From Dehalococcoidia bacterium (GTDB lineage: Bacteria; Chloroflexota; Dehalococcoidia; Lucifugimonadales; JAGWBF01): a stretch of 64,000 nt of DNA. Shown here in pieces: positions 1 through 64,000 of the stretch. The notes under the pieces were generated by a model. That model saw nothing but the letters and a program-made list of their open reading frames with translations. It was not told the DNA's origin and did no database searches. A program made the translations under genes and the position numbers. The stretch lies in NCBI GenBank assembly GCA_965247055.1, contig CBDFGE010000004.1, positions 199,895 to 263,894 on the forward strand, written 5' to 3'. Numbering within the stretch: the stretch's first letter is position 1; every line of letters starts with the position of its first letter.

Positions 1-608
1 TCCTCATGGGTCTGCCTTCGAAGGGAGAAGAGCACGGCAAAGACGTAGATAATGATCAGCAGGCCGGCCAGCGAAGGGGTGAGCAGGCTCGCACTGAAAT
101 GGGCGTTTTCCAGTTCCACGGCCAGGAGCACGCTGGGCAGCCCGATGGCTACCAGCGCGAGGGCCATGAGGGTGAAGTTTACCTGGACGGGGGCGCGGCT
201 AAATCCCAGGTTCCGGTACCGGAGACCCGCAAAAAGGAGGCTCGTGCCCAGCACGAGGAGGAGCTGCCCCAGGATAGAGCCTATGAGGCTGGTTCGCACG
301 ACGACGAACAATCCTTGCTGGAGCGCCATGATAGAAATGATCATCTCGGCGGCGTTGCCGAAGGTGGCGTTGAGCAGCCCCCCCGAGATGGGGCCGAGCC
401 GGGAGCCCAGGGACTCCGTCGCCTGGCCCAGCCGGTAGCTCAGGGTGATGCAGGACAGGGCGGCGCAGGCAAAGACCATAGGGGGAGAGGCGCCGAAGTG
501 TTCCCCCACAATGGTAAGCGGGACGAACACCAGCATCGCGTTCATGACGTTCCCAGTGGTCACCAGGTTACCTCTAATGAAGGCCTTTGTCCCTGTCAGA
601 GTAGCCAT
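1..608 (-). CDS. Cation/H+ exchanger, CaCA (CAX/ChaA-like) family; 5' part only, gene continues past the left edge
   Basis: Absent from the ORF track because no stop lies in the window. Own reverse-strand translation from ATG 608-606 gives MATLTGTKAFIRGNLVTTGNVMNAMLVFVPLTIVGEHFGASPPMVFACAALSCITLSYRLGQATESLGSRLGPISGGLLNATFGNAAEMIISIMALQQGLFVVVRTSLIGSILGQLLLVLG... It shows the GNAAE alpha-repeat signature and several hydrophobic helices. AGGAGGG lies about 5 nt upstream, and the start abuts the TauE stop (610-612). Confidence 0.8.
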   Translation of the reverse strand, partial: MATLTGTKAFIRGNLVTTGNVMNAMLVFVPLTIVGEHFGASPPMVFACAALSCITLSYRLGQATESLGSRLGPISGGLLNATFGNAAEMIISIMALQQGLFVVVRTSLIGSILGQLLLVLGTSLLFAGLRYRNLGFSRAPVQVNFTLMALALVAIGLPSVLLAVELENAHFSASLLTPSLAGLLIIIYVFAVLFSLRRQTHE

Positions 609-609
609 T

Positions 610-1506
610 TCAACCCTCCTCCCGCCTGCTACCGGCGGGGTGCCCGGGCGCACTCCGCCGGTGGAACTGGTGTCTGACGAGGTGGCTTAGCATGACTGCC
701 CATACGGCCACCATGAAGATGACGAAGATGTATCTGAGGACGGGACTGGGCAGGGAGTTGGACAGGAGTGCGCCAAAGGCGGCGGCGACTACCGCCGGGC
801 CCGCCATGTAGAGGAGCACCCGGAGGTTCACGTTCCTGCCGCGGGCATGGGTGGCGGCTCCGGCCGCTGAATCGGCTAACGCGACTGACAGGGCGATCCC
901 CTGGGCCGCGTGGTGGTCGATCAGGAAGAACCCTACGAGGCTTGGGACAATCAGGCTGGCGCCGCTGATGCCCAGGAGCCCGCTCAGGAGGCCGGTGCCG
1001 AATCCCAGCGCGACCAGAGTGAGGACGCTGGCCGACAACGTTGGGGACGCTAAGGAAGGCGACAGCTCCTTAACCGCGAAGTAGGGTAGGATGACTAAGA
1101 AGGCGACGAGCATGACGCGCAGCGACAGGCGCCTCGCGGCGAGTGCGCCCAAGACGGCCCCTGTGGCGCTGCCTATGGCGATGGGCCAGCCCAGCCCAAG
1201 GTCCAGGTGTCCCAGGGAGGCGTAGGCTCCCGAGCCCACCAGGGAAATCAGAAGCACCGTGGCCAGCGTTGTGCCCGCCACCTGCGCGGGCCGCAATGCG
1301 CCCGTGAGCAGGAGCAGCGGGGCTATCGCCGAGCCGCCGCCGATCCCCAGCAGGTCCCCCAGCAGCCCGCCGGTAAGGCCGATCGCGTAGAGGGTCGAGG
1401 CCCTGGGAGCACTCCGGAGCAGAGAATGGACGCTGGCGGGAGGAGGACCGGAAGCGGATACCCAACGGAAATTGTGGGAGACACGCTGAGCAAGAGGAAT
1501 CTTCAC
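610..1506 (-). CDS. TSUP / TauE-SafE family anion exporter (DUF81)
   Basis: 298-aa polytopic ORF. The glycine-rich segments LGIGGGSAIAPLLLL and LGISGASLIVPSLVGF are typical of the two halves of TauE/SafE proteins. The first ~35 aa are not hydrophobic, so the true start may be further downstream at a non-ATG codon. Confidence 0.7.
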   Translation of the reverse strand: MKIPLAQRVSHNFRWVSASGPPPASVHSLLRSAPRASTLYAIGLTGGLLGDLLGIGGGSAIAPLLLLTGALRPAQVAGTTLATVLLISLVGSGAYASLGHLDLGLGWPIAIGSATGAVLGALAARRLSLRVMLVAFLVILPYFAVKELSPSLASPTLSASVLTLVALGFGTGLLSGLLGISGASLIVPSLVGFFLIDHHAAQGIALSVALADSAAGAATHARGRNVNLRVLLYMAGPAVVAAAFGALLSNSLPSPVLRYIFVIFMVAVWAVMLSHLVRHQFHRRSAPGHPAGSRREEG

Positions 1507-2001
1507 GGGTGCCGTCCTTACGTTCGGACCAGGGAGACCTGGCCCTCACATTTGCTAGGGCAGTGGTGCTGGCACCCGACTGCCCCGCGTTATACGGGTG
1601 GCCCTCGCCACCCATTAAGACAGCGGAATCTTATCACCCGCGCCGTGGAGGATTTCAAGTGGCCAGGGGATCTGTTTTCGAGGAAAATGGCAGCACTGGC
1701 CCCCGAGAACGCCCCCGGACAAAGGACACGGAACGGCGGGCAAAACGCCCGTGCCCTGTCTTCCCAACTCTCTTGCTCCGCCACATCCCCAGAGCAAGGA
1801 GGTCCAGTGTCACCTATCTACCGGACGAGTTACGGTCTTCATTTTCCTGTCATGCTGAGGAGCGAAGCGACGAAGCATCTGGTGGGGAACGGTCGACGAT
1901 TTCGAATACGCTTTGCTGAGATGGCCGCCCCTGCCTCACCAGACCCTTCGCCTTCGGCTCAGGGTGACAATGAAAAGACCCTACTGGACGAGTACACGCT
2001 A

Positions 2002-2030
2002 TTGACCCCCGATTTGGGCGGGGTTATAAT
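2002..2030 (+). promoter_or_regulatory. Sigma70-like promoter of purF (TTGACC - 17 nt - TATAAT)
   Basis: TTGACC at 2002-2007, a 17-nt spacer, TATAAT at 2025-2030. This is an AT-rich hexamer in GC-rich intergenic DNA. The -10 ends only 6 nt before the GTG at 2037. Confidence 0.45.
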
Positions 2031-2036
2031 GCGGGC

Positions 2037-3488
2037 GTGAACACGACGTCTGGGCCTCCCGGAACCGGGATCCCGTTCGATCACCCCAGGGAAGAGTGTG
2101 GGGTCGTGGGGGTTTACGCACCGGAGGGAAATGCCAGCCGTTTGGCTTTTTTCGGCCTGTTTGCCCTTCAGCACCGGGGGCAGGAGAGCGCCGGCATCGC
2201 TGCCTCCGACGGGCGCTCCATTAAGGTCCACTCCAGCATGGGCCTCGTCACGCAGATTTTCCGTGAGGAAGCGTTATACCCGCTGTCGGGTAGCTTCGCA
2301 ATAGGGCACACCCGTTACTCCACCATGGGGTCCAACGTGGCCTGTAACGCCCAGCCGTTGGTGGTAAAAGGTGTCCATGGGGAGCTGGCGCTGGGCCATA
2401 ACGGGAACGTGGTCAATGCGCCGGAGCTGCAACGGGAGCTTGCGGAGCGGTGGGGGTGCAACTTCACCTCCACCACCGACTCGGAGGTCATAGCATTTCT
2501 CCTGGCCAACGCTCCGGGGACAACGTGGGAGGAGCGTATCGCCCACTGTATGCGTACCCTCCAAGGCGCCTTCTCCGCTGTAGCGCTCACCCCCGATACC
2601 ATGATAGGGATGAGGGACCCACTGGGCGTCCGTCCCATGTGCCTGGGCCAGCTTGACGGTGGATGGGTTATAGCTTCCGAGAGCTGCGCCCTGGATCACT
2701 TGGGAGCCACTTTTGTGCGGGAGCTGGAAGCCGGTGAGGCGGTGCTGATAGATAAAAACGGCCTGAGGTCCTTCGTCTGGCCGGGAGTAGGCACCCGTCG
2801 TGCCCTGTGCGTCTTCGAGCTCATATACTTCGCCCGGCCCGACAGTATCCTGGATGGGAAGCTGGTATACGCGGCCCGGCGGGCAATGGGCGCTCGGCTG
2901 GCAAGGGAACATCCGGCCGAGGCGGACGTGGTCATCGGCGTGCCCGATTCGGCCACTGCCGCCGCCGTGGGCTATGCCCAGGAGCTGTCGATACCCTACA
3001 GCGATGGCCTGGTGAAGAACCGCTACGTGGGCCGGACCTTTATTGAGCCCGACCAGAGGATGAGGGACCTGGGTGTCAGGCTGAAGTTCAATCCTCTGCC
3101 CGACGTGGTCTCAGGCAAGCGGGTCGTGCTGGTGGACGACAGCATCGTCCGGGGGACTACCACGCCCCACGTGGTCGGCCTGCTCCGTAAGGCGGGCGCG
3201 CAGGAGGTCCATATGAGGGTGTGCGCGCCTCCTATACAGCACCCCTGCCATCTCGGTGTGGACATGGCCACCCGCCGGGAACTAATTGCGGCCAACAAAA
3301 CTGTGGAAGAGATACGGCAGTTCATAGGAGCGGATTCCCTGGGCTACCTGAGCGTCGGGGGCCTCCTGAAGACTGTGGGGGGCGGCGACGGTGGTTTCTG
3401 TGACGCGTGTTTCACCGGGAACTACCCCATTCCCGTTCAGCTGGAGATGGACAAACTGGTCCTGGAGCACTCCCGGAAGCCCTCCTGA
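2037..3488 (+). CDS. purF: Amidophosphoribosyltransferase
   Basis: 483 aa. A short propeptide precedes CGVVGVYAPEG (Ntn catalytic Cys). GLFALQHRGQESAGIA and a C-terminal PRTase fold (VVLVDDSIVRGTT) are present. Confidence 0.95.
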   Translation: MNTTSGPPGTGIPFDHPREECGVVGVYAPEGNASRLAFFGLFALQHRGQESAGIAASDGRSIKVHSSMGLVTQIFREEALYPLSGSFAIGHTRYSTMGSNVACNAQPLVVKGVHGELALGHNGNVVNAPELQRELAERWGCNFTSTTDSEVIAFLLANAPGTTWEERIAHCMRTLQGAFSAVALTPDTMIGMRDPLGVRPMCLGQLDGGWVIASESCALDHLGATFVRELEAGEAVLIDKNGLRSFVWPGVGTRRALCVFELIYFARPDSILDGKLVYAARRAMGARLAREHPAEADVVIGVPDSATAAAVGYAQELSIPYSDGLVKNRYVGRTFIEPDQRMRDLGVRLKFNPLPDVVSGKRVVLVDDSIVRGTTTPHVVGLLRKAGAQEVHMRVCAPPIQHPCHLGVDMATRRELIAANKTVEEIRQFIGADSLGYLSVGGLLKTVGGGDGGFCDACFTGNYPIPVQLEMDKLVLEHSRKPS

Positions 3489-3528
3489 GGGCGGCGCCGC
3501 GCACCGTCTGGTCCCCTCTCGCCCATCT

Positions 3529-3557
3529 TTGCGCCGTACCCGCCGATGCTATATACT
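3529..3557 (+). promoter_or_regulatory. Candidate promoter of purM (TTGCGC - 17 nt - TATACT)
   Basis: TTGCGC 3529-3534, a 17-nt spacer, TATACT 3552-3557. A GGGAGG Shine-Dalgarno lies at about 3574, ahead of ATG 3587. Confidence 0.35.
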
Positions 3558-3586
3558 TTCCTCTGTATTTCCGAGGGAGGTAGCGT

Positions 3587-4603
3587 ATGGCCGGCGAGAC
3601 GTACCTGTCGGCCGGTGTTGACCAGGGGGCCCTCGCGGGTATCAAAGAGAGGATCGGTGCCTTCTGCCGCATCACCCACGGCCCCCAGGTACTGGGTGGC
3701 GTGGGCGGGTTCGCCGGGATGTACCGGCTAGAGGGATACGCGGAGCCGGTGCTCCTGGCCAGCGCCGACGGCGTCGGCACCAAGCTGAAAATAGGCGCTC
3801 TTCTGGGACACTACGAGTCTCTGGGTATCGACCTGGTCAACCTGAACGTCGACGACGTGGTCACGAGGGGGGGCAAGCCCCTGTTTTTCCTGGACTACGT
3901 CTCCATGAGTACATTGGATGTCCAGCGCACCGACGCGCTGCTACGGGGCATGGCCTGGGCGTGCCGGGAGGTGGGATGTGCCCTTCTAGGGGGTGAGACC
4001 GCCATGACGCCCGGCGTGTACGTGGGAGAGGACTTCGACCTGGCGGGCTTTGTGGTGGGTGTGGTGGAGCGAGCGTCGCTCATCGACGGCTCCCGTATCG
4101 CTGAGGGCGACGCCCTGCTTGGCATTCCCTCCAGTGGAGTCCATACGAACGGCCTCACTCTGGTGCGCCGCGTGTTCAACATAGAGGACAACCCGGCCGT
4201 CCTTCATCGGCGTTACGACGAGCTGAACCATGCCCTGGGAGAGGAGCTCCTTATCCCCCACCGCTGCTATTACCCCATGCTGGAGCCGGCCTTTCCCATG
4301 ATAAAGGGCATGGCCCACATCAGCGGGGGGGGGCTCGTTGAAAATGTGCCCAGGACCCTGTCTGCAGGGCTGTCCGCCCGGTTCTGGCTGGGCTCCTGGG
4401 ACGTCCATCCCATATTCGGTATCATCCAAAAGGAAGGGAACGTACACCGGGATGAGATGTTCCGGGTGTTCAACATGGGCCTCGGCATGGTCTTGGTGTG
4501 CGCTCCGGAGGCAGTAGAGACGATACGGGGTATGGTCCCCGATGCCAGAGTTGTGGGTGAGGTGGTCCCTCGCAGTGACGAGGCCCGGGTGGTGATTCAA
4601 TAG
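3587..4603 (+). CDS. purM: Phosphoribosylformylglycinamidine cyclo-ligase (AIR synthetase)
   Basis: 338 aa. Motifs seen: YLSAGVDQGA, GGFAGMY, LLASADGVGTKLKIG, GGETAMTPGVY, HISGGGLVENVPR. Confidence 0.95.
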   Translation: MAGETYLSAGVDQGALAGIKERIGAFCRITHGPQVLGGVGGFAGMYRLEGYAEPVLLASADGVGTKLKIGALLGHYESLGIDLVNLNVDDVVTRGGKPLFFLDYVSMSTLDVQRTDALLRGMAWACREVGCALLGGETAMTPGVYVGEDFDLAGFVVGVVERASLIDGSRIAEGDALLGIPSSGVHTNGLTLVRRVFNIEDNPAVLHRRYDELNHALGEELLIPHRCYYPMLEPAFPMIKGMAHISGGGLVENVPRTLSAGLSARFWLGSWDVHPIFGIIQKEGNVHRDEMFRVFNMGLGMVLVCAPEAVETIRGMVPDARVVGEVVPRSDEARVVIQ

Positions 4604-4665
4604 TGTCCTTGACCGCCGGCGCGGGCTGCGGTTAGGCCGGCGTACATGTCGAAGGGAGGACGGGT

Positions 4666-6225
4666 TTGGACAGGCTGGCCCTGGTCAGTGTCTACGACAA
4701 GACAGGGGTTGTTGAGTTCGCCAGGCGGCTGCACCAGTCGGGGATAGGGCTGATAAGCACGGGGGGCACTCACAGAACCCTTACCCAGGAGGGCTCGCTC
4801 CCGGTCCGCCAGGTGTCCGACCTGACGGGCTTTCCCGAGATTCTGGACGGGCGGGTCAAGACCCTCCATCCCCGGGTCCACGGAGGCCTCCTGGCCCGCA
4901 GAGACGTCCCTGCACACATGGAGGAGCTGAGCCAACAGGAGATCCAGGTCATAGACCTGGTGGTGGTAAATCTGTACCCGTTCCTGGAGACTATCAGCAG
5001 GCCCGGGGTAACCCTGGAGGAGGCGCTGGAGAACATCGACATCGGGGGCCCCACCCTACTGAGGGCAGGCGCCAAGAACTTCCCTTCGGTTACGGTGGTG
5101 GTGGACCCCTCGGATTACCACTGGGTAGCTGAGCGCCTTGCGGACTCGGGGCCGAGCATCGAGGAGCGGCGCCAGTTGGCCTTCAAGGCCTTTCGCCACG
5201 TCTCACTGTATGACACCGCGGTGGCGGGATACCTGGAGGGGCCGAGGGCGGATAAGGCTGACCCTGAACATGGCGGAGTGCTTCCCCAGGAGCTGGTCCT
5301 CGCCTACCGCAGGCACCAGGAGCTGCGCTATGGCGAAAATCCCCATCAGAAGGGTGCCCTGTATGTGCCCGTCAGGGGGGGAGGGGGCGGTGTCGCCGCC
5401 GCCAGTCAGCTTCATGGCAAGGAGCTCTCCTACAACAACCTCCTGGACGCCGACGCCGCCTGGCGGACGGCGGGCGATTTCCAGGAGGCTGCGGTGGTGA
5501 TCGTCAAGCACACCAACCCTTGTGGCCTGGCCTGCCATGCCGACCTTGCGGAGGCTTACCGCCGGGCCTATTCGGGGGATACCGTGTCGGCCTTCGGCGG
5601 TATCGTGGGGTTCAACCGCACCGTTACCGCGGCCGTGGCGAGGGAGATGAGTGGGGTGTTCTACGAGGTGGTGGTAGCCCCCGGTTACGAGCCGGAAGCG
5701 CTGGAGGTCCTGAGAAAGAGGCGCAACCTGCGCGTCCTGGAGGTGCCGAGCCCGGAGGAGGGCGCACCTTCCTTCGACCTCCGCCCCGTCGGCGGAGGGT
5801 TGCTGGTCCAGACCCAGGACCTGCTGGCCGAGGACCCCCAGTCCTGGACGAGGGTTACCGAAAGGGCGCCCACAGACCAGGAATGCCGGGACCTCGCCTT
5901 TGCCTGGAGGGCGGCGAAGCACATCAAGTCGAACGCGATCGTCCTTGCCCGGGACTGCACTCTCCTGGGAATGGGAGCCGGCCAGCCCAACCGGGTGACC
6001 AGCGTGCATCTGGCCGTTCGTGCCGCCGGGGACCGCTCCCGGAGCAGCGTCCTCGCCTCCGACGCCTTCTTCCCCTTTGCCGATGGCCTTGAGCTGGCCG
6101 CCGAGGGTGGGGTGGCCGCCGTCGTACAGCCGGGGGGCTCCATGCGGGATGAAGAGGTGATAGCGGCGGCGGACAGGCATGGCATCGCGATGCTGTTTAC
6201 CGGCGTGAGACACTTCAGGCACTAG
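4666..6225 (+). CDS. purH: Bifunctional AICAR transformylase / IMP cyclohydrolase
   Basis: 519 aa with a TTG start after GAAGGGAGGA. Motifs seen: LVSVYDKTGVVEFAR, ISTGGT, DLVVVNLYPF, HGKELSYNNLLDADAA, VKHTNPCG, C-terminal FTGVRHFRH. Confidence 0.95.
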   Translation: MDRLALVSVYDKTGVVEFARRLHQSGIGLISTGGTHRTLTQEGSLPVRQVSDLTGFPEILDGRVKTLHPRVHGGLLARRDVPAHMEELSQQEIQVIDLVVVNLYPFLETISRPGVTLEEALENIDIGGPTLLRAGAKNFPSVTVVVDPSDYHWVAERLADSGPSIEERRQLAFKAFRHVSLYDTAVAGYLEGPRADKADPEHGGVLPQELVLAYRRHQELRYGENPHQKGALYVPVRGGGGGVAAASQLHGKELSYNNLLDADAAWRTAGDFQEAAVVIVKHTNPCGLACHADLAEAYRRAYSGDTVSAFGGIVGFNRTVTAAVAREMSGVFYEVVVAPGYEPEALEVLRKRRNLRVLEVPSPEEGAPSFDLRPVGGGLLVQTQDLLAEDPQSWTRVTERAPTDQECRDLAFAWRAAKHIKSNAIVLARDCTLLGMGAGQPNRVTSVHLAVRAAGDRSRSSVLASDAFFPFADGLELAAEGGVAAVVQPGGSMRDEEVIAAADRHGIAMLFTGVRHFRH

Positions 6226-6227
6226 GC

Positions 6228-6251
6228 GGGCCGCAGGAACGGCAGCGGCCC
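6228..6251 (+). terminator. GC-rich hairpin just after the purH stop (possible terminator)
   Basis: GGGCCGC (6228-6234) pairs with GCGGCCC (6245-6251) around a 10-nt loop. No U-tract follows. Confidence 0.25.
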
Positions 6252-6341
6252 ACTCTACACACTCCAGATACATCCTTGAGGACCGTTCCGAGGTCCGCCG
6301 TCTGATGGGGAATAAGGGAGGCGGGCCGGGGTGGCGCGAAT

Positions 6342-7103
6342 ATGGCGGATCGGCAGACGAGGCCCACGGTAGACATCGTGATACCCGTGTACAACGAGGA
6401 GAAGGACCTCCCCCGCAGTGTCGAGATACTGACCCGGTTCCTGAGGGAGAACCTTGAGAACCCCTGGCGAGTGGTCGTCGCCGACAACGGCTCCACCGAT
6501 AACACCCTCTCTGTCGCCGGGATGCTGTCCAGCAAGTACACCGGTGTTTCCTGCGTCCACATCCCACAGAAGGGAAGAGGAAACGCCCTGCGCCGCGTAT
6601 GGCTGGAGAGCACCGCGGACATCGTCAGCTACATGGACGTGGACCTGTCCACCGACCTGAACCACTTTCCCGGCCTGATACAGGCCATCGAGGAGGGCTC
6701 CCACATCGCCATAGGCAGCCGCCTCTCGAGGGGGTCCAGGGTGAAGCGGTCCTTCAAGCGAGAGTTCATCTCCCGGTCGTACAGCGCTATGATCAGGCTA
6801 ATGTTCTTCACCCCCTTTCGGGACGCCCAGTGCGGGTTCAAGGCCCTTCGGCGGGAGACAGTGCAGGTCCTGGTGCCGCTGGTCAAGAACGGCAACTGGT
6901 TTTTTGATACAGAGCTGCTTATCATCGCGGCCCGGCGGGGGTTACGGATAAAGGAGATTCCGGTGCATTGGGAGGACGATCCGGACAGCCGGGTCAAGAT
7001 TATTCGCACTGCCTGGGAGGACATCAAGGGGCTTCTAAGGCTCCGCTTCGGCGGCATTCCCCGTCTACCATTGGCTGCGGAGGATAGCCGGCGAGTCCCC
7101 TGA
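6342..7103 (+). CDS. Family 2 glycosyltransferase (polyprenyl-phosphate sugar transferase-like)
   Basis: 253 aa. Motifs seen: VDIVIPVYNEEKDL, VVVADNGSTDNT, YMDVDLSTD (DxD), AQCGFKALRRE. Confidence 0.8.
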   Translation: MADRQTRPTVDIVIPVYNEEKDLPRSVEILTRFLRENLENPWRVVVADNGSTDNTLSVAGMLSSKYTGVSCVHIPQKGRGNALRRVWLESTADIVSYMDVDLSTDLNHFPGLIQAIEEGSHIAIGSRLSRGSRVKRSFKREFISRSYSAMIRLMFFTPFRDAQCGFKALRRETVQVLVPLVKNGNWFFDTELLIIAARRGLRIKEIPVHWEDDPDSRVKIIRTAWEDIKGLLRLRFGGIPRLPLAAEDSRRVP

Positions 7104-7216
7104 ACAGGACCCGACTCCGGCTTCCACACCTCCTTGGGGACTCCAGCCGCCGGTGGATGGTCCGTTGGTGGGTACATGGGCAGATGACGAGACGCGGGTG
7201 AATAAGGAGGGGAAAG

Positions 7217-8185
7217 GTGAAAGCTATTCGAATCCACGAGGTCGGGGGCCCGGAGGTCCTAAAGTACGAGGAGTGTCCTACCCCGATCCCAGGGCGAGGT
7301 GAAGTCCGCGTGGACGTGCGGGCCGTCGGCGTCAACTTCACCGACGTCAACACCAGGAAGGGGGTTAACCCGCCCGCCAGCCTCCCAATGACGCCCGGAC
7401 GCGAGGCCGCCGGGGTGGTCTCGGCGGTGGGCGAGGGCGTGACCGAGGTGAAGGTGGGTGACCCGGTAGTCTACTGCTCGGTGACGGGCTCTTATGCCGA
7501 GCAGGTGGTGGTCCCGGGGAGCGTGCTTGTGAGGATTCCCGATGGGATGGATGCCAGGACTGCCGCCGGGGTACTGCTCCAGGGCATGACGGCCCACTTT
7601 CTGGCCAATAGCGCCTATCCGCTGAAGCCCGGAGACACCGCCCTGGTGCACGCGGGTGCCGGCGGGACCGGTCTGCTCCTGATTCAGATGGCCAAGCGGG
7701 CGGGGGCTCGGGTCTTCGCCACCGTTTCCACAGAGGAGAAGGCGGCGGTGGCCAGAGATGCGGGGGCCGACCGGGCCATCATCTACAGGAGGGAAGACTT
7801 CGAGCAAGAGGTAAAGGAAGCGACCGATGGCCGGGGAGTGGAGGTGGTCTACGACTCGGTGGGCAAAGTCACCCTTGAGAAGAGCCTGAACTGCGTCGCC
7901 CGCCGGGGATACCTGGCGCTGTACGGTTTCGCCAGCGGGCAGGTGCCCACGGTGAACATGGCGCTCCTGGCCAGAGGTTCGGTATACCTGACCCGTCCCA
8001 CCCTGGACGACTACGCCAGAGACCGTCAGGAGCTTCTAAGCAGGGCTGGAGAGGTGCTGGGGTGGGTGGCGTCGGGCGAGCTGAAGGTACGCATCGGCGG
8101 GACCTTCCCCCTTGCCGACGCCGCAGGGGCCCACCGCCAGCTCGAAGGACGCCACACCACCGGCAAGCTCTTGCTCATCCCGTAG
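7217..8185 (+). CDS. qor: NADPH:quinone oxidoreductase, MDR (zeta-crystallin) family
   Basis: 322 aa with a GTG start after AAGGAGGGG. Motifs seen: MKAIRIHEVGGPEVL, GVNFTDVNTRKG, VHAGAGGTGLLLIQMAK, TTGKLLLIP. Confidence 0.85.
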   Translation: MKAIRIHEVGGPEVLKYEECPTPIPGRGEVRVDVRAVGVNFTDVNTRKGVNPPASLPMTPGREAAGVVSAVGEGVTEVKVGDPVVYCSVTGSYAEQVVVPGSVLVRIPDGMDARTAAGVLLQGMTAHFLANSAYPLKPGDTALVHAGAGGTGLLLIQMAKRAGARVFATVSTEEKAAVARDAGADRAIIYRREDFEQEVKEATDGRGVEVVYDSVGKVTLEKSLNCVARRGYLALYGFASGQVPTVNMALLARGSVYLTRPTLDDYARDRQELLSRAGEVLGWVASGELKVRIGGTFPLADAAGAHRQLEGRHTTGKLLLIP

Positions 8186-8234
8186 CCGAGCGGGACCTCG
8201 TCAAGCGCCGTCGAGGTGTAGAAGCCGCCCTCGG

Positions 8235-8266
8235 GCTGAGACCCTCACGGCGGTAGGGGTCTCAGC
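8235..8266. terminator. Perfect 10-bp stem hairpin between convergent qor and the GrdB-like gene (possible bidirectional terminator)
   Basis: GCTGAGACCC (8235-8244) pairs with GGGTCTCAGC (8257-8266) around a 12-nt loop. It overlaps the stop codon of the minus-strand gene. There is no U-tract. Confidence 0.4.
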
Positions 8267-9062
8267 GCACGTAGGAAGCCAGGTAGCCTGGCCTGTATTC
8301 CCCGTCCTCCCAGCCGTCGTCCTCCTCGTCCCAGACGTAGGGTAAGCTGACTATCGTGCCCGGCGTGGTGATGCTCTCCAGGGCGCGGAAGGCGCCGCGC
8401 ACGATGCTACGCTGTAGCTCCGTCTGGTGGGGCTTTCCCGTCTGGTGCCCCAGGGGGAAATTGACGAATACGGACCGGGGCGGCTTGACCGCCCTGGTGA
8501 CGTCCAGGGCGGAGGTCATGGATATTGTGGAGATGCCGGCGCTTTCAGCGGCACGGGCGATCAGTCCCACGGACTGGTGGCACACCGGTCAGACGGGCAC
8601 CAGGTACAGTACGTCAACCCTCTGTTGGGTGAGCCGCTCAATCAGGCGGGGGGCCAGCTCCTCCCGTACCCTCCGGGCGGAATATATACCCCCCATGGCG
8701 CTGTAGGCCGGATCGGCGAACTCGCCGATTACGCCCTCCGCCTCCAGCTCGCGCATGCGCTCGATGGGGAAGACGCAGTTGGGGTCGGACGTCGCGTCCT
8801 CGGTGCGGTAGCCGAAGTGGGCTACCCGCAGCTCCTCGACGGGCACGTCCCTGGGTATCTCCTGGTGGGAGGTGTCGTCCCTGGTGTGGAAGGGAGGCTG
8901 GTCCTTATGGTGGACTCCACCCGTGCTGACGAGGGCAACCCTACACCGGTCCAGGGGTTTGGCAAGGGGTGTCCAGGGCACGTCCTCGTTCACCACCCAG
9001 CGGTAGGGGGGATAGTCCGCGTATAGCTCGCGGGTGCGGGGAATGTAGTCTATGGGTGCCAT
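8262..9062 (-). CDS. GrdB-family (glycine/sarcosine/betaine reductase selenoprotein B-like) protein with in-frame UGA, candidate selenocysteine
   Basis: Track ORFs 8589-9116 and 8262-8585 are in the same frame, separated only by TGA (8591-8589) and CCG. The read-through reads ...RVDVLYLVPV-U-PVCHQSVGLIARAAESAGISTISMT... The likely start is ATG 9062 (MAPIDYIPRTRELY) with AGGAGAGG upstream. Confidence 0.7.
8589..8591 (-). other. In-frame UGA, candidate Sec recoding site (U-x-x-C context)
   Basis: The mRNA reads UGA CCG GUG UGC CAC CAG UCC GUG GGA CUG ... Possible stems lie directly downstream: CCAC/GUGG, and CCGGUG pairing with CGCCGG about 45 nt on. The SECIS was not evaluated computationally. 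Confidence 0.6.
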
Positions 9063-9105
9063 ACTGTCCTCTCCTGTTCCCTTCGGTCCGCGATCTCTAG
9101 CGCCA

Positions 9106-10611
9106 TCAGCCTCCACCGTTAGCGGGCGAGCTCTCGACCCGGACCTCTCCGACCATCAGGGGAGACACTACCTCCCCTGACCCGCCGCCCTTCAGGAATG
9201 ATATCACGACTCCCACCAGCAACAGGCTGCCCATGATCAGGTAGGCCGTGCGTAGCCCCGACGTGAACGCCCTGAATACGTCTGCGCTCGCCCCCTCGGA
9301 GACCGCCTGAAGGCTGGGAGGATGGCCCATGGAGGCCATGGTGGCGGTTACAATGGCCGTGGCCACGGCGATGCTGGTGACGGTGGCCGAGTTTCGTATG
9401 AGCTGGGTAAGCGCCGACACGACGCCGTACTTGCTCTGGTCCACCACGCTGAGGATGGAGCTTGTGTTGGGCGAGTTGAACATCCCCAGTCCGCTGCTTT
9501 GCAGTAGCATCCCTGCCATGACCAGTCCCAGGGGAGAGGTCTCGGTAATCCTGGACAGGAGTAAGATGCCGGTGGCGGACAGGCATAGCCCGCCCACGTT
9601 TAGCTTCCTCCATCCGTACCGGTCGGACAGGCGCCCGCTCAGAGGGCCCATGATGATCATGGCGAGGGCATTGGGGACCATGATCAGCCCAACCGTGGCC
9701 GGCCCGTAGCCGAGGACCGATTGTAGATAGAGGGGCATCATGAACAGAATCGAGGAGGTGCCGAGAAAGGAGATGAACCCCGCGGATACCCCGAAGGCGA
9801 AGACACGCCTTTTGAACAGCCTGAGGTCCAGCATGGGGTCGCTGGTGCGCAGCTCCCACCAGATGAAGGCGCCGAGGAACCCCGGGAAGCCGATCGCGGC
9901 GAACGCCATGGAGGGCGACGTCCAGCCGATGCGAGGTCCGATGGTCAGGCCAACCAGAAGGGTGGTGAGCGCTCCGGCGGATAGTGCAGCACCCAGGCCG
10001 TCGAAGGTAGGCCGCGGGCCGTCCTGCTGGACCCGGTCCTTGCTAAGGACCAGCAGTGCGGCTGCGATGGTAAGTATGCTCGCGGGGAGGTTGACGAAGA
10101 AGACCCACCGCCAGCCCAGGGTGCTCACAAGAAGCCCGCCCAATGCCGGTCCCGCTATCAGTCCCGCTCCGACCACGCTCATGTGGGTGCCCAGCGCCTT
10201 CCCACGCTCTCTCGCGGGGAAGATGGAGGCGATCATGGCCATGCCGGTGGCCTGGGTCATGGCGGCCCCGCATCCCATCAGCACCCTGGCGAGGATGAGG
10301 GCAACCACGTGGGTCGAGAAGCCCGCCAGAATCGCGGCCAGCATGAAGACGACGAATCCCGTAACATATATCCGTTTGCGGCCGACGAGGTCAGAAAGAC
10401 GGCCTATGGGCAGGATCAGGGCACTTATGGTTAGTCCGTAGCCCACGACAATCCACTGGAGGGTCGGCAGCTCGGTGTGGAAGTGGTCGGCGATGGTGGG
10501 CAGCGCCACGATGACCGTGCCGTGGTCAACGACGGATGTGAAAGTGCCGGCGGAGACCGCCAGGAAGGCCCACCACTTGTAGTTGGTGTTCCGGAGCAGG
10601 GTTGAGCTCAA
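9106..10611 (-). CDS. MFS transporter, DHA2 (EmrB/QacA-like, 14-TMS) family
   Basis: 501 aa, about 14 hydrophobic segments, with the GRLSDLVGRKRIY motif between TM2 and TM3. Confidence 0.85.
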   Translation of the reverse strand: MSSTLLRNTNYKWWAFLAVSAGTFTSVVDHGTVIVALPTIADHFHTELPTLQWIVVGYGLTISALILPIGRLSDLVGRKRIYVTGFVVFMLAAILAGFSTHVVALILARVLMGCGAAMTQATGMAMIASIFPARERGKALGTHMSVVGAGLIAGPALGGLLVSTLGWRWVFFVNLPASILTIAAALLVLSKDRVQQDGPRPTFDGLGAALSAGALTTLLVGLTIGPRIGWTSPSMAFAAIGFPGFLGAFIWWELRTSDPMLDLRLFKRRVFAFGVSAGFISFLGTSSILFMMPLYLQSVLGYGPATVGLIMVPNALAMIIMGPLSGRLSDRYGWRKLNVGGLCLSATGILLLSRITETSPLGLVMAGMLLQSSGLGMFNSPNTSSILSVVDQSKYGVVSALTQLIRNSATVTSIAVATAIVTATMASMGHPPSLQAVSEGASADVFRAFTSGLRTAYLIMGSLLLVGVVISFLKGGGSGEVVSPLMVGEVRVESSPANGGG

Positions 10612-10701
10612 GAGGGATCCGTTGCCTCCACTTAATCTCTATGGTCAGGCGTCGACCAGGTGCTCGGAGGAGGCAGAGATGGCGCCGATGTCAGCAGGGG
10701 C

Positions 10702-11865
10702 CTACCTGCGCTGGGCCCATGTCTGTTGCGCCGTTTCTAAGGCGTGATTCCTCTTGGCGTTGAAGTCGGGAATGTGGTCGCTCGACCACTGGTTGGACGC
10801 GTTGAGGCCGGCCAGAGAGCCCTGAAACTGGGGCATCACGTAGCGCGCCAGCAGCTCATAGCTGTGGAGCACCTTCTCCCGGGTCGCCCACTCGGTGCTC
10901 TGGACCAGCAGACCGCCGAAGCCGCCACTCTTCTCGTCCAGGCGCTTGATGCCTTCGATACAGTCGTCGGGAGTGCCTACGAGCCAGAGGCCCATGTCCG
11001 CCATGTGCTCGATTACCTTTTCGATGGGACCGTCGATATCCGACTTGCGCCCCAGGGTCCCTTCGTAATATTCTCGCTGGAAACGCCCCGCGCCCAGGGC
11101 CGCGTCCCGGATGGCTTCCTTGCGGGTCTCTGCCAGGAACATGGGTACCACCAGCCTCCACTCGTCTCGCCGCATGGTCTTTCCGTGCTCCGCCGCCGAC
11201 TCCTGGGCGATGGCCCAGAGCTGCTGGAGGTTGGCCGCGCCGGGTGTCTCCCTGGGGATGCTGATCGTCAGAATGGCGGCCCCGTGCTTGCCTGCCAGCG
11301 CCACGCCCGCCGGCGACTGCACGGCGGCCACTGCAATGGGCATGTGGGGCCTCTGGTAGGGCCGGAGATGGATCGTCGCCTCGTGCAGCTCGAACCAGTC
11401 GCTCTTGTGGGTGATCGGCTCCGTCTCGGTAAACAGGCGAAGGATGATCCCCAGGGACTCATCCATCTTCTCCCGCTGGGTTGTGGGGTCGATGCCCAGC
11501 ATGACCGCGTCCGAGACCAGGGCACCAGGACCCACACCCAGCATCACCCGGCCTCTGGTCATGTGGTCCAACTGCACCATCCGGTTGGCTACCATGAGGG
11601 GGTGGTGATAGGGCAGGCTTATCACCCCCGTACCCAGCTTGATGTGGCGTGTGCGCTCTGCCGCGAAGGCGATGAATATCTCGGGGGAGGCGATGGTCTC
11701 CCATCCGGCGCTGTGGTGCTCCCCGATCCAGGCCTCGTCGTACCCCAGGGCGTCCAGCCGCTGGACCAACTCGAGGTCTCTCTCCAGGGCAAGGGTTGGG
11801 TTCTCGCCGAGCCGGTGGAAGGGGGCCAGGAAGATTCCGAACTTCATGCGCTCGGGAAGGGTCAT
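10702..11865 (-). CDS. Luciferase-like (LLM class) flavin-dependent monooxygenase
   Basis: 387 aa. Motifs seen: MKFGIFLAPFH, GYDEAWIGEHHS, LGTGVISLPYHHP, GRVMLGVGPGA. Confidence 0.85.
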   Translation of the reverse strand: MTLPERMKFGIFLAPFHRLGENPTLALERDLELVQRLDALGYDEAWIGEHHSAGWETIASPEIFIAFAAERTRHIKLGTGVISLPYHHPLMVANRMVQLDHMTRGRVMLGVGPGALVSDAVMLGIDPTTQREKMDESLGIILRLFTETEPITHKSDWFELHEATIHLRPYQRPHMPIAVAAVQSPAGVALAGKHGAAILTISIPRETPGAANLQQLWAIAQESAAEHGKTMRRDEWRLVVPMFLAETRKEAIRDAALGAGRFQREYYEGTLGRKSDIDGPIEKVIEHMADMGLWLVGTPDDCIEGIKRLDEKSGGFGGLLVQSTEWATREKVLHSYELLARYVMPQFQGSLAGLNASNQWSSDHIPDFNAKRNHALETAQQTWAQRR

Positions 11866-11944
11866 TCTCGCTACTCTCCTCTCGGGGACCGCTCAAGCGG
11901 CAGCGTGGTACGTTGGGGACAAGGGAGGGAACTACACGCCCACA

Positions 11945-11974
11945 ATTATAATACCGCCGCGGTGCTACGAGCAA
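11945..11974 (-). promoter_or_regulatory. Candidate promoter of the LLM gene (TTGCTC - 18 nt - TATAAT on the minus strand)
   Basis: The minus-strand -35 TTGCTC lies at 11974-11969 and the -10 TATAAT at 11950-11945. This is a conspicuous AT-rich island about 80 nt upstream of ATG 11865. Confidence 0.35.
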
Positions 11975-12109
11975 CCGGTGAGAAGCTGGCGCGCCGGAGC
12001 TATAGGGGTAATGCGGGCGCTGGGGCCCCTGGGAGAGGTGCCGCGGGCGGCCGGATATTGGGTGAGTGCGGAGGCTATAGCGGTCCAGTCTGTCGGGTCG
12101 AGCCTGTGT

Positions 12110-13000
12110 TTAGCTGGGGGACCAGTTTATCTGGATCCTGTCGGGTGCGATGGGTACCATTGCGGTGTGGGAGATCTGCCTCTTCAGGTCTTCCACTACC
12201 AGTACGTTGTTGCCCAGCTCCAGTACCAGCTCGAAGGCGCCCCCACCATCTATCGGCCGTGCGTCGACCACCGAGCCCGCGCCGGCCATCCTGTCGACTA
12301 CTTCCCAATACACCCCCAGGCGCTCCGCGTCGGGACAGGGTGTGAAGACCAGGGAGAGGCGACCCGAGTAGGTGGCGGGTAGCGGAGCCGACGAAGGATC
12401 GGATGGGAGGGTGGCCTCCTCAGTCGCGAACCAGTCAACGGGCGAGCCGCCGACCTGGGGCTCCGGGCCCACAGCTTCCCCGGATGGTGCTCGAGACGGA
12501 GGGGCAAGGGGCGGGTCTGTCTGTGGAGGCACCGGAGGCGACTCGGTGTTGGTCCACTCGATAAGGGGTAAGCCGCTCTCTGGGGCTGGAGGTTGAGGGC
12601 TACCCTGGGGCCACGAGCCCTCCCGGGACGTTCCCGTCGAAGGGGTAGTGGGTGGTGGAGCAGGAGGGGTGGGAGGGGCCTCCATGTTGGACCACTCGAT
12701 CAAGGGAGAGCCGTTTTCCGGGACTGGAGGCTGGGGCCATGGGGCATCCAGGAACGTTCCCGGCGACGGATTAGCGGGTGGTGGGGTCGTCTGTGCAGGC
12801 GTCGTGGGGGTCTCCATATTGGTCCGCCCGACCATGGGAGAGCGGTCCTCCGGGGCTGGAGGTTGGGAGTCGGGCTGCGGCCATGAGTAATCGCAGGACG
12901 GTCCCAGGGGCTGAGTTGGGTCGCCCGTGCCCCGTGCCGGGTCCTTCGTGACCCGCATGCGCTCCAGCGAGTGGCGAAGCTCCGACAGCTCCCTCTTCAA
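12110..13000 (-). CDS. Hypothetical proline-rich repeat protein with a small globular C-terminal domain
   Basis: 296 aa. The start overlaps the stop of the upstream ORF by 4 nt. Three to four repeats have the core SP(L/M)(I/V)(E/G)(W/R)(S/T)N(M/T)E flanked by PQPPAPE. The C-terminal ~90 aa (LSLVFTPCPDAERLGVYWEVVDR...) are non-repetitive. I recognise no family. Confidence 0.6.
   Translation of the reverse strand: MKRELSELRHSLERMRVTKDPARGTGDPTQPLGPSCDYSWPQPDSQPPAPEDRSPMVGRTNMETPTTPAQTTPPPANPSPGTFLDAPWPQPPVPENGSPLIEWSNMEAPPTPPAPPPTTPSTGTSREGSWPQGSPQPPAPESGLPLIEWTNTESPPVPPQTDPPLAPPSRAPSGEAVGPEPQVGGSPVDWFATEEATLPSDPSSAPLPATYSGRLSLVFTPCPDAERLGVYWEVVDRMAGAGSVVDARPIDGGGAFELVLELGNNVLVVEDLKRQISHTAMVPIAPDRIQINWSPS
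12400..12880 (-). repeat. Coding tandem repeats (~45-50 aa units, 3-4 copies) inside the proline-rich protein
   Basis: Units: WPQPDSQPPAPEDRSPMVGRTNMETPTTP / WPQPPVPENGSPLIEWSNMEAPPTPP / WPQGSPQPPAPESGLPLIEWTNTESPPVPP / ...GGSPVDWFATEEATLP. Coordinates are approximate. Confidence 0.6.
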
Positions 13001-13734
13001 TGTGGAGCGGGCCGATCGGACGGGTCGCTAGAGGCGTCGCCACTCCCTGGCGCCCCTGGCGAGGTACCGCCGTCACTGACGCCCCCCGGGGGCTTGCGGC
13101 GGTAGCTCTCCGGTCCGCGTATAGGACCGGTTGCCAGCTTGTCCCACTCCTCCGAGAAGCTGGGTGCCCTCTGGAACCCCATGTAGGCCACACCCTTTAC
13201 TACCTCCGAGGACCTCTCTACCAGACTCTGCGCCCTGCCCTTGCGCCCGTTGGGAGATTTCCCACTTTGCTCCGGGACTTCCAGGCTGGGGTTCTCCGCG
13301 GCGTCTTGGGGCTCGTGTTTGCCAGCCGGGGGGTGCCCGTTGGATGTGGGAGCGGGAGGAGCCTGCGTCTGGGCCTGGACGTCGAAGCCGTCTATCGGCA
13401 TCTCGTCGTCCCCGACAGAGTCGGTCGCCTCCCAAGACTCGGGCGGCCCCAGGACGCCATCGTCCTCGGGAGTCACTTCGTCCTCTTCAGCAACGTCCGG
13501 CGACCGCGCTAGGTCGAGTAGCTCCTGGACTTCTCTGCCGTCGAGGAACAGCTCCCTAAGTACGGCCCGGGCCCTCGCCAGCTCCTTTTGGGCGGACTCC
13601 ATCAGAGAGTCGGTCACACTCGAAAGATTGTTAGCTTCGTCCAGCTCCCGCTCTACCCACGCCGTGGCCGTGGACACGGGCGTTGAGGGTCTTGAGAAGC
13701 TCCGCCGAGACCCGTATCCTCGCCCTGTCGGCAT
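12997..13734 (-). CDS. Hypothetical acidic/coiled-coil protein (start uncertain; may be the 3' part of the upstream ORF)
   Basis: 245-aa track ORF. Its first 104 nt overlap ORF 13631-14383 in another frame. An alternative ATG lies at 13602. The helical segment is WVERELDEANNLSSVTDSLMESAQKELARARAVLREL, and the rest is low complexity. Confidence 0.45.
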   Translation of the reverse strand: MPTGRGYGSRRSFSRPSTPVSTATAWVERELDEANNLSSVTDSLMESAQKELARARAVLRELFLDGREVQELLDLARSPDVAEEDEVTPEDDGVLGPPESWEATDSVGDDEMPIDGFDVQAQTQAPPAPTSNGHPPAGKHEPQDAAENPSLEVPEQSGKSPNGRKGRAQSLVERSSEVVKGVAYMGFQRAPSFSEEWDKLATGPIRGPESYRRKPPGGVSDGGTSPGAPGSGDASSDPSDRPAPH

Positions 13735-14383
13735 CTACTGACGCCTCCCTTTGGGCGGCCTGTTGGAGGATGGCCTCGGACTTCCTTGTCTCGTCTAGCT
13801 CCCTTACGATGGCGTCCCTGGCGGAGAAGTCCCGCGGATTGGCCGCGATCAGGATGTCCAGGGCCCTCCGGGCCCAGTCCCTTACCCGTTGGGCCTCGTT
13901 CTGGACCGCCTCCCACTGTTCGAGGACCTCCTGGGTCTCGGTCCTGACCCTGGTGGCCTCGGCCCGGCTCGCAAGGAGGGCTTCGAGCCCGGCCTGAGCT
14001 TCGGCGATCCGACCCTCGAGGGTAACCCGTTGCCCGTAGGAGTTTGACCCTTCTGGCGCATCACCCCACAGGCTCTCCGGGCGCTCCGTCGTCCCTTCGC
14101 TGCCGTGGCCGTTGGACTCTCGAGCAGGCTCCGGGATGCCGGAGGGACCCGGCCAGGGAAGCGAGCGGCCACGCAGGTGGTCTGGCATGTCCCCGTCTCC
14201 CGGCGGTCCCTTTGCCGATGGTGTGTGGCCGTTCCCATTGGCCGCCGGGGACGAATGGCCGTTCCCATTGGCCGCCGAGGGCTCTACGGGCCTCAGACCT
14301 TCCCTAAGCTCGTCCGGCGCCGGGGAAAGCCCTCGTCCCTCAATGTCCTTAGGCGCTCGCTCTCTTTTTGGGAGTATTCTCAT
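13631..14383 (-). CDS. Hypothetical coiled-coil protein with a disordered N-terminus
   Basis: 250 aa. A tandem AANGNGH(S/T)(S/P) duplication (a 2 x 30-bp DNA repeat) lies at about 14224-14280. The C-terminal half is a long helical heptad-like segment (EGRIAEAQAGLEALLASRAEATRVRTETQEVLEQWEAVQNEAQR...). Confidence 0.5.
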   Translation of the reverse strand: MRILPKRERAPKDIEGRGLSPAPDELREGLRPVEPSAANGNGHSSPAANGNGHTPSAKGPPGDGDMPDHLRGRSLPWPGPSGIPEPARESNGHGSEGTTERPESLWGDAPEGSNSYGQRVTLEGRIAEAQAGLEALLASRAEATRVRTETQEVLEQWEAVQNEAQRVRDWARRALDILIAANPRDFSARDAIVRELDETRKSEAILQQAAQREASVDADRARIRVSAELLKTLNARVHGHGVGRAGAGRS

Positions 14384-14495
14384 GTATCTGCTCTACCGTC
14401 CCCGGAGATTCAATCTCCGGAAGAAGAAGGGTCCTTTTCGCCGTGCCACAATTTAAGCCGGATGCCCTGGCGCAGGCGAGGTCCCGCCACGGCCG

Positions 14496-15413
14496 TTAGG
14501 ATGTGGACCGGGATGAGCCCTTCCCGTTTTTCGAGCTCCTGCGACCGGTGTCGCTCACCTGTTCCGCTGAGGCGCCGTCTCGGTCGTTGACGTCGGCCGC
14601 CATTTCCATTGGCTCTTCCACATGTTCCGGGTCGTGGTGCTCTCCGACGCCCATGGTCTCCCACTGGGTGATGGTGGACTCCATCGGAAAATCGTGCTGG
14701 GAGGAGCCGTTGCCATCGCCCAAGGCCCTGTCCGCGTTGGCCGTGACCTGGGAATGGACGTCCTGGGACATCGCCCTGATGGTGGCCGCCTCGGCGTATA
14801 TCCTCTGGGCCTCCAGCTCTTCCTGGGCGGCTTCGCGAATCGTGTCGATCTCGGAGAGGATGCACTCGACTTCGTATGTCACGTGGCGTTTCAGCTCTTC
14901 GCATTCCTGCAACGCGGCGGAGCGGGCTTCCTCCCGTATCCGCTGCGACTCCTCGTGGGCCTCGGCCATCACCTTGTCCCGGTAGCTCTCGGCCTCGGAG
15001 CGGACCATCTCGTTGTATTTGTCGGCCTCGGAGCGTGCCATGTCCCGATACGTGTCGGCCTCGGAGCGGACCATGTCGTGGTAGCTATCGGCCTCGGCCC
15101 GGGCCATCTGGGCTTGCATCGTCTCCCTCTCGGCCCCGGTTAGACGCTCCCGTGCCTCGCCCTCCGTCTGCTTCGCCCAGCTTGCCTGGCGCTCCGCTTC
15201 AGTTATGAGGTCCCTGCACGCCTGCCGGGTGGCCTCCAGAGCGTCCTTGGCAATCCGCTGGCGCTCTACCTCCGCCTTGGACCTGTTCTCCCTGGCCGCG
15301 GACAGATCGCTACGGCTTGAGCTTCGCTGGTTCAGGGCCTGCCTCCAAAGGGTCTCCACCCGATCGCGGGATACCTCCATATTTTGGTCCCTGTTTTGCC
15401 CGGGGTTCATCAC
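14496..15413 (-). CDS. Hypothetical coiled-coil protein with 11-residue repeats
   Basis: 305 aa, rich in E/A/R. It carries four to five tandem 11-mers, RSEAD(T/K/S)Y(R/N)(D/E)M(V/A). I recognise no enzymatic motif. Confidence 0.55.
   Translation of the reverse strand: MMNPGQNRDQNMEVSRDRVETLWRQALNQRSSSRSDLSAARENRSKAEVERQRIAKDALEATRQACRDLITEAERQASWAKQTEGEARERLTGAERETMQAQMARAEADSYHDMVRSEADTYRDMARSEADKYNEMVRSEAESYRDKVMAEAHEESQRIREEARSAALQECEELKRHVTYEVECILSEIDTIREAAQEELEAQRIYAEAATIRAMSQDVHSQVTANADRALGDGNGSSQHDFPMESTITQWETMGVGEHHDPEHVEEPMEMAADVNDRDGASAEQVSDTGRRSSKNGKGSSRSTS
14964..15104 (-). repeat. 33-bp coding tandem repeat (4-5 units)
   Basis: The plus strand shows the recurring unit ...tcggcctcggagcg(g/t)(a/g)ccatgtc... 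The encoded units are ARAEADSYHDMV / RSEADTYRDMA / RSEADKYNEMV / RSEAESYRDKV. Confidence 0.7.
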
Positions 15414-15784
15414 AAGTGTACCTCCTCACTTTGCCGGACTCGACTGCATCCACTCCAGCGTGCACGGGACGGGCCTCCAGGAGCCAGCGTCATTGGGGCC
15501 GGCATACTAACCCCTGGGCCTGTCCTGTGACCGGAACCTGGGGTACCGCCCCACCCTTGTGGGACTCCCAGGAGAAGCGGAATCACATGCGTATATCCTA
15601 AGGCCGGCCTGGATACATGGCCTACGGTGTCAACACCCATTGTCCGGGGGGGACTACCCCTGAGATGGGGCAGGCGTATCGCATTGTCTTTTTGGGGGGG
15701 CGTATCTATAATAGCCGAAGGATTTCCCCCGGGGCCCTCGAGTCCTGTTGGATGAGCCCTACGGCGCAAGGGAGAAGAGAGGAG

Positions 15785-16456
15785 ATGGAAGGACGTTATC
15801 CGCATGGACTGGTGTTGGCGATAAGCAACTGTAGCGACCCTTCTAGAGAGAAGGAGTTCAACTACTGGTACAACCATGTGCACGTGCCCGATGTTACGGG
15901 CCTGGCCCCCCTGTCCAGCTGCATCCGCTTTGTCAACACCGACGAGCGGTCCACGGCTGGCAAGTACGTTACCACCTACGAGATACACCGGGAGGACCTG
16001 TCCGGTGTCCTGGCGGCGATCGAGCCCACCTCTGCCAGGCTCCGAGAGATGGGCAGGCAGTGCGACCTTCAGCAGATGGTGGTCAGGGCCACCTTCAAGA
16101 GATTGGGTGGCGAGTTCCGTGCCGCCACGAGACCCGTGCGGGGCATACTGGCGGTCATGCACAACTGCGACGACCCGGCGACCGAGGCTGAGTACAACCG
16201 ATGGTATACCGACATCCACATCCCAGACGTGCTGGATACTGGGCTCTACCACACGGCGTACCGGTACGAATGCCTGGAGCCCGAGGCATCTCCGGGGAAG
16301 TACCTGACTATATACGAGACCGACCAGGGCGACCCGGGCAAGGCCGGAGACGAGCTCATGAAGCTGAGGGCCGATTGGGAGCGACGGGGCAGGCTGTTTG
16401 AAGGCTACCAGCGGGTCTTCCGGATAACCGCCCGCCGGGTATGGCCGGTTGACTAA
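15785..16456 (+). CDS. Tandem-duplicated small alpha+beta domain protein (EthD/DUF4286-like, tentative)
   Basis: The track ORF starts at 15617, but ATG 15785 follows GGGAGAAGAGAGGAG. There are two ~105-aa halves sharing (L/I)xxxxNCxDPxxExE(F/Y)NxWYxxxH(V/I)PDV and KY(V/L)T(T/I)YE. Confidence 0.5.
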   Translation: MEGRYPHGLVLAISNCSDPSREKEFNYWYNHVHVPDVTGLAPLSSCIRFVNTDERSTAGKYVTTYEIHREDLSGVLAAIEPTSARLREMGRQCDLQQMVVRATFKRLGGEFRAATRPVRGILAVMHNCDDPATEAEYNRWYTDIHIPDVLDTGLYHTAYRYECLEPEASPGKYLTIYETDQGDPGKAGDELMKLRADWERRGRLFEGYQRVFRITARRVWPVD

Positions 16457-16670
16457 CGGGGAACGAAGGGAACCGCGGCGTGATTGGCCAAGGCAACACC
16501 TGACGGGAGTTATCCTTAACCAAAGGCCGCCTAACTGTCTTGCAGGTAGGCAACCCGTGGGTTATACTTCTCCGCGAGCTTGGCGAGGGCGATTGTACCT
16601 CCGGTGGTTCCCGATGATGCCGATGGCCGGAGTCGACCCGCCGCCAGAGTAACAGGAGCGGAGGTATCCG

Positions 16671-18203
16671 GTGAAGATCGATAAGGTCAGCTTTATCAGC
16701 GCCGAATTGCCGTACTGGAACCTCGTTACTCACGCCGTGTTCCCCGAGTACGGGATGCCCTTGGTGGCCACCATCGTGAGGGATCGGGGATATGACGTGC
16801 GGGCGTTCGTTGAGCATATCGGACCGATCAAGTGGGACCGCGTGATGGAATCGGACGTGGTCTGCTTTCACGCCTTCAGCTCCACGATGCCCAAGACCAT
16901 AGAATATATCAACAAGATCAAGGCCGTGCGTCCGGACATGCCCATCATCATCGGGGGGACCCACGCATCGGTCATGGTGGACGACACCCTCGAGTACTGC
17001 GATGCGGTGGTACGGCAGGAAGGGGACGAGACCCTGCCCGAGTTGTTGGACAAGTGGAAGAACGCCGAAGGCCTGGGTGACGTCCTGGGCGTCTCCTACT
17101 GGGACAAGGGAATCAGGAAGCACAACCTCACCCGACCCTTCGTCCGGGAGTTTGAGACCATCCCCGACCTGGAGTTAATCGATGGCTACATGAACTGGCC
17201 CAAGTGGAAGCTCCTCCTGAAGCTGAAGCTGCGGTGGCAGGTTCTCCAGACCAGCCGGGGCTGCCCTTACGACTGCTCCTTCTGCATAGCTCCCCGGGAG
17301 CTGGGCCGGGGCTACCGGCTGCGGAGCGTGGAGAACGTAATCGCCGATATCAAGTACCAGCAGAAGCTTGTGGGCACCAAGTACTTCTTCATGGTTGACA
17401 ACCACTTCACCGTTAACCGGGAGCGCACCAAACAGCTACTGAACAGGATCATCGAAGAGAAGATCAAGTGGTACGGCATCTGTTTCACCAGACTGGAGGT
17501 GGCCCGCGACGAGGAGCTGCTCGCGCTGTTAAAGAAGGCCCAGGTAAACACGCTGTACATGGGTCTGGAGTCCTTCGACAACAAGGTCCTGAAGCTCTTG
17601 AATAAGAAGCAGACGTCCGACGGCCTGAAGAAAGCCCTCAAGACCATCAAGAAGCACAAGCTCCGGGTGCTGGGCTCCTTCGTGCTGGGGTCCGACGACG
17701 ATACCGTCGAAAGCATCAGGGCGACCATCAACGCTGCCATCGAAGAGGATATCGACTACGTGGCGCTGTTCCCACTAAGCGGATACCCCGAGCACAACGC
17801 GCCCACGATCCCGCTGAACCGGTTCTTCACCCCCACGTGGGACCGACTGGACGGCACCTTCGTGATCTTCCTGCCAAAGAACATGAAGCCCAGCACGTTG
17901 CAGAGGGAGGTCAACGCAGCCTACAGTAAGTTCTACGGCCCCAGACAGATCATTCGGCGCTTCCTCAAGGGCGATTTCTTGGCCGCCCTTAAGAGGACCG
18001 CCTACAACTACTGGGCATGGGAGATAAGGAAGAGTACCTCCAAGTGGATCAAGTACCTGGAGACCGTTGAGGGGCCCTACTACGATGAGAACGAGCGACT
18101 CATTGAGGAGAAGCTGGGCGAAGAGGGCGTTCACCCAGCCAAGTACCCGGGCAACTCAAGGGGAGCGGGCATCGAATGGGCCACTGTTGGCGGTGGGGAT
18201 TGA
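16671..18203 (+). CDS. B12-binding domain radical SAM protein
   Basis: 510 aa. The N-terminal Rossmann-like cobalamin-binding region contains PIIIGGTHAS. The CxxxCxxC cluster is in VLQTSRGCPYDCSFCIAP. GTG start after AGGAGCGGAGG. The gene is lysine-rich and looks visibly less GC-rich than its neighbours. Confidence 0.85.
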   Translation: MKIDKVSFISAELPYWNLVTHAVFPEYGMPLVATIVRDRGYDVRAFVEHIGPIKWDRVMESDVVCFHAFSSTMPKTIEYINKIKAVRPDMPIIIGGTHASVMVDDTLEYCDAVVRQEGDETLPELLDKWKNAEGLGDVLGVSYWDKGIRKHNLTRPFVREFETIPDLELIDGYMNWPKWKLLLKLKLRWQVLQTSRGCPYDCSFCIAPRELGRGYRLRSVENVIADIKYQQKLVGTKYFFMVDNHFTVNRERTKQLLNRIIEEKIKWYGICFTRLEVARDEELLALLKKAQVNTLYMGLESFDNKVLKLLNKKQTSDGLKKALKTIKKHKLRVLGSFVLGSDDDTVESIRATINAAIEEDIDYVALFPLSGYPEHNAPTIPLNRFFTPTWDRLDGTFVIFLPKNMKPSTLQREVNAAYSKFYGPRQIIRRFLKGDFLAALKRTAYNYWAWEIRKSTSKWIKYLETVEGPYYDENERLIEEKLGEEGVHPAKYPGNSRGAGIEWATVGGGD

Positions 18204-18437
18204 CCTCCATCTGATACGGGGGTTGATAGAGGAGGCAGCGCCGTGGCCAGTTGGGATATCGGAAGATACAAGGACGCCAGAAAGCTCACGGAACGGCAGC
18301 GGGCCGTCCGGATCTTCGTGGCCCACCTGGTGGCCTACGTCCTGGGAAACGTGGCCATCGGCCTCTGGAACGCCGGCACCTACTACCTGAGAGACAACGA
18401 AGAGGTCTGGTTCTATCTCCTCAAGTGGACCCCATGA

Positions 18438-19373
18438 TCAGGACAGCGGTGAGGCTAAAATAAGAGAGTCTACCGCTGGGGTGTCTTGTAAACCTTCATC
18501 CGATGGTAAGGCTCGTGGATGTTCCAGTAAACACCTTTGTGGGCTCACTGCATGGAACACCTGACCCGGTGACCGATAGCCCAGGGCTTGATGGGGCCGC
18601 TCTTGGTTGTAGAAGGCCAGATAAGCCCCAATCCCCTTTCTGGCCTCAGTCCCATTTTGGTATGCCTTCAGGTACACCTCCTCGTACTTGATGCTGCGCC
18701 ACAGCCGTTCCACGAAGACGTTGTCCATGCACCGGCCCCTGCCGTCCATGCTCACTTGAACGCCTTGCGCCAGCAGCATGCTGGTGAAGGCCTCGCTGGT
18801 GAACTGGCTGCCCTGGTCGGTGTTGAAGATCTGTGGCCGACCCTTGCTCAAGGCCTCTTCCAGAGCCGCAACACAGAAGTCTACCTCCAGGGTGTTGGAC
18901 AGCCGCCAGGCCAACACGTAGCGGCTGTGCCAGTCCATGATGGCCACCAAGTAGAGGAAACCCCGAGCCATGGGTATGTAGGTGATGTCGGTGGCCCACA
19001 CCTGGTTGACCCGGTTGATCTCCAGCCCCCTGAGCAAGTACGGATAGACCTTATGCCCTGGGTTTGGCTTGCTGGTGTTGGGACGCCGGTAGATGGCCTC
19101 CAGGCCTATCAGCTGCATCAGCCGGCGGACCCGCTTGCGGTTGACCTGGTGTCCGTGATTGCTGAGCCAGGCAGTCATCCTTCTGGAGCCGTAGAAAGGT
19201 GTCTTCAGGTACTGTTGGTCTATGAGGGCCATCAACTCCAAGTCCTCGGCGCCGGCCTCGGTTGGCAGGTAGTACAACGAGGAGCGGCTGATACCCAGCA
19301 AGGCGCACTGGCGCACCAGAGACAGCTTCGGTTCTTCTCGGTCAATCATGGCCCGGCGTTGGGACCGGCTCAC
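18438..19373 (-). CDS. IS3-family transposase OrfB (DDE/rve integrase core), in the -1 frame relative to OrfA
   Basis: 311 aa. Motifs seen: [39 protein letters not shown]. Confidence 0.9.
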
Positions 19374-19654
19374 AACCCGAAGCTCCGTGACAAAAAATCC
19401 CGTTCCACCTTGAGCTGCCCAATCTGTTGGTAGAACTGGGCAGTGAGGACCTCTTGGTCCTTCTCCTGGCGTCCACCACCATTTTCAAAGAGGTGCGGCG
19501 CCCCCTGAGTCAAGGCCTTCTTCCAGGCATGGATCTGGCTCGGGTGGACTTCAAACCGGCTGGCCAGCTCTGCAATGGTGTGCTCCCCCTGGAGCGCGGC
19601 CAAAGCCACTTTGGCCTTGAAGACTGGGCTGTGCTTCTTACGTGTTTGCTTCAT
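19370..19654 (-). CDS. IS3-family transposase OrfA (HTH)
   Basis: 94 aa. It begins [46 protein letters not shown] and has a leucine-zipper-like tail. Confidence 0.9.
19391..19397 (-). promoter_or_regulatory. Candidate -1 programmed frameshift heptamer U UUU UUG in IS3 orfA
   Basis: The minus strand reads GAT TTT TTG TCA near the end of orfA. The -1 frame reads through into [14 protein letters not shown] of orfB. Confidence 0.55.
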
Positions 19655-19860
19655 GTCCTGCTCCTTGTTTCCGTCCTATTTTAGGAGCGGGACTCTCTCT
19701 TAGCCACCTGTCCGAATTTTGGGGTCCACCTCACTCCCGCTGATATTCTGGGGCGTCGGGGTTTTGGTCCACTACCTTGTGTCGGTAGCGCTTTTCGACA
19801 ACTGGTGGGACAGCGACGAGAGGCGGATATCCGAACGCATGAGGAGATAGGGCCCCGTGG

Positions 19861-20652
19861 CTACTCTCCCTCCACCCTCGCCCTAAGGTCGCTGGCAAGC
19901 TGACGCAGCTCCTCGGCTACCTCTGCGGCAGTCACCGTCCCGTGGCGTTGGAGCAACGTCTTCACCTCCGGCTTGGTCGCCACCTTTTTTCGGAAGACGT
20001 CCTTCAGGGACACTGGAAGAGAGTCCAGCACCTCTCCCGCCCCGGAGCGGGCCCTGGCTTGAGGTGCCTCGGCTTCGGCCGGCGGCCCCGGGCGTGGTCT
20101 TACCGCAGCCGGCTCCCCCGTCCCGTCTGCCACTGGGGATGGCTGGACGGCGGGCCGCCTCACTGGCCTGACCTCGGGCGTATCGGCGGTGCTCTCTTCC
20201 CCCCCCCCCTCCTCCTGGGTAGCAGGCTCGATGCTGGCCCGCCGTATCGGTGGAGGCTGGCGCGTCTCTTCCTCCTCAGGGGAAGGTTCGATCCGTACCT
20301 GCCCGATGGGGCGTACCGCAGGCTCGGACGTGCCAGGCTCCTCTGGCGTGGGCTCCTCGGGAGGGCGTGAGCTCCTCGAGAAAACGTTATCCCTAAGGTC
20401 CAGAGGAAGCTGGTCCGTCTCCGTTTCCGCCTGTTGGGATGCCGGCGGGACTACCTCCTGCGGAGCGACTTCTGTAGCGGGGGCCGGAGTCTTCTGGGGT
20501 GCTTGGGCCTTGGCGGGCCCCTCGAGATGGAAGGTTTCCCTTACCGCTTCTAGCTCGGCATCCTCGGTAGCCCTTTCGAGGCGGGCTTGCTTCTTGGCAC
20601 GTCGCTTCTCGAGCCACTTCGTTAAGGGCCTGGTAAAGGTGGGTTCCCCCAT
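19861..20652 (-). CDS. Hypothetical E/P-rich, largely disordered protein, coupled to arlJ
   Basis: 263 aa. The start is 15 nt after the arlJ stop, with AGGAGG in between. It has a basic N-terminus (KWLEKRRAKKQARLE), a long P/E/A-rich middle, and a ~55-aa helical C-terminus (LPVSLKDVFRKKVATKPEVKTLLQRHGTVTAAEVAEELRQL). There is no TM segment. Confidence 0.55.
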   Translation of the reverse strand: MGEPTFTRPLTKWLEKRRAKKQARLERATEDAELEAVRETFHLEGPAKAQAPQKTPAPATEVAPQEVVPPASQQAETETDQLPLDLRDNVFSRSSRPPEEPTPEEPGTSEPAVRPIGQVRIEPSPEEEETRQPPPIRRASIEPATQEEGGGEESTADTPEVRPVRRPAVQPSPVADGTGEPAAVRPRPGPPAEAEAPQARARSGAGEVLDSLPVSLKDVFRKKVATKPEVKTLLQRHGTVTAAEVAEELRQLASDLRARVEGE

Positions 20653-20667
20653 AGTGTTACCTCCTGG

Positions 20668-22212
20668 CTATGAGATGGGAAAAAGCTTCCCGGTAAGGAT
20701 CGGGACCACTCCCAGGATTACTCCCGAGGTCACGCACATGATGCTGAAGAATGAGGCGAGCTTCAGGTGGTGCCCGCCGGCGGCGAATTTGGGAGCAAGG
20801 GTGTTGGCGAAGGTGAGTATGATCACCACCAGCACGATCATGTAGGAGGTAAGGGTTAGGTCCTGAGTTGCGAAGATGTCCAGCCCCCCGGCCAGGTCCC
20901 CGCCCTGGGGCAGCTGGATCCCCGGCGGCAGCTGAAGGTTCTCGGGCACCTCGAGTGTGCCCACTGCTTTCCCGCCCACCTCGGCGGAGGCCAGCGCCAG
21001 CCTTGAGTTGAAGCTGGTGATAATTTCTAGAATGAAGACCAGTATGAATACCATCGTGGCGTGCATGGGCACGGCAAGGAAGGAGAATGTGGAGGCGGTG
21101 AGCTTCCGCTTGGCGCGCAGCTGGGTTACACGGGAGGCGTAGTCCGAGCAGATCTGCCCGACCAGGTCTGGCCGGCCGCCCAACTCCGACCCGTCCACCA
21201 GCATGTGGGTGGTGCGGTTGGCCAGCTCACTCCCCGTCTCCTGCCTGAACTTCTCCCAGCAGCTGTGGGTGGGCAGATTGGCGTTGAGGCGGGTCCGCAG
21301 GTTAATGATGTGAGGTTCCAGGGAGCCCATGGACCTTACGTCGATCCTTCTCAGGCCCTCCGTGAGGGTCACCCCTGTGGACCCCGCGACGTTGCCGACA
21401 CTTCTCAGGAAGGTGGGGAACTCCGAGTCCAGCGTGGCCACATTGGCGTCGTCCTTCCAGGCCATGTAGCCCGAGGGGACCAGGGAGAGTCCCAGAAGCA
21501 GGAAAAAGACTGCGAAGCCGGCCTGGAGGCCGAACTGGAATCCCAGTGCGATGCCCAGCATCGCCCCGAAGGGCGCCAGCAGCAACAGGGTCCTGGCAAG
21601 ACGCCGCTCTCTGGTAACGCCCTCGGGCATGTCGTAGGTGATCTGCTCCACCGGGGACACCTTATATATGACGTACACTCCGGTGGAGGTGATGAAAAAC
21701 AGGGTAAAGGCCATGAGCACGATGAAGTTCTGACCGATGGAGCCCATCATGGCGGATACCAGGGACACCACCATGATCAGTGTCACCGAGACCAGGATAG
21801 CCGCGTAGGCGTCTGTCCACTTCCTGAGGTTCCTCCACGCTGCGGTCGTACTCGTTGCCGTACTGCTCAGCCTGGACCTTGGCCTCTCCCTCTCCGATTC
21901 CCCGGAAGAGATGGAGGCGGCGAAACGCAGCAGGAGGCTCTTGACGTTGGTGGCACGGGCCTTTTCCGATACCAACTGGAATGCCTGGGTGTACTCGAGG
22001 CCCATGCGCTTGGCCAGCAGGTAGATGTACTCGAAAAAGACGGCTGTCTTGAAACGCTGGCGGCCGGAGTGTTCCAGGACCTGATCCCTGGGCAGGCCCC
22101 CCATGGACAACACCGACATATAGGTGAGGTTGGAAAGGAGGTCGAAGCCTACTACGACGTTATCGGAAGAGACCTTCTCTATACGCTTGGGAGAGGACGT
22201 TATGGAGCTCAT
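20668..22212 (-). CDS. arlJ: Archaellum/type IV pilus platform protein, FlaJ/ArlJ-like (two T2SS-F-like halves)
   Basis: 514 aa. A cytoplasmic helical domain followed by TM helices occurs twice. It overlaps the arlI 3' end by 53 nt. Residues ~107-127 (ERERPRSRLSSTATSTTAAWR) look out of frame (see findings). Confidence 0.7.
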   Translation of the reverse strand: MSSITSSPKRIEKVSSDNVVVGFDLLSNLTYMSVLSMGGLPRDQVLEHSGRQRFKTAVFFEYIYLLAKRMGLEYTQAFQLVSEKARATNVKSLLLRFAASISSGESERERPRSRLSSTATSTTAAWRNLRKWTDAYAAILVSVTLIMVVSLVSAMMGSIGQNFIVLMAFTLFFITSTGVYVIYKVSPVEQITYDMPEGVTRERRLARTLLLLAPFGAMLGIALGFQFGLQAGFAVFFLLLGLSLVPSGYMAWKDDANVATLDSEFPTFLRSVGNVAGSTGVTLTEGLRRIDVRSMGSLEPHIINLRTRLNANLPTHSCWEKFRQETGSELANRTTHMLVDGSELGGRPDLVGQICSDYASRVTQLRAKRKLTASTFSFLAVPMHATMVFILVFILEIITSFNSRLALASAEVGGKAVGTLEVPENLQLPPGIQLPQGGDLAGGLDIFATQDLTLTSYMIVLVVIILTFANTLAPKFAAGGHHLKLASFFSIMCVTSGVILGVVPILTGKLFPIS

Positions 22213-24001
22213 AGAAGTTGGTCAGGTCCCTTTCGTGGAGCTTCTTCAGGATGTCGGTCCGTTCGTCGATGACTTCGTAAATCTTCCGGCTCTCGTGGGG
22301 CGGTGTGCCCCGCTTCAAGGATACCACGTGTTCCAGCAGGCTGGTGTTCATGTAGGCGGGAAACTCGAAGGTATCGGTGGCGGCATCCCACCGGAACACC
22401 TCTATGAACCCGAAGGAGTTGGATTCGGGGTCGTATTCGACGATCTTGTTTATGCTGAGCACTCGCCTGGCAGGGCGGCCGTCGGGCAGCCGGACCGCGC
22501 TCATGATGATGACCATGTTCAGGTTGTCTATGTAGGTCTTGGGGATGTTGATAGGGTTGCCCGTTAGCCGCTGAATGAGCTTTTCCACGGAGGCGGCGTG
22601 GCCGGTCTGCATGGCCTGGAAGGCGACGGCGCCTTCTTCGCCCCGAATCTCGCCGATTATGATCTCGTTGGGCCGCTGTCGAAGGGCCGCCCTGAGGAGG
22701 TCAAACATGGTAACCGAGGCGCCGCCGCTGGCGCTCCCCCGGACCACTTCCCTGGTCCAGTTGGGGTGAGGGACCTGGAGCTCGGGCGTATCCTCGATGC
22801 TGACTATCTTGGCGTTGGGGTTGATGAAGGTGGTGATGGCGTTGAGCAGCGTCGTCTTGCCCGAGGCGGTCTCTCCGGAAACAAAGGTGTTCATCCCCTC
22901 GCCCAGCATAAGGGAGATGTAGGCAGCCATCTGGTAGGTGAGGGTGCCCCCGTCGATCAGGTCCAGGATGCTCATGGGTATCGCGCTGAACTTCCGTATG
23001 GTGAAGTTGCTCCCCCTCTTGGACACGTCGCCCCCGTAGACTATGTTCACCCGGGAGCCGTCTGGGAGGACGGCGTCGACTATGGGGTCTCGCACCGTCA
23101 CCGGCCGGCTTATCTTCTCCGAGAGGGAGATGACAAACTTGTCCAGTTCTTCGGTAGTCTCGAAGGTGACGCCGGCCTTCAGGCCTCCGAAGATCTTGTG
23201 CTCCACGAAAAGCGACCCCACCCCGCTGCAGCTGATGTCCTCTATATAAGGGTCGGAGATGAGGGGTTCTAGATACCCCAGGCCCTGCTTGTCTCGCACC
23301 ATCAGGTATTTAAGTCCCTGGAGCTCTTTACCCGTTACCTGGACGGTGCTTCCCTGCCGGCGTCCTGTCTTGGTCGTACAGATCTGGTCCAGGCATTGCA
23401 GCAATACCAGGGTGCGTCCCTCAGCATCAGTTGCTTTCTTCAGCTCGTCAACGTAGTTTATTAGGTGTTTGTCAACCTCCACCATCAGCTTGGGGAGGGC
23501 GGCGTTCATGGACGGCTCCACGGGTATGTAAAAGTCCCGGCTGTCGGTCACGTCGGGGCGCAGGTGAACGAACACGCCCTTACCCACGGGGTAGATGAGG
23601 TTCCGGTACTTGATGTCCCGCATGCCGCGGCTGAGCCGGGGCTGGTAATCGGGCACGCCGATATCGTCGATGGGCAGGCCCCGTAGGTACTCCCACAGGT
23701 GGTCCTGGGCCCGGGACTGCTCCTTGAGCGCCTCGGGTAGCTCCTTGAACAAGGGAGAGTTGAAGTCCGTCTTTCCGTTGCCGGAGGACCGGACTGGGGT
23801 GGGTTGTCCATCTTCCGACTTGCGGGGCGCTACCTTGAATCTGAAGGACGCTATCTTGGACATGGTGGTGCTGGAGGATTTGTCTCCGTTGCTACCGCCG
23901 TCCGCCCTAGGCTCGCGACCGTTCTCGTCGTCGGCGCCGTCCTCGTCCCGCGCCCGCGCCTTTTTGAACTGGGACACAAACCGCCGTGCACCTAACTTCA
24001 T
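22160..24001 (-). CDS. arlI: FlaI/ArlI-type secretion ATPase (T2SS-E / VirB11 superfamily)
   Basis: 613 aa. Walker A is SGETASGKTTLLNAI and Walker B is IIIGEIRGEE; the His box is AMQTGHA. There is a ~110-aa charged N-terminal extension. Confidence 0.8.
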   Translation of the reverse strand: MKLGARRFVSQFKKARARDEDGADDENGREPRADGGSNGDKSSSTTMSKIASFRFKVAPRKSEDGQPTPVRSSGNGKTDFNSPLFKELPEALKEQSRAQDHLWEYLRGLPIDDIGVPDYQPRLSRGMRDIKYRNLIYPVGKGVFVHLRPDVTDSRDFYIPVEPSMNAALPKLMVEVDKHLINYVDELKKATDAEGRTLVLLQCLDQICTTKTGRRQGSTVQVTGKELQGLKYLMVRDKQGLGYLEPLISDPYIEDISCSGVGSLFVEHKIFGGLKAGVTFETTEELDKFVISLSEKISRPVTVRDPIVDAVLPDGSRVNIVYGGDVSKRGSNFTIRKFSAIPMSILDLIDGGTLTYQMAAYISLMLGEGMNTFVSGETASGKTTLLNAITTFINPNAKIVSIEDTPELQVPHPNWTREVVRGSASGGASVTMFDLLRAALRQRPNEIIIGEIRGEEGAVAFQAMQTGHAASVEKLIQRLTGNPINIPKTYIDNLNMVIIMSAVRLPDGRPARRVLSINKIVEYDPESNSFGFIEVFRWDAATDTFEFPAYMNTSLLEHVVSLKRGTPPHESRKIYEVIDERTDILKKLHERDLTNFYELHNVLSQAYREGLFR

Positions 24002-24027
24002 GTTCTACCCCTTAGCGCCAGGGACCG

Positions 24028-24055
24028 CCGCGACGGGAGGGCGCGCCCGTCGCGG
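24028..24055 (-). promoter_or_regulatory. Perfect 10-bp stem hairpin 27-54 nt upstream of arlI
   Basis: CCGCGACGGG (24028-24037) pairs with CCCGTCGCGG (24046-24055) around an 8-nt loop. It lies in the 74-nt remnant of the arlH-arlI spacer. Confidence 0.3.
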
Positions 24056-24075
24056 TCCAGCTCGGAGATGGGCAT

Positions 24076-25387
24076 CCCTAGCAGGATGCTGAAAAACCTG
24101 TACCTGACGGGGTCGTTGTGTAGGTGGTATAGTCCGGGGTAGATAAACTTGGGGAGGGAGCGGGATGCGAGGAGATGTGGAAAGGCAGACCATGATTCTA
24201 AGTGCGGGGACTCCGGACCAGCTGATACCCGAAGACCACCCCATCCGGCTAATCAAACCCATGGTCGACCGGGCCTTGGCTGAGCTGTCTCCCACCTTCA
24301 GCCGCATGTACGCCAAGGTGGGACGCCCCTCCATTCCTCCCGAACACCTGCTAAAAGGATGCCTGCTGATGGGTCTCTACACCATCAGGAGCGAGCGCCA
24401 GTTCTGCGAGCGACTGCAATATGACCTGCTGTTCAAATGGTTTCTGGACCTGAACATCATGGACCCAGCCTTCGACTCCTCCACCTTTTCCAAGAACAAG
24501 ACTCGGCTATTGGACCATGAGGTGTCTGGACAATTCTTCCAAGAGGTGTTGGCCGAAGCTCAGCGCCGGAATCTGCTGTCCGATGAGCACTTCACCGTGG
24601 ATGGGACCTTGCTGGAATCTTGGGCGTCATTGAAGAGCTTCCGACCCAAAGATGGTAGAGGGCCCAGGGGAGGAGGACGCGACCCCGAGGTGGACTTTCG
24701 CGGGGAAGAAAGGAAGAACGACAGCCATGCCTCCACCACGGACCCAGAGGCTCGACTGGCGCGTAAGGGCCCTGGGAAGGAGGCCAAGCTGTGCTTTGCC
24801 GGACACGTGCTAATGGAGAACCGTAATGGCTTGGCGGTGGGGGTGTTGGTCACTGAGGCCAACGGACGGGCGGAGCGGCAGGCCGCAGTGGAACTGCTTT
24901 CCCGTTTACGAGGAGTAGGCCGGATAACGTTGGGTGGAGACAAGAACTACGACGCCAGAGCCTTCGTTGCTAGATGTGGGGAGATGAAAGTCACGCCCCA
25001 CGTGGCCCAAAATACCAAAGGCCGGTCCAGCGCCATCGATGGCAGGACAACCCGTCACCCGGGGTATGCCATCAGCCAGCGGGTGAGGAAGCGGGTGGAG
25101 GAGATCTTCGGCTGGACCAAGACGGTGGGCGGCGGGCGCAAGTTGCGTTACATCGGGGTAGCCCGCAACCAGATGTGGGCGGACCTGACGGTGGCTGCCT
25201 ACAACCTGGTCCGGATGGCCAAATTGGCTTTAAACCCGGGCTGAAGGTGGGACAAAGGCCTGATCCGGGGGTGGAGTGGCCTCCCCCGGTGGCTGAGACC
25301 TCTCCTCTATAGGGTGCATCCCTCCAAAACAACGGGAGTTAACGGTCTTTAGCCCACCTGCCGGCCTTATTTCAGCACCCTGCTAGG
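24076..25387 (+). mobile_element. IS5-family insertion sequence, copy A (1312 bp)
   Basis: By my reading it is identical to 44694-46005, and all ORF-track translations are identical. The terminal inverted repeats are CCTAGCAGG(A/G)TGCTGAAA. Both termini contain CTAG. Confidence 0.85.
24165..25244 (+). CDS. IS5-family DDE transposase
   Basis: 359 aa. The N-terminal transposase domain contains LIPEDHPIRLIKPMVD...SIPPEHLLKGCLLMGLYTIRSERQFCERLQYDLLFKWFL. The DDE region contains TVDGTLLESWAS and GDKNYD. Confidence 0.9.
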   Translation: MRGDVERQTMILSAGTPDQLIPEDHPIRLIKPMVDRALAELSPTFSRMYAKVGRPSIPPEHLLKGCLLMGLYTIRSERQFCERLQYDLLFKWFLDLNIMDPAFDSSTFSKNKTRLLDHEVSGQFFQEVLAEAQRRNLLSDEHFTVDGTLLESWASLKSFRPKDGRGPRGGGRDPEVDFRGEERKNDSHASTTDPEARLARKGPGKEAKLCFAGHVLMENRNGLAVGVLVTEANGRAERQAAVELLSRLRGVGRITLGGDKNYDARAFVARCGEMKVTPHVAQNTKGRSSAIDGRTTRHPGYAISQRVRKRVEEIFGWTKTVGGGRKLRYIGVARNQMWADLTVAAYNLVRMAKLALNPG

Positions 25388-26102
25388 CTCTAGCCCTGGA
25401 GATCGGCACGATCCTGATGCCCAACCCCGGCTCCACCTCGAAACCAGATATATTGCCTGTGACCATCTCCGCTCCCCGTATTTTGGCTACCGCAAGGGTT
25501 TTCACCATCTGGGAGCCCGACCTCTGCACCTGGAGCTTCAGATAGGCGTCACACACCGACCTGACCCTCGTCAGAATGTTCTCGTCGAAGGCATAGGAGT
25601 GCACCGTACAGATTATCACCTTCCCCTGGTCACAGAAGGCCTTGCACCTTCGGAAGAAGTCCTGGATCTGGTCGCCTCCAGCGTGGGAAACGAAGGTGGT
25701 GAGGGAGTCTACGATTACGACCCGGCACTTCTGCTGTGCCTCAATGTGCCTGGTCAGCTCTTGAAAGAGAATTCCGGGCTCTATGGAGTCCGGAGGAATT
25801 GTGACCGGATATATCTGGAGATGGTCCAAAAGAAAGTAGTCCTTTACGTCGAGTCCCAGGCTGTCCATCTGCCTTAAGAAGCTCTGGACGGTCTGCTCGG
25901 TGACGTAGATCGCCACGTCTTCCCCGGATTTAAGGGCGCCGGACAGAAGTTGCTGTGCCCAGGTGCTCTTCCCCGATGCCGCTTCTCCTTCGATCAGCAT
26001 CAGGGTGCGGTAGGGTATACCGCCCCCGATGCGCCTGTCGATCTCCTGGGTCTGCGTGGATATTACCGTGTTCTGCTGTGCCAGGCCTACGGCGCTTGTC
26101 AT
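25383..26102 (-). CDS. arlH: KaiC/RecA-like ATPase, FlaH/ArlH-like
   Basis: 239 aa. It contains IDRRIGGGIPYRTLMLIEGEAASGKSTWAQQL, and its length and C-terminus (GIRIVPISRA) resemble FlaH. Its TAG stop (25385-25383) is the CTAG at the IS terminus. Confidence 0.75.
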   Translation of the reverse strand: MTSAVGLAQQNTVISTQTQEIDRRIGGGIPYRTLMLIEGEAASGKSTWAQQLLSGALKSGEDVAIYVTEQTVQSFLRQMDSLGLDVKDYFLLDHLQIYPVTIPPDSIEPGILFQELTRHIEAQQKCRVVIVDSLTTFVSHAGGDQIQDFFRRCKAFCDQGKVIICTVHSYAFDENILTRVRSVCDAYLKLQVQRSGSQMVKTLAVAKIRGAEMVTGNISGFEVEPGLGIRIVPISRARA

Positions 26103-26176
26103 GTTCTATACCCCGGAAGGCAACGAGTTACCACCTTCGTCAGCCCATTCGCAAAAGCTATCTGCTATCGTTCGTT

Positions 26177-26205
26177 ATTATACATCATCATGGGCGAGTT
26201 TGCAC
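26177..26205 (-). promoter_or_regulatory. Candidate -10 (TATAAT) upstream of arlH
   Basis: The minus-strand TGTATAAT lies at 26184-26177, about 75 nt upstream of ATG 26102. There is no convincing -35. Confidence 0.25.
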
Positions 26206-26423
26206 GGATACGGGCACACTAGCGCTCCACGGCGGCTCTAGCTCCGGGCGTTGTTGACTTGTTACAGTGGTTCCTTTAGAATACACCATTGGCGCCACAG
26301 AAACCGCGTTGCTCGCTGTATCCCGTCCCTGTGCTTACCTTAGATATCGGGTGCCGTATACGGCTCGGCGTGCTACGAAGGCGTTTGGGGCGGTGCTACT
26401 CCAGGAAGGGAAGGGGAGAGGCG

Positions 26424-27839
26424 ATGGCGTATCGAGAAGATATTGCCCTGATGGCCCACCTGATGCGGCGTGCCGGGTTTGGAGCGTCGCGCGCCGAGCT
26501 GGACGCTCGGGTCGCCAGGGGGTACGAGGCGACGGTGGAGGAGCTGCTGGAACCTGATAGCCACGGCATTCCTGAAAACGATGAGGACCTTCTCTTTCGG
26601 CACGCATCGGGGACGATGCTTCCCGGAGGCGTCCCCCTCCCGGGGCAGGCGAACTACATCTGGCAGATGATCAACACCAGGCGTCCCCTGGAAGAGAAGA
26701 TGGCCCTGTTCTGGCACCACGTGTTCGCCACCGGCAACTCCAAGGTAGACAATTGCGACCAACTCCTTGCCCAGATAAACATGTTCCGGCGCCGCGGAAT
26801 GGGCAGCTACCGGGAGCTCCTGGTGGAGCTGGCCAAAAATCCTGCCATGATCTTCTGGCTGGACAACAACCAGAACCATAAGGACCAGCCCAACGAGAAC
26901 TGGGGCCGAGAGCTGCTCGAACTGTTCTCCATGGGCGTTGGCAACTACACCGAGCAGGACGTTTTCGAGTGCTCCAGGGCCTTCACCGGTTGGACCATCG
27001 CCCCCAAGATACCTCGCCTCCCTCTGGGACGCTTCTCCTGGGAGTTCGAGTACAGGCCCGAGGACCACGACGATACGGCGAAGGTGTTCCTGGGGCACCG
27101 GGGCCGCTTCGACGGGGAGGACGTCATAGACATCATCGCCCGGCAACCGGCCACGGCGCGGTTCATCGCCTGGCACCTGTACAACTTCTTTGTTGCCGAT
27201 GAGCCGCAGGTGCCGGCGTGGCAGCACACCCCGCCCCGCGACCCCGCCGCCGTCAACATAATAGCGGACGTCTTTATCACCTCCGGCTACGACATGCGTT
27301 CCATCCTCCGGGTGCTGTTCTACTCGGAGTTCTTCAAGGAAGCCCGTTACGCCAAGGTGAAGAGCCCGTCCGAGGTCGTAGTGGGGACCATGAACCTGGT
27401 GGGAGACTTCAAGGGTATACCCAAGCCGGGTCTCTACGACATCGGCGCGGAGCCGACCAATATGGGTCAGGCCCTGCTGGACCCCCCCAGCGTGGAGGGG
27501 TGGCACACCGGGTCCGAGTGGGTAGACAGCGGTGCCCTGGTGAGGCGGATAAATTTTGTGGGCGACAAGCTGGGGGACCTGAGCCTGCCCGGTGTCCAGG
27601 ACATTGTCGACCGGGTCCGCGCTCGCGGTCCCATCTCCCCCGATCAGCTGGTGGATGACTGCCTCGACCTTATTGGGCCTGTCGAGGTCGGGGAGGGGAC
27701 ACGTCGAGAGCTCTTGGGTCACGCAGAGGCTGGGGGCGAGGTGCGATGGGATTCGGAGGAAGCGCCCGGCGCGTCGGCCCGGAGGGTCGCGGAGATGCTA
27801 CAGCTGATAGCCTGCACCCGGGAGTTCCAGTTCGGCTAG
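26424..27839 (+). CDS. DUF1800 family protein
   Basis: The track ORF starts at 26289, but ATG 26424 follows GGAAGGGGAGAGG. Motifs seen: MAHLMRRAGFGASRAELD, LFWHHVFATGNSKV, FWLDNNQNHKDQPNENWGRELLELFSMGVGNYTEQDV. Confidence 0.8.
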   Translation: MAYREDIALMAHLMRRAGFGASRAELDARVARGYEATVEELLEPDSHGIPENDEDLLFRHASGTMLPGGVPLPGQANYIWQMINTRRPLEEKMALFWHHVFATGNSKVDNCDQLLAQINMFRRRGMGSYRELLVELAKNPAMIFWLDNNQNHKDQPNENWGRELLELFSMGVGNYTEQDVFECSRAFTGWTIAPKIPRLPLGRFSWEFEYRPEDHDDTAKVFLGHRGRFDGEDVIDIIARQPATARFIAWHLYNFFVADEPQVPAWQHTPPRDPAAVNIIADVFITSGYDMRSILRVLFYSEFFKEARYAKVKSPSEVVVGTMNLVGDFKGIPKPGLYDIGAEPTNMGQALLDPPSVEGWHTGSEWVDSGALVRRINFVGDKLGDLSLPGVQDIVDRVRARGPISPDQLVDDCLDLIGPVEVGEGTRRELLGHAEAGGEVRWDSEEAPGASARRVAEMLQLIACTREFQFG

Positions 27840-27904
27840 TCTGAAGTATCGGGCGCACGTGCCGGCGGAGATGGTTGCACAAGGCTCGAAGGGTAGGAGA
27901 AAAC

Positions 27905-28924
27905 ATGCTGGTACGCACTGTCTCGGGCAGGACCTACAGCTATAGCCACTGTCTTGGCCGCGGGGCCAACGGTGGGACCGGCTTCAGGTACGCGATGGAC
28001 GTAGGTCTGGGGCCCGGTGGCGTCGCCTATGTTTTGAACCGGACCGCCGAGTACAACCCCTTTACAAGGGTGACGAAGTGTACGCTCGGGGACGGTGCCG
28101 GCCAGGAAGAGTTTCTCCTGGAATTCGGTAGCTACGGCTCGGAGGACGGCCAGTTCATGCAGGTCACCTGTCTCGCCCTTGACAGTGAAGAGAACGTGTA
28201 TGTGGCCGATGAGTGGCTCAACAGGATCTCCGTGTTTGACAGGCAGGGCAGATTCTTGAACAAATGGGGCGTGGCGGGCCCGGGCGAAGGGGAGCTTAAC
28301 CGGCCCTGGGGACTGGCCTTCGATAGGGACGAGAACTTGTGGGTGGTGGACAGTGGCAACGAGCGTGTCCAGGCGTTCAGCAGGGAGGGGAGGTTCTTGC
28401 GCTGTTGGGGCAGGGAGGGCAGCGGCGACGGTGAGTTCAATATGCCCTGGGGTATCACTGTGGACGGCGCGGGCGACGTCTATGTGGCCGACTGGCACAA
28501 CGGCCGGGTGCAGAAGTTCGACCAGGAGGGGCGGTACCTGATGAGCTTCGGCGCTTCCGGCAGCGGCGACGGAGAGCTAAGGCGACCCAGCGGCGTGGCC
28601 GTGGACGAACAGGGTGATGTCTACGTGGCAGACTGGGGCGCGAGCCAGGTCCATGCCTACCGGCCCGACGGCTCCTATATCACGACCTTCATTGGAGACG
28701 CCCAGCGTCTACCTGCCTGGGGGGAGATGTCCATCGCCGCCAATCCGGACATGGGAAGGGCCCGGATGAGGGTCAAAAGCCTGGAGCCTGAATGGCGTCT
28801 GTTGTGCCCGACGGCGGTGAAGGTCGACGATCGCCGGAGGATTGTCGTCGTTGACCAGCAACGTAGCCGCCTCCAGATCTACGTGAAAGAAAAGGACTAC
28901 GTCGAGCCCCAGTTCAACCTGTAG
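27905..28924 (+). CDS. NHL-repeat six-bladed beta-propeller protein
   Basis: ATG 27905 follows GGGTAGGAGA. It carries repeated G(E/D)G(E/Q)(L/F)xxPxG(L/I/V)AxDxxGxxYVAD units. Confidence 0.8.
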   Translation: MLVRTVSGRTYSYSHCLGRGANGGTGFRYAMDVGLGPGGVAYVLNRTAEYNPFTRVTKCTLGDGAGQEEFLLEFGSYGSEDGQFMQVTCLALDSEENVYVADEWLNRISVFDRQGRFLNKWGVAGPGEGELNRPWGLAFDRDENLWVVDSGNERVQAFSREGRFLRCWGREGSGDGEFNMPWGITVDGAGDVYVADWHNGRVQKFDQEGRYLMSFGASGSGDGELRRPSGVAVDEQGDVYVADWGASQVHAYRPDGSYITTFIGDAQRLPAWGEMSIAANPDMGRARMRVKSLEPEWRLLCPTAVKVDDRRRIVVVDQQRSRLQIYVKEKDYVEPQFNL

Positions 28925-29005
28925 GACCAGCTCACCTAGCTGGAGTCTCTCCCGCGGGGGACAGGCGACATCTTCTCTCCGCCCGAAGTGTAACATGGAG
29001 GGGTC

Positions 29006-29683
29006 ATGTACGACTTTCACAGCCACACCTTCCTCAGCGACGGAGTGCTTTCGCCGGTCGAGCTGATCCGCCGGGCGCACGTGCGTGGATACCGGGTGAT
29101 AGGCGTGACGGACCACGTTGGTATGGGGAACGTGGAGCTGGTGGTGAAGATGCTGGTCAAGGAGTGCGCCATGGCGTCCGCCCGGTGGGACATACTTGCG
29201 CTGCCGGGGGTGGAGATCACCCACGTCCCCAAAGAAGATATCGACCTGGTCGCCGAGGCGGCCAAGGGGCTGGGGGCGGTGGTCGTGGTGGTCCACGGTG
29301 AGACCATAGTCGAGCCTGTGGAGCCGGGGACCAACCGGGCGGCTATAAGCTCCCCGTCGGTGGACATCCTGGCGCACCCGGGCATTATAGCGGTGGAAGA
29401 CGCCCGCCTGGCGTCGGACAGGGGGGTGTTCCTGGAGGTGTCGGCCCGCAAAGGCCACAGCCTCGCCAACGGGCACGTGGTGCGGATGGCTCTGGAGACG
29501 GGGGCCCTGATGCTGCTGGACTCGGATGCCCACGAGCCCGACGATCTTCTTACTCCCGAGCTAACTCAGCGGATCGCCCTCGGCGCTGGGTTGACCCACC
29601 ATCAAGCCCAGGTCCTCCTCGAAGAGAACCCCAGGCGCCTGCTGGACAAGCTAGAAGCCCGCCCGGTACCCGCCGGTCCGTGA
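29006..29683 (+). CDS. PHP-family (histidinol-phosphatase-like) metal-dependent phosphoesterase
   Basis: 225 aa. Motifs seen: MYDFHSHTFLSDG, VIGVTDH, VVVHGET, AHPG, DSDAHEP. Confidence 0.75.
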   Translation: MYDFHSHTFLSDGVLSPVELIRRAHVRGYRVIGVTDHVGMGNVELVVKMLVKECAMASARWDILALPGVEITHVPKEDIDLVAEAAKGLGAVVVVVHGETIVEPVEPGTNRAAISSPSVDILAHPGIIAVEDARLASDRGVFLEVSARKGHSLANGHVVRMALETGALMLLDSDAHEPDDLLTPELTQRIALGAGLTHHQAQVLLEENPRRLLDKLEARPVPAGP

Positions 29684-29716
29684 TGCCCTGAAGCCAGCCC
29701 CAAACCGAAGGGTCGG

Positions 29717-29860
29717 TCAGGCGGCTTTGCCTATACGGAACACCTTCGTGCTGCAGACCGGGCATGTGCCCTGGGTGGCCGGCCTGCCGTTCTTGAGGGT
29801 CACCTGCTTTGGGTTCTTGATATCTCGCTTGGAACGGCACTTGAAGCAGTAAGCCTGCAT
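29717..29860 (-). CDS. Small zinc-ribbon protein, DUF5679-like (47 aa)
   Basis: Too short for the ORF track. Own translation: MQAYCFKCRSKRDIKNPKQVTLKNGRPATQGTCPVCSTKVFRIGKAA. It has CxxC...CxxC and GGGGGGA 8 nt upstream of the ATG. Confidence 0.65.
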   Translation of the reverse strand: MQAYCFKCRSKRDIKNPKQVTLKNGRPATQGTCPVCSTKVFRIGKAA

Positions 29861-29970
29861 GTGAAACATCCCCCCTTCGCCTTCGGTACGCCCTAGCTAT
29901 CATATATACATTCCATGGGATATTTGTCAATACTCTTTTCATGCTTGAAGCGTAGAGGGTGCGGAGTCTG

Positions 29971-30930
29971 CTAGGCGCCGGCCGGAGATGGAGCATAGGG
30001 AGAGGGCGACTGCAGGCTGAACACCTTCTCGGGCTGCCACAGGTTTTTCGACCGGTCAAAGTGCACGACCGCAAGAAAGCTTCCATCCTGAGTATAGACC
30101 CGGTACCTTTCCATATAGCCCGCGTGAATCCCGATGTGACGAGGTAAGCTTACGGGCTGCCCGCTGATTATGTACCGCTGCGCCGCTCTGCTCACCGCGA
30201 CACTCTTCATATGTAGCAGAACGTAGTCCACAGGCACGAGGTACTCGTTCCACGGCTCTGGGCACGTCGCCTCTTGAAGCTTCGATAGACGTACGCTCTC
30301 GTCCATAGTGAAGGGCCCCGAGGCGACGCGGACAAGGCTGCGAAGGTAACCGCCGCAGCCCAGCGCTTCACCCAGGTCGTGGGCGACGGAGCGCATGTAC
30401 GCGCCCCGTCCGCTCTCCACCTCCAGTAGCAGAGATGGAGTAGAGTAGTCCAGTATCTGGACCTGGAAGACCTCCACCTTTCGTGGCTGCCGCTCCACCT
30501 CGATTCCGGCCCTGGCGAGTTTATACAGGCGCTGACCCCCGACCTTGATTGCGCTGTACATGGGTGGAGTCTGATAGATGGTGCCCCGGAACGACTTCAG
30601 GGCCTCTTCCACAGCTCCCAACTCCACCCCCGAAGGGTCGCCCCTCTTCACCACTTCTCCCTCCCCGTCGTAGGTCGAAGTGGTAACCCCCAGCTCCACT
30701 TCCATGCGGTAACGTTTGGGGCTCTCCACCAGGACCTCCATCAGACGGGTCGCCTGGCCGAAGCAGATGGGTAGTATCCCTTCCGCCAGCGGGTCGAGGG
30801 TGCCGCCATGTCCCACACCTTTCTTGAGGCCAGCCAGCCGCTTGACCTGGCGGACGATCTCCATAGATGTGGGGCCGGAAGTCTTGTAGAGGTTAAGAAA
30901 GCCGTTTATCGGTGCCTTTTTCCTGTCCAT
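29971..30930 (-). CDS. truB: tRNA pseudouridine(55) synthase
   Basis: 319 aa. Motifs seen: GFLNLYKTSGPTSMEIV, GHGGTLDPLAEGILPI, and a PUA-like C-terminus. Confidence 0.95.
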   Translation of the reverse strand: MDRKKAPINGFLNLYKTSGPTSMEIVRQVKRLAGLKKGVGHGGTLDPLAEGILPICFGQATRLMEVLVESPKRYRMEVELGVTTSTYDGEGEVVKRGDPSGVELGAVEEALKSFRGTIYQTPPMYSAIKVGGQRLYKLARAGIEVERQPRKVEVFQVQILDYSTPSLLLEVESGRGAYMRSVAHDLGEALGCGGYLRSLVRVASGPFTMDESVRLSKLQEATCPEPWNEYLVPVDYVLLHMKSVAVSRAAQRYIISGQPVSLPRHIGIHAGYMERYRVYTQDGSFLAVVHFDRSKNLWQPEKVFSLQSPSPYAPSPAGA

Positions 30931-31034
30931 TCCTCAGACCGACACGTCAGGTTGACCGAGCCGCACCCACAGTAGTAGCCCTGGGCGCCGGCCAATCGGT
31001 CTATGGGGTAAGTCTCCTTGTGGAGAAAGGCCCG

Positions 31035-31427
31035 CTATGGCCCAGTATCGCCGGCGGCTTCCCCCTGGGCTGTGCCCGAAGGACCGTCTGCGGAGAGTCC
31101 GTCCATGAGTTTGTAAATCTGCTCTGCGTCCTCGAGGGACTTGTCCAGGACGAAGCTCAACTGAGGAACGTACCTGAGAGATAGCCGATCCCTCAGCTCT
31201 TTCCTCATGAACCCGGCCGCCGACCTGATGCCCGTCAGCACCTTGTCCTTATCTCCCTGATCGCCCAGCACGCTAACGTGGACTCTAGCCAGGCGCAAGT
31301 CCGGGGAGGTCTCTACCTGGGTAATGCTGACGACTCCCGAGAGTCTGGGGTCATTCAGCTCGCGGGCGAGGAGCTGGCTGATTTCCTGGCGTAAAAGCCC
31401 GTTGATGCGCTCAGTGCGCCTGGTCAT
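31035..31427 (-). CDS. rbfA: Ribosome-binding factor A
   Basis: 130 aa. It contains RTERINGLLRQEISQLLARELNDPRL...ITQVETSPDLRLARVHVSVLG. Confidence 0.95.
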   Translation of the reverse strand: MTRRTERINGLLRQEISQLLARELNDPRLSGVVSITQVETSPDLRLARVHVSVLGDQGDKDKVLTGIRSAAGFMRKELRDRLSLRYVPQLSFVLDKSLEDAEQIYKLMDGLSADGPSGTAQGEAAGDTGP

Positions 31428-31501
31428 GGGAACCTACCCCCATCACAACCAAGAAGGAACTGACCAACGGTGGCCCGGATGGTCCAGACGCGGCCGGGGC
31501 T

Positions 31502-33340
31502 TTATCGGGTGGCTCGCTCCTTGCGATAGGTCTCCAGCACATCCTTTTCCTGGAAGTCGTTGTAGCCAGCCATGCCCACGCCGCACTCGAAGCCAGTGGC
31601 CATCTCGTTCACTTCTTCCTTGAAATGCCGGAGACTGGATATGGTCCCCGCGTGGATGACTACTCCCTCGCGGAGGACCCGCACCAAGGCCGACCTGGAG
31701 ACGCGCCCGTCGGTCACCATACACCCGGCTATTCGCGTCCGCCGGCCCATGGAGAAGATGGCCCTTATCTCGGCGTGGCCCTGGGTGACCTCTACGAAAG
31801 TAGTCTCTAGGATGCCCGACAGGGCCTTGTCTATGTCCTCCAGCAGCCGGTAGATGATGGCGTAATGCCTGATCTCCACCCCTTCCCTTTCGGCGAGCCG
31901 CTCCACACGGGGCTCGGTGGAGGTGTTGAACCCCAAGACGATGGCGTTGGAAGCACTGGCCAGCAGCACGTCGCTGTCGGTAATGCTGCCGCTCCCAGCA
32001 TGGAGGACCCGCACCTTCACCCTTTCTCCCTCCAGACGCTCCAAGGAGGAGCACACAGCCTCTACGCTTCCCTGTACATCGGCCTTCACGACAAGGTTTA
32101 GCTCTTTTATTTCCCCGGCGCTGACCTTGGTGTTGACCTCTTCCAGGGTCAGGGCGTGTGTATTGAACAGCTCTGTGTCCGTCTGGCGCGCCCTCTGGTC
32201 CACGATCTCCCTGGCGGCCTTTTCGTTGGGCACCACGACGAAGACATCGCCAGCATCGGGAAGGGGGTTGAAGCCCATGACTTCCACGGGCACGGAGGGC
32301 CCTGCCTCCTTGGTCCGTTCGCCCCTTTCGTTGGCCATCGCCTTGACCCTGCCGTAGGCGCTGCCAGCCACCACGGTGTCACCGATTCTGAGGGTACCGT
32401 TCTGAACCAGCACCGTGGCCAGGGGACCCCTGTTCCTGTCCAGCTTGGACTCGATTACGACGCCGGAGGCCAGCGTGTCGGGGTCGCCTTTCAGATCGGC
32501 TACCTCGGCGACTGCCAGGATGTTCTGCAGCAACTCCTCAATGCCGTCGCCCTGGATCGCGGATATGGGCACTGTGATGACGTCCCCTCCCCACTCTTCC
32601 AAAACCAGCCCCTGCTCGCCTAGCTGGCGCTTCACTCGGTCGGGATCGGCCTCGGGCACGTCGATCTTGTTTATAGCCACCACTATGGGCACGCCGGCCG
32701 CTCTGGCATGGTCCAACGCCTCTCTGGTCTGGGGCATCACGCCGTCGTCGGCCGCCACGATGAGGATTGCGATGTCCGTCGCCCGGGCGCCTCGGGCCCT
32801 TATGGCGGTAAAGGCCTCATGGCCGGGGGTGTCGAGAAAGGTGATCTCTCTGCCGTCGTAGGTCACCTGGTAGGCGCCTATGTGCTGGGTTATACCGCCT
32901 GCCTCACCGGCGGCTACATGGCTCTTGCGGACACTGTCCAGCAAGGTGGTCTTGCCGTGGTCCACGTGTCCCAGTATGGTCACCACGGGAGCGCGGGCGA
33001 CGAGTTTGGCGGGGTCCGTGTCCTCCGGTGCCTTCGAGGAGCCTGCCGACCCCGGGGTCGCTGCTTCCTCAGGACGTACCCTCACCTCAAAGGCAGAGGT
33101 GATCAGAGTAGCCATTTCGAAGTCGATAGTCTGGTTTACGGAGGCCATGATGCCATTGCGCATTAGCTGTTTGATCGCGTCTATGGGACTGATGTCGGTA
33201 AGCTCGGCCAGCCGTTTTATGGTGAGGGTCTGGGGAAGGACCACCACCTTGGGGGCAACCTTGCGGCGTGATGCCCTCTTCTCCGCGGTGCCGGTCTTTT
33301 TCCCGCCGCCTTCTGCGACGGCCGTTTGTTCAGAGCTCAT
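31502..33340 (-). CDS. infB: Translation initiation factor IF-2
   Basis: 612 aa. Motifs seen: [29 protein letters not shown], and the C-terminal domains. Confidence 0.97.
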
Positions 33341-33636
33341 CGTACATCTCCAATACTGGCCGACTTGAGGTGCTCGTGGTAGAACAGGGAGAGGGCTTCT
33401 CTATCCTGCTCTGGTAGGGGCGCCCGGAGAACGTGCTCCAGCCGGGCCTTTCTCAGGCCACGGCTCCAGCACTCCTCCTTGGGGCACAGGTAAGCGCCGC
33501 GGCCCGCGATCTTGCCCGTGGGGTCCACCAGCACCTTCCCAGCCGGAGTACGGACTATCCTTATGAGCTGTCTCTTGGGCAGCCTTTCGCCACAAGTGAC
33601 GCAGCCTCGGACTGGTATGTGTTTAGCCTTCTGCAC
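33337..33636 (-). CDS. ylxR: YlxR/DUF448 family RNA-binding protein
   Basis: 99 aa. It contains [22 protein letters not shown]...GRGAYLCP and overlaps the infB start by 4 nt. Confidence 0.9.
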
Positions 33637-33648
33637 ACCCTACTTCGG

Positions 33649-35238
33649 CTAACGGGGTCCTTTCGCTCCGAGGGGGGAACGTGGGGGGCCTCGATAACCG
33701 CCCTTCTTGGCCCTAGCTCCGGCGTTCCCTCCGCCGCCCTTACTCTGCCGGTCTCTCCGGCCTCTTCCCCGGAAGTCACCCATAATGTCCTCGGCGAAAC
33801 GTATCTGCCCCGCCCCCTGGGCGACCACCGGCGCGGGTACCTTCCACACATCCTCGCTGACCTCTTCCGCCTCCTCCACTTCCTCCTCTTCCTCCTCCAT
33901 TTCGAGGGCCAGTAGGGCCAGCTCCTCTTCGGGACTCAGCTTGTTGGAAGGGACCTCTACTTTAGCAGGCTCTTGGATCTCCTGGGGTGCCGGTACAGGT
34001 ACCTCTTCCTCCGTGACGGTCAAGACTTCCGCGACGGGACTGGCGGCCTCCTCGATGACCTGCTCTACCGTTGCCGCTGCAACCTCGACCTCGGCCTGGG
34101 TGGGCGCAGGCTCGGGCTCGGCCTCCGCCTCGGCCGTTGTTCCCCTGGCCGCGTCCCGGGTGGCCTCTTCCGCCTCAGCCTGGCGCCCCGCTTTTATCGC
34201 CTCCCACTCGGCCATGCTCTTGATGTCGATGCGGTAGCCGGTAAGCTTGGCGGCGAGCCGGGCGTTCTGCCCCTCTTTGCCGATGGCGAGGGAGAGCTGT
34301 CGCTCGGGAACCACCACGACGGCCGTGTGATGCTCCTCGTCCAGATCCACGTGGACCACCTCGGAGGGGCTCAAGGCGCTGGCCATCAGGACCTTGGGGT
34401 CCTTGTCCCAGCGCACCACGTCGATCTTCTCTCCTTGGAGCTCGTTCACGATGCTCTGTATGCGGTTGCCCCTCATTCCTATGCAGGAGCCCACCGGGTC
34501 GATGCCGTCCTGCCGGGAGGCGACGGCGACCTTGCTCCGGGTCCCCGCCTCTCGTGAGATCGCCTTGATCTCCACGATGCCGTTGAAGACCTCGGGTACC
34601 TCCAGCTCGAACAGCCGCCTGAGGAGGTCCTTGTGGCTGCGGGAGACCAGTATCTCCGGACCCTTGGAGCTGCGCCGCACGTCTACGACGTAGACCTTCA
34701 GACGCTGCCCCTTCCGGTAGCGCTCCGTCGGCACCTGCTCCTCGGGAAGAAGGACGGCCTGGGCCCGGCCCATATCCATCAGGACCACCCTTCCCGACTC
34801 CATCTGGTCCACCACTCCGGACACGATGTCGTTGACCCGCTGGCTGAACTCCTGGAAGACCAGCTCCCGCTCCACCTCCCTCAGCCGCTGGAGCACCACC
34901 TGCTTGGCCGTCTGGGCGGCGATGCGGCTCACCTGGTGGGGCAGCGAGTCGATGGCCATCTCGTCGCCCAGCGCGGCGTCCTGTTTCAGCTTGCGCGCCT
35001 CCTCCAGGGATATCTCCCTCTTGGAGTCCTCGACCGCCTCCACGACCGTCCTGGTCGCGAAGACGGTGACGTCGCCGCTGTTGGGATTGAGCTTGACGGA
35101 GATGTTCTGCCCCACCACCAGGGTGTCCTTCTTGAAGGCCGAAGCCAGGGCAACCTCAATGGCCGAGAGCACCTGCTCTCGGGGCAGGTGCCTCTCCGCC
35201 GCCAGCTGCGTCAACGCTATCATGAAGTCGCTCTTCAT
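33649..35238 (-). CDS. nusA: Transcription termination/antitermination factor NusA with a ~190-aa C-terminal extension
   Basis: The track ORF (606 aa) over-extends. ATG 35238 gives [31 protein letters not shown], the canonical NusA N-terminus. S1 and two KH domains follow, then an acidic stretch and an RG-rich tail. Confidence 0.93.
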
Positions 35239-35520
35239 CGCGTCCTTTGCCCCCCCAAGAGTTTGGGCGCCTACGATCGCCCGCTCCACCGCACCAGTCC
35301 CCGATAGACACGTGACCGCTGTCCCTCCTTCTAGCAAGAAGCCCCGATGTATCGGGGCCTCCAGGAACAGGAGCGCGTGCCAACCAGAGTATAGCATCCA
35401 ACGCCGGGCGTTGCAACCTTTTTGCCCAAAACACAAAACAGGCCACCGGCCCCGACGGCGTTCTCCCAATATGGGGCCGCGCCGGTCAGGCCGGGGCGCC
35501 GGACTCGCTGGGCATCACGG

Positions 35521-36159
35521 CTACTGGATGACGGTCAAGGTGGTGCCGGTGCCATCGTCGCCGTCTGCCTCGTCGTGGTTGTCGCCGGACTCATATGTGT
35601 AGCTTGCGTGGGTCACGTCCGTCACCTCGAAGATCGTCGAAGGCGTGCCTGCGCCGATATTCTTCGAGTCTAGCGTGCAGGTCCCGTCCGCGGCCGTTGT
35701 ACAGGAGGTCTCTGGGTTGTTGCCGGCCTCGGTCCAGGTCCCAGTGACGCTGGCGCTTTCCACAGCCGCCTCATTGTCGTCGTGGACGGTAACTGTGACC
35801 AAGGCCTTCCAGTTGCCCTGGGTCACACCATCGAGGTCTCCCACGTGCATGTTCAGATCGGGTGGGCAGGGCGTGGTGAACCCCGAGAAGGAGCCCGTCG
35901 CCGTGAGCCCGTTAGGCGTGCTTATGACCACGCTCCCCGAGGTGACCCCGGTCACGGGAAGGGACAGCTCCCCCGTTATGGCCATGGTCTCCCCCGGGTC
36001 GAAGATGCCGGGTTGGAACAGGTCGGAGGTGGAGGTGAGGGACTTGGTCCACTTGCCCGAGCTGGGTGGGCTGGCGGTGGTGTAGGTGAGGCTCTGGGAT
36101 GCGTTGTTCCCCTGGGTAAGCTGGACGATATAGTATCTTAACGGCTGTCGCCCAGTATT
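35521..36159 (-). pseudogene. Start-less T/G/S-rich beta-type protein fragment (probable remnant)
   Basis: The track gives 154 aa from ATG 35985. By my translation the frame stays open upstream to 36159 (...YYIVQLTQGNNASQSLTYTTASPPSSGKWTKSLTSTSDLFQPGIFDPGET-MAITGELS...). That stretch has no ATG/GTG/SD and no signal peptide. It begins 14 nt after the kinase stop. Confidence 0.4.
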
Positions 36160-36172
36160 TCAAGCCACACAC

Positions 36173-37354
36173 CTACTCCGCGTCGGGCGACTCCTCGTTG
36201 TTGAGAAGGAAGAGGGCGGTCTGGACCTCGGTGGGCCGGGGTGTCCCCGGCGGAACTGGCACCCTGCCGCGGATGGTGGTCCCCAGGGAAGGCCGGGACT
36301 GGATGTCCAGGGTGCCCATGAGGCGTTCGGTCCTGTCCCTGAGGTTGACCAGCCCGAAATGGCCGGTGGCGGGGCTCTCCCTGGGATTAGCGACGTCGAA
36401 GCCGGTCCCGTCGTCGGCTATGGAGAAGGCCAGCTCCGAGTCGGCCCAGGTGAGGTCCACCCGGACCTTCTTGGCCTGGGCATGCTTTATGGCGTTGGCC
36501 ACCGCCTGGAGTACCACCCTGTAGACGCCGATCTCCACGTCCTCGGGCAGCCGCTGTCTGTCGAAGCCGGTGGTCCGCAGCTCCACCTCGAGGGGATAGG
36601 GGTTGGCGATGGTGTGGCTGGCGAGGTCGGTGAGGCTGGAGTTCAGGGCCACGGCCAGCCCTCGAAGGGTCAGGGCAGGGGGAAAGATCCCCTGGACGAT
36701 CTCCCTGAGGCGCCGGTCGGTAGCCCTGAGCCTTTCGCGGAGCTCGTCCAGCGACGCCTCCATCTCGGGGGAGATACGGGCCGCCTCGCGTTTCATGAAG
36801 CCCAGCTCCACGGCCATGCTGCCCATGTCGCCCATGGTCTCGTCATGAAGCTCGGCGGCGAGGCTCTTTCTCTCCTCCTCCCTGGCCACCTCGGCGGCGT
36901 CGAAGCGTTCGACACGCCGCATCCGGAAGCTGACCGTCCTGCTCAGCTCCCAGATGAAGATGAGGGCTATGGTGGGCTCCCGCCGGGCGAACTCCTGGAA
37001 GGCCTCGCGGCTGATCCTGAGGGCGGAGGAAGGGGTCGTGGCGATGACCCTGGCGCTACGGGGGAGATTGTCGAGGAAGGCCATCTCCCCGATGACGCTG
37101 CCGGGGTGCAGCACCGCCACCCGCATCCAGCTCTTCTCCGTGGGCACCAGGACCTCGACCTCTCCTTCCAGGAGGATGTAGAGAGACGTGTCCTGGGCGC
37201 CCTCGGCGATGAGCATCTCGCCGGTCGCGACGGGAAGGGTCTCTCCCCCGGAACGAAGGGTGAGGAAGTCCTGGGACGACATCTGCCCCAGGAACTGAGG
37301 TTCCCGTTCCGCGGTTTCTTGGCCTTGGGAGGAAAGGAACGTGGAGAAGTCCAT
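36173..37354 (-). CDS. Soluble sensor histidine kinase: CAP-type cNMP-binding domain + HisKA_3 + HATPase_c
   Basis: 393 aa with no TM segment. It contains LYILLEGEVEVLVP...GSVIGEMAFLDNLPRSARVIA (phosphate-binding cassette). The H-box is SLAAELHDETMG, and the N/G boxes are VVLQAVANAIKHA, DDGTGF, GHFGLVNLRDR. Confidence 0.85.
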   Translation of the reverse strand: MDFSTFLSSQGQETAEREPQFLGQMSSQDFLTLRSGGETLPVATGEMLIAEGAQDTSLYILLEGEVEVLVPTEKSWMRVAVLHPGSVIGEMAFLDNLPRSARVIATTPSSALRISREAFQEFARREPTIALIFIWELSRTVSFRMRRVERFDAAEVAREEERKSLAAELHDETMGDMGSMAVELGFMKREAARISPEMEASLDELRERLRATDRRLREIVQGIFPPALTLRGLAVALNSSLTDLASHTIANPYPLEVELRTTGFDRQRLPEDVEIGVYRVVLQAVANAIKHAQAKKVRVDLTWADSELAFSIADDGTGFDVANPRESPATGHFGLVNLRDRTERLMGTLDIQSRPSLGTTIRGRVPVPPGTPRPTEVQTALFLLNNEESPDAE

Positions 37355-37456
37355 AGAGCACCCCCTGGTACCTGGCCACCGGCATATCCTTGCGCCGGGG
37401 ACCTTCGATAAGGACGGTTTTCCCCTCTATTCCCTGCCGGCGCGTGAAGGGAACGG

Positions 37457-38152
37457 CTAGCCGTTCCCTTCGCGCTCCAGGACGTAGGGCGTGGCCGTGA
37501 TCTGGTTGATGAAGGCCTCCACGGCCTGGTTCCGCATGGTACTGCCTTCCTGCTCCGACAGCCCCAGCTTCTGGTATATGGATGCGGCGCACTCCTCCAC
37601 CTTCTGCCTGTCCAGGTGGAGGGTCTGGGCGATGTAGTCGTCGGCATACCCTTCCGCCATGACCTCGAGGACGTTGCGCTCGGTGGCATCGAGCTGGGCC
37701 AGGACTGACCTGGACTGGCGGACGTAGAGCCTGGCCAGCTTTTGCACGATACCCGGATCGAGGACCGTCTGGCCGTTGATTACCGCTTCGACGACCCGGA
37801 TCAGCTCGCCGATGTCGTCCAGGGAGTTTTTCAGGAGGTAGGCCTTTCGCTGAGGGCCATCTCTGAAAAGCTCGGAGACGAAGGTGAGGTCGTCGTAGGC
37901 CGAGATGATCACGATGGCGATGTTGGGATTGTTGGTTATCATCCTGTGGGCGGCCTCTATGCCGTCCATCTTTGGCATACGGACGTCGAGGACGGCAACG
38001 TCGGGGTTGAGGGCCAGCGCCTTCTCCAGGGCCTCCTCTCCGTCGGACGCGACCGCTACCACCTCGAAATTGTCCTGGGTTTCCAGTATCCTCTTGTATG
38101 CCGTTCGCATGAATTGGGAGTCGTCTGCTACTAGAATTCGAAGGTTAGCCAT
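37457..38152 (-). CDS. Response regulator, NarL/FixJ family (REC + LuxR-type HTH)
   Basis: ATG 38152 (MANLRILVADD) follows AGGAGG, so the track start at 38185 is probably too long. Motifs seen: DVAVLDVRMPKMDG and C-terminal LDATERNVLEVMAEGYADDYIAQTLHLDRQKVEECAASIYQKLG. Confidence 0.9.
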   Translation of the reverse strand: MANLRILVADDSQFMRTAYKRILETQDNFEVVAVASDGEEALEKALALNPDVAVLDVRMPKMDGIEAAHRMITNNPNIAIVIISAYDDLTFVSELFRDGPQRKAYLLKNSLDDIGELIRVVEAVINGQTVLDPGIVQKLARLYVRQSRSVLAQLDATERNVLEVMAEGYADDYIAQTLHLDRQKVEECAASIYQKLGLSEQEGSTMRNQAVEAFINQITATPYVLEREGNG

Positions 38153-38262
38153 GGGGAGCCTCCTGTGGCGGTTGCCGCCGGACAAGTCTATTTTAACGCT
38201 CGACGCCGGGAAATGTCGAGGTATACTTGCCTGGAGGTACAGCTACGGGGTTGGGGGCAGGG

Positions 38263-40014
38263 CTAGGGCTGGTCGGCACTCCAGGGGACCTCATAGATGT
38301 GCTGCCTCACCGCGAACCCCTTGAGCCGCCTCCAGCCCCGGTCCACACACTCGATGTCACTGCCCCCGTCCGTCAGCTTCCGGAACAGGTCGGAGACCAG
38401 GATCTGGCCGCCGGAGGCGAGGGCCATGATCCTGGAGGCCAGGACCACGGCGTTGCCGAAGAGGTCCCCTCCCTCCTGGATGGCCTCCCCCGCGTTGATC
38501 CCGATGCGGACCCTCAGCGGCCGGTCCGGTTATTCCGTGTTGTACTGTTGCAGGCGGCGCTGTATGTCGATGGCGCAGTTGGCCGCATCCAGCGGGTGGG
38601 GGAAGGCTATCATGAAGCCGTCTCCCATAGTCTTGACCTCTGTCCCCCGGTGCTGGGCCGACAGTTCCCGGACCAAATTGTTATGTACCCGCATAAGCTT
38701 CTGGTTCTCTTCATCTCCCAGCCGGTTTAGCTGCTCCGTTGAACCCTCCAGGTCGGTAAAGAGGATGCTCACCAGCTGCCCCCGGCTCTGGGACGGCTCC
38801 TGGAGCTCAAGGCTCTCTGGGGGCCTCGATTCTCCGAGGTGTCTTGCCACCTCCACGGTCCGCTGCTCCTGCTCCCGAGGCACCTCTGCCGCTGCCAGTG
38901 GGACGGCTGCCTTGAAGGAGGTTGTCGAGGAGTTGAGGAGATCGAATACACTGTCCGATGTGCGGGGGTCGCACATCCACCTGGCGAAAAGGCTCCTGTA
39001 TTTGGTATTGGTGTGCCGCAGCCGGCTGATGGTGCGGGCCGCGCTCTGCTTCGGGAGGGAGATGTTGAGGCGGCTCTCGTAGATATGGTCGTCCCGACCC
39101 ACCTCTGTCTCTTCAGTGGGATGGGCAAGCTCCCTGTCGATCCAACGGTAGACCGAGGAAGAGGCCAGGGCGTAGCGGTCGTGTCCTCGAACGACAAGCC
39201 CCTGGTCGGCCAGCTCTTCCAGGACTGCCTGGACGTTTACATACCAGGATTCCAGCTGCTCCCATTTCCAGTAGGTCCTCTGTCCGTCCTGCTGGCCGGC
39301 GAGGAGGGTCAGGAGGCTAAGGATGGTCTTATGCTTCTCTGACGAGTGCCGCCAGGAGCTCTCCAGGTGGGGGGTGGCGGCCTCGTGGAACCTGGCTTCG
39401 AGAGAGCCAAGCCGGCTGGCCTCCTCCGGGTCCCTCTGCCACTCCTCGTACAGCAGCTCGAAGCCCATGTGGACCAGGAAGGGCAGCGTTCCCGTCAGGG
39501 CCAGCACATGGGATACCTCGGTCTGGGAGAAGGTGACGCCCGTGCCAGGCAGATATTTCTCCAGCATCTCTTCGATGTCGGCCTGGGAGAAGGGACGAAG
39601 GACGATGTTCGTGAAGATGTTAAACCAGGGGGAGCTACGCATCTGTTCGGAGCGTGCCAGACTGACCAGATCGCCACGGGTTGACGTAACGAGGGCCAGA
39701 CCGTGGTGGGTAGCGAGGGAGCGTAGACCGTAGAGGAAATCGAGTCCGTAGTTGCTGTTGTTACCCACGTTCTGGAACTCGTCCAGCAGCGCGACTATGC
39801 GTAGGCCTAGACTGTCCACGGTATCGAATAGCAGAAGAGAGGTCTTCCCGGACCGGCGTGCTCCGACGATGGAGCAGCTGCCGAAGTCGGCTGCCCCCAG
39901 CAGGGAAAAGATCTCCCTCGTTTCATCCCTTCTCCCGACAAACCTCTGCGGCTCCGAGATAGGCCTGATGTAGGTGAAAGGATTAGGACTCGGCCCGGCC
40001 GTCTCCAGGTTCAA
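38263..40014 (-). pseudogene. P-loop NTPase (Arch_ATPase/ORC-like) - wHTH - class III nucleotide cyclase fusion, interrupted by an in-frame TAA
   Basis: NTPase motifs: NPFTYIRPISEPQRFVGRRDETREIF, GARRSGKTSLL, LLDEFQNVG. The cyclase reads VSILFTDLEGST...KTMGDGFMIAF...QQYNTE-TAA(38532-38530)-PDRPLRVRIGINAGEAIQEGGDLFGNAVVLASRIMALASGGQILVS. Track ORFs 38530-40344 and 38263-38448 are in the same frame. The likely start is TTG 40014 (GAGGAG 7 nt upstream). The Arg-rich 110 aa of the track ORF overlap the upstream gene and are rejected. Confidence 0.7.
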
Positions 40015-41917
40015 GGCCCATCTCCTCGTCCGAATCCGCCCCAGCCCCTTCCTCCGTCTCCCTCTCGGCTCTCTGACTAGGGGTCTCCAGCGGGTAGTCC
40101 GAGCTGCCCAGAGGCCTGGTCCGCACCGTCGGAGTATCGCCCTCCGCCGGTGTGCTGGCTTCGGTATCCACAGGCCGCTCCTCTTCCTCGAGTTCCGCGG
40201 CCTCAGAGTCGGCTGTCTCCGGTAACGTGGCGGTGGCTCCCATGTGCAGGGGCCGCTCCTCCTCGTCCTCCTCCCCCTCTTCCCGCTCCTCCGCGTAGTC
40301 GTGGACCTCGTCCGGAGACTCCACAGAGGCGGACCTGGTTTCATCGGGACTCTGGAGCTGGTCTACGTCGCCCCCATGTTCAGGCACGCCTTCCACGGCC
40401 TCCGACTCGGAGACGGATAGGTCGGGGAACCAGCGCCGCAGTAGGGCCTCGAGCCTCTGCCAGGAGGACTCATCGGCGGGATGCACGGCCACGAGTCCGA
40501 CTCCCCCACCGGGGCGGGAGCCGTCGGGCTGCTGCATCGAGTTTGGTGCGGAGGTCTCCATATCTCCGTCCACGCCCGGTCCGGGATAAACGCACCATGC
40601 CTCCTGTACTACGGTACCGTCTCGGCCCAGGGCGTCTCGGTAGGTGTGCAACCTGTCCAGGTCGTCGTGCCAGCTGCTTCGGGTGGTGTACTGCTTGAAC
40701 TTGACCTCGAAGACGTAGCCCTTGCCCTCGGACATCAAGAACACGGCGGGGTTGATGGGGTGGTAAACGCCATCGGCAGGGTTGATAAAGGTCTCGTCGA
40801 CGGTCTCACCGCTGTACAGCATGGTAACCAGGGCATCATCCGACTCCCGCCACAATTCCAGAACAGAGGGCTGCCCTTTAGGTAGCTCCAGGGTGAGCTT
40901 GGCATCCGCGTCCTCAAAGAACAGGGTGACCCTGTCCTTCACCAGAACGAACCCCAGGTTTTTGAGGATTTCGATGACCTTGAAGAACATCCAGTACTCG
41001 TAGAGGAGCCAGGTGCGCCGTAAGGGCAGCTTGAAGACAGGATTGCTCCAGTCGAAGTTGAAGATCCTGTCGTAGTAGCGGTAGATCTCATAGATCTGGT
41101 GATAGTAGGGTCTTCTGTGGAGGTTGGAGGCCTGGCCTATAGAGCCCATAGGGGATGAGTATTTCAGGAAAGCGTACTGGAGCAGCTCACTGACACCGTG
41201 CATCAGGGTTTCCGCGTCGACCCGTACCTGCTGCGCTCCCTGGACTTCCGCCAGATTGGAGATGGTGTTCAGGTCCCTGTGCATCGAGGAGAGGAACCGA
41301 CGAATGAACCGGTTCTCGTAGGTGTTGTAGTCCACCTGAACATGGGTCTCCGAAATCTGGGAAGGGAGATACTCCACCTGCTCACCGTTTTCATCTCTTC
41401 GGGAGAAGATCCCCCTGAGATTCGGAGCCAGGCTACTGTTGGGGGCGGCCTTCTCGAATCGGTGACTCCTGGGGTGGGACATCAGCCAGTTGATGGAGCC
41501 GGGGCCCGCTTTTCTGCTCATGCTGAAATCCACGAAGACCTTCTCTCGGGTGAGCTGCTGGTTGGGGCTCCGGTCTATAAGCTGGACGAGCCGGGCCAGT
41601 TGCTGGAAGATTCCCTCGCAGTACTCCAGGAGGCCGTGGAGGGATATGGCCCTGCGAGTTTCCACCGGCATGACGCCGTACTCGTCTTGGCTGTAGATAT
41701 CCCATGCCAGGCCGAAGCTGATCTGACGGACGTAGTCCACCATCGCGATGCGGTCCTCGGGGGACAATATCTTGGTCCAGTATCCCTCACGCTCGTAGAG
41801 GAACCGCTCGACGACTTCCCGGGGATACTCCAGGAGCATGTCCAGGCTTTCCACCCGGGGAGCGAGGGTTTCAAGGAGCTCTTCGGGGGTGCGTAATGCT
41901 TCTTCTAGCTCGGTCAT
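39983..41917 (-). CDS. McrC-like / DUF2357-type PD-(D/E)xK nuclease subunit with a long acidic C-terminal tail
   Basis: 644 aa. Motifs seen: NTYENRFIRRFL and RRTWLLYEYWMFFKVIEIL. The candidate D...ExK is in NPADGVYHP...GYVFEVKFKQY. The last ~146 aa are D/E-rich and disordered. Confidence 0.6.
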   Translation of the reverse strand: MTELEEALRTPEELLETLAPRVESLDMLLEYPREVVERFLYEREGYWTKILSPEDRIAMVDYVRQISFGLAWDIYSQDEYGVMPVETRRAISLHGLLEYCEGIFQQLARLVQLIDRSPNQQLTREKVFVDFSMSRKAGPGSINWLMSHPRSHRFEKAAPNSSLAPNLRGIFSRRDENGEQVEYLPSQISETHVQVDYNTYENRFIRRFLSSMHRDLNTISNLAEVQGAQQVRVDAETLMHGVSELLQYAFLKYSSPMGSIGQASNLHRRPYYHQIYEIYRYYDRIFNFDWSNPVFKLPLRRTWLLYEYWMFFKVIEILKNLGFVLVKDRVTLFFEDADAKLTLELPKGQPSVLELWRESDDALVTMLYSGETVDETFINPADGVYHPINPAVFLMSEGKGYVFEVKFKQYTTRSSWHDDLDRLHTYRDALGRDGTVVQEAWCVYPGPGVDGDMETSAPNSMQQPDGSRPGGGVGLVAVHPADESSWQRLEALLRRWFPDLSVSESEAVEGVPEHGGDVDQLQSPDETRSASVESPDEVHDYAEEREEGEEDEEERPLHMGATATLPETADSEAAELEEEERPVDTEASTPAEGDTPTVRTRPLGSSDYPLETPSQRAERETEEGAGADSDEEMGLEPGDGRAES

Positions 41918-42075
41918 ACTGGCTTTCGTGACCCTTTCAGAATCGCTGGTGTCAAGGGCAGCTAATATCGGGGCTCCTGGAGGGGTGGGCCCGGGCAGTT
42001 AGCTTATGCGGCTCTATCGGGCTGAGATGCCGGCCAGCCCGAATAGTGGAGGGTAGTCCGGGTGCTGGGAGTAGA

Positions 42076-43431
42076 GTCCCAGGAAGTGGTGTAACAAGAG
42101 GAGAGGGTCTGGATGAAGAGAGACCACCACGTCATCCTTAGCGGGCAAAGACGAGCCTGAGAAAGGAGGACAACGGTGGTCAAGGAAAGGATGGACCTGC
42201 TTGAGCTAATGCGCAAGAGGGGAGTCGACGGTGACGTGGACTTTCTACGAGAGGCACTGAGAGTGCTGGTCGAGGAGATCATGGAGGCTGATGTGTCATC
42301 GAGGACCGGTGCTGGGTATGGAGAACGCAACCCTGAGCGGGTGACCCAGCGCAACGGGTACCGGTCTCGAGCATGGGACACTCGCGTAGGGACCATGGAG
42401 TTGCAGATACCCAAGCTCAGAGAGGGAAGCTACTTTCCGAGCCTGCTGGAGCCACGGCGTCGCAGCGAGCGAGCTCTGCTGGCGGTGATCCAGCAGGCGT
42501 ATGTGGAGGGTGTATCGACGAGGCGAGTGGATGATCTGGTCAAGGCTCTTGGGTGCGAGGGTATCTCAAAGAGCCAAGTGTCGCGTATCTGCCAGGAGCT
42601 GGACGGGGTGGTGGAGAGCTTCCTGGGTCGGCCGCTGGACGGCGGATCATATCCCTACCTGTGGCTGGACGCACTAACCCAGAAGGTCAGAGAGGCCGGT
42701 AGGATAGTCAACGTCAGCGTGGTGGTGGCGACGGCGGTCAATAGCGAGGGCAAGCGTGAGATCGTTGGGATGGACGTGGGTACCAGTGAAGACGGCGCCT
42801 TCTGGCTGGCCTTCCTGCGCTCACTGGTCGCCAGGGGCCTGGGCGGGGTGGAACTGGTGGTATCGGACGCTCATCAGGGACTCAGGGATGCCATCGCAAC
42901 TGTCTTCGGTGGGGCCAGTTGGCAGCGGTGCCGCACCCACTTCATGACCAACCTGCTCACTCGGGTCCCCAGGAGCGCTCAGCCCTGGGTGGCCACCATG
43001 GTACGCACCATCTACCAGCAGCCGTCCCCTCAGGAGGTGCATGCCCAACTCGAGCGGGTGATTGCTCAGCTCCAGGACCCGTTCCCACAGGGCGCCTCTC
43101 GACTGGACGAGGCTGGACCCGACGTCCTGGCCTTCTCCAGCTTCCCCGTCGCCCACTGGAAGAAGATCTGGTCCAACAACCCCCTGGAGCGTCTCAACAA
43201 GGAGATACGGCGCCGCACCGATGTGGTGGGCATCTTCCCTAACCGCCCAGCTGTCCGTCGGCTGGTCGGCGCCGTCCTAGCTGAGCAGCACGACGAGTGG
43301 GCCGTCGGCCGTCGATACATGACACAGGAGGTAACCACCTCCAACGAAGCTCTACCCAGAGCCGAACTCGCAGAGGCAGCGGCCTAGACGATATCAACAG
43401 GATGACGTACTCTTACACCACTCTATGGGAC
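42076..43431 (+). mobile_element. IS256-family insertion sequence (~1.36 kb)
   Basis: The imperfect terminal repeats are GTCCCAggaAGTGGTGTAA (left, 42076-) and GTCCCAtagAGTGGTGTAA (reverse complement of the right end, -43431). A mutator-type transposase lies inside. No clean 8-9-bp target duplication is seen; a 6-bp GTGCTG lies at 42062-42067 and 43438-43443. Boundaries are +/- 8 nt. Confidence 0.7.
42176..43387 (+). CDS. IS256-family (mutator-type) transposase
   Basis: 403 aa with a GTG start after AGGAGG. Motifs seen: RNGYRSRAWDTRVGTMELQIPKLREGSYFPSLLEPRRRSERAL, YLWLDALTQKVRE, VVSDAHQGLRDAI, QRCRTHFMTNLL. Confidence 0.92.
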   Translation: MVKERMDLLELMRKRGVDGDVDFLREALRVLVEEIMEADVSSRTGAGYGERNPERVTQRNGYRSRAWDTRVGTMELQIPKLREGSYFPSLLEPRRRSERALLAVIQQAYVEGVSTRRVDDLVKALGCEGISKSQVSRICQELDGVVESFLGRPLDGGSYPYLWLDALTQKVREAGRIVNVSVVVATAVNSEGKREIVGMDVGTSEDGAFWLAFLRSLVARGLGGVELVVSDAHQGLRDAIATVFGGASWQRCRTHFMTNLLTRVPRSAQPWVATMVRTIYQQPSPQEVHAQLERVIAQLQDPFPQGASRLDEAGPDVLAFSSFPVAHWKKIWSNNPLERLNKEIRRRTDVVGIFPNRPAVRRLVGAVLAEQHDEWAVGRRYMTQEVTTSNEALPRAELAEAAA

Positions 43432-43446
43432 GTGACCGTGCTGTGC

Positions 43447-44514
43447 TTACTCATAGAAGGAGACAAAGCCGTCCTCCCTGACCCTGGCCAGCATCCGGGC
43501 GACTTTCTTGGCCGACCTATGGAACAGGCACTCCTCGTACGCTGCGGTGTCCAGAAGGTAGAGGTTGCTGATGGGGGCCGGCAACTCCTCGTAGTTCCCG
43601 AGAAGGAAATAGCTCAGGAGGTCCGAAAGCACCTTCTCCAGCTGCTCCCTGGTGCCGGACAACCTGGGGAGGACCTTCTGGAGGATCTGCATGTCCAGGG
43701 CTACATACTTCTCCAGCAGCCCCTCGGAGTTTGCCATGTACTTTAGGACTTCATCTCGAACCCTATAGGCGAACTGAAGGTTCCTCTGGACCAGAATCGA
43801 GTTGACGCCCTCCAGGGTGAACAGCACGTCCTCGTCCCATTCCGGCCCTCTGGACTTCAAGAACACATCGAATATCACCTGTCGCTCGGCCCAGGTAAAG
43901 TTGTCCTGGATGCTGCCACCACCGGGTTTGTCGAAGAGGTACACCTCGTTGAACTCGATGGTGTTGGCCCGGTCCAGCACCTTCTTGCTGAACAGGTAGG
44001 TGCTCTCGTCGACGTTCACCGTGCCGGTGATGAAGAGGTTGGGCGGCAGCTCGCCCGTCTCCATTTTGCTGAGGAAGTGGCTGAAATAATGCTCTACTTT
44101 GGCCAGGTTCATCTCGTCGAGGCAGACGAAGAAGGGCTCACTCCTCACGTCCGAAGACCACCTGTAGAATTTGGAGAAGGCGGTCTCGATCTGCCTCTCC
44201 TGAATGACGTTGTAGTAACCCAGAAGATAGGTGTCGTCGGTCCAGTCAGGGGACACGGGGACAAGCAGGTAGTGACCTGCGTCGGGACCGGAGAGGGCGC
44301 TCGCCACCAGCTGGGTCAGCCCGGTCTTGCCGGTGCCGCTGACACCGGTGAGAATTACGAAAGGCTTGGTCTTGAGGGAGACGTAGTAGTCGGCTACCAC
44401 TTCTCGAGTGAAGGTGAAACCCCGCTGCTGGACGTACTGGCAGATCCAGTTGAGCAGGTCCGCGTCAGTGCGGATTTGAAGTCTCGCCGTATCCTGGGCC
44501 CGCTCTACTACCAT
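43447..44514 (-). CDS. McrB-like AAA+ (AAA_5) GTPase subunit
   Basis: 355 aa. Walker A is PFVILTGVSGTGKTGL, Walker B is FFVCLDEMNLAKVEHYFS. The NxxD-like segment is ITGTVNVDESTYLFSKKVLDRANTIEF. Confidence 0.7.
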   Translation of the reverse strand: MVVERAQDTARLQIRTDADLLNWICQYVQQRGFTFTREVVADYYVSLKTKPFVILTGVSGTGKTGLTQLVASALSGPDAGHYLLVPVSPDWTDDTYLLGYYNVIQERQIETAFSKFYRWSSDVRSEPFFVCLDEMNLAKVEHYFSHFLSKMETGELPPNLFITGTVNVDESTYLFSKKVLDRANTIEFNEVYLFDKPGGGSIQDNFTWAERQVIFDVFLKSRGPEWDEDVLFTLEGVNSILVQRNLQFAYRVRDEVLKYMANSEGLLEKYVALDMQILQKVLPRLSGTREQLEKVLSDLLSYFLLGNYEELPAPISNLYLLDTAAYEECLFHRSAKKVARMLARVREDGFVSFYE

Positions 44515-44693
44515 CGATCACTAACCTCGGCGGTTGTGGGATCTAGCGGTCCGTTCCGGATTGCTGATGTCCACGGAACTCTGACCGATGTCGTAGGGCC
44601 CGGCCCTATGGGGCAATCAACAGGTATTGTACCCCAAATTACCAGGATTGCAACCCGTCAGGCGTGAGGATGCCTTGTCGCAGGGACAGGAAG

Positions 44694-46005
44694 CCCTAGC
44701 AGGATGCTGAAAAACCTGTACCTGACGGGGTCGTTGTGTAGGTGGTATAGTCCGGGGTAGATAAACTTGGGGAGGGAGCGGGATGCGAGGAGATGTGGAA
44801 AGGCAGACCATGATTCTAAGTGCGGGGACTCCGGACCAGCTGATACCCGAAGACCACCCCATCCGGCTAATCAAACCCATGGTCGACCGGGCCTTGGCTG
44901 AGCTGTCTCCCACCTTCAGCCGCATGTACGCCAAGGTGGGACGCCCCTCCATTCCTCCCGAACACCTGCTAAAAGGATGCCTGCTGATGGGTCTCTACAC
45001 CATCAGGAGCGAGCGCCAGTTCTGCGAGCGACTGCAATATGACCTGCTGTTCAAATGGTTTCTGGACCTGAACATCATGGACCCAGCCTTCGACTCCTCC
45101 ACCTTTTCCAAGAACAAGACTCGGCTATTGGACCATGAGGTGTCTGGACAATTCTTCCAAGAGGTGTTGGCCGAAGCTCAGCGCCGGAATCTGCTGTCCG
45201 ATGAGCACTTCACCGTGGATGGGACCTTGCTGGAATCTTGGGCGTCATTGAAGAGCTTCCGACCCAAAGATGGTAGAGGGCCCAGGGGAGGAGGACGCGA
45301 CCCCGAGGTGGACTTTCGCGGGGAAGAAAGGAAGAACGACAGCCATGCCTCCACCACGGACCCAGAGGCTCGACTGGCGCGTAAGGGCCCTGGGAAGGAG
45401 GCCAAGCTGTGCTTTGCCGGACACGTGCTAATGGAGAACCGTAATGGCTTGGCGGTGGGGGTGTTGGTCACTGAGGCCAACGGACGGGCGGAGCGGCAGG
45501 CCGCAGTGGAACTGCTTTCCCGTTTACGAGGAGTAGGCCGGATAACGTTGGGTGGAGACAAGAACTACGACGCCAGAGCCTTCGTTGCTAGATGTGGGGA
45601 GATGAAAGTCACGCCCCACGTGGCCCAAAATACCAAAGGCCGGTCCAGCGCCATCGATGGCAGGACAACCCGTCACCCGGGGTATGCCATCAGCCAGCGG
45701 GTGAGGAAGCGGGTGGAGGAGATCTTCGGCTGGACCAAGACGGTGGGCGGCGGGCGCAAGTTGCGTTACATCGGGGTAGCCCGCAACCAGATGTGGGCGG
45801 ACCTGACGGTGGCTGCCTACAACCTGGTCCGGATGGCCAAATTGGCTTTAAACCCGGGCTGAAGGTGGGACAAAGGCCTGATCCGGGGGTGGAGTGGCCT
45901 CCCCCGGTGGCTGAGACCTCTCCTCTATAGGGTGCATCCCTCCAAAACAACGGGAGTTAACGGTCTTTAGCCCACCTGCCGGCCTTATTTCAGCACCCTG
46001 CTAGG
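44694..46005 (+). mobile_element. IS5-family insertion sequence, copy B (1312 bp), identical to copy A
   Basis: The offset from copy A is 20618 nt. It has the same termini, CCTAGCAGG...CCTGCTAGG. It lies 180 nt upstream of the McrB-like start and abuts the stop of the CoA-transferase gene. Confidence 0.85.
44783..45862 (+). CDS. IS5-family DDE transposase (identical to 24165-25244)
   Basis: The 359-aa translation is identical in the ORF track. Confidence 0.9.
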   Translation: MRGDVERQTMILSAGTPDQLIPEDHPIRLIKPMVDRALAELSPTFSRMYAKVGRPSIPPEHLLKGCLLMGLYTIRSERQFCERLQYDLLFKWFLDLNIMDPAFDSSTFSKNKTRLLDHEVSGQFFQEVLAEAQRRNLLSDEHFTVDGTLLESWASLKSFRPKDGRGPRGGGRDPEVDFRGEERKNDSHASTTDPEARLARKGPGKEAKLCFAGHVLMENRNGLAVGVLVTEANGRAERQAAVELLSRLRGVGRITLGGDKNYDARAFVARCGEMKVTPHVAQNTKGRSSAIDGRTTRHPGYAISQRVRKRVEEIFGWTKTVGGGRKLRYIGVARNQMWADLTVAAYNLVRMAKLALNPG

Positions 46006-48433
46006 GCTCCTCCCAGTCCGCCACCCCTCGCTCCTTGAAGTCGCGAATGCCGTCGTCGCTGTATCCCAGCTCCCGGAGGATGGTCCGGGTGTGCTGGCCC
46101 ATCAGGGGTCCCGGACCGGCTCTGCCTGCGGTGTGGGAGAATCTCAGCAGCGGACTGTATCGCCAGAATTTGCCCAGCCTGGGGGACTCCACCTCGGTTG
46201 TAAAGCCGTTCTCCAGAGCGTGGGTATCCTCGCTGTAGAACTGGTATGTGCCCCGGTCTTCCGCCTTGACGCAGGCGACGTCTGCATTTGTGAGGAGCTT
46301 CTCCCACTCCAGGGGCTCCCTGGTGGCGAACACCTGCCCCAGCTCCTCGGCGAGGGCGTCGTCGTTCTGCTCCCGGGACTGGCCCGTGGCGAAACGGGGG
46401 TCCTCCAGGAGGTCCGGCCGTCCCAGGGCATGGCACAGAGCCTGCCACTCCTCCTCGAAGGGGCAGGCCAGAAACACCCAGCCACCCCGGGCGGGGTATA
46501 GCCGGTAGAGGGCGTGAAGTCCGTAGCCCTGGGGGTCTGGGAGACGGCGAGGGGGCTTGCCCTCGTGCCAGAAGAAGTCGTCGGCGTTGGCGTAGGCGTT
46601 GTTCCCCAGCATAGAGGTTACGACATACTGGCCCCTGTCCGTCCGTTCCCGGGCGTAGAGCCCCAGGAGCATGCCCACGGAGTTACCCATGGAGGAGTTG
46701 TGGTCGGGGGTGCCGTCGTTGGCCTTGTCAAACATGCGGGACACCTCTGCGATGTCCTCAATAGATAGCTGTTGCTCAGGAGGCGGGACCGTGCCCCAGC
46801 CCATCTGGCTCAGGGCGCCGCCGCACACGGCCCCCGGTATGGGGTGCATGGAAGGGCGGTGGGCGTGGGGGCCGGTTGAGCCGTAGCCCGCCGCGTAGAG
46901 GTACACGAGCCTGGGGTTGATCCTGGAGAGCTGCTCGTAGCCAATACCCGTCCGCTCCGGGGCTCCCGGGCGCATGCTGTGCAGGAGGATGTCGGCCCTC
47001 TCCGCCAGCTTGTGGACGATCTCCTGGCCTTCGGGCTTTTTCAGGTCCAAGCACATCCCCTCGGTGCCGGCCATCGTCCGGTGGACCCCGAGTCCCTGCA
47101 TGGTATGCCGGGTGCGGTCACCTCCAGGGGCTTCGATGCGGATGACCCTCGCCCCCAGCTCGGCCAAGAGGGAGCATGCCAGGGGGCCGTTGATGACCGT
47201 GCCCAGGTCCAGCACGGTAATGCCCTCCAGGGGGTAGCTTGGCATGGGATGGGAGCCGTTGCCGGGGGGGGCTTTCCTGGCCGCCCCGTTTAAGCGGGCC
47301 AGGACCTCCAAGGTGTGCTGCCCGGGGTCTGGGGCTGGACCCTTGGGGGATCCGGGAGTCTCCGCCATGATCGCCAGGGGGCCGATCTGGCGCATCGTGC
47401 CCACGTGAGGGTCCTCGACCTCCCGGATGTGGCCGTTGTGCACCATCTGGGGATGGTCCATCCCGTCCTGGGCCGTCGTGTAGCGCTCCACGGCGAAATC
47501 GGGGTTCTTGTTCACGAGGATATCCAACCACTCGTCCAGGGTCTTCTCGCGGATGCGCTCAAGCATCAATCGCTCCAGGGCATCCCGGTCTTCCTCGGCG
47601 ATAGTAGGGGCCGATCTAAACCGAGGGTCTTCGTAAATGTATCCCAGGTCGAGGGTGTGCATCATGGAGCGGAAGAGGCGGTCCACCACGTTGGCCAGCT
47701 GGAGCCAGTGGCCGTCCCTGGTGCGGGCCGCCAGGTAACCCATGGGGCCGCGGCGGCCGCGCCCCAGCATCGGGTCGGGAGGAAAGGTCCCGGGGTGCTT
47801 GTGTATCATCTGTCCCAGGACCCACTCCCTGTGGTCAAAGGGCGTTATGGCCTGCATGAGGCTGGCCTCCACCTTCTGTCCCCGCCCCGTCCGGTCCCGG
47901 ACATACAGCGCCGCGATGGCGCCCCGCAGCAAGGCCATGGCCGAGGAGTGGCTGGCGCCCTGCACCACAACGTAGTTGGGGCCGTCGCGCCTGCTCTGCC
48001 CGGAAAACCACATCATCCTGCCGACCTTGGCGGCCACGACCCCCTCGTACCCTTTGTAGTGGGCGTAGGGTCCCTTGGGACCGAAGCCGGTAAGGGAGCA
48101 GTAGACCAGGTCCGGCCTCGAGGCGCTCAGCGTCTCGTAGTCGATCCCCAGGCGCGCGGTGACCCCCGGCCGGAAGCTCTCGAACACGACGTCGGCCTGC
48201 CGGGCCAGCCGCTGGGCTTTCTCCCTGCCGCCGGCGTCCTTCAGGTCCAGGATGACGCTCTTCTTGCCACGGTTCCACTGGATGGCGCCGGGCCAGTCGC
48301 GGAAGGGGTCTCCCCCCGGGGGCTCCACCTTTATGACCTCGGCGCCGAAGTCGGACATCACCATGGTAGCGATGGACCCGGGCATGCCCCGGGTGAAGTC
48401 CAGCACGCTGATGCCCTCAAAGATCTGTGCCAT
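46001..48433 (-). CDS. Tandem-fused family III CoA-transferase (two CaiB/BaiF-like modules)
   Basis: 810 aa. Module 1 reads FEGISVLDFTRGMPGSIATMVMSDFGAEVIKVEPPGGDPFR. Module 2, from about residue 400, reads LEGITVLDLGTVINGPLACSLLAELGARVIRIEAPGGDRTR. The TAG stop (46003-46001) coincides with the IS-terminal CTAG. Confidence 0.8.
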   Translation of the reverse strand: MAQIFEGISVLDFTRGMPGSIATMVMSDFGAEVIKVEPPGGDPFRDWPGAIQWNRGKKSVILDLKDAGGREKAQRLARQADVVFESFRPGVTARLGIDYETLSASRPDLVYCSLTGFGPKGPYAHYKGYEGVVAAKVGRMMWFSGQSRRDGPNYVVVQGASHSSAMALLRGAIAALYVRDRTGRGQKVEASLMQAITPFDHREWVLGQMIHKHPGTFPPDPMLGRGRRGPMGYLAARTRDGHWLQLANVVDRLFRSMMHTLDLGYIYEDPRFRSAPTIAEEDRDALERLMLERIREKTLDEWLDILVNKNPDFAVERYTTAQDGMDHPQMVHNGHIREVEDPHVGTMRQIGPLAIMAETPGSPKGPAPDPGQHTLEVLARLNGAARKAPPGNGSHPMPSYPLEGITVLDLGTVINGPLACSLLAELGARVIRIEAPGGDRTRHTMQGLGVHRTMAGTEGMCLDLKKPEGQEIVHKLAERADILLHSMRPGAPERTGIGYEQLSRINPRLVYLYAAGYGSTGPHAHRPSMHPIPGAVCGGALSQMGWGTVPPPEQQLSIEDIAEVSRMFDKANDGTPDHNSSMGNSVGMLLGLYARERTDRGQYVVTSMLGNNAYANADDFFWHEGKPPRRLPDPQGYGLHALYRLYPARGGWVFLACPFEEEWQALCHALGRPDLLEDPRFATGQSREQNDDALAEELGQVFATREPLEWEKLLTNADVACVKAEDRGTYQFYSEDTHALENGFTTEVESPRLGKFWRYSPLLRFSHTAGRAGPGPLMGQHTRTILRELGYSDDGIRDFKERGVADWEEP

Positions 48434-48593
48434 CGCTCATCTCCTGGCTGTTCAGGCGCCGAATACGCCCGAGGCCCTTTCCCGAAAAAGCCAATTGCCA
48501 CTTGAGCTGGCCAGCATCCGGCGTGGCGCCCGCTTGTTGCCCGGGACGTATTGGGGACCCGGTGGGGTAACTGCGCTCAGAGCGTAGGGGGGG

Positions 48594-49091
48594 TCAGCCG
48601 ATGTTGGCCCGGGCCGCGGAAGCCTCCACCCCTTGTCTGGACATACCCTCGTCGAGCTGAATCACGATACCGTCGGGGTCTTTGAAAAACACAGTACCAA
48701 CGTGGCCGGACTGGTTGGCGAAGGCGTTGGCGGGGCCGCAGGTCTGGACGCCGGCCGCCAAGAGCTTGGTCGTCATCTCGGCCAGATTTGGGACCTGAAA
48801 GGAGAGGTGGGTGATGCCTATCTGGTCAAGCATGATGGGTTTGCCGTCTGGCCCGGAACCTGGGTTCTGCTCCAGGACGATCATGGGTCCTTCGTCCTTC
48901 TCGCCGAAGAACATGACCGCCGCCCGCTGTGTCGGGTGAGGGGTCTTGAAGGTATGCTGCTTGCCGCCGGTGGTGGTCTGCTGGACCCAGTCGGCAATCA
49001 CGCGGAAACCCAGGAGGTCCCGATAGAAGGTCAGCGATCGGTCTATATCGCCTACACAGATCGCAAGGTGGGTAAGTGCCGTAGCAGCCAT
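48594..49091 (-). CDS. VOC (glyoxalase/bleomycin resistance/dioxygenase) family protein
   Basis: 165 aa. Motifs seen: LTHLAICVGDIDRSLTFYRDLLGF and GITHLSFQV. Confidence 0.8.
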   Translation of the reverse strand: MAATALTHLAICVGDIDRSLTFYRDLLGFRVIADWVQQTTTGGKQHTFKTPHPTQRAAVMFFGEKDEGPMIVLEQNPGSGPDGKPIMLDQIGITHLSFQVPNLAEMTTKLLAAGVQTCGPANAFANQSGHVGTVFFKDPDGIVIQLDEGMSRQGVEASAARANIG

Positions 49092-49380
49092 AGTATTCCT
49101 CCTCGTGCGGGCAATATATGCCCAAGGGAGTAGTGTGTCGACGGGGCAATTATAGGAGGGCCCCCATACGGTGTCAAGCGCCGTCCGGGCGAGCCGTTCG
49201 GCGTCATGCCCAGCGTGGGTAGCCGCATATCGCTATGGCCCTGCACCTGGTGGAGGTAACGCCGCGGGCGCTGGGGGTGTGGTACCATATCGGGTGGTGG
49301 AATGTACCCTATGCCCGGTCCGGAGGTGGGGAAGACGTGCCTTGGCCCGCACCGCAAAACACCCCGCAAGGTTGTGAGGC

Positions 49381-51165
49381 ATGAGGGCTTATGCGACCAG
49401 CCGGCCCGTGGTACGAGGCACCCAGGGTATCGTTGCCGCGGGACATCCCCTGACTGCGATGGCGGGGATGCGGATGCTGCTGAGCGGGGGGAACGCCTTC
49501 GATGCCGCGGTGGCGGCCGGACTAACGGCCAACGTGGTGGAGCCCACGGCGTCCTTCTCTCTGGCCGCCGAGGGGTCGTTCATGGTGTACCACGCGCCAA
49601 CCCGCCGGCTGAGAGCGTTGAGTGGGCAGGGGGTGGCCCCGGGTAGGGCGACAGTGGACTTCTTCAAGGAGAAGGGGCTGGAGGACGTACCCGCCGGTCC
49701 CGGTCCCAGCACGCCCCTGGCGTTTACCGTGCCTGGTGTGGTCGACGCCTACATTCTGTTGCTGGAGACCTACGGCACCAAGACCCTTGGGGAGGTTATG
49801 GCGCCCGCCATCGACTATGCCGGGCGCGGCTTCCCCATGTACCCTGATATGTGCCGCAAGCTGGGGTCCCCCCGTATCCCGGCACAGTTCAGGCACTATC
49901 CCCCCGGCGGCATGGAGGTCTTCTACCCGGGTGGTAGATCGCCGGAGGTGGGCCGGATGTTGGTCCAAAGGCAGCTGGCGGCGACGCTGGAGAAACTGGC
50001 GCTGGCTGAGTCCCAGGCGCCAGGCCACCGGCTGGTGGGCTTGGGCGTGGCCCGGGAGACGTTTTACCGAGGGGAAATAGCCAGGACTATCGTCCAGTGC
50101 TCCGACCGGGTGGGTGGCCTGCTGGGCCTTGAGGACCTGGCCGGCTACCACGCCAGGTTCGACGAGCCCGTAGGGACGACATTCATGGGCCACGAGCTGT
50201 ACTGCCAGTCCGTCTGGAGCCAGGGCCCGGTGGTGCTGCAGGCGCTGAATATCCTCGAGCATTTCGACCTGGGGGCGATGGGCCACAACTCGGCCCGGTA
50301 CATCCACACGGTAACCGAGGCCCTAAAGCTGGCACTGGCGGACCGGGACAGGTATTATGGCGATCCGGACTTCTGTGAGGTGCCGGTGAAGGGACTGCTT
50401 TCGAAGGAGTATGCCGCTGCCCGCGCCGGGCTGATAAGGGCCGACGTAGCCCGGCCGGAGCCGGCCGAGGCGGGAGACCCGTGGCGCTACTGCGGTGGGG
50501 AGGCGGAGCCGGTGGGTGGGAGTGGTGCGGTGGCGACCCCGAGGAAGGGGGATGCAGATGGCCGGGATAACGACGATACCACCTATTTTACCGTCCTGGA
50601 CCGGGATGGGAGCATGGTCTGTGCGACGGTCAGTGGCGGCCCCTTCGCCAAATCGGTCTTCTTTCCTGAGCTGGGCTGTACCCTTAGCATCCGCAGCGAG
50701 ATGTTCTACCTGGACCCCGGGCACCCCAACTGCGTGCAGCCAGGCAAGCGGCCCCGCACGACCCTCACCAACTACATCGTGACCAGACATGGGCAGCCCG
50801 TCATGACCGTGGGGTGTCCAGGCGGCGACGGGCAGGTCCAGGCGGCGCTCCAGCTCGTCCTGAACGTGATGGTATTCGGCATGGAGCTCCAGCAGGCGGT
50901 AGAGGAGCCGCGCTTCGCTTCCCAAAGCCTGGTTAACTCCTTCTATCCCCACGTCTGTCTGCCGGGGCAGCTGGTCGTCCACCCTGGCCTACCGGCGGAG
51001 GTTTGCTCCAGGTTGGCCACACTGGGGCACAGGATAGAGGTGACCGGTGCCGATTCGATATGGATGGCCGGTGTCGGCGCCATTGTGGCGAAACGGGACC
51101 CCGAAACCGGGGCAGTGAGCACCGGTGCGGACCCCCGGGAGGAAAGCTACGCGGCCGGATGGTGA
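49381..51165 (+). CDS. ggt: Gamma-glutamyltransferase family protein
   Basis: 594 aa. It contains GIVAAGHPLTAMAGMRMLLSGGNAFDAAVAAG. The autoprocessing Thr context is DNDDTTYFTVLDRDG, and CPGGDGQ is present. Confidence 0.85.
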   Translation: MRAYATSRPVVRGTQGIVAAGHPLTAMAGMRMLLSGGNAFDAAVAAGLTANVVEPTASFSLAAEGSFMVYHAPTRRLRALSGQGVAPGRATVDFFKEKGLEDVPAGPGPSTPLAFTVPGVVDAYILLLETYGTKTLGEVMAPAIDYAGRGFPMYPDMCRKLGSPRIPAQFRHYPPGGMEVFYPGGRSPEVGRMLVQRQLAATLEKLALAESQAPGHRLVGLGVARETFYRGEIARTIVQCSDRVGGLLGLEDLAGYHARFDEPVGTTFMGHELYCQSVWSQGPVVLQALNILEHFDLGAMGHNSARYIHTVTEALKLALADRDRYYGDPDFCEVPVKGLLSKEYAAARAGLIRADVARPEPAEAGDPWRYCGGEAEPVGGSGAVATPRKGDADGRDNDDTTYFTVLDRDGSMVCATVSGGPFAKSVFFPELGCTLSIRSEMFYLDPGHPNCVQPGKRPRTTLTNYIVTRHGQPVMTVGCPGGDGQVQAALQLVLNVMVFGMELQQAVEEPRFASQSLVNSFYPHVCLPGQLVVHPGLPAEVCSRLATLGHRIEVTGADSIWMAGVGAIVAKRDPETGAVSTGADPREESYAAGW

Positions 51166-51282
51166 CCCCGCGGTCGCTGGCGTTCGCCGCCGAAAGGAGT
51201 CCGGGACCCCGTGGCGTCTTGGGGGCACGGGTTGCGGTCCCGGCCTTGTGTGTCGTATTACGGTCGTGAAGGAGGAGTTGCC

Positions 51283-51858
51283 ATGGCAATCGAACGCATT
51301 CCCTCGGAGGTGGCCCTGACGGGAGAGAACCCCACGATCCGGCTTCTGGAGGGCCCGGAAGGCCCGCCGACAACGGCCGTCAGCTTCTGGAGGGTCGTCT
51401 ATTCCCCCGCCGGCCCGGGCCACGTTCTGTTCATACTGAGTGGCCCCCTTGGAGAGACCCCTCGCGTATATTCCGACAGCGTGGAGCTGGCCCGGTGGCT
51501 TCAGCGGGAGATCGAGCTGAATCCCAAGAACTGTGACGAGAGCCTGCCGGTGCACCCCGCGACCTTCCAGAAGTCGGGAGACCCCAGGAGCTCATGGACG
51601 GAGACCGTTACCTCCCAGGGCACGGAGATCTCCTGCACCTGGCACGACATTGGAGAGCCCCACGTACACCATTTCAACCCCGGCGACCTCCCCAGGCCCC
51701 ACGAGGTCTACGCGATGCTCGCTCCGGCCCACGGGGCCGAGGTCCGGGTGAACGGGGAGGCGGTGCCGGGCAAGGTCTCCCCTGGCCAGCTGGCGGGTGC
51801 CCCTTTCAGCACCGCTTCGCTGGCCTTCTCCGAGACCTGGCTAAAGCCAGCCCAGTAG
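51283..51858 (+). CDS. Hypothetical protein
   Basis: ATG 51283 follows GAAGGAGGAG, so the track start at 51211 is less likely. 191 aa with no motif I recognise. Confidence 0.5.
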   Translation: MAIERIPSEVALTGENPTIRLLEGPEGPPTTAVSFWRVVYSPAGPGHVLFILSGPLGETPRVYSDSVELARWLQREIELNPKNCDESLPVHPATFQKSGDPRSSWTETVTSQGTEISCTWHDIGEPHVHHFNPGDLPRPHEVYAMLAPAHGAEVRVNGEAVPGKVSPGQLAGAPFSTASLAFSETWLKPAQ

Positions 51859-51984
51859 AGGCCGCCCGGCATCGCGGACGGTGACGGGAGTGGGGGACCC
51901 ATGCAGACAGAGTAAGGGGCCCCAGGAGCACTTCGCTCCTGGGGCCCCGGCATGGTCGCGTATCGGGTCGGTGTGCTCTGCCGC

Positions 51985-53880
51985 CTACTGCAAGGCCCCC
52001 GCCGCCGGGACTATCCGCTCGAACATGTAGGGGCGGCTGGCGTCCCGGATGATGGGGTACTCCTTGATGAACTTGGGATGGTATGCCTGGTAGACGGGAT
52101 GGACCACGAGGGGGATGTTCCAATAGTTGTCGTAGAACCACCAGGCGATGTCCTGCTGCTTCTTGACGCGCTCGTCCGTGTCGAAGGTGTTGAACGCGTC
52201 CTCCAGGTCCCGATCGTGGTCGGGGTGCTCGCCCAGGAGGGAGAAGGTTGCGGGGGAGTATGAGCCGAAGAGCATCAGATTGGACACCGGCTCGGCCCTG
52301 AACCGGGAGAACCGGATTACGGCGCCGGAGTTCTTGGCCGACCTCTGGCCCTCCGGGGTTACCCGGTACTCCGGTGAGTAGTCGGCCGACCAGGCCCTAG
52401 TGGTCTCTCTCACAGGTATGCCCAGCACGTCCCTCCACTGGTTGGCGACGTACGCTCCTATGTCTATACCGGCTTCCGCGCCAACCTGTATGGCATGGAC
52501 CATTTCGTAGGGCGTGCCCCAGCCGTCGCCGTTGGGATAGCCGGCCTCGGCCATGAGCTGCTTCGCCAGCGTGGGGTCGTAGGGGTAAGGCACCATGTCC
52601 GCCGGCTGGTACACGCTGCCCGGCCAGTAGAGGTTGACCGCGAGCGCCTCCGTCTGCCCGCCGAAGAAGTTGTCGACGATGGCCTGGCGGTCGATGGCCA
52701 GGTTCATGGCTTTCCGGACCTTGAGGGCCCGCTGCCATGTGCCGTTGGGGTCGTCTGTGTCCCTCCAGTCCCCTACGTAGGGGATGGTGGTATCTATGTC
52801 ACGAATGGTGGGGTCCCACATACCGGCCAAGGACAGGGTCAGGGTGAACCCACCGATGTCAGGCACCACCAACCCGTCGTCCCGGGCCTGCTGTTGGGTG
52901 TCGCCCGTGAGGTCGGCCAGGTAGGACTCCTCGGTGAGAAGCATCGCCAGGCGGGTGGTGTCCTCGGGCACCAGCCGGATGAATATCTCCTCCCAACCCT
53001 GGCTGTCGCCCACGCGCCAGTGGTCGGGGATCCTGGTCATCAGCATCGTGTTCTTGACATCGTGCTGGGCCAGCCGGTAGGGGCCGGACCCGATGGGCTT
53101 CCTGGCGTACTCACCAGGGCTGCCTACCTCGTCCGCGTATTTCCTGGAGAAAATCGCGTTGCTGGTGGGCCAGATGGTGTTCATCAGGATGAAGTCCCAG
53201 GAGGGCTCGGTCATGGTCATCTTGAACGTAATGGGGTCGACCGTCGAGGCGACTCCTCCCCTGTTCCTGATGAGCCTCCCCTCGGAGGACACCGCGTCTT
53301 CCGCCATGTAGCTCTGCCACGTGTAGACCACGTCGTCGGCGCTGAAGGGGCCGTAGTTGCCCCCGTCCCACTCGGCCTTGCCGGTAAGGAAGAAGGTCCA
53401 GGACAGGGCGTCGGGGGTCATCTCCCAGCGCTGGGCCAGCATGGGTCTCAGGGTCCAGTCCTGCTCCCGGTCGGCCAGGAACTCGTATATGGCACTCTCC
53501 ACCGCCTCACCTGCGCTCCCCACGTCGCGCCGCCAGACCTCGTCATTGAGGTTGCTCAGGGTGATCAGCAGCCGGCCTGCCCGCCTCTCCGGTGGCGGTG
53601 GTGTGGCGGTGGCCGTGGGCTGCACCAGAGGGGTCGGCGTGGGCGTGACGAAGAGCTGCTCTGGAGTTGGTGTGGGGGTCGCGCTCGGCCTGGTCGTCGC
53701 GGTCGGCGGGGCGGCTGCCGTGGTGGGAGTGGCCGTGGCTCCCGGCAGCGGCGTCGACGTGGCGTCGTCCCCGCAGCTCACGGCGGCGATGCCTGCGATC
53801 ACTAGAATAATCAGGGGCGTCAGGAAGCCGTGATGCTTGATGGTGGCTATGCTCTTTAGGACCAGTCTCCTAATTGCCAT
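51985..53880 (-). CDS. ABC transporter substrate-binding protein, family 5 (peptide/nickel type), lipoprotein-like
   Basis: 631 aa. The signal anchor is LIILVIAGIAAVSCGDD, followed by a T/P/A-rich linker and then a DppA/OppA-like body (GSGPYRL, ...). Confidence 0.8.
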   Translation of the reverse strand: MAIRRLVLKSIATIKHHGFLTPLIILVIAGIAAVSCGDDATSTPLPGATATPTTAAAPPTATTRPSATPTPTPEQLFVTPTPTPLVQPTATATPPPPERRAGRLLITLSNLNDEVWRRDVGSAGEAVESAIYEFLADREQDWTLRPMLAQRWEMTPDALSWTFFLTGKAEWDGGNYGPFSADDVVYTWQSYMAEDAVSSEGRLIRNRGGVASTVDPITFKMTMTEPSWDFILMNTIWPTSNAIFSRKYADEVGSPGEYARKPIGSGPYRLAQHDVKNTMLMTRIPDHWRVGDSQGWEEIFIRLVPEDTTRLAMLLTEESYLADLTGDTQQQARDDGLVVPDIGGFTLTLSLAGMWDPTIRDIDTTIPYVGDWRDTDDPNGTWQRALKVRKAMNLAIDRQAIVDNFFGGQTEALAVNLYWPGSVYQPADMVPYPYDPTLAKQLMAEAGYPNGDGWGTPYEMVHAIQVGAEAGIDIGAYVANQWRDVLGIPVRETTRAWSADYSPEYRVTPEGQRSAKNSGAVIRFSRFRAEPVSNLMLFGSYSPATFSLLGEHPDHDRDLEDAFNTFDTDERVKKQQDIAWWFYDNYWNIPLVVHPVYQAYHPKFIKEYPIIRDASRPYMFERIVPAAGALQ

Positions 53881-54129
53881 CTTCCCCCTCCGTCCAACGA
53901 GATGACTATCTTGATCAAGCTACTCGAGGAGGCCTGCCCCACTGTTCCCGAGTAGGCCGGAGGGGAGCCGGGACTAGCCTGCCCCGGGGCCACTGTATGC
54001 TCCGCGACACTCTAGCAGAGTTTCTTCAGCGTTGTCAAGTGCTGGCCCGTGCGTGGGGAACCGTCGGACCCACAACGGATTAGCCGTGCCATCCGTAGGT
54101 CAGGACGATGCCGCAGCCGATGCCTGTGG

Positions 54130-55038
54130 CTACCTGATGCCGGCGGAGCGCAGGGCCTGGTCCACTATGTCCAGCCCGACCAATTCGCTCCAGGCCGCCC
54201 AGAGTCTCTTGACGATGGGGCCGGGAACTTCGCCGTCGAGGGGCCGGTTATCGATGCGTCCCACGGGCAGGACGCAGTAGCTGGAGGTGGTCAGGAAGGC
54301 CTCGTCGGCGGTGTATGCGTCGTAGGGCTGAAGGTCCTCTTCCACCGCGGGGATTCCCAGTTGCTCTGCCAGGTCCAGCACCGTCATGCGAGAGATTCCC
54401 TGGAGGATGTCGTGGTCGCCGGGTGTCCTGAGCACCCCCTTGGTCACGATGAAGAAGTTGCCGCTTCCGTTCTCCGAGAGGTTACCCCGCATGTCCAGCA
54501 GCACGGGATAGGCGTCCGGGTCTATGTCCATCGCCTCCAGCTCCGCCAGGGTGAAGTTCATGCGGCTGTAGTGCTTGACCTTGGGGTCCAGGGACTGGGT
54601 AGGATAGGACCGGGTCCGGGGAAAGACCACGTGGGCGCCGGTCCTGTAGAAGCGGGCGTATCCCGAAAAGCCTATGGGATGTACCTTTATGCAGATAGTC
54701 GGTGGGACCGGGTCGGTGACCTTGACACCGTGGCCGCGGGTAACGATCAAAGTTACCACGTGGTCCCCTCCCGGTTCCCTCAGAGGCTCGTTTCGTGCCA
54801 ACACCTCGGTGGTCAGCTGCTCCATCCCCTCCATGGTCAGGCCCGGATCGATACGGGCGTACTTGAGAGAGCGGTACAGGCGCTCCATATGCTCCCGCAG
54901 GCGGAATATCTTCCCGTTGAAGGTCCTGGTGGCGTCGAAGACCAGGTCGCCCCTCTGTACGCCACGGTCGGCCACGTGAAACTTAGCCTCGCTCTCGGGG
55001 ATGAACTCGCCGTTGAGGTATGCTATGTACTCCGCCAT
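54130..55038 (-). CDS. Class IV (branched-chain / D-amino-acid) aminotransferase
   Basis: 302 aa. Motifs seen: YLNGEFIPESEAKFHVADRGVQRGDLVFDATRT, LREHMERLYRS, GNFFIV, GISR. Confidence 0.85.
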   Translation of the reverse strand: MAEYIAYLNGEFIPESEAKFHVADRGVQRGDLVFDATRTFNGKIFRLREHMERLYRSLKYARIDPGLTMEGMEQLTTEVLARNEPLREPGGDHVVTLIVTRGHGVKVTDPVPPTICIKVHPIGFSGYARFYRTGAHVVFPRTRSYPTQSLDPKVKHYSRMNFTLAELEAMDIDPDAYPVLLDMRGNLSENGSGNFFIVTKGVLRTPGDHDILQGISRMTVLDLAEQLGIPAVEEDLQPYDAYTADEAFLTTSSYCVLPVGRIDNRPLDGEVPGPIVKRLWAAWSELVGLDIVDQALRSAGIR

Positions 55039-55220
55039 GTGTCACCTCTCCTCCGCCGGCTCGCCGAGTCCCCACCGTTCGCGGGAGCCGCGATGGGGAG
55101 GGACTTGCACAAAAGGTATGATACTTGTCGGCTGTGGGGGTGTCAACGGGCCACACGCAGGCGTCGGGCGCCTGGGTATTCACTGAATATGCACCCGGTG
55201 ACCCACAGGACTCCTGTCGA

Positions 55221-55249
55221 TTGACGGCTTTCAATGCTGCGAGTACACT
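55221..55249 (+). promoter_or_regulatory. Candidate promoter of the downstream LLM gene (TTGACG - 17 nt - TACACT)
   Basis: TTGACG 55221-55226 and TACACT 55244-55249, about 70 nt upstream of ATG 55318. Confidence 0.3.
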
Positions 55250-55317
55250 CTCCATGGGCTCCGGGCTTATGTCACCAGTAGTGTGCGCCGAGGGAAACCT
55301 GCGTAAGGAGTTGCGCT

Positions 55318-56355
55318 ATGGCCTCTAACCTTCCCAGGGTGGGTATCGGACTCGCCGGGGTGCACCCCAGGGACATCTTGACCTTGGCGAAAGAGGCCGA
55401 CGAGGCGGGTATCTACTGTGCGTCCATCGGTGACGGCATGAGCGATACCTTCGCCATGCTGGGGGCCATCGCCGCGGTGACCGAAAACATCCGGCTGATG
55501 AGCAGCATAGCCACCTGGACACGCACCCCCCTGGCCACCTCCAAGGCCTGCCGGACCCTGGACCTGCTCAGCGACGGCCGCTATATCCTGGGACTGGGCA
55601 GCATGCCCCGGGTCTGGAACGAGAACCACCACGGGATTTCGGGGGAGGCGCCGCTGACGCGAATGAGGGAGTACGTGGAGCTGGTGCGGATGCTGTGGAG
55701 CTCGAGCCCGGACTCCCCCGTGGAGTACGAGGGGCGCTTCTACCGGGTCTCGGGCTACCGCGCTCCGGAGCCGCCGCCCCGCCCTCACCTGACCATCCTG
55801 ATCGGCGCCAGCCGGCGCAGGATGATCCGTGAATCGGGGGAGTGGGCGGATGGGGTCCTGTTCAACTGGAACTATGTCGTTCCCTACCTCCAGGAGCTGG
55901 GGCTGCCCGCGTTGGAGGAGGGTGCCAGACGGTCTGGCCGGACCCTGAACGACCTGGAGAGGTTCGTGTTCAGGTCGTTCTGCGTCGCGGAGGACCCCCG
56001 GCACGCAGAGAAGGCGCGGAGGGCGGTGCGGCATCACCTGGCCACGACTTACATGGGGATAGACTACCACCAGGAGCTGCTGATCTCCTTTGGGTTCGGG
56101 GAGGAGGTGGCCGCGGCGGCCGGACCCCTTGCCAAGGGCGACCTGGAGGGCGCCGCCAACGCCGTCAGCGACCGCATGGTGGACACCTTCTCAATCATCG
56201 GCACGGAAGATGAGTGCCGGCGGCGGGTGGCGGAGTACGCTCCCCTGCTGAACGGGTTCCTCCTCTATCCGCCGCTCTACGGGTACTCCCGCGAGGAACG
56301 GATGGCCGAGGCCCGCCGCCTTATACGCGCCTTCGGCACGAGTGCCCGCCTGTAG
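55318..56355 (+). CDS. LLM-class (luciferase-like, possibly F420-dependent) oxidoreductase
   Basis: 345 aa. It contains RVGIGLAG...LAKEADEAGIYCASIGDGMSD...IRLMSSIATWTRTP...GRYILGLGS. Confidence 0.8.
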   Translation: MASNLPRVGIGLAGVHPRDILTLAKEADEAGIYCASIGDGMSDTFAMLGAIAAVTENIRLMSSIATWTRTPLATSKACRTLDLLSDGRYILGLGSMPRVWNENHHGISGEAPLTRMREYVELVRMLWSSSPDSPVEYEGRFYRVSGYRAPEPPPRPHLTILIGASRRRMIRESGEWADGVLFNWNYVVPYLQELGLPALEEGARRSGRTLNDLERFVFRSFCVAEDPRHAEKARRAVRHHLATTYMGIDYHQELLISFGFGEEVAAAAGPLAKGDLEGAANAVSDRMVDTFSIIGTEDECRRRVAEYAPLLNGFLLYPPLYGYSREERMAEARRLIRAFGTSARL

Positions 56356-56378
56356 GTGGGGTAAGTGCCAGGAGCCGC

Positions 56379-57479
56379 CTAGTTATGGCAGCCGCGTCCA
56401 GGAATGTCCCAGACCGCCTCCACCACCCGGCCCCGAACGGCAATGAACCGGTCCCAGCGGCTCACCATGGCGTCCTGCTGGGCGGCCAGGAGGGTGAAGC
56501 TGTCGCCGATGCCAAGTCTGGCGTATCCCTCCAACTCCAGCACCGCGTGCTGGGCATCGAGGGATTTCACCGCGCCCCCAGGAGTCCCCACTACCGTGGG
56601 CAGCCCCCTGATGTTGCCCATCGCCTCCAGGCCGGCATCCCCGATGGCGATCCCCGCCCGGGGAGTGCTGATCACGGTGCTCAGCACCTTGGCGGCGTTC
56701 TGGAACTCGCTCATGTACCGGTAGCTGGTGTCCATGAGGAGGTAGGTCCCCCCCTGGACCTCGGTGACCCCGGGTATATCTCCGGCCACGTCGTAGGTCC
56801 ACGACTCGCCGGAGGAGACGATCTCCACGGGGATGCCCGCGGCCTCGATGGCGTCCCGGGCATCGAGACATAGCTGGATCATGCGGCGCCCTTCGATGAG
56901 CCGGGTCTCCCGGTCGGGATTCCCCCCTACCACCTGGTGGCTCATCACACCCCGGAAGCGGAGGCCCGGCAGGCCGTGGACCAGCCTGGCCAGCTCCGCC
57001 CCCTGCTCCGGCGAGCGCACGCCGCACCGGCCCATGCCGGTATCCACCTCTATGATCACGCCGAGGGTGGTGCTGGCGGCTTGGGCTCCCTCAGAAAGGT
57101 CGCGGGCGTTGCGGGGGTCGTCGCAGGCAACGATCATCTCGGCCCGGCGCGCCAGGGAGCATAGCCTGGCAATCTTGTCCCGCGTCACGATCTGGTTGGT
57201 GATGAACACGTTGGATATGCCACCCTGGACCATGACCTCGGCCTCGGCCACCTTGCTGGCGCAGACACCACCCACGGTGCCCCCGGTCCTAATCTGCATG
57301 TGGGCGATGATGGGGGTCTTGTGGTTCTTGACGTGGGGCCGCAGCTTGCAGGCCCTGTCCCGGTAGAAGTCGGCCACCACCTGCATGTTGTGCTCCAGGG
57401 CATCCATGTCGATGATCAGGCAGGGGGTGTCCAGCTCGTCTATGGGCGTGCCTGGGGGTGGCCGGTAGCCTCTGTCCAT
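56379..57479 (-). CDS. DSD1 / D-threonine aldolase-like PLP enzyme (alanine racemase N-terminal fold)
   Basis: ATG 57479 (MDRGYRPPPGTPIDELDTPCLIIDMDALEHN) follows AAGGAG. LRPHVKNHKTPIIAHMQ carries the PLP Lys context. Confidence 0.8.
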   Translation of the reverse strand: MDRGYRPPPGTPIDELDTPCLIIDMDALEHNMQVVADFYRDRACKLRPHVKNHKTPIIAHMQIRTGGTVGGVCASKVAEAEVMVQGGISNVFITNQIVTRDKIARLCSLARRAEMIVACDDPRNARDLSEGAQAASTTLGVIIEVDTGMGRCGVRSPEQGAELARLVHGLPGLRFRGVMSHQVVGGNPDRETRLIEGRRMIQLCLDARDAIEAAGIPVEIVSSGESWTYDVAGDIPGVTEVQGGTYLLMDTSYRYMSEFQNAAKVLSTVISTPRAGIAIGDAGLEAMGNIRGLPTVVGTPGGAVKSLDAQHAVLELEGYARLGIGDSFTLLAAQQDAMVSRWDRFIAVRGRVVEAVWDIPGRGCHN

Positions 57480-57498
57480 CTGTACGGCTCCTTTCCCG

Positions 57499-58617
57499 CT
57501 AGTCCAGCCTTCCTCGTGCCGCGATCTCCCACACCGCCTCCAGCTTCCCGTCACGGACGGCGTGAATATAGTCATACTGGTTTACACACAGCTCCAGGTC
57601 CCAGGGTACGAGCCACACCTTGGTGCCCACGTCCACCTTTTGTTGGGCCTCACCTTCCAGGTCCAACCTGCAGTGCTCGGCGCTGAACCGTACAGCTCGT
57701 GCGCCGGGGATGCCCTCCACCACGGGAAGCCCTCGGTCGGGACCAGTGGCCTTGTGTCCCGCGTCGGTGACGGCCGCGTCGGCGGTGGGGTGGCTTATCA
57801 CGGTGGTCAGCACCCTGGCCGCCGGTGCGAACTGGCTCAGTTGCTGGCAGTAAGGGTGGTCCATCAGCGGGTAGGAGCCCACCTGGACCTCCGTTACCCC
57901 GTCGGTGGCCCCGGCAATCTGGTAGTTGTGGGTGCCTCCCACGCTCACCATCTGCACCGAAAGGCCCGCCCGTTTCATGAGGTCCACCGTGTCCAGGACC
58001 GGCTGCAGCGCCCTTTGCGTCTCTGCCGCCACGTCCCGGTCGTCTTCGTGCAGGAGGTTGCCTTCGTAGGCCATGACTCCCACGAAGCGCAGGCCCTGGG
58101 AGCGGCCCGCATGCTTTGCCAGCTCCAGCGAGGGAGCGCCCGGCTCGATGCCACACCGGTCCAGCCCTGCGTTGATATCCACCACCACGTCCAAGGAGAC
58201 GCCCACGGCTTGGGCTGATTCGGACAGGTCCTCCACGTTCTTGGGGTTGTCCACGGCCACCGTTATCCGCGAGTGGTGGGCCAGGGCGCATAGCCGGGAG
58301 ATCTTGGTACGGGTCACGACCTCACCGGTGACGAGGATGTCGCCGAACCCGGCGCGGGCAAAGACCTCCGCCTCCCCAACCCTGGACACGGCGATGCCCC
58401 CGGCGGTCCCACCGGCGGCCATCTGCTTGTGGGCGATGGCCGGGCACTTGTGGGCGGTGGTGTGGGGGCGGGCGCGGGCCCCGGCGGTGCGGAAGAAGGA
58501 GTGGAGCGTCTCGATGTTTCGCTCCATGATGGCCAGGTCTACCACCAGCGCGGGGGTGTCGAGCTGCTCTGCCGGCGTGCCTATGGGTCTGGACACGGGA
58601 CGTTCCATTCCCGGCAC
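57499..58617 (-). CDS. DSD1 / D-threonine aldolase-like PLP enzyme, tandem paralog
   Basis: 372 aa. Motifs seen: LDTPALVVDLAIMERNIETL and ARPHTTAHKCPAIAHKQ. Confidence 0.8.
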   Translation of the reverse strand: MPGMERPVSRPIGTPAEQLDTPALVVDLAIMERNIETLHSFFRTAGARARPHTTAHKCPAIAHKQMAAGGTAGGIAVSRVGEAEVFARAGFGDILVTGEVVTRTKISRLCALAHHSRITVAVDNPKNVEDLSESAQAVGVSLDVVVDINAGLDRCGIEPGAPSLELAKHAGRSQGLRFVGVMAYEGNLLHEDDRDVAAETQRALQPVLDTVDLMKRAGLSVQMVSVGGTHNYQIAGATDGVTEVQVGSYPLMDHPYCQQLSQFAPAARVLTTVISHPTADAAVTDAGHKATGPDRGLPVVEGIPGARAVRFSAEHCRLDLEGEAQQKVDVGTKVWLVPWDLELCVNQYDYIHAVRDGKLEAVWEIAARGRLD

Positions 58618-58698
58618 CTCCTTTAATGCTCCACGAAGGATACCATAAGTCGCTGGGAGCCGCCACCGGCCCTTTCTGGGGAAACGGGGCGGTCTCGG

Positions 58699-59060
58699 TC
58701 AGTTTCCGCCGGTGAGCACGCGGTCCGTCCGGTGGGTGGGGAAGACATACAGCATCCGCGCCGGCTCCCGGTCGCGGTTCACGAAGCCGTGGACCATCCC
58801 GGCCGGCCCAGCACCGTGTCGCCGGGACCGATGGTCGTCGTCTGGTCCCCCAGGACCAGCTCCAGGCGCCCCTCAAGGATGACCATGGCCTCCTCAGTGT
58901 CGGGGTGGATGTGCTGGGGAATCTGGGAATCCGGGGTGACTGTCAGGTCCCCGATGGTGAGGGAGCGGCTTCCCCCGGCAGCGTCCACCAGCATGCGAAC
59001 GTGAAGCCCGGGGGACATGCCCTCTGTAGCGGTCAGCTCCTGGCTTCTGATAAGCGGCAC
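58699..59060 (-). pseudogene. Cupin-domain protein with a 1-nt frameshift inside cupin motif 2
   Basis: Motif 1 (QIPQHIHPDTEEAMVILEG) is intact. The track ORF ends ...GPGDTVLGRPGWSTAS*. The adjacent frame continues MVHGFVNRDREPARMLYVFPTHRTDRVLTGGN*, with its stop at 58699-58701. One extra nucleotide in GGGCCGGCCGGG (58798-58812) would restore G-x5-P-x-G-x2-H-x3-N. Confidence 0.75.
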
Positions 59061-59134
59061 CTCGCCTCCTCTCCCGCTCGGACCACCTCTTCAGGTGGCC
59101 GGCCTTCACTACGCGTGGGCCAATTTAGCCCCAG

Positions 59135-62100
59135 CTACCCACAAACCTCTCCGAAATACCTGCCCACCATCGCCAGGTCCAAGACGTCCACTATGCCGTC
59201 GCCGTTCAGGTCGGGGGCGGCGCTGCCGAGCGCCTGGACGACTATCCCCAGGTCATCGGTGTCGACGATGCCATTCATACTAACGTCCGCAACGCAGGCC
59301 GGGGACGGCGGAGTTACAACGGCCAGGCCGAACAGGCTGAAGCTGGTGACCTCAAAGGTAATGCTATTGTTGTCCACATCCCTGGCAACTATCCGTAACG
59401 TGTCCCACCGCTCCTTGGAACTGTTGAACACCAGGGGCTGCAGGTTGTCTTTGTCCTTGCCGGCAACCTCCACGTCGGTGTAGGTGATTATCATGGCCGC
59501 CGGGGTACTGAACCGCAGGCCATCGGGGCCGAAGTCAAACACCCGGGACAGGAAAGCGATATTGTCGCCAACTGGGGGCAGGGCTGGTGCGCCGGCCCTG
59601 AAGACGGTCACACTGATCCTGGTGTCGTCCACCGCTTCAGGGGGCACTGTAATGCTGGCCTCCACAGGGTCCTCGGACCCCGTGCTGACCGTGCCTCCGT
59701 CCCGGGCGGTGACCACCCCCTGGACCACCTCCACGATCTGGAGCTCGAAGGTGGCAACCACCGAACGATCGCTTTCCATGGCCACCTGGCAGTCCGGCGT
59801 CCCCGAGCAGGCCCCGCGCCATCCCGTGAAGAAGGAGTCCACATCCGCCATGGCGTTGAGAGTGACCAGGGCTTGGGCCTCATAGTCCTGCCTGCACCCG
59901 GTGCCACAGGCTATTCCGAATGGGAGGCTTGTCACGGTCCCTGCCCCATCGCCCGCTCGGAACACCGTCAGCCGGAAGGCCGAGGTCACCGTCAGGTCCA
60001 CGTCGCGGGTGGTGTCGCCCCCGCCGTTGGTGTCGTTGGTGAAGCTCACCGTATCGCCATAGCTCCCCGGAGAGAGACCGTTGGCGAAGCTGTTGACGCT
60101 GACTGTGACGCTCCCGCTCTCCCCCGCTTCCAGGGTCCCAACGCTCGAGGAGACTGTAGTCCACCTCTGGGTGGTGGCGGCCGACCAGCTAATGGGGCCG
60201 CCGCCCGGGTTGGTCAGGGTGTACGTCTTGCGGGATGGGCCGAAGGGGCCACCCTGCTTCCCCGAGGTGATGAGCCCTTCCGGCGGCGTCACTTCCAGCC
60301 TGCCCGGCTCGGCGACCTCCAGGTTCAGTCTGGGAAAGGCGTTGCCCCTCAGGTAGGTGACGTTCACGAAGGACAGGAAGGACATGTGGCTGCCGGGGGC
60401 GAGAGCGTTGGCGTTCTCGTTGATGGACACCTCCACCTCGACGCTCTGTCCCCCTTCCAGCGTCCCCGCCGCCTGGGAGACGCTGTCCCACGCCTCAGAC
60501 GACCCCGGCGCCCATTCGAAGGGGACCTCACCCGTGTTTCTCAGGGTGTATGTCTTTGTGGAGGGGCTGAAAGGCCCTCCCTGCCCACCGGAGGAGTCCA
60601 TATTCTCGCCCGGTGTAACCGCAAGGACGCCCGGTCGCACCACGGTCAAACTCGTGGGCCGCTGGGTGAGCACGCTATTGGTCTGGTCGAAGAAATTCAC
60701 CCATCCGATGTTGCTTCCTATGGGCAGGTCATTGGCGAAGCCGGGGACGATGGACACCACTACTGGTGTGCTCTGCCCCGGGTCCAGGGTCCCATTGAAG
60801 GGGTCAGGTCTGAACCAGGAGTGGCTGATGGTGGCCGCCCAGGCCAGACCCTCGCCGCCTGAGTTTCTCAAAGTGTACGTCTTGCTGGCGGGAGTGAAGG
60901 GCCCGCCCTCTCCGCCCGAGGAGCTGAAGCCCCCCTCCGGAGTAACCTCCAGGAGCCCTGGGGGGACGTTCACCGTAAGGCTTACCGGCCGGGTCGTGCT
61001 GCCGTTTCCGTTGGTCTCGTTGGTGAATCCGATGGTGTCGGTGTGCGCTTCGTTACCTGGAGCCAGGCTGTTGGCAAAGAAATTGATCAGCACGTCCACC
61101 GTCATACTCGCCCCTGGCTCGATGATCCCACCACCGGGCAGGACCGAGGTCCAGTTCGCGGTCTTTGAGGCCCGCCACTCTATGGCGCTGCCGCCCGGGT
61201 TGTGCAGGACGTACTGTTTGCCGCTTGGGTCGAAGGGCCCACCTTGCAACCCCACTGCCACCAACCCATCGCTCGGGTTCACCAGGAGGCTACCCGGTGG
61301 CTTCACGCTTACGCACGCCGACCGGCTGGCGTTGGCCTGATTGTTGGTGGTGTTTTTGAAGCTCACGCTGGTGCAATGGGCTCCCACTGCCAGGTCGTTG
61401 GCGGCAATGTTGAGGGACACCGTCACGGTGGCGCTCTCGCCACCGTCCAGGGTTCCACTGCCGGGGGAGAAGCTGACCCAGCTATGGCTCCGAGAGGCCG
61501 CCCAGCTAATCGTGTCCCCGCCCTCGTTGGTCAGCTCATACTCCTTGCTGATGGGACTGAAGGGCCCACCCTCTACCCCCGTGGAGGTCAGGGCGAAGTT
61601 TGGTGTTACGTCCAGACGTCCCTGAACGTCACAGGGGCTTGCGGCGTTGGAGAATGTGGTACGGGCGATCCAGGTGCCCCACTTGGGACCGTCCCCAGGG
61701 TTGTCCTTGGCGTACTCCGCCACGTGCCACACACAGTCGGGGAACTCGGGGTCCACCGCCGAGCCGAAGTAGTCACCATAGCGCGCCAGGGGCAGAGCGC
61801 CGGTTGGCGCGGGCACCGCCGTCTCTCCCGCCTTGACCCGGATCGAAGGCTCGAACTCGGCCGCCCCGTCCGCCAGCCCGGTTACCCGGATCTGGGGGAA
61901 CCGGTCGGAACCGGTGAGCCCGAAGACGACGTGCAGGTTGTCCGATGCGTCGGTACGGTGGGAGGGGTACATGAAGGAGACCCCCCCTGCCCCTAAATAC
62001 CTGTCCATCGTGACCGACGGGTTCTCCCCAGGGCTGAGCTGAATGATGTGGGTGCAGGAGCGGTCCAGGGGGTCACCCCCAAATTTGCAATAGGTGGCCC

Positions 62101-63625
62101 CCCCGGTGATGGTCAGCGTACCATTCCGGTAAGTCGCGTCCAGGAGCCATGAAGCTCCGGGCCACAGGAGGTGGACAGTGTCCTTCTGTATGGCGGGAGG
62201 GGGCAGCTGCTGGAACCTGATCCCCAGGGACCTGGTGACACGTTTCACCTCGCTCTCCCCCGGGACCCCCACGATCTTGTCCTGGTGCAGGATCGCCCCA
62301 ACTTGCCCCAAAAAGTACTCGGCGATAAGGGACGGGTCCACGCCTTCCAGGATAAGCTGTACGGTTTCCAGGAGGGCCACCGGGGTGTCCGCTAGCATGG
62401 ACAGCGGGTTCAGGTGTACCCCGTACTGGTCGTTGATGGACCCCAGGGAGTGAGCGGGGCGCATGGTCACCCGGGTTATTCTGGAGTCGAACTGGGCGCC
62501 CCGAACGGTTGTACCCTGGGGCGCGAGCATCTGGCTCTTGTTGAAAACCACGGTCTGCTCCCCGCCGTAGTTGGCCAGGATGCCCAGCAGTGTGGCCAGG
62601 TCGAAGTCGACGAAGATGGTGTCGAACCGAGTAAGGGCGAGGGGGTTCCGGTTGTAAGAAACGGTCACCTTGTCGTTGGTGAGCCCGATGGCCGGAAAGT
62701 CGGGGAAGACGCCGTCGAACTCCATTACCCACCTTCGCCAGGTCCCTGTGGGGTCGTCGGTGATGGACACCGCGATGTGTAGCCGCCCCAGGTCTGCATC
62801 CTCGTTTCGAGAGGAGTAGATGGCGAAGAAACGGTTCTCCCGGGCGTCGTAGATTATCTTGGGATCGAAGTTGTGGTCGAAGAACCGCCCGCCGTTTGAG
62901 GGAACGGAAGGCACGTTGAAGAAATCCCCCAGGTAGAAGGTCTGGACGACGCGTCCGTTCTTCGTGAAGATGCGCCCCATGTTATTGAGGAGCTCCACCA
63001 CGTGGCGAGGGCCCACGGCGATCTGGGGGTCGGGAGGGTCGGACCCGGCCTCGGCGGCGCTGAGGCCCTCGAAGTTGCGGTTGACCTTGAAGCCGCTCTC
63101 CTGGGGGATGTCGATGCCGAGGGCCCTCCCGGTGGCTCCCACCGGGTCCACCAGGCCGGAGACATCCAGGAGGGGATCTTCGTCAAGGTCGAACTCGGTC
63201 GCCCTCTCCCCCGAGAAGACGGACAGGACGCCAGTATCCACCTCGGTCCAATCGCAGAGGTGCAGGATCAGACAGCCGGCGCTGGCCACCTCCAGCTTCC
63301 AGATGATTGTCCCCGAGCCACCGTCGCTGGGACTCCCCACTGTGTATGTGCGGAAGGGTTCCAGGCCAGGCTCGACGTCGCGGACGCTGCATGTCGTTCC
63401 GAAGATGTCGAAGCAGTTGTCGTCGGCACTCCACCTTGAGGACACACTGTGTACGAATACGCGGAAGTGGGCGTTCTCAGTGCCCGTGTTGCGTATCCTC
63501 ACAAAGACGGTCGTGGACCCGCCGGGCTCGAAGGGTGGCCCAACGTTGCCGCCTACCGGGCCGATGTTGATGATTTCGCCATCGAGGTCGGCGGCAGACA
63601 CCTCACGGGAGCGAGCAAACAGCAA
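59135..63625 (-). CDS. Giant (1496 aa) multidomain secreted-type protein: unknown ~670-aa N-region, five tandem Ig/BACON-like beta domains, InlB-B-repeat-like module, C-terminal dockerin-like module
   Basis: The track ORF has a TTG start. There are five ~108-aa repeats with the core GGPF(S/T/D/G)P(S/A)xK(T/E/Q)Y(T/E/V)L(T/R/H)N and W(A/S)A. The segment FRLTVFRAGDGAGTVTS...GWRGACSG...VVATFE follows. The C-terminus is DVSMNGIVDTDDLGIVVQALGSAAPDLNGDGIVDVLDLAMVGRYFG, a dockerin-type duplicated Ca-binding loop. Confidence 0.75.
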   Translation of the reverse strand: MLFARSREVSAADLDGEIINIGPVGGNVGPPFEPGGSTTVFVRIRNTGTENAHFRVFVHSVSSRWSADDNCFDIFGTTCSVRDVEPGLEPFRTYTVGSPSDGGSGTIIWKLEVASAGCLILHLCDWTEVDTGVLSVFSGERATEFDLDEDPLLDVSGLVDPVGATGRALGIDIPQESGFKVNRNFEGLSAAEAGSDPPDPQIAVGPRHVVELLNNMGRIFTKNGRVVQTFYLGDFFNVPSVPSNGGRFFDHNFDPKIIYDARENRFFAIYSSRNEDADLGRLHIAVSITDDPTGTWRRWVMEFDGVFPDFPAIGLTNDKVTVSYNRNPLALTRFDTIFVDFDLATLLGILANYGGEQTVVFNKSQMLAPQGTTVRGAQFDSRITRVTMRPAHSLGSINDQYGVHLNPLSMLADTPVALLETVQLILEGVDPSLIAEYFLGQVGAILHQDKIVGVPGESEVKRVTRSLGIRFQQLPPPAIQKDTVHLLWPGASWLLDATYRNGTLTITGGATYCKFGGDPLDRSCTHIIQLSPGENPSVTMDRYLGAGGVSFMYPSHRTDASDNLHVVFGLTGSDRFPQIRVTGLADGAAEFEPSIRVKAGETAVPAPTGALPLARYGDYFGSAVDPEFPDCVWHVAEYAKDNPGDGPKWGTWIARTTFSNAASPCDVQGRLDVTPNFALTSTGVEGGPFSPISKEYELTNEGGDTISWAASRSHSWVSFSPGSGTLDGGESATVTVSLNIAANDLAVGAHCTSVSFKNTTNNQANASRSACVSVKPPGSLLVNPSDGLVAVGLQGGPFDPSGKQYVLHNPGGSAIEWRASKTANWTSVLPGGGIIEPGASMTVDVLINFFANSLAPGNEAHTDTIGFTNETNGNGSTTRPVSLTVNVPPGLLEVTPEGGFSSSGGEGGPFTPASKTYTLRNSGGEGLAWAATISHSWFRPDPFNGTLDPGQSTPVVVSIVPGFANDLPIGSNIGWVNFFDQTNSVLTQRPTSLTVVRPGVLAVTPGENMDSSGGQGGPFSPSTKTYTLRNTGEVPFEWAPGSSEAWDSVSQAAGTLEGGQSVEVEVSINENANALAPGSHMSFLSFVNVTYLRGNAFPRLNLEVAEPGRLEVTPPEGLITSGKQGGPFGPSRKTYTLTNPGGGPISWSAATTQRWTTVSSSVGTLEAGESGSVTVSVNSFANGLSPGSYGDTVSFTNDTNGGGDTTRDVDLTVTSAFRLTVFRAGDGAGTVTSLPFGIACGTGCRQDYEAQALVTLNAMADVDSFFTGWRGACSGTPDCQVAMESDRSVVATFELQIVEVVQGVVTARDGGTVSTGSEDPVEASITVPPEAVDDTRISVTVFRAGAPALPPVGDNIAFLSRVFDFGPDGLRFSTPAAMIITYTDVEVAGKDKDNLQPLVFNSSKERWDTLRIVARDVDNNSITFEVTSFSLFGLAVVTPPSPACVADVSMNGIVDTDDLGIVVQALGSAAPDLNGDGIVDVLDLAMVGRYFGEVCG
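59981..61615 (-). repeat. Five tandem ~330-nt coding repeats (divergent) within the giant gene
   Basis: The protein repeats span residues 671-778, 779-890, 891-999, 1000-1108 and 1109-1215, by my count of the track translation. Confidence 0.7.
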
Positions 63626-63689
63626 GTAAGGAGACCACTCCCATGGCCAGGGCCGCCACCACGATGGGCCAGCAAGTCCCCTTGATCAT
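63603..63689 (-). CDS. 28-codon signal-peptide-like mini-ORF, probably the displaced true 5' end of the giant gene
   Basis: ATG 63689 follows GGAAGGTGGA. It encodes MIKGTCWPIVVAALAMGVVSLLAVCSLP*, one frame off from, and overlapping, the start of ORF 59135-63625. Confidence 0.5.
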   Translation of the reverse strand: MIKGTCWPIVVAALAMGVVSLLAVCSLP

Positions 63690-63855
63690 CTAATATCCAC
63701 CTTCCGCTGCATCGCAGCGAGCATTCCAGACGTTGGCGGGCCTCCAGTGGCTGATCGCGAGAGGCCCCCAATGCACTCCATTTTCAGGTGTACAGGATCT
63801 GAGGTCTCAGAAGTTGTCTTGCATGGCGCCGTGGCTACGAATGCACCAACTTTGG

Positions 63856-63931
63856 TGGTCGGGGTGAGTGGATTCGAACCACCGGCCTCCACGTCCCGAA
63901 CGTGGCGCGCTAGCCGCTGCGCTACACCCCG
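63856..63931 (-). tRNA. tRNA-Pro (anticodon CGG), CCA encoded
   Basis: The minus strand reads CGGGGTG TA GCGC AGCGGCTA GCGC G CCACG TTCGGGA CGTGG AGGCC GGTGG TTCGAAT CCACT CACCCCG A CCA. This is a full cloverleaf of 76 nt. Confidence 0.9.
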
Positions 63932-64000
63932 ACAGCCCCTATATTATACTGCCCGTCGCCGGCGATAAATAGGCCCCCTCCCCGATACGAGTGGCCCGGG

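Follow-up and report, generated by a model that had tools for sequence, protein, structure and literature searches.

Archaeal-type archaellum genes in a Dehalococcoidia bacterium, the probable decaying half of a split locus

The archaellum genes and their neighbours

Four minus-strand ORFs lie within a 64,000-nucleotide stretch of DNA (the window) from the genome of a Dehalococcoidia bacterium of the Chloroflexota, at the positions originally given for them; their predicted lengths are 239, 613, 514 and 263 aa. These ORFs are arlH (25383-26102), encoding a KaiC/RecA-like protein of the ArlH/FlaH type; arlI (22160-24001), encoding a FlaI-type ATPase; arlJ (20668-22212), encoding a platform protein; and a fourth gene, termed X (19861-20652), whose product is of low complexity and mostly disordered, with conserved N- and C-termini. 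The motifs quoted in the original prediction (GEAASGKST, SGETASGKTTLLNAI and IIIGEIRGEE) are all found in the window, and its assignment of the first three proteins to the ArlH, ArlI and ArlJ families is upheld by NCBIfam profiles and by comparison with the sequences of solved structures.

The arlH product scores 250.9 bits against the FlaH subfamily model NF004723 (cutoff 194), and slightly below the cutoff of 215 against the ArlH equivalog NF052589 (203.3 bits). Its best match in the PDB is FlaH (4YDS, 117 bits over residues 13-239), as compared to no more than 79 bits for KaiC. With a Walker A motif and the same length as its orthologues, the protein is a member of the ArlH/FlaH family, and the gene is apparently intact. 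ArlI matches the FlaI equivalog NF058587 over its full length with 588.5 bits (cutoff 550), as compared to 151 bits for the TadA-type model and 47 bits or less for the PilB, PilT and GspE models, and is a member of the FlaI family. Among solved structures, ArlI is closest to FlaI (4II7, 406 bits over residues 130-611), followed by CpaF (139 bits) and PilT (about 33 bits), and both its Walker A (SGETASGKT) and Walker B (IIIGEIRGEE) motifs are conserved. The platform protein matches only ArlJ/FlaJ models, the best being NF004703 at 348.7 bits over residues 15-513 (cutoff 570), and no TadB, TadC, PilC or GspF model of NCBIfam is found for it at E <=0.01; identity to its orthologues is 64-76 %.

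In a neighbour-joining tree, the window ArlI falls within the Chloroflexota archaellum clade, beside sequences from complete loci, and its best matches in GTDB representative genomes are Dehalococcoidia MAGs at 69-70 % identity. The arlH, arlI and arlJ genes of this bacterium are genuine archaeal-type archaellum genes, as opposed to genes of a Tad, type IV pilus or type II secretion system. Their presence alone is not new, since archaella have already been described in the Chloroflexota (PMC12488501), a caveat that was correctly attached to the original prediction.

Insertion sequences around arlH and gene X

The insertion sequence that had been noticed between arlH and arlI is real, and is a member of the IS5 family. 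The element (24082-25382, plus strand) is 1301 bp in length and sits at the arlH stop codon. It encodes a DDE transposase (24165-25244; NF033581, 254.6 bits, cutoff 140), ends in the imperfect inverted repeats CAGGATGCTGAAA and TTTCAGCACCCTG, and is flanked by a 4-bp target duplication, CTAG, at 24078-24081 and 25383-25386. The insertion site is empty in L001, a strain that is ~99 % identical to the window, and a second IS5 copy is present in the window at about 44697-46002. IS5 thereby parts arlH from arlI and arlJ. The motor genes probably formed a single operon, in which case the insertion would be polar. Upstream of arlH, the divergent DUF1800 gene described in the original prediction is present.

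Gene X has no match in Pfam or NCBIfam. A protein encoded after arlJ had been regarded as an oddity of this locus, but alignments and tblastn searches find X in the same position in both the split and the complete loci of the clade. Further downstream, an IS3-family element (18421-19733, minus strand; orfA 19370-19654, orfB 18438-19373) with a CTCC target duplication truncates a gene for a protein with two transmembrane segments, and is absent from L001. In all, the insertion sequences in and around the locus within the 64 kb belong to the IS5 (two copies), IS3 and IS256 families.

Lesions in arlI and arlJ

A 21-bp in-frame deletion in arlI strips the protein of the seven residues of its His box, HACMATF, such that TGH-ACMATF-HA is reduced to TGHA. 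The junction is a retained CCACGCC repeat at 22595-22601, and L001 keeps the 21 bp between 7-bp direct repeats. The resulting 7-aa gap is evident against 11 relatives and against 4II7, where the missing residues align to SVMATFH. The His box is an ATPase-core motif, and in the homologue PilB its second histidine contacts the gamma-phosphate (PMC5424180). Because the motif has collapsed here yet is kept in all of the 21 other ArlI/T2SSE sequences compared, archaeal and proteobacterial ones among them, the window gene, which lacks an intact catalytic motif, is arlI by descent but probably does not encode a working ArlI. An N-terminal extension of ~100 aa, which had been listed among the unusual traits of the locus, is found in relatives too, including those with complete loci.

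In the case of arlJ, the ORF is open by virtue of two frame-compensating indels. A +1 frameshift is created by an extra G at 21832-21833, within a short G run, that is common to the window and L001 and absent from four orthologues, and a 13-bp deletion (junction 21887/21888), found in the window only, brings the gene back into frame. Between the two (21833-21887, minus strand), 18 out-of-frame residues (RPRSRLSSTATSTTAAWR, residues 110-127) stand in place of 22 conserved ones, and the scrambled segment falls in the first cytoplasmic domain, which is conserved. The gene passed through an ancestral frameshift before the 13-bp deletion restored the frame, at the cost of 18 scrambled residues. The original prediction saw none of these lesions, neither the loss of the His box from ArlI nor the out-of-frame stretch in ArlJ.

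A locus split by the nusA operon

It had been stated that arlF, arlG, archaellin and prepilin peptidase genes are all missing from the 64 kb. This holds for the last three: tblastn finds no arlG in the window, a tblastn search with two Chloroflexota archaellins gives no match there, and none of the about 50 window ORFs carries an archaellin (Flagellin_arch-type) or A24 prepilin-peptidase Pfam domain. It does not hold for arlF, the C-terminal half of which is encoded by a 3' remnant at 35863-36132 (minus strand), upstream of nusA. The remnant is 54 % identical over 93 aa to residues 87-178 of ArlF from the complete locus L005 (tblastn, E 3e-24) and 42 % identical to ArlF of L007 (tblastn); a stop codon lies upstream of it at 36160-36162, and an Ig-like extension follows it in the same frame (ORF 35521-35985). 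A homologue search with this ORF yielded only its 99 % identical counterpart in the sister strains and unrelated proteins with Ig-like domains, and thus no context for ArlF. That the extension might derive from the 530-550-aa gene found in complete loci was considered, and rejected on comparison. By a MacSyFinder-type definition, a complete archaellum comprises arlB, arlH/I/J, arlF/G, and arlCDE or arlX; the window holds neither an archaellin gene (arlB) coding for a class III signal peptide nor full-length arlF and arlG.

Upstream of the remnant, genes for a cNMP-binding histidine kinase (36173-37354) and a LuxR-type response regulator (37457-38185), both on the minus strand and recognised by Pfam, are 61 % and 67 % identical, respectively, to their counterparts in L005, where the same kind of two-component pair is found directly upstream of arlB. 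Between the remnant and arlH are the nusA-ylxR-infB-rbfA-truB operon (29971-35469, minus strand) and a set of PHP, NHL and DUF1800 genes (26289-29683). The nusA operon is arranged likewise in the relatives L002, L003/L063, L006 and L068. In the genome represented by L063 and L064, arlB', a coiled-coil gene, arlG and two copies of arlF are directly upstream of nusA, and arlH, arlI, arlJ and X come after truB and PHP. The arlF remnant, together with the arlB', arlG and arlF genes of this relative at the same position, indicates that the archaellum locus of the clade is split by the nusA-infB-truB operon, and that the upstream half has been almost wholly deleted in the window. The genes for filament and stator in this Dehalococcoidia-like clade (arlB, the coiled-coil gene, arlG and arlF) would thus be located upstream of nusA-infB-rbfA-truB and the motor half downstream, with the upstream half of the window genome cut down to the 3' fragment of arlF. 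The split was revealed by comparing synteny with other Chloroflexota loci, as had been proposed, and it bears on the suggestion of an orphaned or decaying remnant: the lesions support decay, whereas the trio is the downstream half of a split locus and not an isolated orphan.

Decay and selection in sister strains and relatives

Within the species, other strains carry different lesions. Three strains with ~99 % DNA identity (L001, L065 and L066) have an IS256 element with an 8-bp duplication in arlI, at codon ~172. In L001, arlJ has an additional A in codon 63, a 553-bp deletion extends across arlJ and X, and X has further deletions of 23 bp and 11 bp; in L065 and L066, whose loci end before arlJ, a further 587 bp of the arlF remnant is deleted. 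For comparison, the 5.9-kb housekeeping block alongside differs between the window and L001 by one 1-nt gap. All four strains of the species have an intact arlH.

Parallel decay is seen in other species (L002, L003, L004 and L068), although several of the related contigs come from assemblies of low coverage, 2-11x going by the contig names, and part of the frameshifts seen in relatives may stem from sequencing error. Among relatives chosen by NusA, L067 is without arl genes at the site, and L068 is a more degraded copy. Of the relatives, L006 alone has an intact trio. The comparison for L006 covers the trio side, where a second copy of arlI follows just downstream of the trio; a 654-aa gene after this copy that at first resembled X was rejected, since it joins the N-terminus of X to an IS transposase.

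Comparison between species gives a dN/dS of about 0.1-0.16, a value which implies that decay is recent. Within the species, pN/pS is 0.75 for the arl genes (7 synonymous and 16 non-synonymous substitutions) and 0.43 for the flanking genes (17 and 23, respectively); with so few substitutions, the value for the arl genes is not significantly above that of their neighbours. Other observations count against decay, namely that the four window ORFs are open, that arlH is undamaged in every strain, and that the frame-restoring deletion in arlJ could reflect selection to retain the gene. The frame restoration, together with the intact arlH of all four strains, hints at residual selection on part of the module for a role other than swimming, although this is speculative.

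Weighing the alternatives

The most likely explanation, on the sequence evidence, is that the trio represents the broken, transposon-riddled and non-functional remains of a once complete locus. The lesions in the window would abolish function, and the organism would not be motile by means of an archaellum. A motor working with filament genes encoded elsewhere, as had been envisaged, would require that the trio and X still function with distant filament or stator genes, and that the loss of the His box and the altered ArlJ are tolerated. Consistent with this, all four ORFs are open, the second indel restored the arlJ frame, and the long-term dN/dS of 0.1-0.16 indicates that the motor genes were once under selection in the split arrangement. 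It is nonetheless improbable, being contradicted by the deletion of a motif that is invariant in 21/21 homologues and that helps to coordinate the gamma-phosphate in PilB (PMC5424180), by the exchange of 22 conserved ArlJ residues for 18 unrelated ones, by IS5 between arlH and arlI, by the independent and outright null arlI lesions of the three sister strains (and the arlJ lesions of L001), and by the fragmentary state of the sole arlF in the window. Nor are the small lesions at all likely to be assembly or sequencing artefacts in a locus that is intact in vivo. Related contigs are low-coverage going by their names and the extra G belongs to a short run of G, yet two separate sequences, that of the window and that of L001, both have it. 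Neither the 21-bp nor the 13-bp deletion is of the homopolymer type, and the former lies between 7-bp direct repeats; target-site duplications flank the IS insertions, whose sites are empty in other strains; and such errors are at odds with the near-absence of gaps (a single 1-nt one) in 5.9 kb of adjoining housekeeping genes compared to L001.

The trio could also be a second, incomplete paralogous locus in a genome with a complete and functional archaellum elsewhere, in which case decay would stem from redundancy and swimming would be possible. There is precedent for this, as ten genomes have a second locus, incomplete in nine of them (PMC12488501), and the extra arlI copy of L006 points the same way. 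We consider it unlikely, given that the arlF remnant and the arlB'-arlG-arlF genes of L063 upstream of nusA place a full gene set at this position in the past, and that among the best 120 relatives of ArlI (>=58 % identity), only one (P0007) is from the 2.64-Mb contig of a sister strain. Moreover, the window ArlI clusters with ArlI of complete loci, and not on a branch of separate paralogues, which led us to reject a paralogue lineage of its own for the trio. The reading with the least to commend it is that of a bacterial Tad, type IV pilus or type II secretion system, which is scarcely credible. The Tad motor (CpaF/TadA, TadB and TadC) is built of secretion ATPases and platform proteins from the same superfamily, no bacterial protein of solved structure comes closer than CpaF, and Pfam alone yields only the generic T2SSE and T2SSF domains. 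Profile and structure-sequence scores rule this reading out, with FlaI far ahead of the TadA-type, PilB, PilT and GspE models (588 bits versus 151 and <=47) and of CpaF (406 versus 139). In addition, the platform is a single, fused protein of ~514 aa matching ArlJ models only, whereas that of Tad systems is made up of TadB and TadC; the ArlH/FlaH gene and the arlF remnant have no Tad counterpart; and archaellins, arlG and arlF are present in relatives. Taken together, the locus is probably the decaying downstream half (arlH-arlI-arlJ plus X) of a horizontally acquired, split archaellum locus of archaeal type.

Comparison with known systems

The nearest described systems are the arl2-type loci of the Chloroflexota, in Litorilinea aerophila and in SAR202/Dehalococcoidia (Sivabalasarma et al. 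2025, PMC12488501). The window has the same families (arlH, arlI, arlJ and the arlF remnant) and the same arlH-arlI-arlJ order, and its ArlI is 69-70 % identical to that of Dehalococcoidia MAG loci, of which a complete one reads arlB, coiled-coil gene, arlG, arlF, 530-550-aa gene (c550), arlH, arlI, arlJ, X. A prepilin peptidase outside the locus is likewise the usual arrangement in the Chloroflexota (PMC12488501). The published loci differ in having all genes within one locus, whereas in the window and at least four related species the nusA-infB-rbfA-truB genes stand between the halves, and the fragmentary arlF, the ArlI without a His box, the scrambled arlJ and the IS insertions also set the window apart. 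Incomplete loci are mentioned in that survey, but neither pseudogenes nor transposases are (PMC12488501). The best matches among solved structures are FlaI/ArlI (4II7) and FlaH/ArlH (4YDS) of Sulfolobus acidocaldarius, with Walker A and B conserved; compared to 4II7, the window ArlI is missing seven residues and has the N-terminal extension of ~100 residues that is common to its Chloroflexota relatives.

The decay of motility genes in IS-rich bacterial genomes is a general pattern, and the window shares with such cases the several IS families, the differing null lesions in near-identical strains, and the small deletions between direct repeats. It differs in that what decays here is an archaellum gained by horizontal transfer rather than a bacterial flagellum.

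Implications

Bacterial archaella represent a recent and striking inter-domain transfer of a whole machine. The locus described here adds no new kind of system. What is new relative to the published survey is a cluster split by a housekeeping operon, and decay by IS insertion and microhomology-mediated deletion. The locus is also a warning for annotation, as profile-based detectors would call arlH, arlI and arlJ present despite the missing catalytic motif and filament genes; counts of 'archaellated' Chloroflexota may consequently include non-functional loci.

More tentatively, and with about as much reason for doubt as for belief, it is conceivable that an IS-rich clade of Dehalococcoidia carried an archaellum split around nusA-infB-truB under long purifying selection, and is now losing it independently in several species and strains. 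If true, this clade-wide loss would provide a natural series of snapshots of a motility machine, once transferred between domains, in the course of disappearing.

Identity of the motor genes

The three genes are arranged on the minus strand as arlH (25383-26102, 239 aa), arlI (22160-24001, 613 aa) and arlJ (20668-22212, 514 aa), followed by a low-complexity ORF termed X (19861-20652, minus strand, 263 aa). A plus-strand transposase gene (24165-25244) separates arlH from arlI, and an IS3-type orfA/orfB pair occupies 18438-19654. The trio, X and the IS ORFs all show the GC3 richness of genuine genes, in a window of ~62 % GC.

The assignment of these genes to the archaeal-type ArlH-ArlI-ArlJ families in the original prediction is supported by profile scores, matches to solved structures and an ArlI tree. 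Against NCBIfam profiles, ArlI scores 588.5 bits with the FlaI equivalog (cutoff 550), as compared to 151 for the TadA-type model, 115 for VirB11 and at most 47 for PilB/PilT/GspE. ArlH scores 250.9 bits with the FlaH subfamily model, above its cutoff of 194, and 203.3 bits with the ArlH equivalog, slightly under its cutoff of 215. ArlJ matches ArlJ/FlaJ models only, the top score of 348.7 bits over residues 15-513 being under the cutoff of 570. The nearest solved structure for ArlI is Sulfolobus acidocaldarius FlaI 4II7 (406 bits; CpaF 139, PilT ~33), and for ArlH it is FlaH 4YDS (117 bits; KaiC 79). In a neighbour-joining tree of 22 sequences with proteobacterial T2SSE as the outgroup, the window ArlI falls within a tight Chloroflexota clade that includes complete archaellum loci, apart from the sampled archaeal sequences and distant from the outgroup. 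The trio is thus not placed with the Tad or type IV pilus families. These are archaellum genes, and by descent the module is a genuine archaellum motor.

The presence of an archaellum is not in itself new, because clusters have been reported in 243 of 3,780 Chloroflexota genomes (Sivabalasarma et al., Nat Microbiol 2025, PMC12488501), bearing out a caveat raised at the outset. In Litorilinea aerophila, the filament structure has been solved and swimming shown (PMC12488501). Ten genomes carry a second archaellum locus, incomplete in 9 of the 10, and all archaellum genes are said to stay within one locus (PMC12488501). The closest named relatives of the window ArlI, among GTDB representative genomes that do not include the window's species, are from Dehalococcoidia MAGs (69-70 % identity).

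A locus split around the nusA operon

A tblastn search with the proteins of a complete locus from a relative (L005) matched minus-strand positions 35863-36132 to the C-terminal half of ArlF (54 % identity over 93 aa, E 3e-24); the original prediction had seen no arlF in the 64 kb. This remnant lies directly upstream of nusA, is preceded by a stop codon and continues into an Ig-like extension. Just past it are genes for a cNMP-binding histidine kinase and a LuxR-type response regulator, 61 % and 67 % identical, respectively, to the pair preceding arlB in L005. On the former arlB side, the kinase and regulator genes are adjoined by an ORF with nSTAND NTPase and adenylate/guanylate cyclase domains (38530-40344, minus strand). 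The same cyclase, regulator and kinase genes are found ahead of nusA in a related species (L068), and may represent a cyclic-nucleotide input to archaellum regulation.

The arrangement is seen in a related species. Its region upstream of nusA (L063/L064) has, in order, an IS, a 3' arlB fragment, a coiled-coil gene broken in two, arlG, a pair of arlF copies and an IS3, followed by nusA-ylxR-infB-rbfA-truB-DUF5679-PHP, and then by arlH (split by an IS256), a further two IS elements, arlI, arlJ and X. The truB-PHP-arlH-arlI-arlJ-X junction is also present in three related species (L002, L006 and L068), so that the nusA operon sits inside the archaellum locus in this clade. In the window, deletion has left no more than a fragment of the upstream half of the locus. 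The split arrangement is undescribed in the literature, and the published one-locus statement (PMC12488501) fails for this clade.

Among the ~50 window ORFs there is no archaellin or A24 peptidase domain, as originally noted. A single ArlI (P0007) from the 2.64-Mb contig of a sister strain is found among the best 120 ArlI relatives (>=58 % identity), which argues weakly against a second close ArlI copy.

Lesions in the window genes

An alignment with 11 relatives revealed that the window ArlI is missing seven residues, HACMATF, reducing the His box from TGH-ACMATF-HA to TGHA. The motif is retained in the ArlI fragment P0007 (98 % amino-acid identity, from a ~99 % identical strain), in FlaI 4II7 and in 21 of 21 other sequences compared, archaeal and one proteobacterial included. 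Sister-strain DNA reads CCACGCC-TGCATGGCCACCTT-CCACGCC at this position and the window has a single CCACGCC, the mark left when 21 bp are lost between two 7-bp direct repeats. Inter-subunit cooperativity in PilB is mediated by the second histidine of the His box, a residue that also coordinates the gamma-phosphate (PMC5424180).

In the case of ArlJ, residues 110-127 read RPRSRLSSTATSTTAAWR, where orthologues have a conserved EF..QEA...E.ERY.NEYERSVE. The DNA alignment accounts for this scrambling by two events. The window shares with the sister strain L001 an extra G (GTGGAGGAAC versus GTGGAGAAC in four orthologues), a +1 frameshift from their common ancestor, and a 13-bp loss (AGTTTATCGCCCA), 54 nt upstream and confined to the window, restores the frame, with 18 codons still read in the wrong frame and the protein four residues shorter overall. 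The lesions are predicted to inactivate the proteins. In addition, an IS5 element occupies 24082-25382 between two copies of CTAG, a target duplication of which the arlH stop codon is part. In L001, this site is empty.

Lesions in sister strains and relatives

The ENA contig L001 (2.64 Mb) is ~99 % identical to the window and fully syntenic, and carries lesions of its own: an IS256 in codon ~172 of arlI, accompanied by a duplication of 8 bp (TCCCCAAG), a one-base insertion (A) in codon 63 of arlJ, the loss of 553 bp comprising the arlJ 3' end and the X 5' end, and further 23-bp and 11-bp deletions within X. Two strains from other samples (L065 and L066) have the arlI IS256 insertion in common with L001, and show in addition a 587-bp deletion across the arlF remnant and the neighbouring kinase gene. 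Over the adjacent 5.9 kb (infB-rbfA-truB-PHP-NHL), by contrast, the alignment of the window with L001 contains one gap only, of 1 nt. Such a concentration of strain-specific null lesions in the arl locus is the pattern expected once selection has ceased. Of the earlier reading of the module as an orphaned or decaying remnant, decay is upheld by the lesions, and orphaning is contradicted by the split locus and the arlF remnant.

Within the species, pN/pS is 0.75 for the arl genes versus 0.43 for flanking genes, based on just 23 and 40 substitutions and thus not decisive. Between species, dN/dS is ~0.1-0.16 for arlH, arlI and arlJ, with dS at or near saturation, indicating purifying selection on the motor genes for most of the time since the lineages diverged. 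If the split is ancestral to the compared lineages, this selection covers time spent in the split arrangement.

Related species are at different stages of loss. In L006 the trio is intact, alongside a partial duplication (arlI2, and an X interrupted by an IS). Broken arlH and/or arlJ and IS elements are found in L002, L068 and L003/L063 (only arlH of the two being broken in the last), where some frameshifts may be sequencing errors, as several of the related contigs are, by their names, low-coverage assemblies. In L004, arlH is absent and ~30 codons of arlJ remain, and in L067 there are no arl genes at the nusA-operon site. The duplication in L006 (10001-13931) repeats the motor end of the locus partially and in tandem: after a further arlI copy, which has 75 % identity to the first, comes an in-frame fusion of an X-like N-terminus with an IS1182/IS5-type transposase.

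Gene X and the ArlI extension

Two features listed as oddities in the original prediction are characteristic of the clade. The ~100-residue N-terminal extension of ArlI, with its conserved motifs, aligns with that of relatives, complete loci included, and the gene for the disordered protein always comes directly after arlJ in this clade, in split loci (for instance, L006:8378-9115 and L003:13380-14111) and in complete loci (L005:13297-13905 and L007:13402-14244). The X product is 200-280 aa, with a conserved N-terminus (MGESLF..PMK.WL), a variable, disordered middle and ~50 conserved C-terminal residues (GEVLDSL.VSLKDVFRKK..T.P.VKALLQRHG.VDAREL). As X has no family match in Pfam or NCBIfam, it may represent an undescribed archaellum accessory protein of this Dehalococcoidia clade.

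Insertion elements and other features of the window

Four IS copies are present in the 64 kb: an IS256-type (~42067-43438), of the same type as the L001 arlI insertion, two IS5-type (that at arlH, 24082-25382, and a second at ~44697-46002) and an IS3-type (18421-19733). At least three of the four are strain-specific, their sites being empty in L001 or L065, which suggests that the elements are active at present. The IS3 insertion cuts a 2TM-domain gene (18243-18437, plus strand) that encodes 96 aa in L001, L003 and L006. The IS256 copy lies between a DUF2357/PD-(D/E)XK nuclease gene (39983-41917, minus strand) and an AAA_5 ATPase gene (43447-44514, minus strand), by resemblance a McrBC-like restriction pair, where L065 and L066 are without ~3.15 kb (window 40655-43808). 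The DUF1800 gene adjoining arlH (26289-27839, plus strand) is a single ORF in the window and L065 and two ORFs in L001 (5549-6994) and L066 (17399-18818), representing more strain-level gene breakage close to the archaellum locus.

Elsewhere, four tandem 33-nt (11-codon) repeats at 14955-15119 lie within an ORF of 305 aa (14496-15413, minus strand) that has neither an annotation nor a Pfam match. A 1,496-aa protein with multiple Ig-like/BACON_2/HYDIN-type domains (59135-63625, minus strand) is probably a large surface protein, and a tRNA-Pro(CGG) gene lies at 63856-63931.

Implications

The window thus holds an archaellum motor module in advanced decay, of a kind already published, and not a new system. 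Such a decaying locus is useful as an annotation caveat. For the organism, the pattern of lesions and substitutions points to a recent decay of the archaellum, after long use.

What the first reader, a model, noticed from the sequence alone, without database searches (positions are those of the whole stretch)
36173..40014. Cyclase plus cNMP-receptor kinase plus LuxR regulator, coupled to a McrC-like nuclease: a Pycsar-like signal/receptor pair with a two-component output
The minus-strand gene order is as follows. First the McrC-like nuclease (41917->39983), then a P-loop NTPase-wHTH-class III cyclase fusion (40014->38263). Next a REC-LuxR regulator (38152->37457), then a soluble histidine kinase whose only input domain is a CAP-type cNMP-binding domain (37354->36173). 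Seen directly in the NTPase: NPFTYIRPISEPQRFVGRRDE, GARRSGKTSLL, LLDEFQ. Seen in the cyclase core: VSILFTDLEGST, KTMGDGFMIAF, RIGINAGEAI, GNAVVLASR. Seen in the kinase: GEMAFLDNLPRSARVIA, followed by an ELHDE H-box. The best cyclase start (TTG 40014, GAGGAG 7 nt upstream) lies 32 nt inside the nuclease gene, so the signalling genes look co-translated with a restriction-like module. The block is flanked and interrupted by IS copies. Established knowledge: Pycsar defence pairs a class III-type cyclase with an effector carrying a cNMP-binding domain, and ORC/STAND-like NTPases often act as infection sensors. I do not know of a described system in which a cNMP receptor outputs through a phosphorelay to a LuxR-type regulator and sits next to a McrBC-like nuclease. 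The alternative is ordinary cAMP/cGMP housekeeping signalling that merely neighbours a restriction system.
Basis: partly seen in the sequence, partly recalled or inferred. Interest (0 to 1): 0.8.

Follow-up and report, generated by a model that had tools for sequence, protein, structure and literature searches.

The report
Decayed McrBC–STAND-cyclase–cAMP kinase gene cluster

Summary

The cyclase gene is a pseudogene in this window. It has an in-frame TAA (38530-38532) inside the cyclase domain. It also has a 225-bp in-frame deletion that removes the NTPase core between Walker A and Walker B. Two recent IS insertions lie around mcrB.

Across relatives, the unit that stays together is McrB-McrC-cyclase. 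It forms one clade, seen at 6 loci in at least 3 genomic settings. The regulator/kinase pair occurs only in the window's subclade and seems to have its own promoter.

Other clades of the cyclase fusion lack McrBC. They often sit beside other cNMP receptors, such as Crp-type regulators or an ABC ATPase.

McrB carries the NxD signature. In this clade McrC has lost the catalytic Asp of the PD motif.

The Pycsar label is not supported. The cyclase has purine-type specificity residues, there is no killing effector, and the neighbours are housekeeping genes.

Closely related strains carry different inactivating lesions. No sampled strain has both an intact cyclase and an intact kinase. A defence role is possible but unproven.

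The parts
36173..37354 (-). Soluble histidine kinase (393 aa) with a CAP-type cNMP-binding input, HisKA_3 and HATPase_c. It is intact in this window.
   Evidence: Pfam. The phosphate-binding cassette GEMAFLDNLPRSARVIA and the H-box ELHDE are present. This is the only strain in its 90% cluster with the full 393-aa form. Most others end at residue 255 through GAG->TAG.
37447..37470 (-). Perfect 24-nt palindrome (hairpin) whose loop holds the regulator's stop codon.
   Evidence: Found. RNA fold -36.7 kcal/mol, z -4.6. L001 carries two changes compensated in both arms.
37457..38152 (-). NarL/LuxR-type response regulator (231 aa): REC plus GerE HTH.
   Evidence: Pfam. NCBIfam finds NarL/MctR-like matches below the equivalog cut-offs.
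38190..38219 (-). Promoter-like site (TCGACA-18-TAAAAT) between the cyclase stop and the regulator start.
   Evidence: Consensus scan gives 10 of 12 matches. Both hexamers are conserved in L003 while the flanking sequence has diverged.
38263..40014 (-). Pseudogene of an nSTAND2 NTPase-(winged helix)-class III adenylate cyclase fusion. It carries a TAA at 38530-38532 and a 225-bp deletion junction near 39832.
   Evidence: The gene call on the source contig is 494 aa (P0131). The intact orthologs are 658 aa.
39983..41917 (-). McrC-like protein (644 aa): DUF2357, a PD-(D/E)xK fold and an acidic disordered tail. The PD Asp is replaced by Ala391.
   Evidence: Pfam. An AF2 model (pLDDT 76) has E. 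coli McrC chains as its top three PDB fold matches (E 9.6e-07).
42068..43437 (+). IS256-family insertion (Transposase_mut, ORF 42176-43387), 9 nt after the mcrB stop. It separates mcrB from mcrC.
   Evidence: Pfam 2.2e-134. It is absent from the 99.4%-identical L001.
43447..44514 (-). McrB-like AAA+ GTPase (355 aa) with the NxD(E) signature and no DNA-reading domain.
   Evidence: AAA_5. PADLOC PDC-M26A 1.7e-47. hhalign to E. coli McrB gives 95.6% probability, with NVDE aligned to NTAD. The motifs are invariant in the orthologs.
44700..46002 (+). IS5-family insertion (DUF772 plus DDE_Tnp_1, ORF 44783-45862), 186 nt upstream of mcrB, flanked by CTAG.
   Evidence: A second copy, 99.9% identical, lies at 24076-25390.

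Best explanation
The window holds a decaying copy of a rare five-gene cluster that, on present sampling, is specific to Chloroflexota. The cluster is built from two transcription units.

Unit 1 is mcrB-mcrC-cyclase. McrB is an AAA+ GTPase of the NxD branch without a DNA-reading domain. McrC keeps the McrB-contacting DUF2357 domain and the PD-(D/E)xK fold, but lacks the first catalytic Asp. The third gene overlaps the end of mcrC and encodes an nSTAND2 NTPase fused to a class III, purine-type (probably adenylate) cyclase.

Unit 2 is a NarL/LuxR regulator plus a soluble kinase gated by a cyclic-nucleotide-binding domain. It is found only in the window's subclade and has its own promoter-like site.

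Inferred mechanism in intact relatives: the STAND module, possibly together with McrBC, senses a trigger and oligomerises. This brings cyclase domains together as active dimers, which make cAMP. The cAMP binds the kinase's CAP domain, the kinase phosphorylates the regulator, and transcription changes.

In this window the first step is abolished. The cyclase gene has lost its NTPase core and is cut by a stop codon, and an IS separates mcrB from mcrC. The kinase/regulator pair is intact and could still read cAMP made by other cyclases.

Shown: the domains, the lesions, the gene linkage and the motif states. Inferred: the nucleotide made, the signalling chain, any defence role, and whether McrBC acts as sensor or effector.
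For: - Domains.
- Lesions in the window.
- The McrB-McrC-cyclase trio is seen in the window species (L001/L002), L003, L091, L004, L005 and L092. These cover three or more different flanking contexts.
- In an NJ tree these cyclases form a single clade.
- The McrC/cyclase reading frames overlap in L001, L003 and L091.
- McrB has the NxD motif and is homologous to E. coli McrB.
- The McrC fold matches E. coli McrC, but the PD Asp is lost across the whole clade.
- The cyclase is closest to the adenylate cyclase Ma1120 and carries the Lys/Asp pair.
- cNMP-binding genes are enriched next to the family: 5 of 9 contexts against 1 of 45, p = 2e-4. After collapsing related contexts it is 3 of 7, p = 0.006.
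- Those receptors have different outputs: a kinase here, Crp-type regulators in L090 and L007, and an ABC ATPase in L086.
- The promoter-like hexamers upstream of the regulator are conserved in L003.
Against: - No biochemical data exist for any member of the family.
- The McrBC link rests on a single clade, so it reflects one evolutionary event.
- The regulator/kinase pair is absent from L091, L004 and L005, so it is not part of the core.
- Two McrBC loci of this family lack the cyclase (L093, L094).
- Within the window's own species, no sampled strain has both an intact cyclase and an intact kinase. This argues that the chain is not under current selection there.
- Many of the related contigs are low-coverage long-read assemblies, so small frameshifts in them may be sequencing errors.
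- The canonical transition-state Asn of class III cyclases is Val in this family, and Ala in Ma1120.
Confidence: 0.6

Rival explanations
1. This is ordinary cAMP housekeeping signalling. The STAND-cyclase and the cAMP-gated kinase/regulator are regulatory genes, and the McrBC-like genes are a neighbouring, unrelated and degenerate restriction remnant.
For: - The kinase architecture occurs in about 80 clusters of Chloroflexota, far more than the roughly 20 clusters of the cyclase fusion.
- Clades of the fusion without McrBC sit among housekeeping genes, next to Crp-type regulators.
- The flanking genes here are a CoA-transferase and nusA-infB, which is not a defence island.
- The regulator/kinase pair seems to have its own promoter.
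- The McrC catalytic Asp is lost.
Against: - McrC and the cyclase overlap by 32 nt, and the overlap is conserved.
- The trio travels together into different genomic settings at 49-58% identity.
- McrB is well conserved, at 65-72% identity with all its motifs invariant. That is not what a decaying remnant looks like.
Confidence: 0.25
2. This is a Pycsar-like abortive-infection system. On infection the cyclase makes a cyclic (pyrimidine) nucleotide, which activates a cNMP-binding effector, with McrBC as an added restriction arm.
For: - PADLOC domain-level hits: the kinase CAP domain to PycTIR (2.1e-18), and the cyclase to PycC (4.7e-05).
- nSTAND2 NTPases have been predicted to act in counter-invader systems (PMC8195603).
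- The McrB-like protein hits the PADLOC candidate PDC-M26A (1.7e-47).
Against: - The PycTIR hit covers only the shared CAP domain, and the PycC hit is marginal beside Pfam Guanylate_cyc at 2.2e-18.
- The cyclase has the Lys/Asp purine-type pair and is closest to an adenylate cyclase.
- There is no TIR, transmembrane or other killing domain. The outputs are a kinase and LuxR regulator, Crp-type regulators or an ABC ATPase.
- The receptor pair is missing from most loci that carry the trio.
Confidence: 0.05
3. The whole cluster is a non-functional relic in this lineage, and the conserved arrangement reflects shared ancestry only.
For: - Different inactivating lesions occur in near-identical strains. 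The window has the cyclase deletion and the TAA. Others have kinase E256* in at least 6 contigs, a 573-bp loss of HATPase_c, and a McrC split in L001/L002.
- IS elements interrupt the locus here and in L005.
Against: - Proteins at 49-72% identity keep their motifs and lengths across distant members.
- The trio is found in non-syntenic settings.
Confidence: 0.1

Closest known systems
NxD-branch McrBC systems (CoCoNuT relatives; Bell et al. 2024, eLife, PMC11090510)
   Same: - McrB has the shortened NxD(E) signature.
- McrC has DUF2357 and a PD-(D/E)xK fold with catalytic replacements.
- A downstream gene overlaps McrC.
- The paper notes that two-component genes are frequent in operons of this branch.
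   Different: - There are no coiled coils, HEPN domains, helicases or methyltransferases here.
- The overlapping third gene is a STAND NTPase-adenylate cyclase. The paper mentions 'cyclase' only for RtcA, the RNA 3'-phosphate cyclase.
- This McrB is a bare 355-aa AAA+ domain.
Pycsar (PycC cyclase plus a cNMP-binding effector)
   Same: A class III-fold cyclase is encoded near a protein with a CAP-type cNMP-binding domain.
   Different: - The specificity residues are purine-type.
- The receptor drives a phosphorelay rather than a TIR or transmembrane killer.
- It is not a two-gene operon, and the genes do not lie in a defence island.
- The PADLOC hits are domain-level only.
Classical cAMP-CRP regulation and the cNMP-gated sensor proteins of Chloroflexota
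   Same: A cyclase lies beside a cNMP-binding transcriptional receptor. Sister clades of the fusion have Crp-type regulators downstream.
   Different: The cyclase is driven by a STAND NTPase module. In one clade it is welded to McrBC-like genes.
Three-gene McrBC relatives LlaI/LlaJI and BsuMI
   Same: An McrB-like motor without its own reader domain works with an McrC-like partner and a third, separately encoded component (abstract of bioRxiv 10.64898/2026.08.31.748284).
   Different: There the third protein is a small DNA-binding module and the nuclease is active. Here it is a protein of about 650 aa, a STAND NTPase fused to a cyclase.
Mycobacterial multidomain STAND cyclases (Rv0386 type: cyclase-ATPase-TPR-LuxR; from my own knowledge, not tested here)
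   Same: A class III cyclase is fused to a STAND-type NTPase and coupled to a LuxR-type DNA-binding output.
   Different: - The domain order is reversed there, with the cyclase at the N-terminus.
- The LuxR domain is in the same polypeptide.
- There is no McrBC and no cNMP-gated kinase.

Membership tests
Pycsar | The cyclase belongs to the PycC families and makes a pyrimidine cyclic nucleotide. | tested here: not met
   The best PADLOC PycC hit is 4.7e-05 (20.9 bits), against Pfam Guanylate_cyc at 2.2e-18. The Lys/Asp purine pair is present, and the closest solved structure is the adenylate cyclase Ma1120. The product itself cannot be tested with these tools.
Pycsar | An adjacent effector joins a cNMP-binding domain to a cell-killing domain (TIR, transmembrane or similar). 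| tested here: not met
   The receptor is cNMP_binding-HisKA_3-HATPase_c. The PycTIR hit covers only residues 35-146, which is the CAP domain.
McrBC (type IV restriction), NxD branch | McrB-like AAA+ GTPase with Walker A, Walker B and the Nx(x)D signature. | tested here: met
   GVSGTGKT, LDEMN and GTVNVDE are invariant in four orthologs. hhalign to E. coli McrB gives 95.6% probability.
McrBC (type IV restriction), NxD branch | McrC partner with the DUF2357 domain and the McrC fold. | tested here: met
   DUF2357 1.7e-11. The top three PDB fold matches of the AF2 model are E. coli McrC chains.
McrBC (type IV restriction), NxD branch | Complete PD-(D/E)xK catalytic triad in McrC. | tested here: not met
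   The PD Asp is Ala, Thr, Ser or Val in all five clade members, and Asp in the 29 other relatives aligned. The Lys is also lost in P0124 and changed to Arg in P0288.
McrBC (type IV restriction), NxD branch | A target-reading domain on McrB. | tested here: not met
   The 355-aa protein has only the AAA_5 region. Its orthologs are 353-356 aa.
STAND NTPase (nSTAND2) | Contiguous P-loop core with Walker A and Walker B, plus a profile match. | tested here: not met
   The window copy matches nSTAND2 only from profile position 112 and lacks 75 residues between the two motifs. The intact orthologs do meet the feature.
Class III nucleotidyl cyclase | Intact catalytic domain with the metal-binding Asp pair, the specificity pair and the Arg. 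| tested here: not met
   The residues are present in the sequence (FTD, GDG, K in VKTMGDG, D in GGDLFG, R in ASR). However, a TAA at 38530-38532 splits the domain. The canonical Asn is Val across the family. The orthologs are intact.
NarL/LuxR two-component system | HisKA_3 H-box and HATPase_c in the kinase; REC with its acidic pocket and a GerE HTH in the regulator. | tested here: met
   Pfam. NCBIfam finds partial NarQ/NarX and NarL/MctR-like matches. Phosphotransfer itself is not testable here.
CAP/CRP-type cNMP-binding domain | Phosphate-binding cassette with G-E...R-[ST]-A. | tested here: met
   GEMAFLDNLPRSARVIA is in the sequence. Pfam cNMP_binding 7.9e-20. Ligand identity is not testable here.

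The most novel reading that the evidence does not exclude
In this clade the McrBC machinery has been repurposed. Its nuclease site is disabled, and the GTPase/adaptor pair works with a STAND NTPase as a sensor whose output is a burst of cAMP rather than DNA cleavage. The signal is then read by transcriptional receptors: the cNMP-gated kinase and LuxR regulator here, and Crp-type regulators elsewhere. That would amount to a non-suicidal, transcription-level alarm derived from a type IV restriction system.
Probability: 0.15. Interest if true: 0.8.

Novelty: new variant of a known kind. Interest (0 to 1): 0.45.

Why it matters
McrBC systems are usually thought of as nucleases. The NxD branch is known to have replaced or supplemented the nuclease with other effectors.

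A conserved operon that joins such a module, with a disabled nuclease site, to a STAND-driven adenylate cyclase would add a second-messenger output to this family. It would link restriction-type machinery to cAMP signalling, and I found no paper describing that link.

The work also gives a concrete, testable set of intact orthologs. For this particular window the practical message is more sober: the cyclase is a pseudogene and the locus is decaying. Annotating it as a working Pycsar-like system would be wrong.

Tried and rejected
- An AF2 model of McrC from an 8-sequence alignment had pLDDT 43 and was discarded. A 34-sequence alignment gave pLDDT 76, and that model was used.
- hhalign of the shallow McrC profile against E. 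coli McrC found nothing. phmmer against PDB sequences also found nothing for McrC.
- The genome-contig scan picked generic cyclase motifs, so 78 of its 80 loci were unrelated cyclases. They were reused as a background set.
- The metagenome scan with the family-specific linker motif returned a single 2.7-kb contig.
- P0010 could not be located on any contig.
- No shared operator-like inverted repeat turned up in the promoter regions.
- The ORF at 21061-22272 has the same length as the IS256 transposase, but it has no Pfam match and no DNA similarity to it, so it is not a second copy.
- Stop-codon read-through or recoding of the TAA was considered and rejected. The orthologs have CAA at that position, and nothing else suggests recoding.
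- Literature searches for STAND-cyclase-McrBC combinations and for cNMP-gated HisKA_3 kinases found no description.

Full report
**Observation.** Pfam confirms each domain.
- The 393-aa protein at 36173-37354 has cNMP_binding (7.9e-20), HisKA_3 (3.6e-08) and HATPase_c (3.4e-12).
- The protein at 37457-38152 has Response_reg (8.3e-22) and GerE (6.9e-05).
- The protein at 39983-41917 has DUF2357 (1.7e-11) and PDDEXK_7 (5.3e-09).
- The protein at 43447-44514 has AAA_5.
- The cyclase fusion matches nSTAND2 (5.4e-14). Read through its stop, it matches Guanylate_cyc (2.2e-18).
- The TTG at 40014, with GAGGAG 7 nt upstream, lies 32 nt inside the McrC ORF.

The fusion is not an open gene.
- A TAA at 38530-38532 lies in frame between 'QQYNTE' and 'PDRPLRVRIGINAGEAI'.
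- The nSTAND2 match starts only at profile position 112, while an AAA_16 match covers profile positions 1-41.
- The alignment with homologs shows that 75 residues are missing between GKTSLL and LFDTVD, which is the whole stretch between Walker A and Walker B.

**Comparison with a near-identical strain.** P0001 (658 aa, 98% identical) lies on a 2.64-Mb contig, fetched as L001, with the same gene order between a CoA-transferase gene and nusA. The two DNAs are 99.3-99.6% identical.
- Specific to the window: an IS5-family element at 44700-46002, an IS256-family element at 42068-43437 (9 nt after the mcrB stop), the 225-bp deletion at about 39832, and CAA->TAA.
- Specific to L001: GAG->TAG at kinase codon 256, one extra G in a G run, a deletion of about 573 bp that removes HATPase_c, and a split McrC.

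**Population picture.** The cluster members show that the window comes from a 438,253-bp contig. It is the only contig with the 494-aa truncated cyclase, and the only one with the full 393-aa kinase. Three other contigs have the intact 658-aa cyclase. At least six contigs have the kinase ending at residue 255. No sampled strain has both partners intact.

**Which genes belong together.** The contexts of more distant homologs were read.
- McrB (353-356 aa), McrC and the cyclase fusion occur together on one strand in L003 (58% identity), L091 (56%), L092 (56%), L004 (49%) and L005 (49%). They lie next to nusA, or in two or three unrelated settings.
- In an NJ tree these cyclases form one clade (no support values were computed).
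- The regulator/kinase pair is present only in the window species and L003. L091, in the same nusA setting, goes straight from the cyclase to nusA.
- Two McrBC loci of this family lack the cyclase (L093, L094).
- Sister clades of the fusion lack McrBC (L086, L088, L089, L090, L007).
- A promoter-like site, TCGACA-18-TAAAAT, lies between the cyclase and the regulator. Its hexamers are conserved in L003 while the surrounding sequence has diverged. The pair is therefore probably a separate transcription unit.

**Signal and receptor.** A single HMM of the CAP domain was run over all fetched loci.
- It finds a cNMP-binding ORF within 4 kb downstream in 5 of 9 contexts of the fusion family.
- It finds one in 1 of 45 generic cyclase loci with comparable flanks (p = 2e-4).
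- After collapsing related contexts the figures are 3 of 7, p = 0.006.
- The receptors differ: the kinase here, Crp-type regulators in L090 and L007, and an ABC ATPase in L086.
- This supports a functional pairing of the cyclase with local cNMP receptors, but their outputs are regulatory.
- The kinase architecture itself is common in Chloroflexota, at about 80 clusters with 33-74% identity.

**The cyclase.** Its closest solved structure is the adenylate cyclase Ma1120 (6e-33). It has the two metal-binding Asp residues, the Lys/Asp pair typical of ATP-specific enzymes, and the catalytic Arg. The canonical Asn is Val in the whole family, and Ala in Ma1120. The PADLOC PycC hits are marginal, and the kinase's PycTIR hit covers only the CAP domain.

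**The McrBC part.**
- McrB aligns to the E. coli McrB GTPase domain at 95.6% probability, with NVDE opposite NTAD. Walker A, Walker B and N-x-D-E are invariant in the orthologs.
- This places it in the NxD branch defined by Bell et al. They report that this branch has unusual McrC partners and frequent two-component genes in the same operon. Where the McrC nuclease is inactive, they find an effector gene that often overlaps it (PMC11090510).
- An exhaustive profile search found 775 relatives of this McrC, but only a handful of close ones.
- In a 34-sequence alignment, the 29 distant relatives all have P-D...(D)-x-K. The five members of the cyclase-linked clade have P-[A/T/S/V] instead, and two of them have also lost the Lys.
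- An AF2 model (pLDDT 76) matches E. coli McrC chains first (E 9.6e-07).
- So the fold and the McrB-binding domain are kept, but the nuclease site is probably disabled. Here the overlapping downstream gene is the STAND-cyclase.

**Interpretation.** The best reading is a two-unit cluster: an McrB-McrC-STAND-cyclase operon, plus a lineage-specific cAMP-gated two-component pair.
- The proposed chain is trigger, STAND oligomerisation, cyclase dimerisation, cAMP, kinase, regulator. It is inferred from the known behaviour of STAND NTPases, class III cyclases, CAP domains and NarL-type systems. Nothing in it has been measured.
- A defence role is suggested by three things: the nSTAND2 family (PMC8195603), the McrBC ancestry, and the PADLOC candidate hit for McrB.
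- Against a defence role are the housekeeping neighbours, the regulatory outputs, and the decay seen in this species.

**Novelty.** I found no paper describing a STAND-cyclase joined to McrBC, or a cNMP-gated HisKA_3 kinase. The arrangement is a new variant within the known NxD McrBC diversity, and the copy in this window is non-functional at its first step.

Noticed in passing
window 37447-37470; L001 12770-12795: A perfect 24-nt palindrome sits at the regulator's stop codon, which lies in the loop. Its RNA fold is -36.7 kcal/mol (z -4.6). In the 99.4%-identical strain L001, two positions differ and both are compensated in the other arm (-40.8 kcal/mol, z -6.7). No U-run follows, so it is not a standard terminator. 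It is not seen in L003.
   Followed up: partly
window 36173-40014 compared with strains in the same 90% clusters (P0128-P0168): The decay is reciprocal. The window strain keeps the full kinase but has a dead cyclase. Other strains keep the 658-aa cyclase but have the kinase cut at residue 255. The strains with the intact cyclase also have McrC split into 215 and 433 aa. No sampled strain has all parts intact.
   Followed up: partly
window 24076-25390 and 44694-46009: Two copies of the same IS5-family element are 99.9% identical over 1316 bp. The copy at 44700-46002 is flanked by CTAG and abuts the CoA-transferase stop codon (810 aa here, 817 aa in L001).
   Followed up: partly
L005 7826-9094; L007 about 11270-12370; L086 12139-13464: IS elements or other insertions interrupt or abut this gene set in several relatives. 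McrC is split by an IS in L005. The cyclase fusion is interrupted by about 1.1 kb in L007. An IS lies between the cyclase and the cNMP-ABC gene in L086.
   Followed up: no
L004 10001-12202 (P0004, 733 aa): This ortholog of the cyclase fusion carries an internal insert of about 74 aa that looks like a tandem duplication of the segment around 'RSSPW.NIF...PFS'.
   Followed up: no
L007 16063-17403: A gene fusing an N6/N4 DNA methylase to an HNH nuclease lies about 3 kb downstream of the cyclase fusion in L007, just after the two cNMP-binding genes.
   Followed up: no
window 35521-35985: A small ORF (154 aa) lies between the kinase and nusA and has a weak Big_1 (Ig-like) match. L001 has lost its start in the 573-bp deletion. 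L003 has archaeal-type flagellin/pilin-like genes at this position.
   Followed up: no
window 59135-63625: A 1496-aa ORF carries BACON_2 and several Ig-like domain matches, so it is probably a large surface protein.
   Followed up: no
window 22160-26102: A T2SSE-type secretion ATPase (22160-24001) and a KaiC-like ATPase (25383-26102) flank the second IS5 copy.
   Followed up: no
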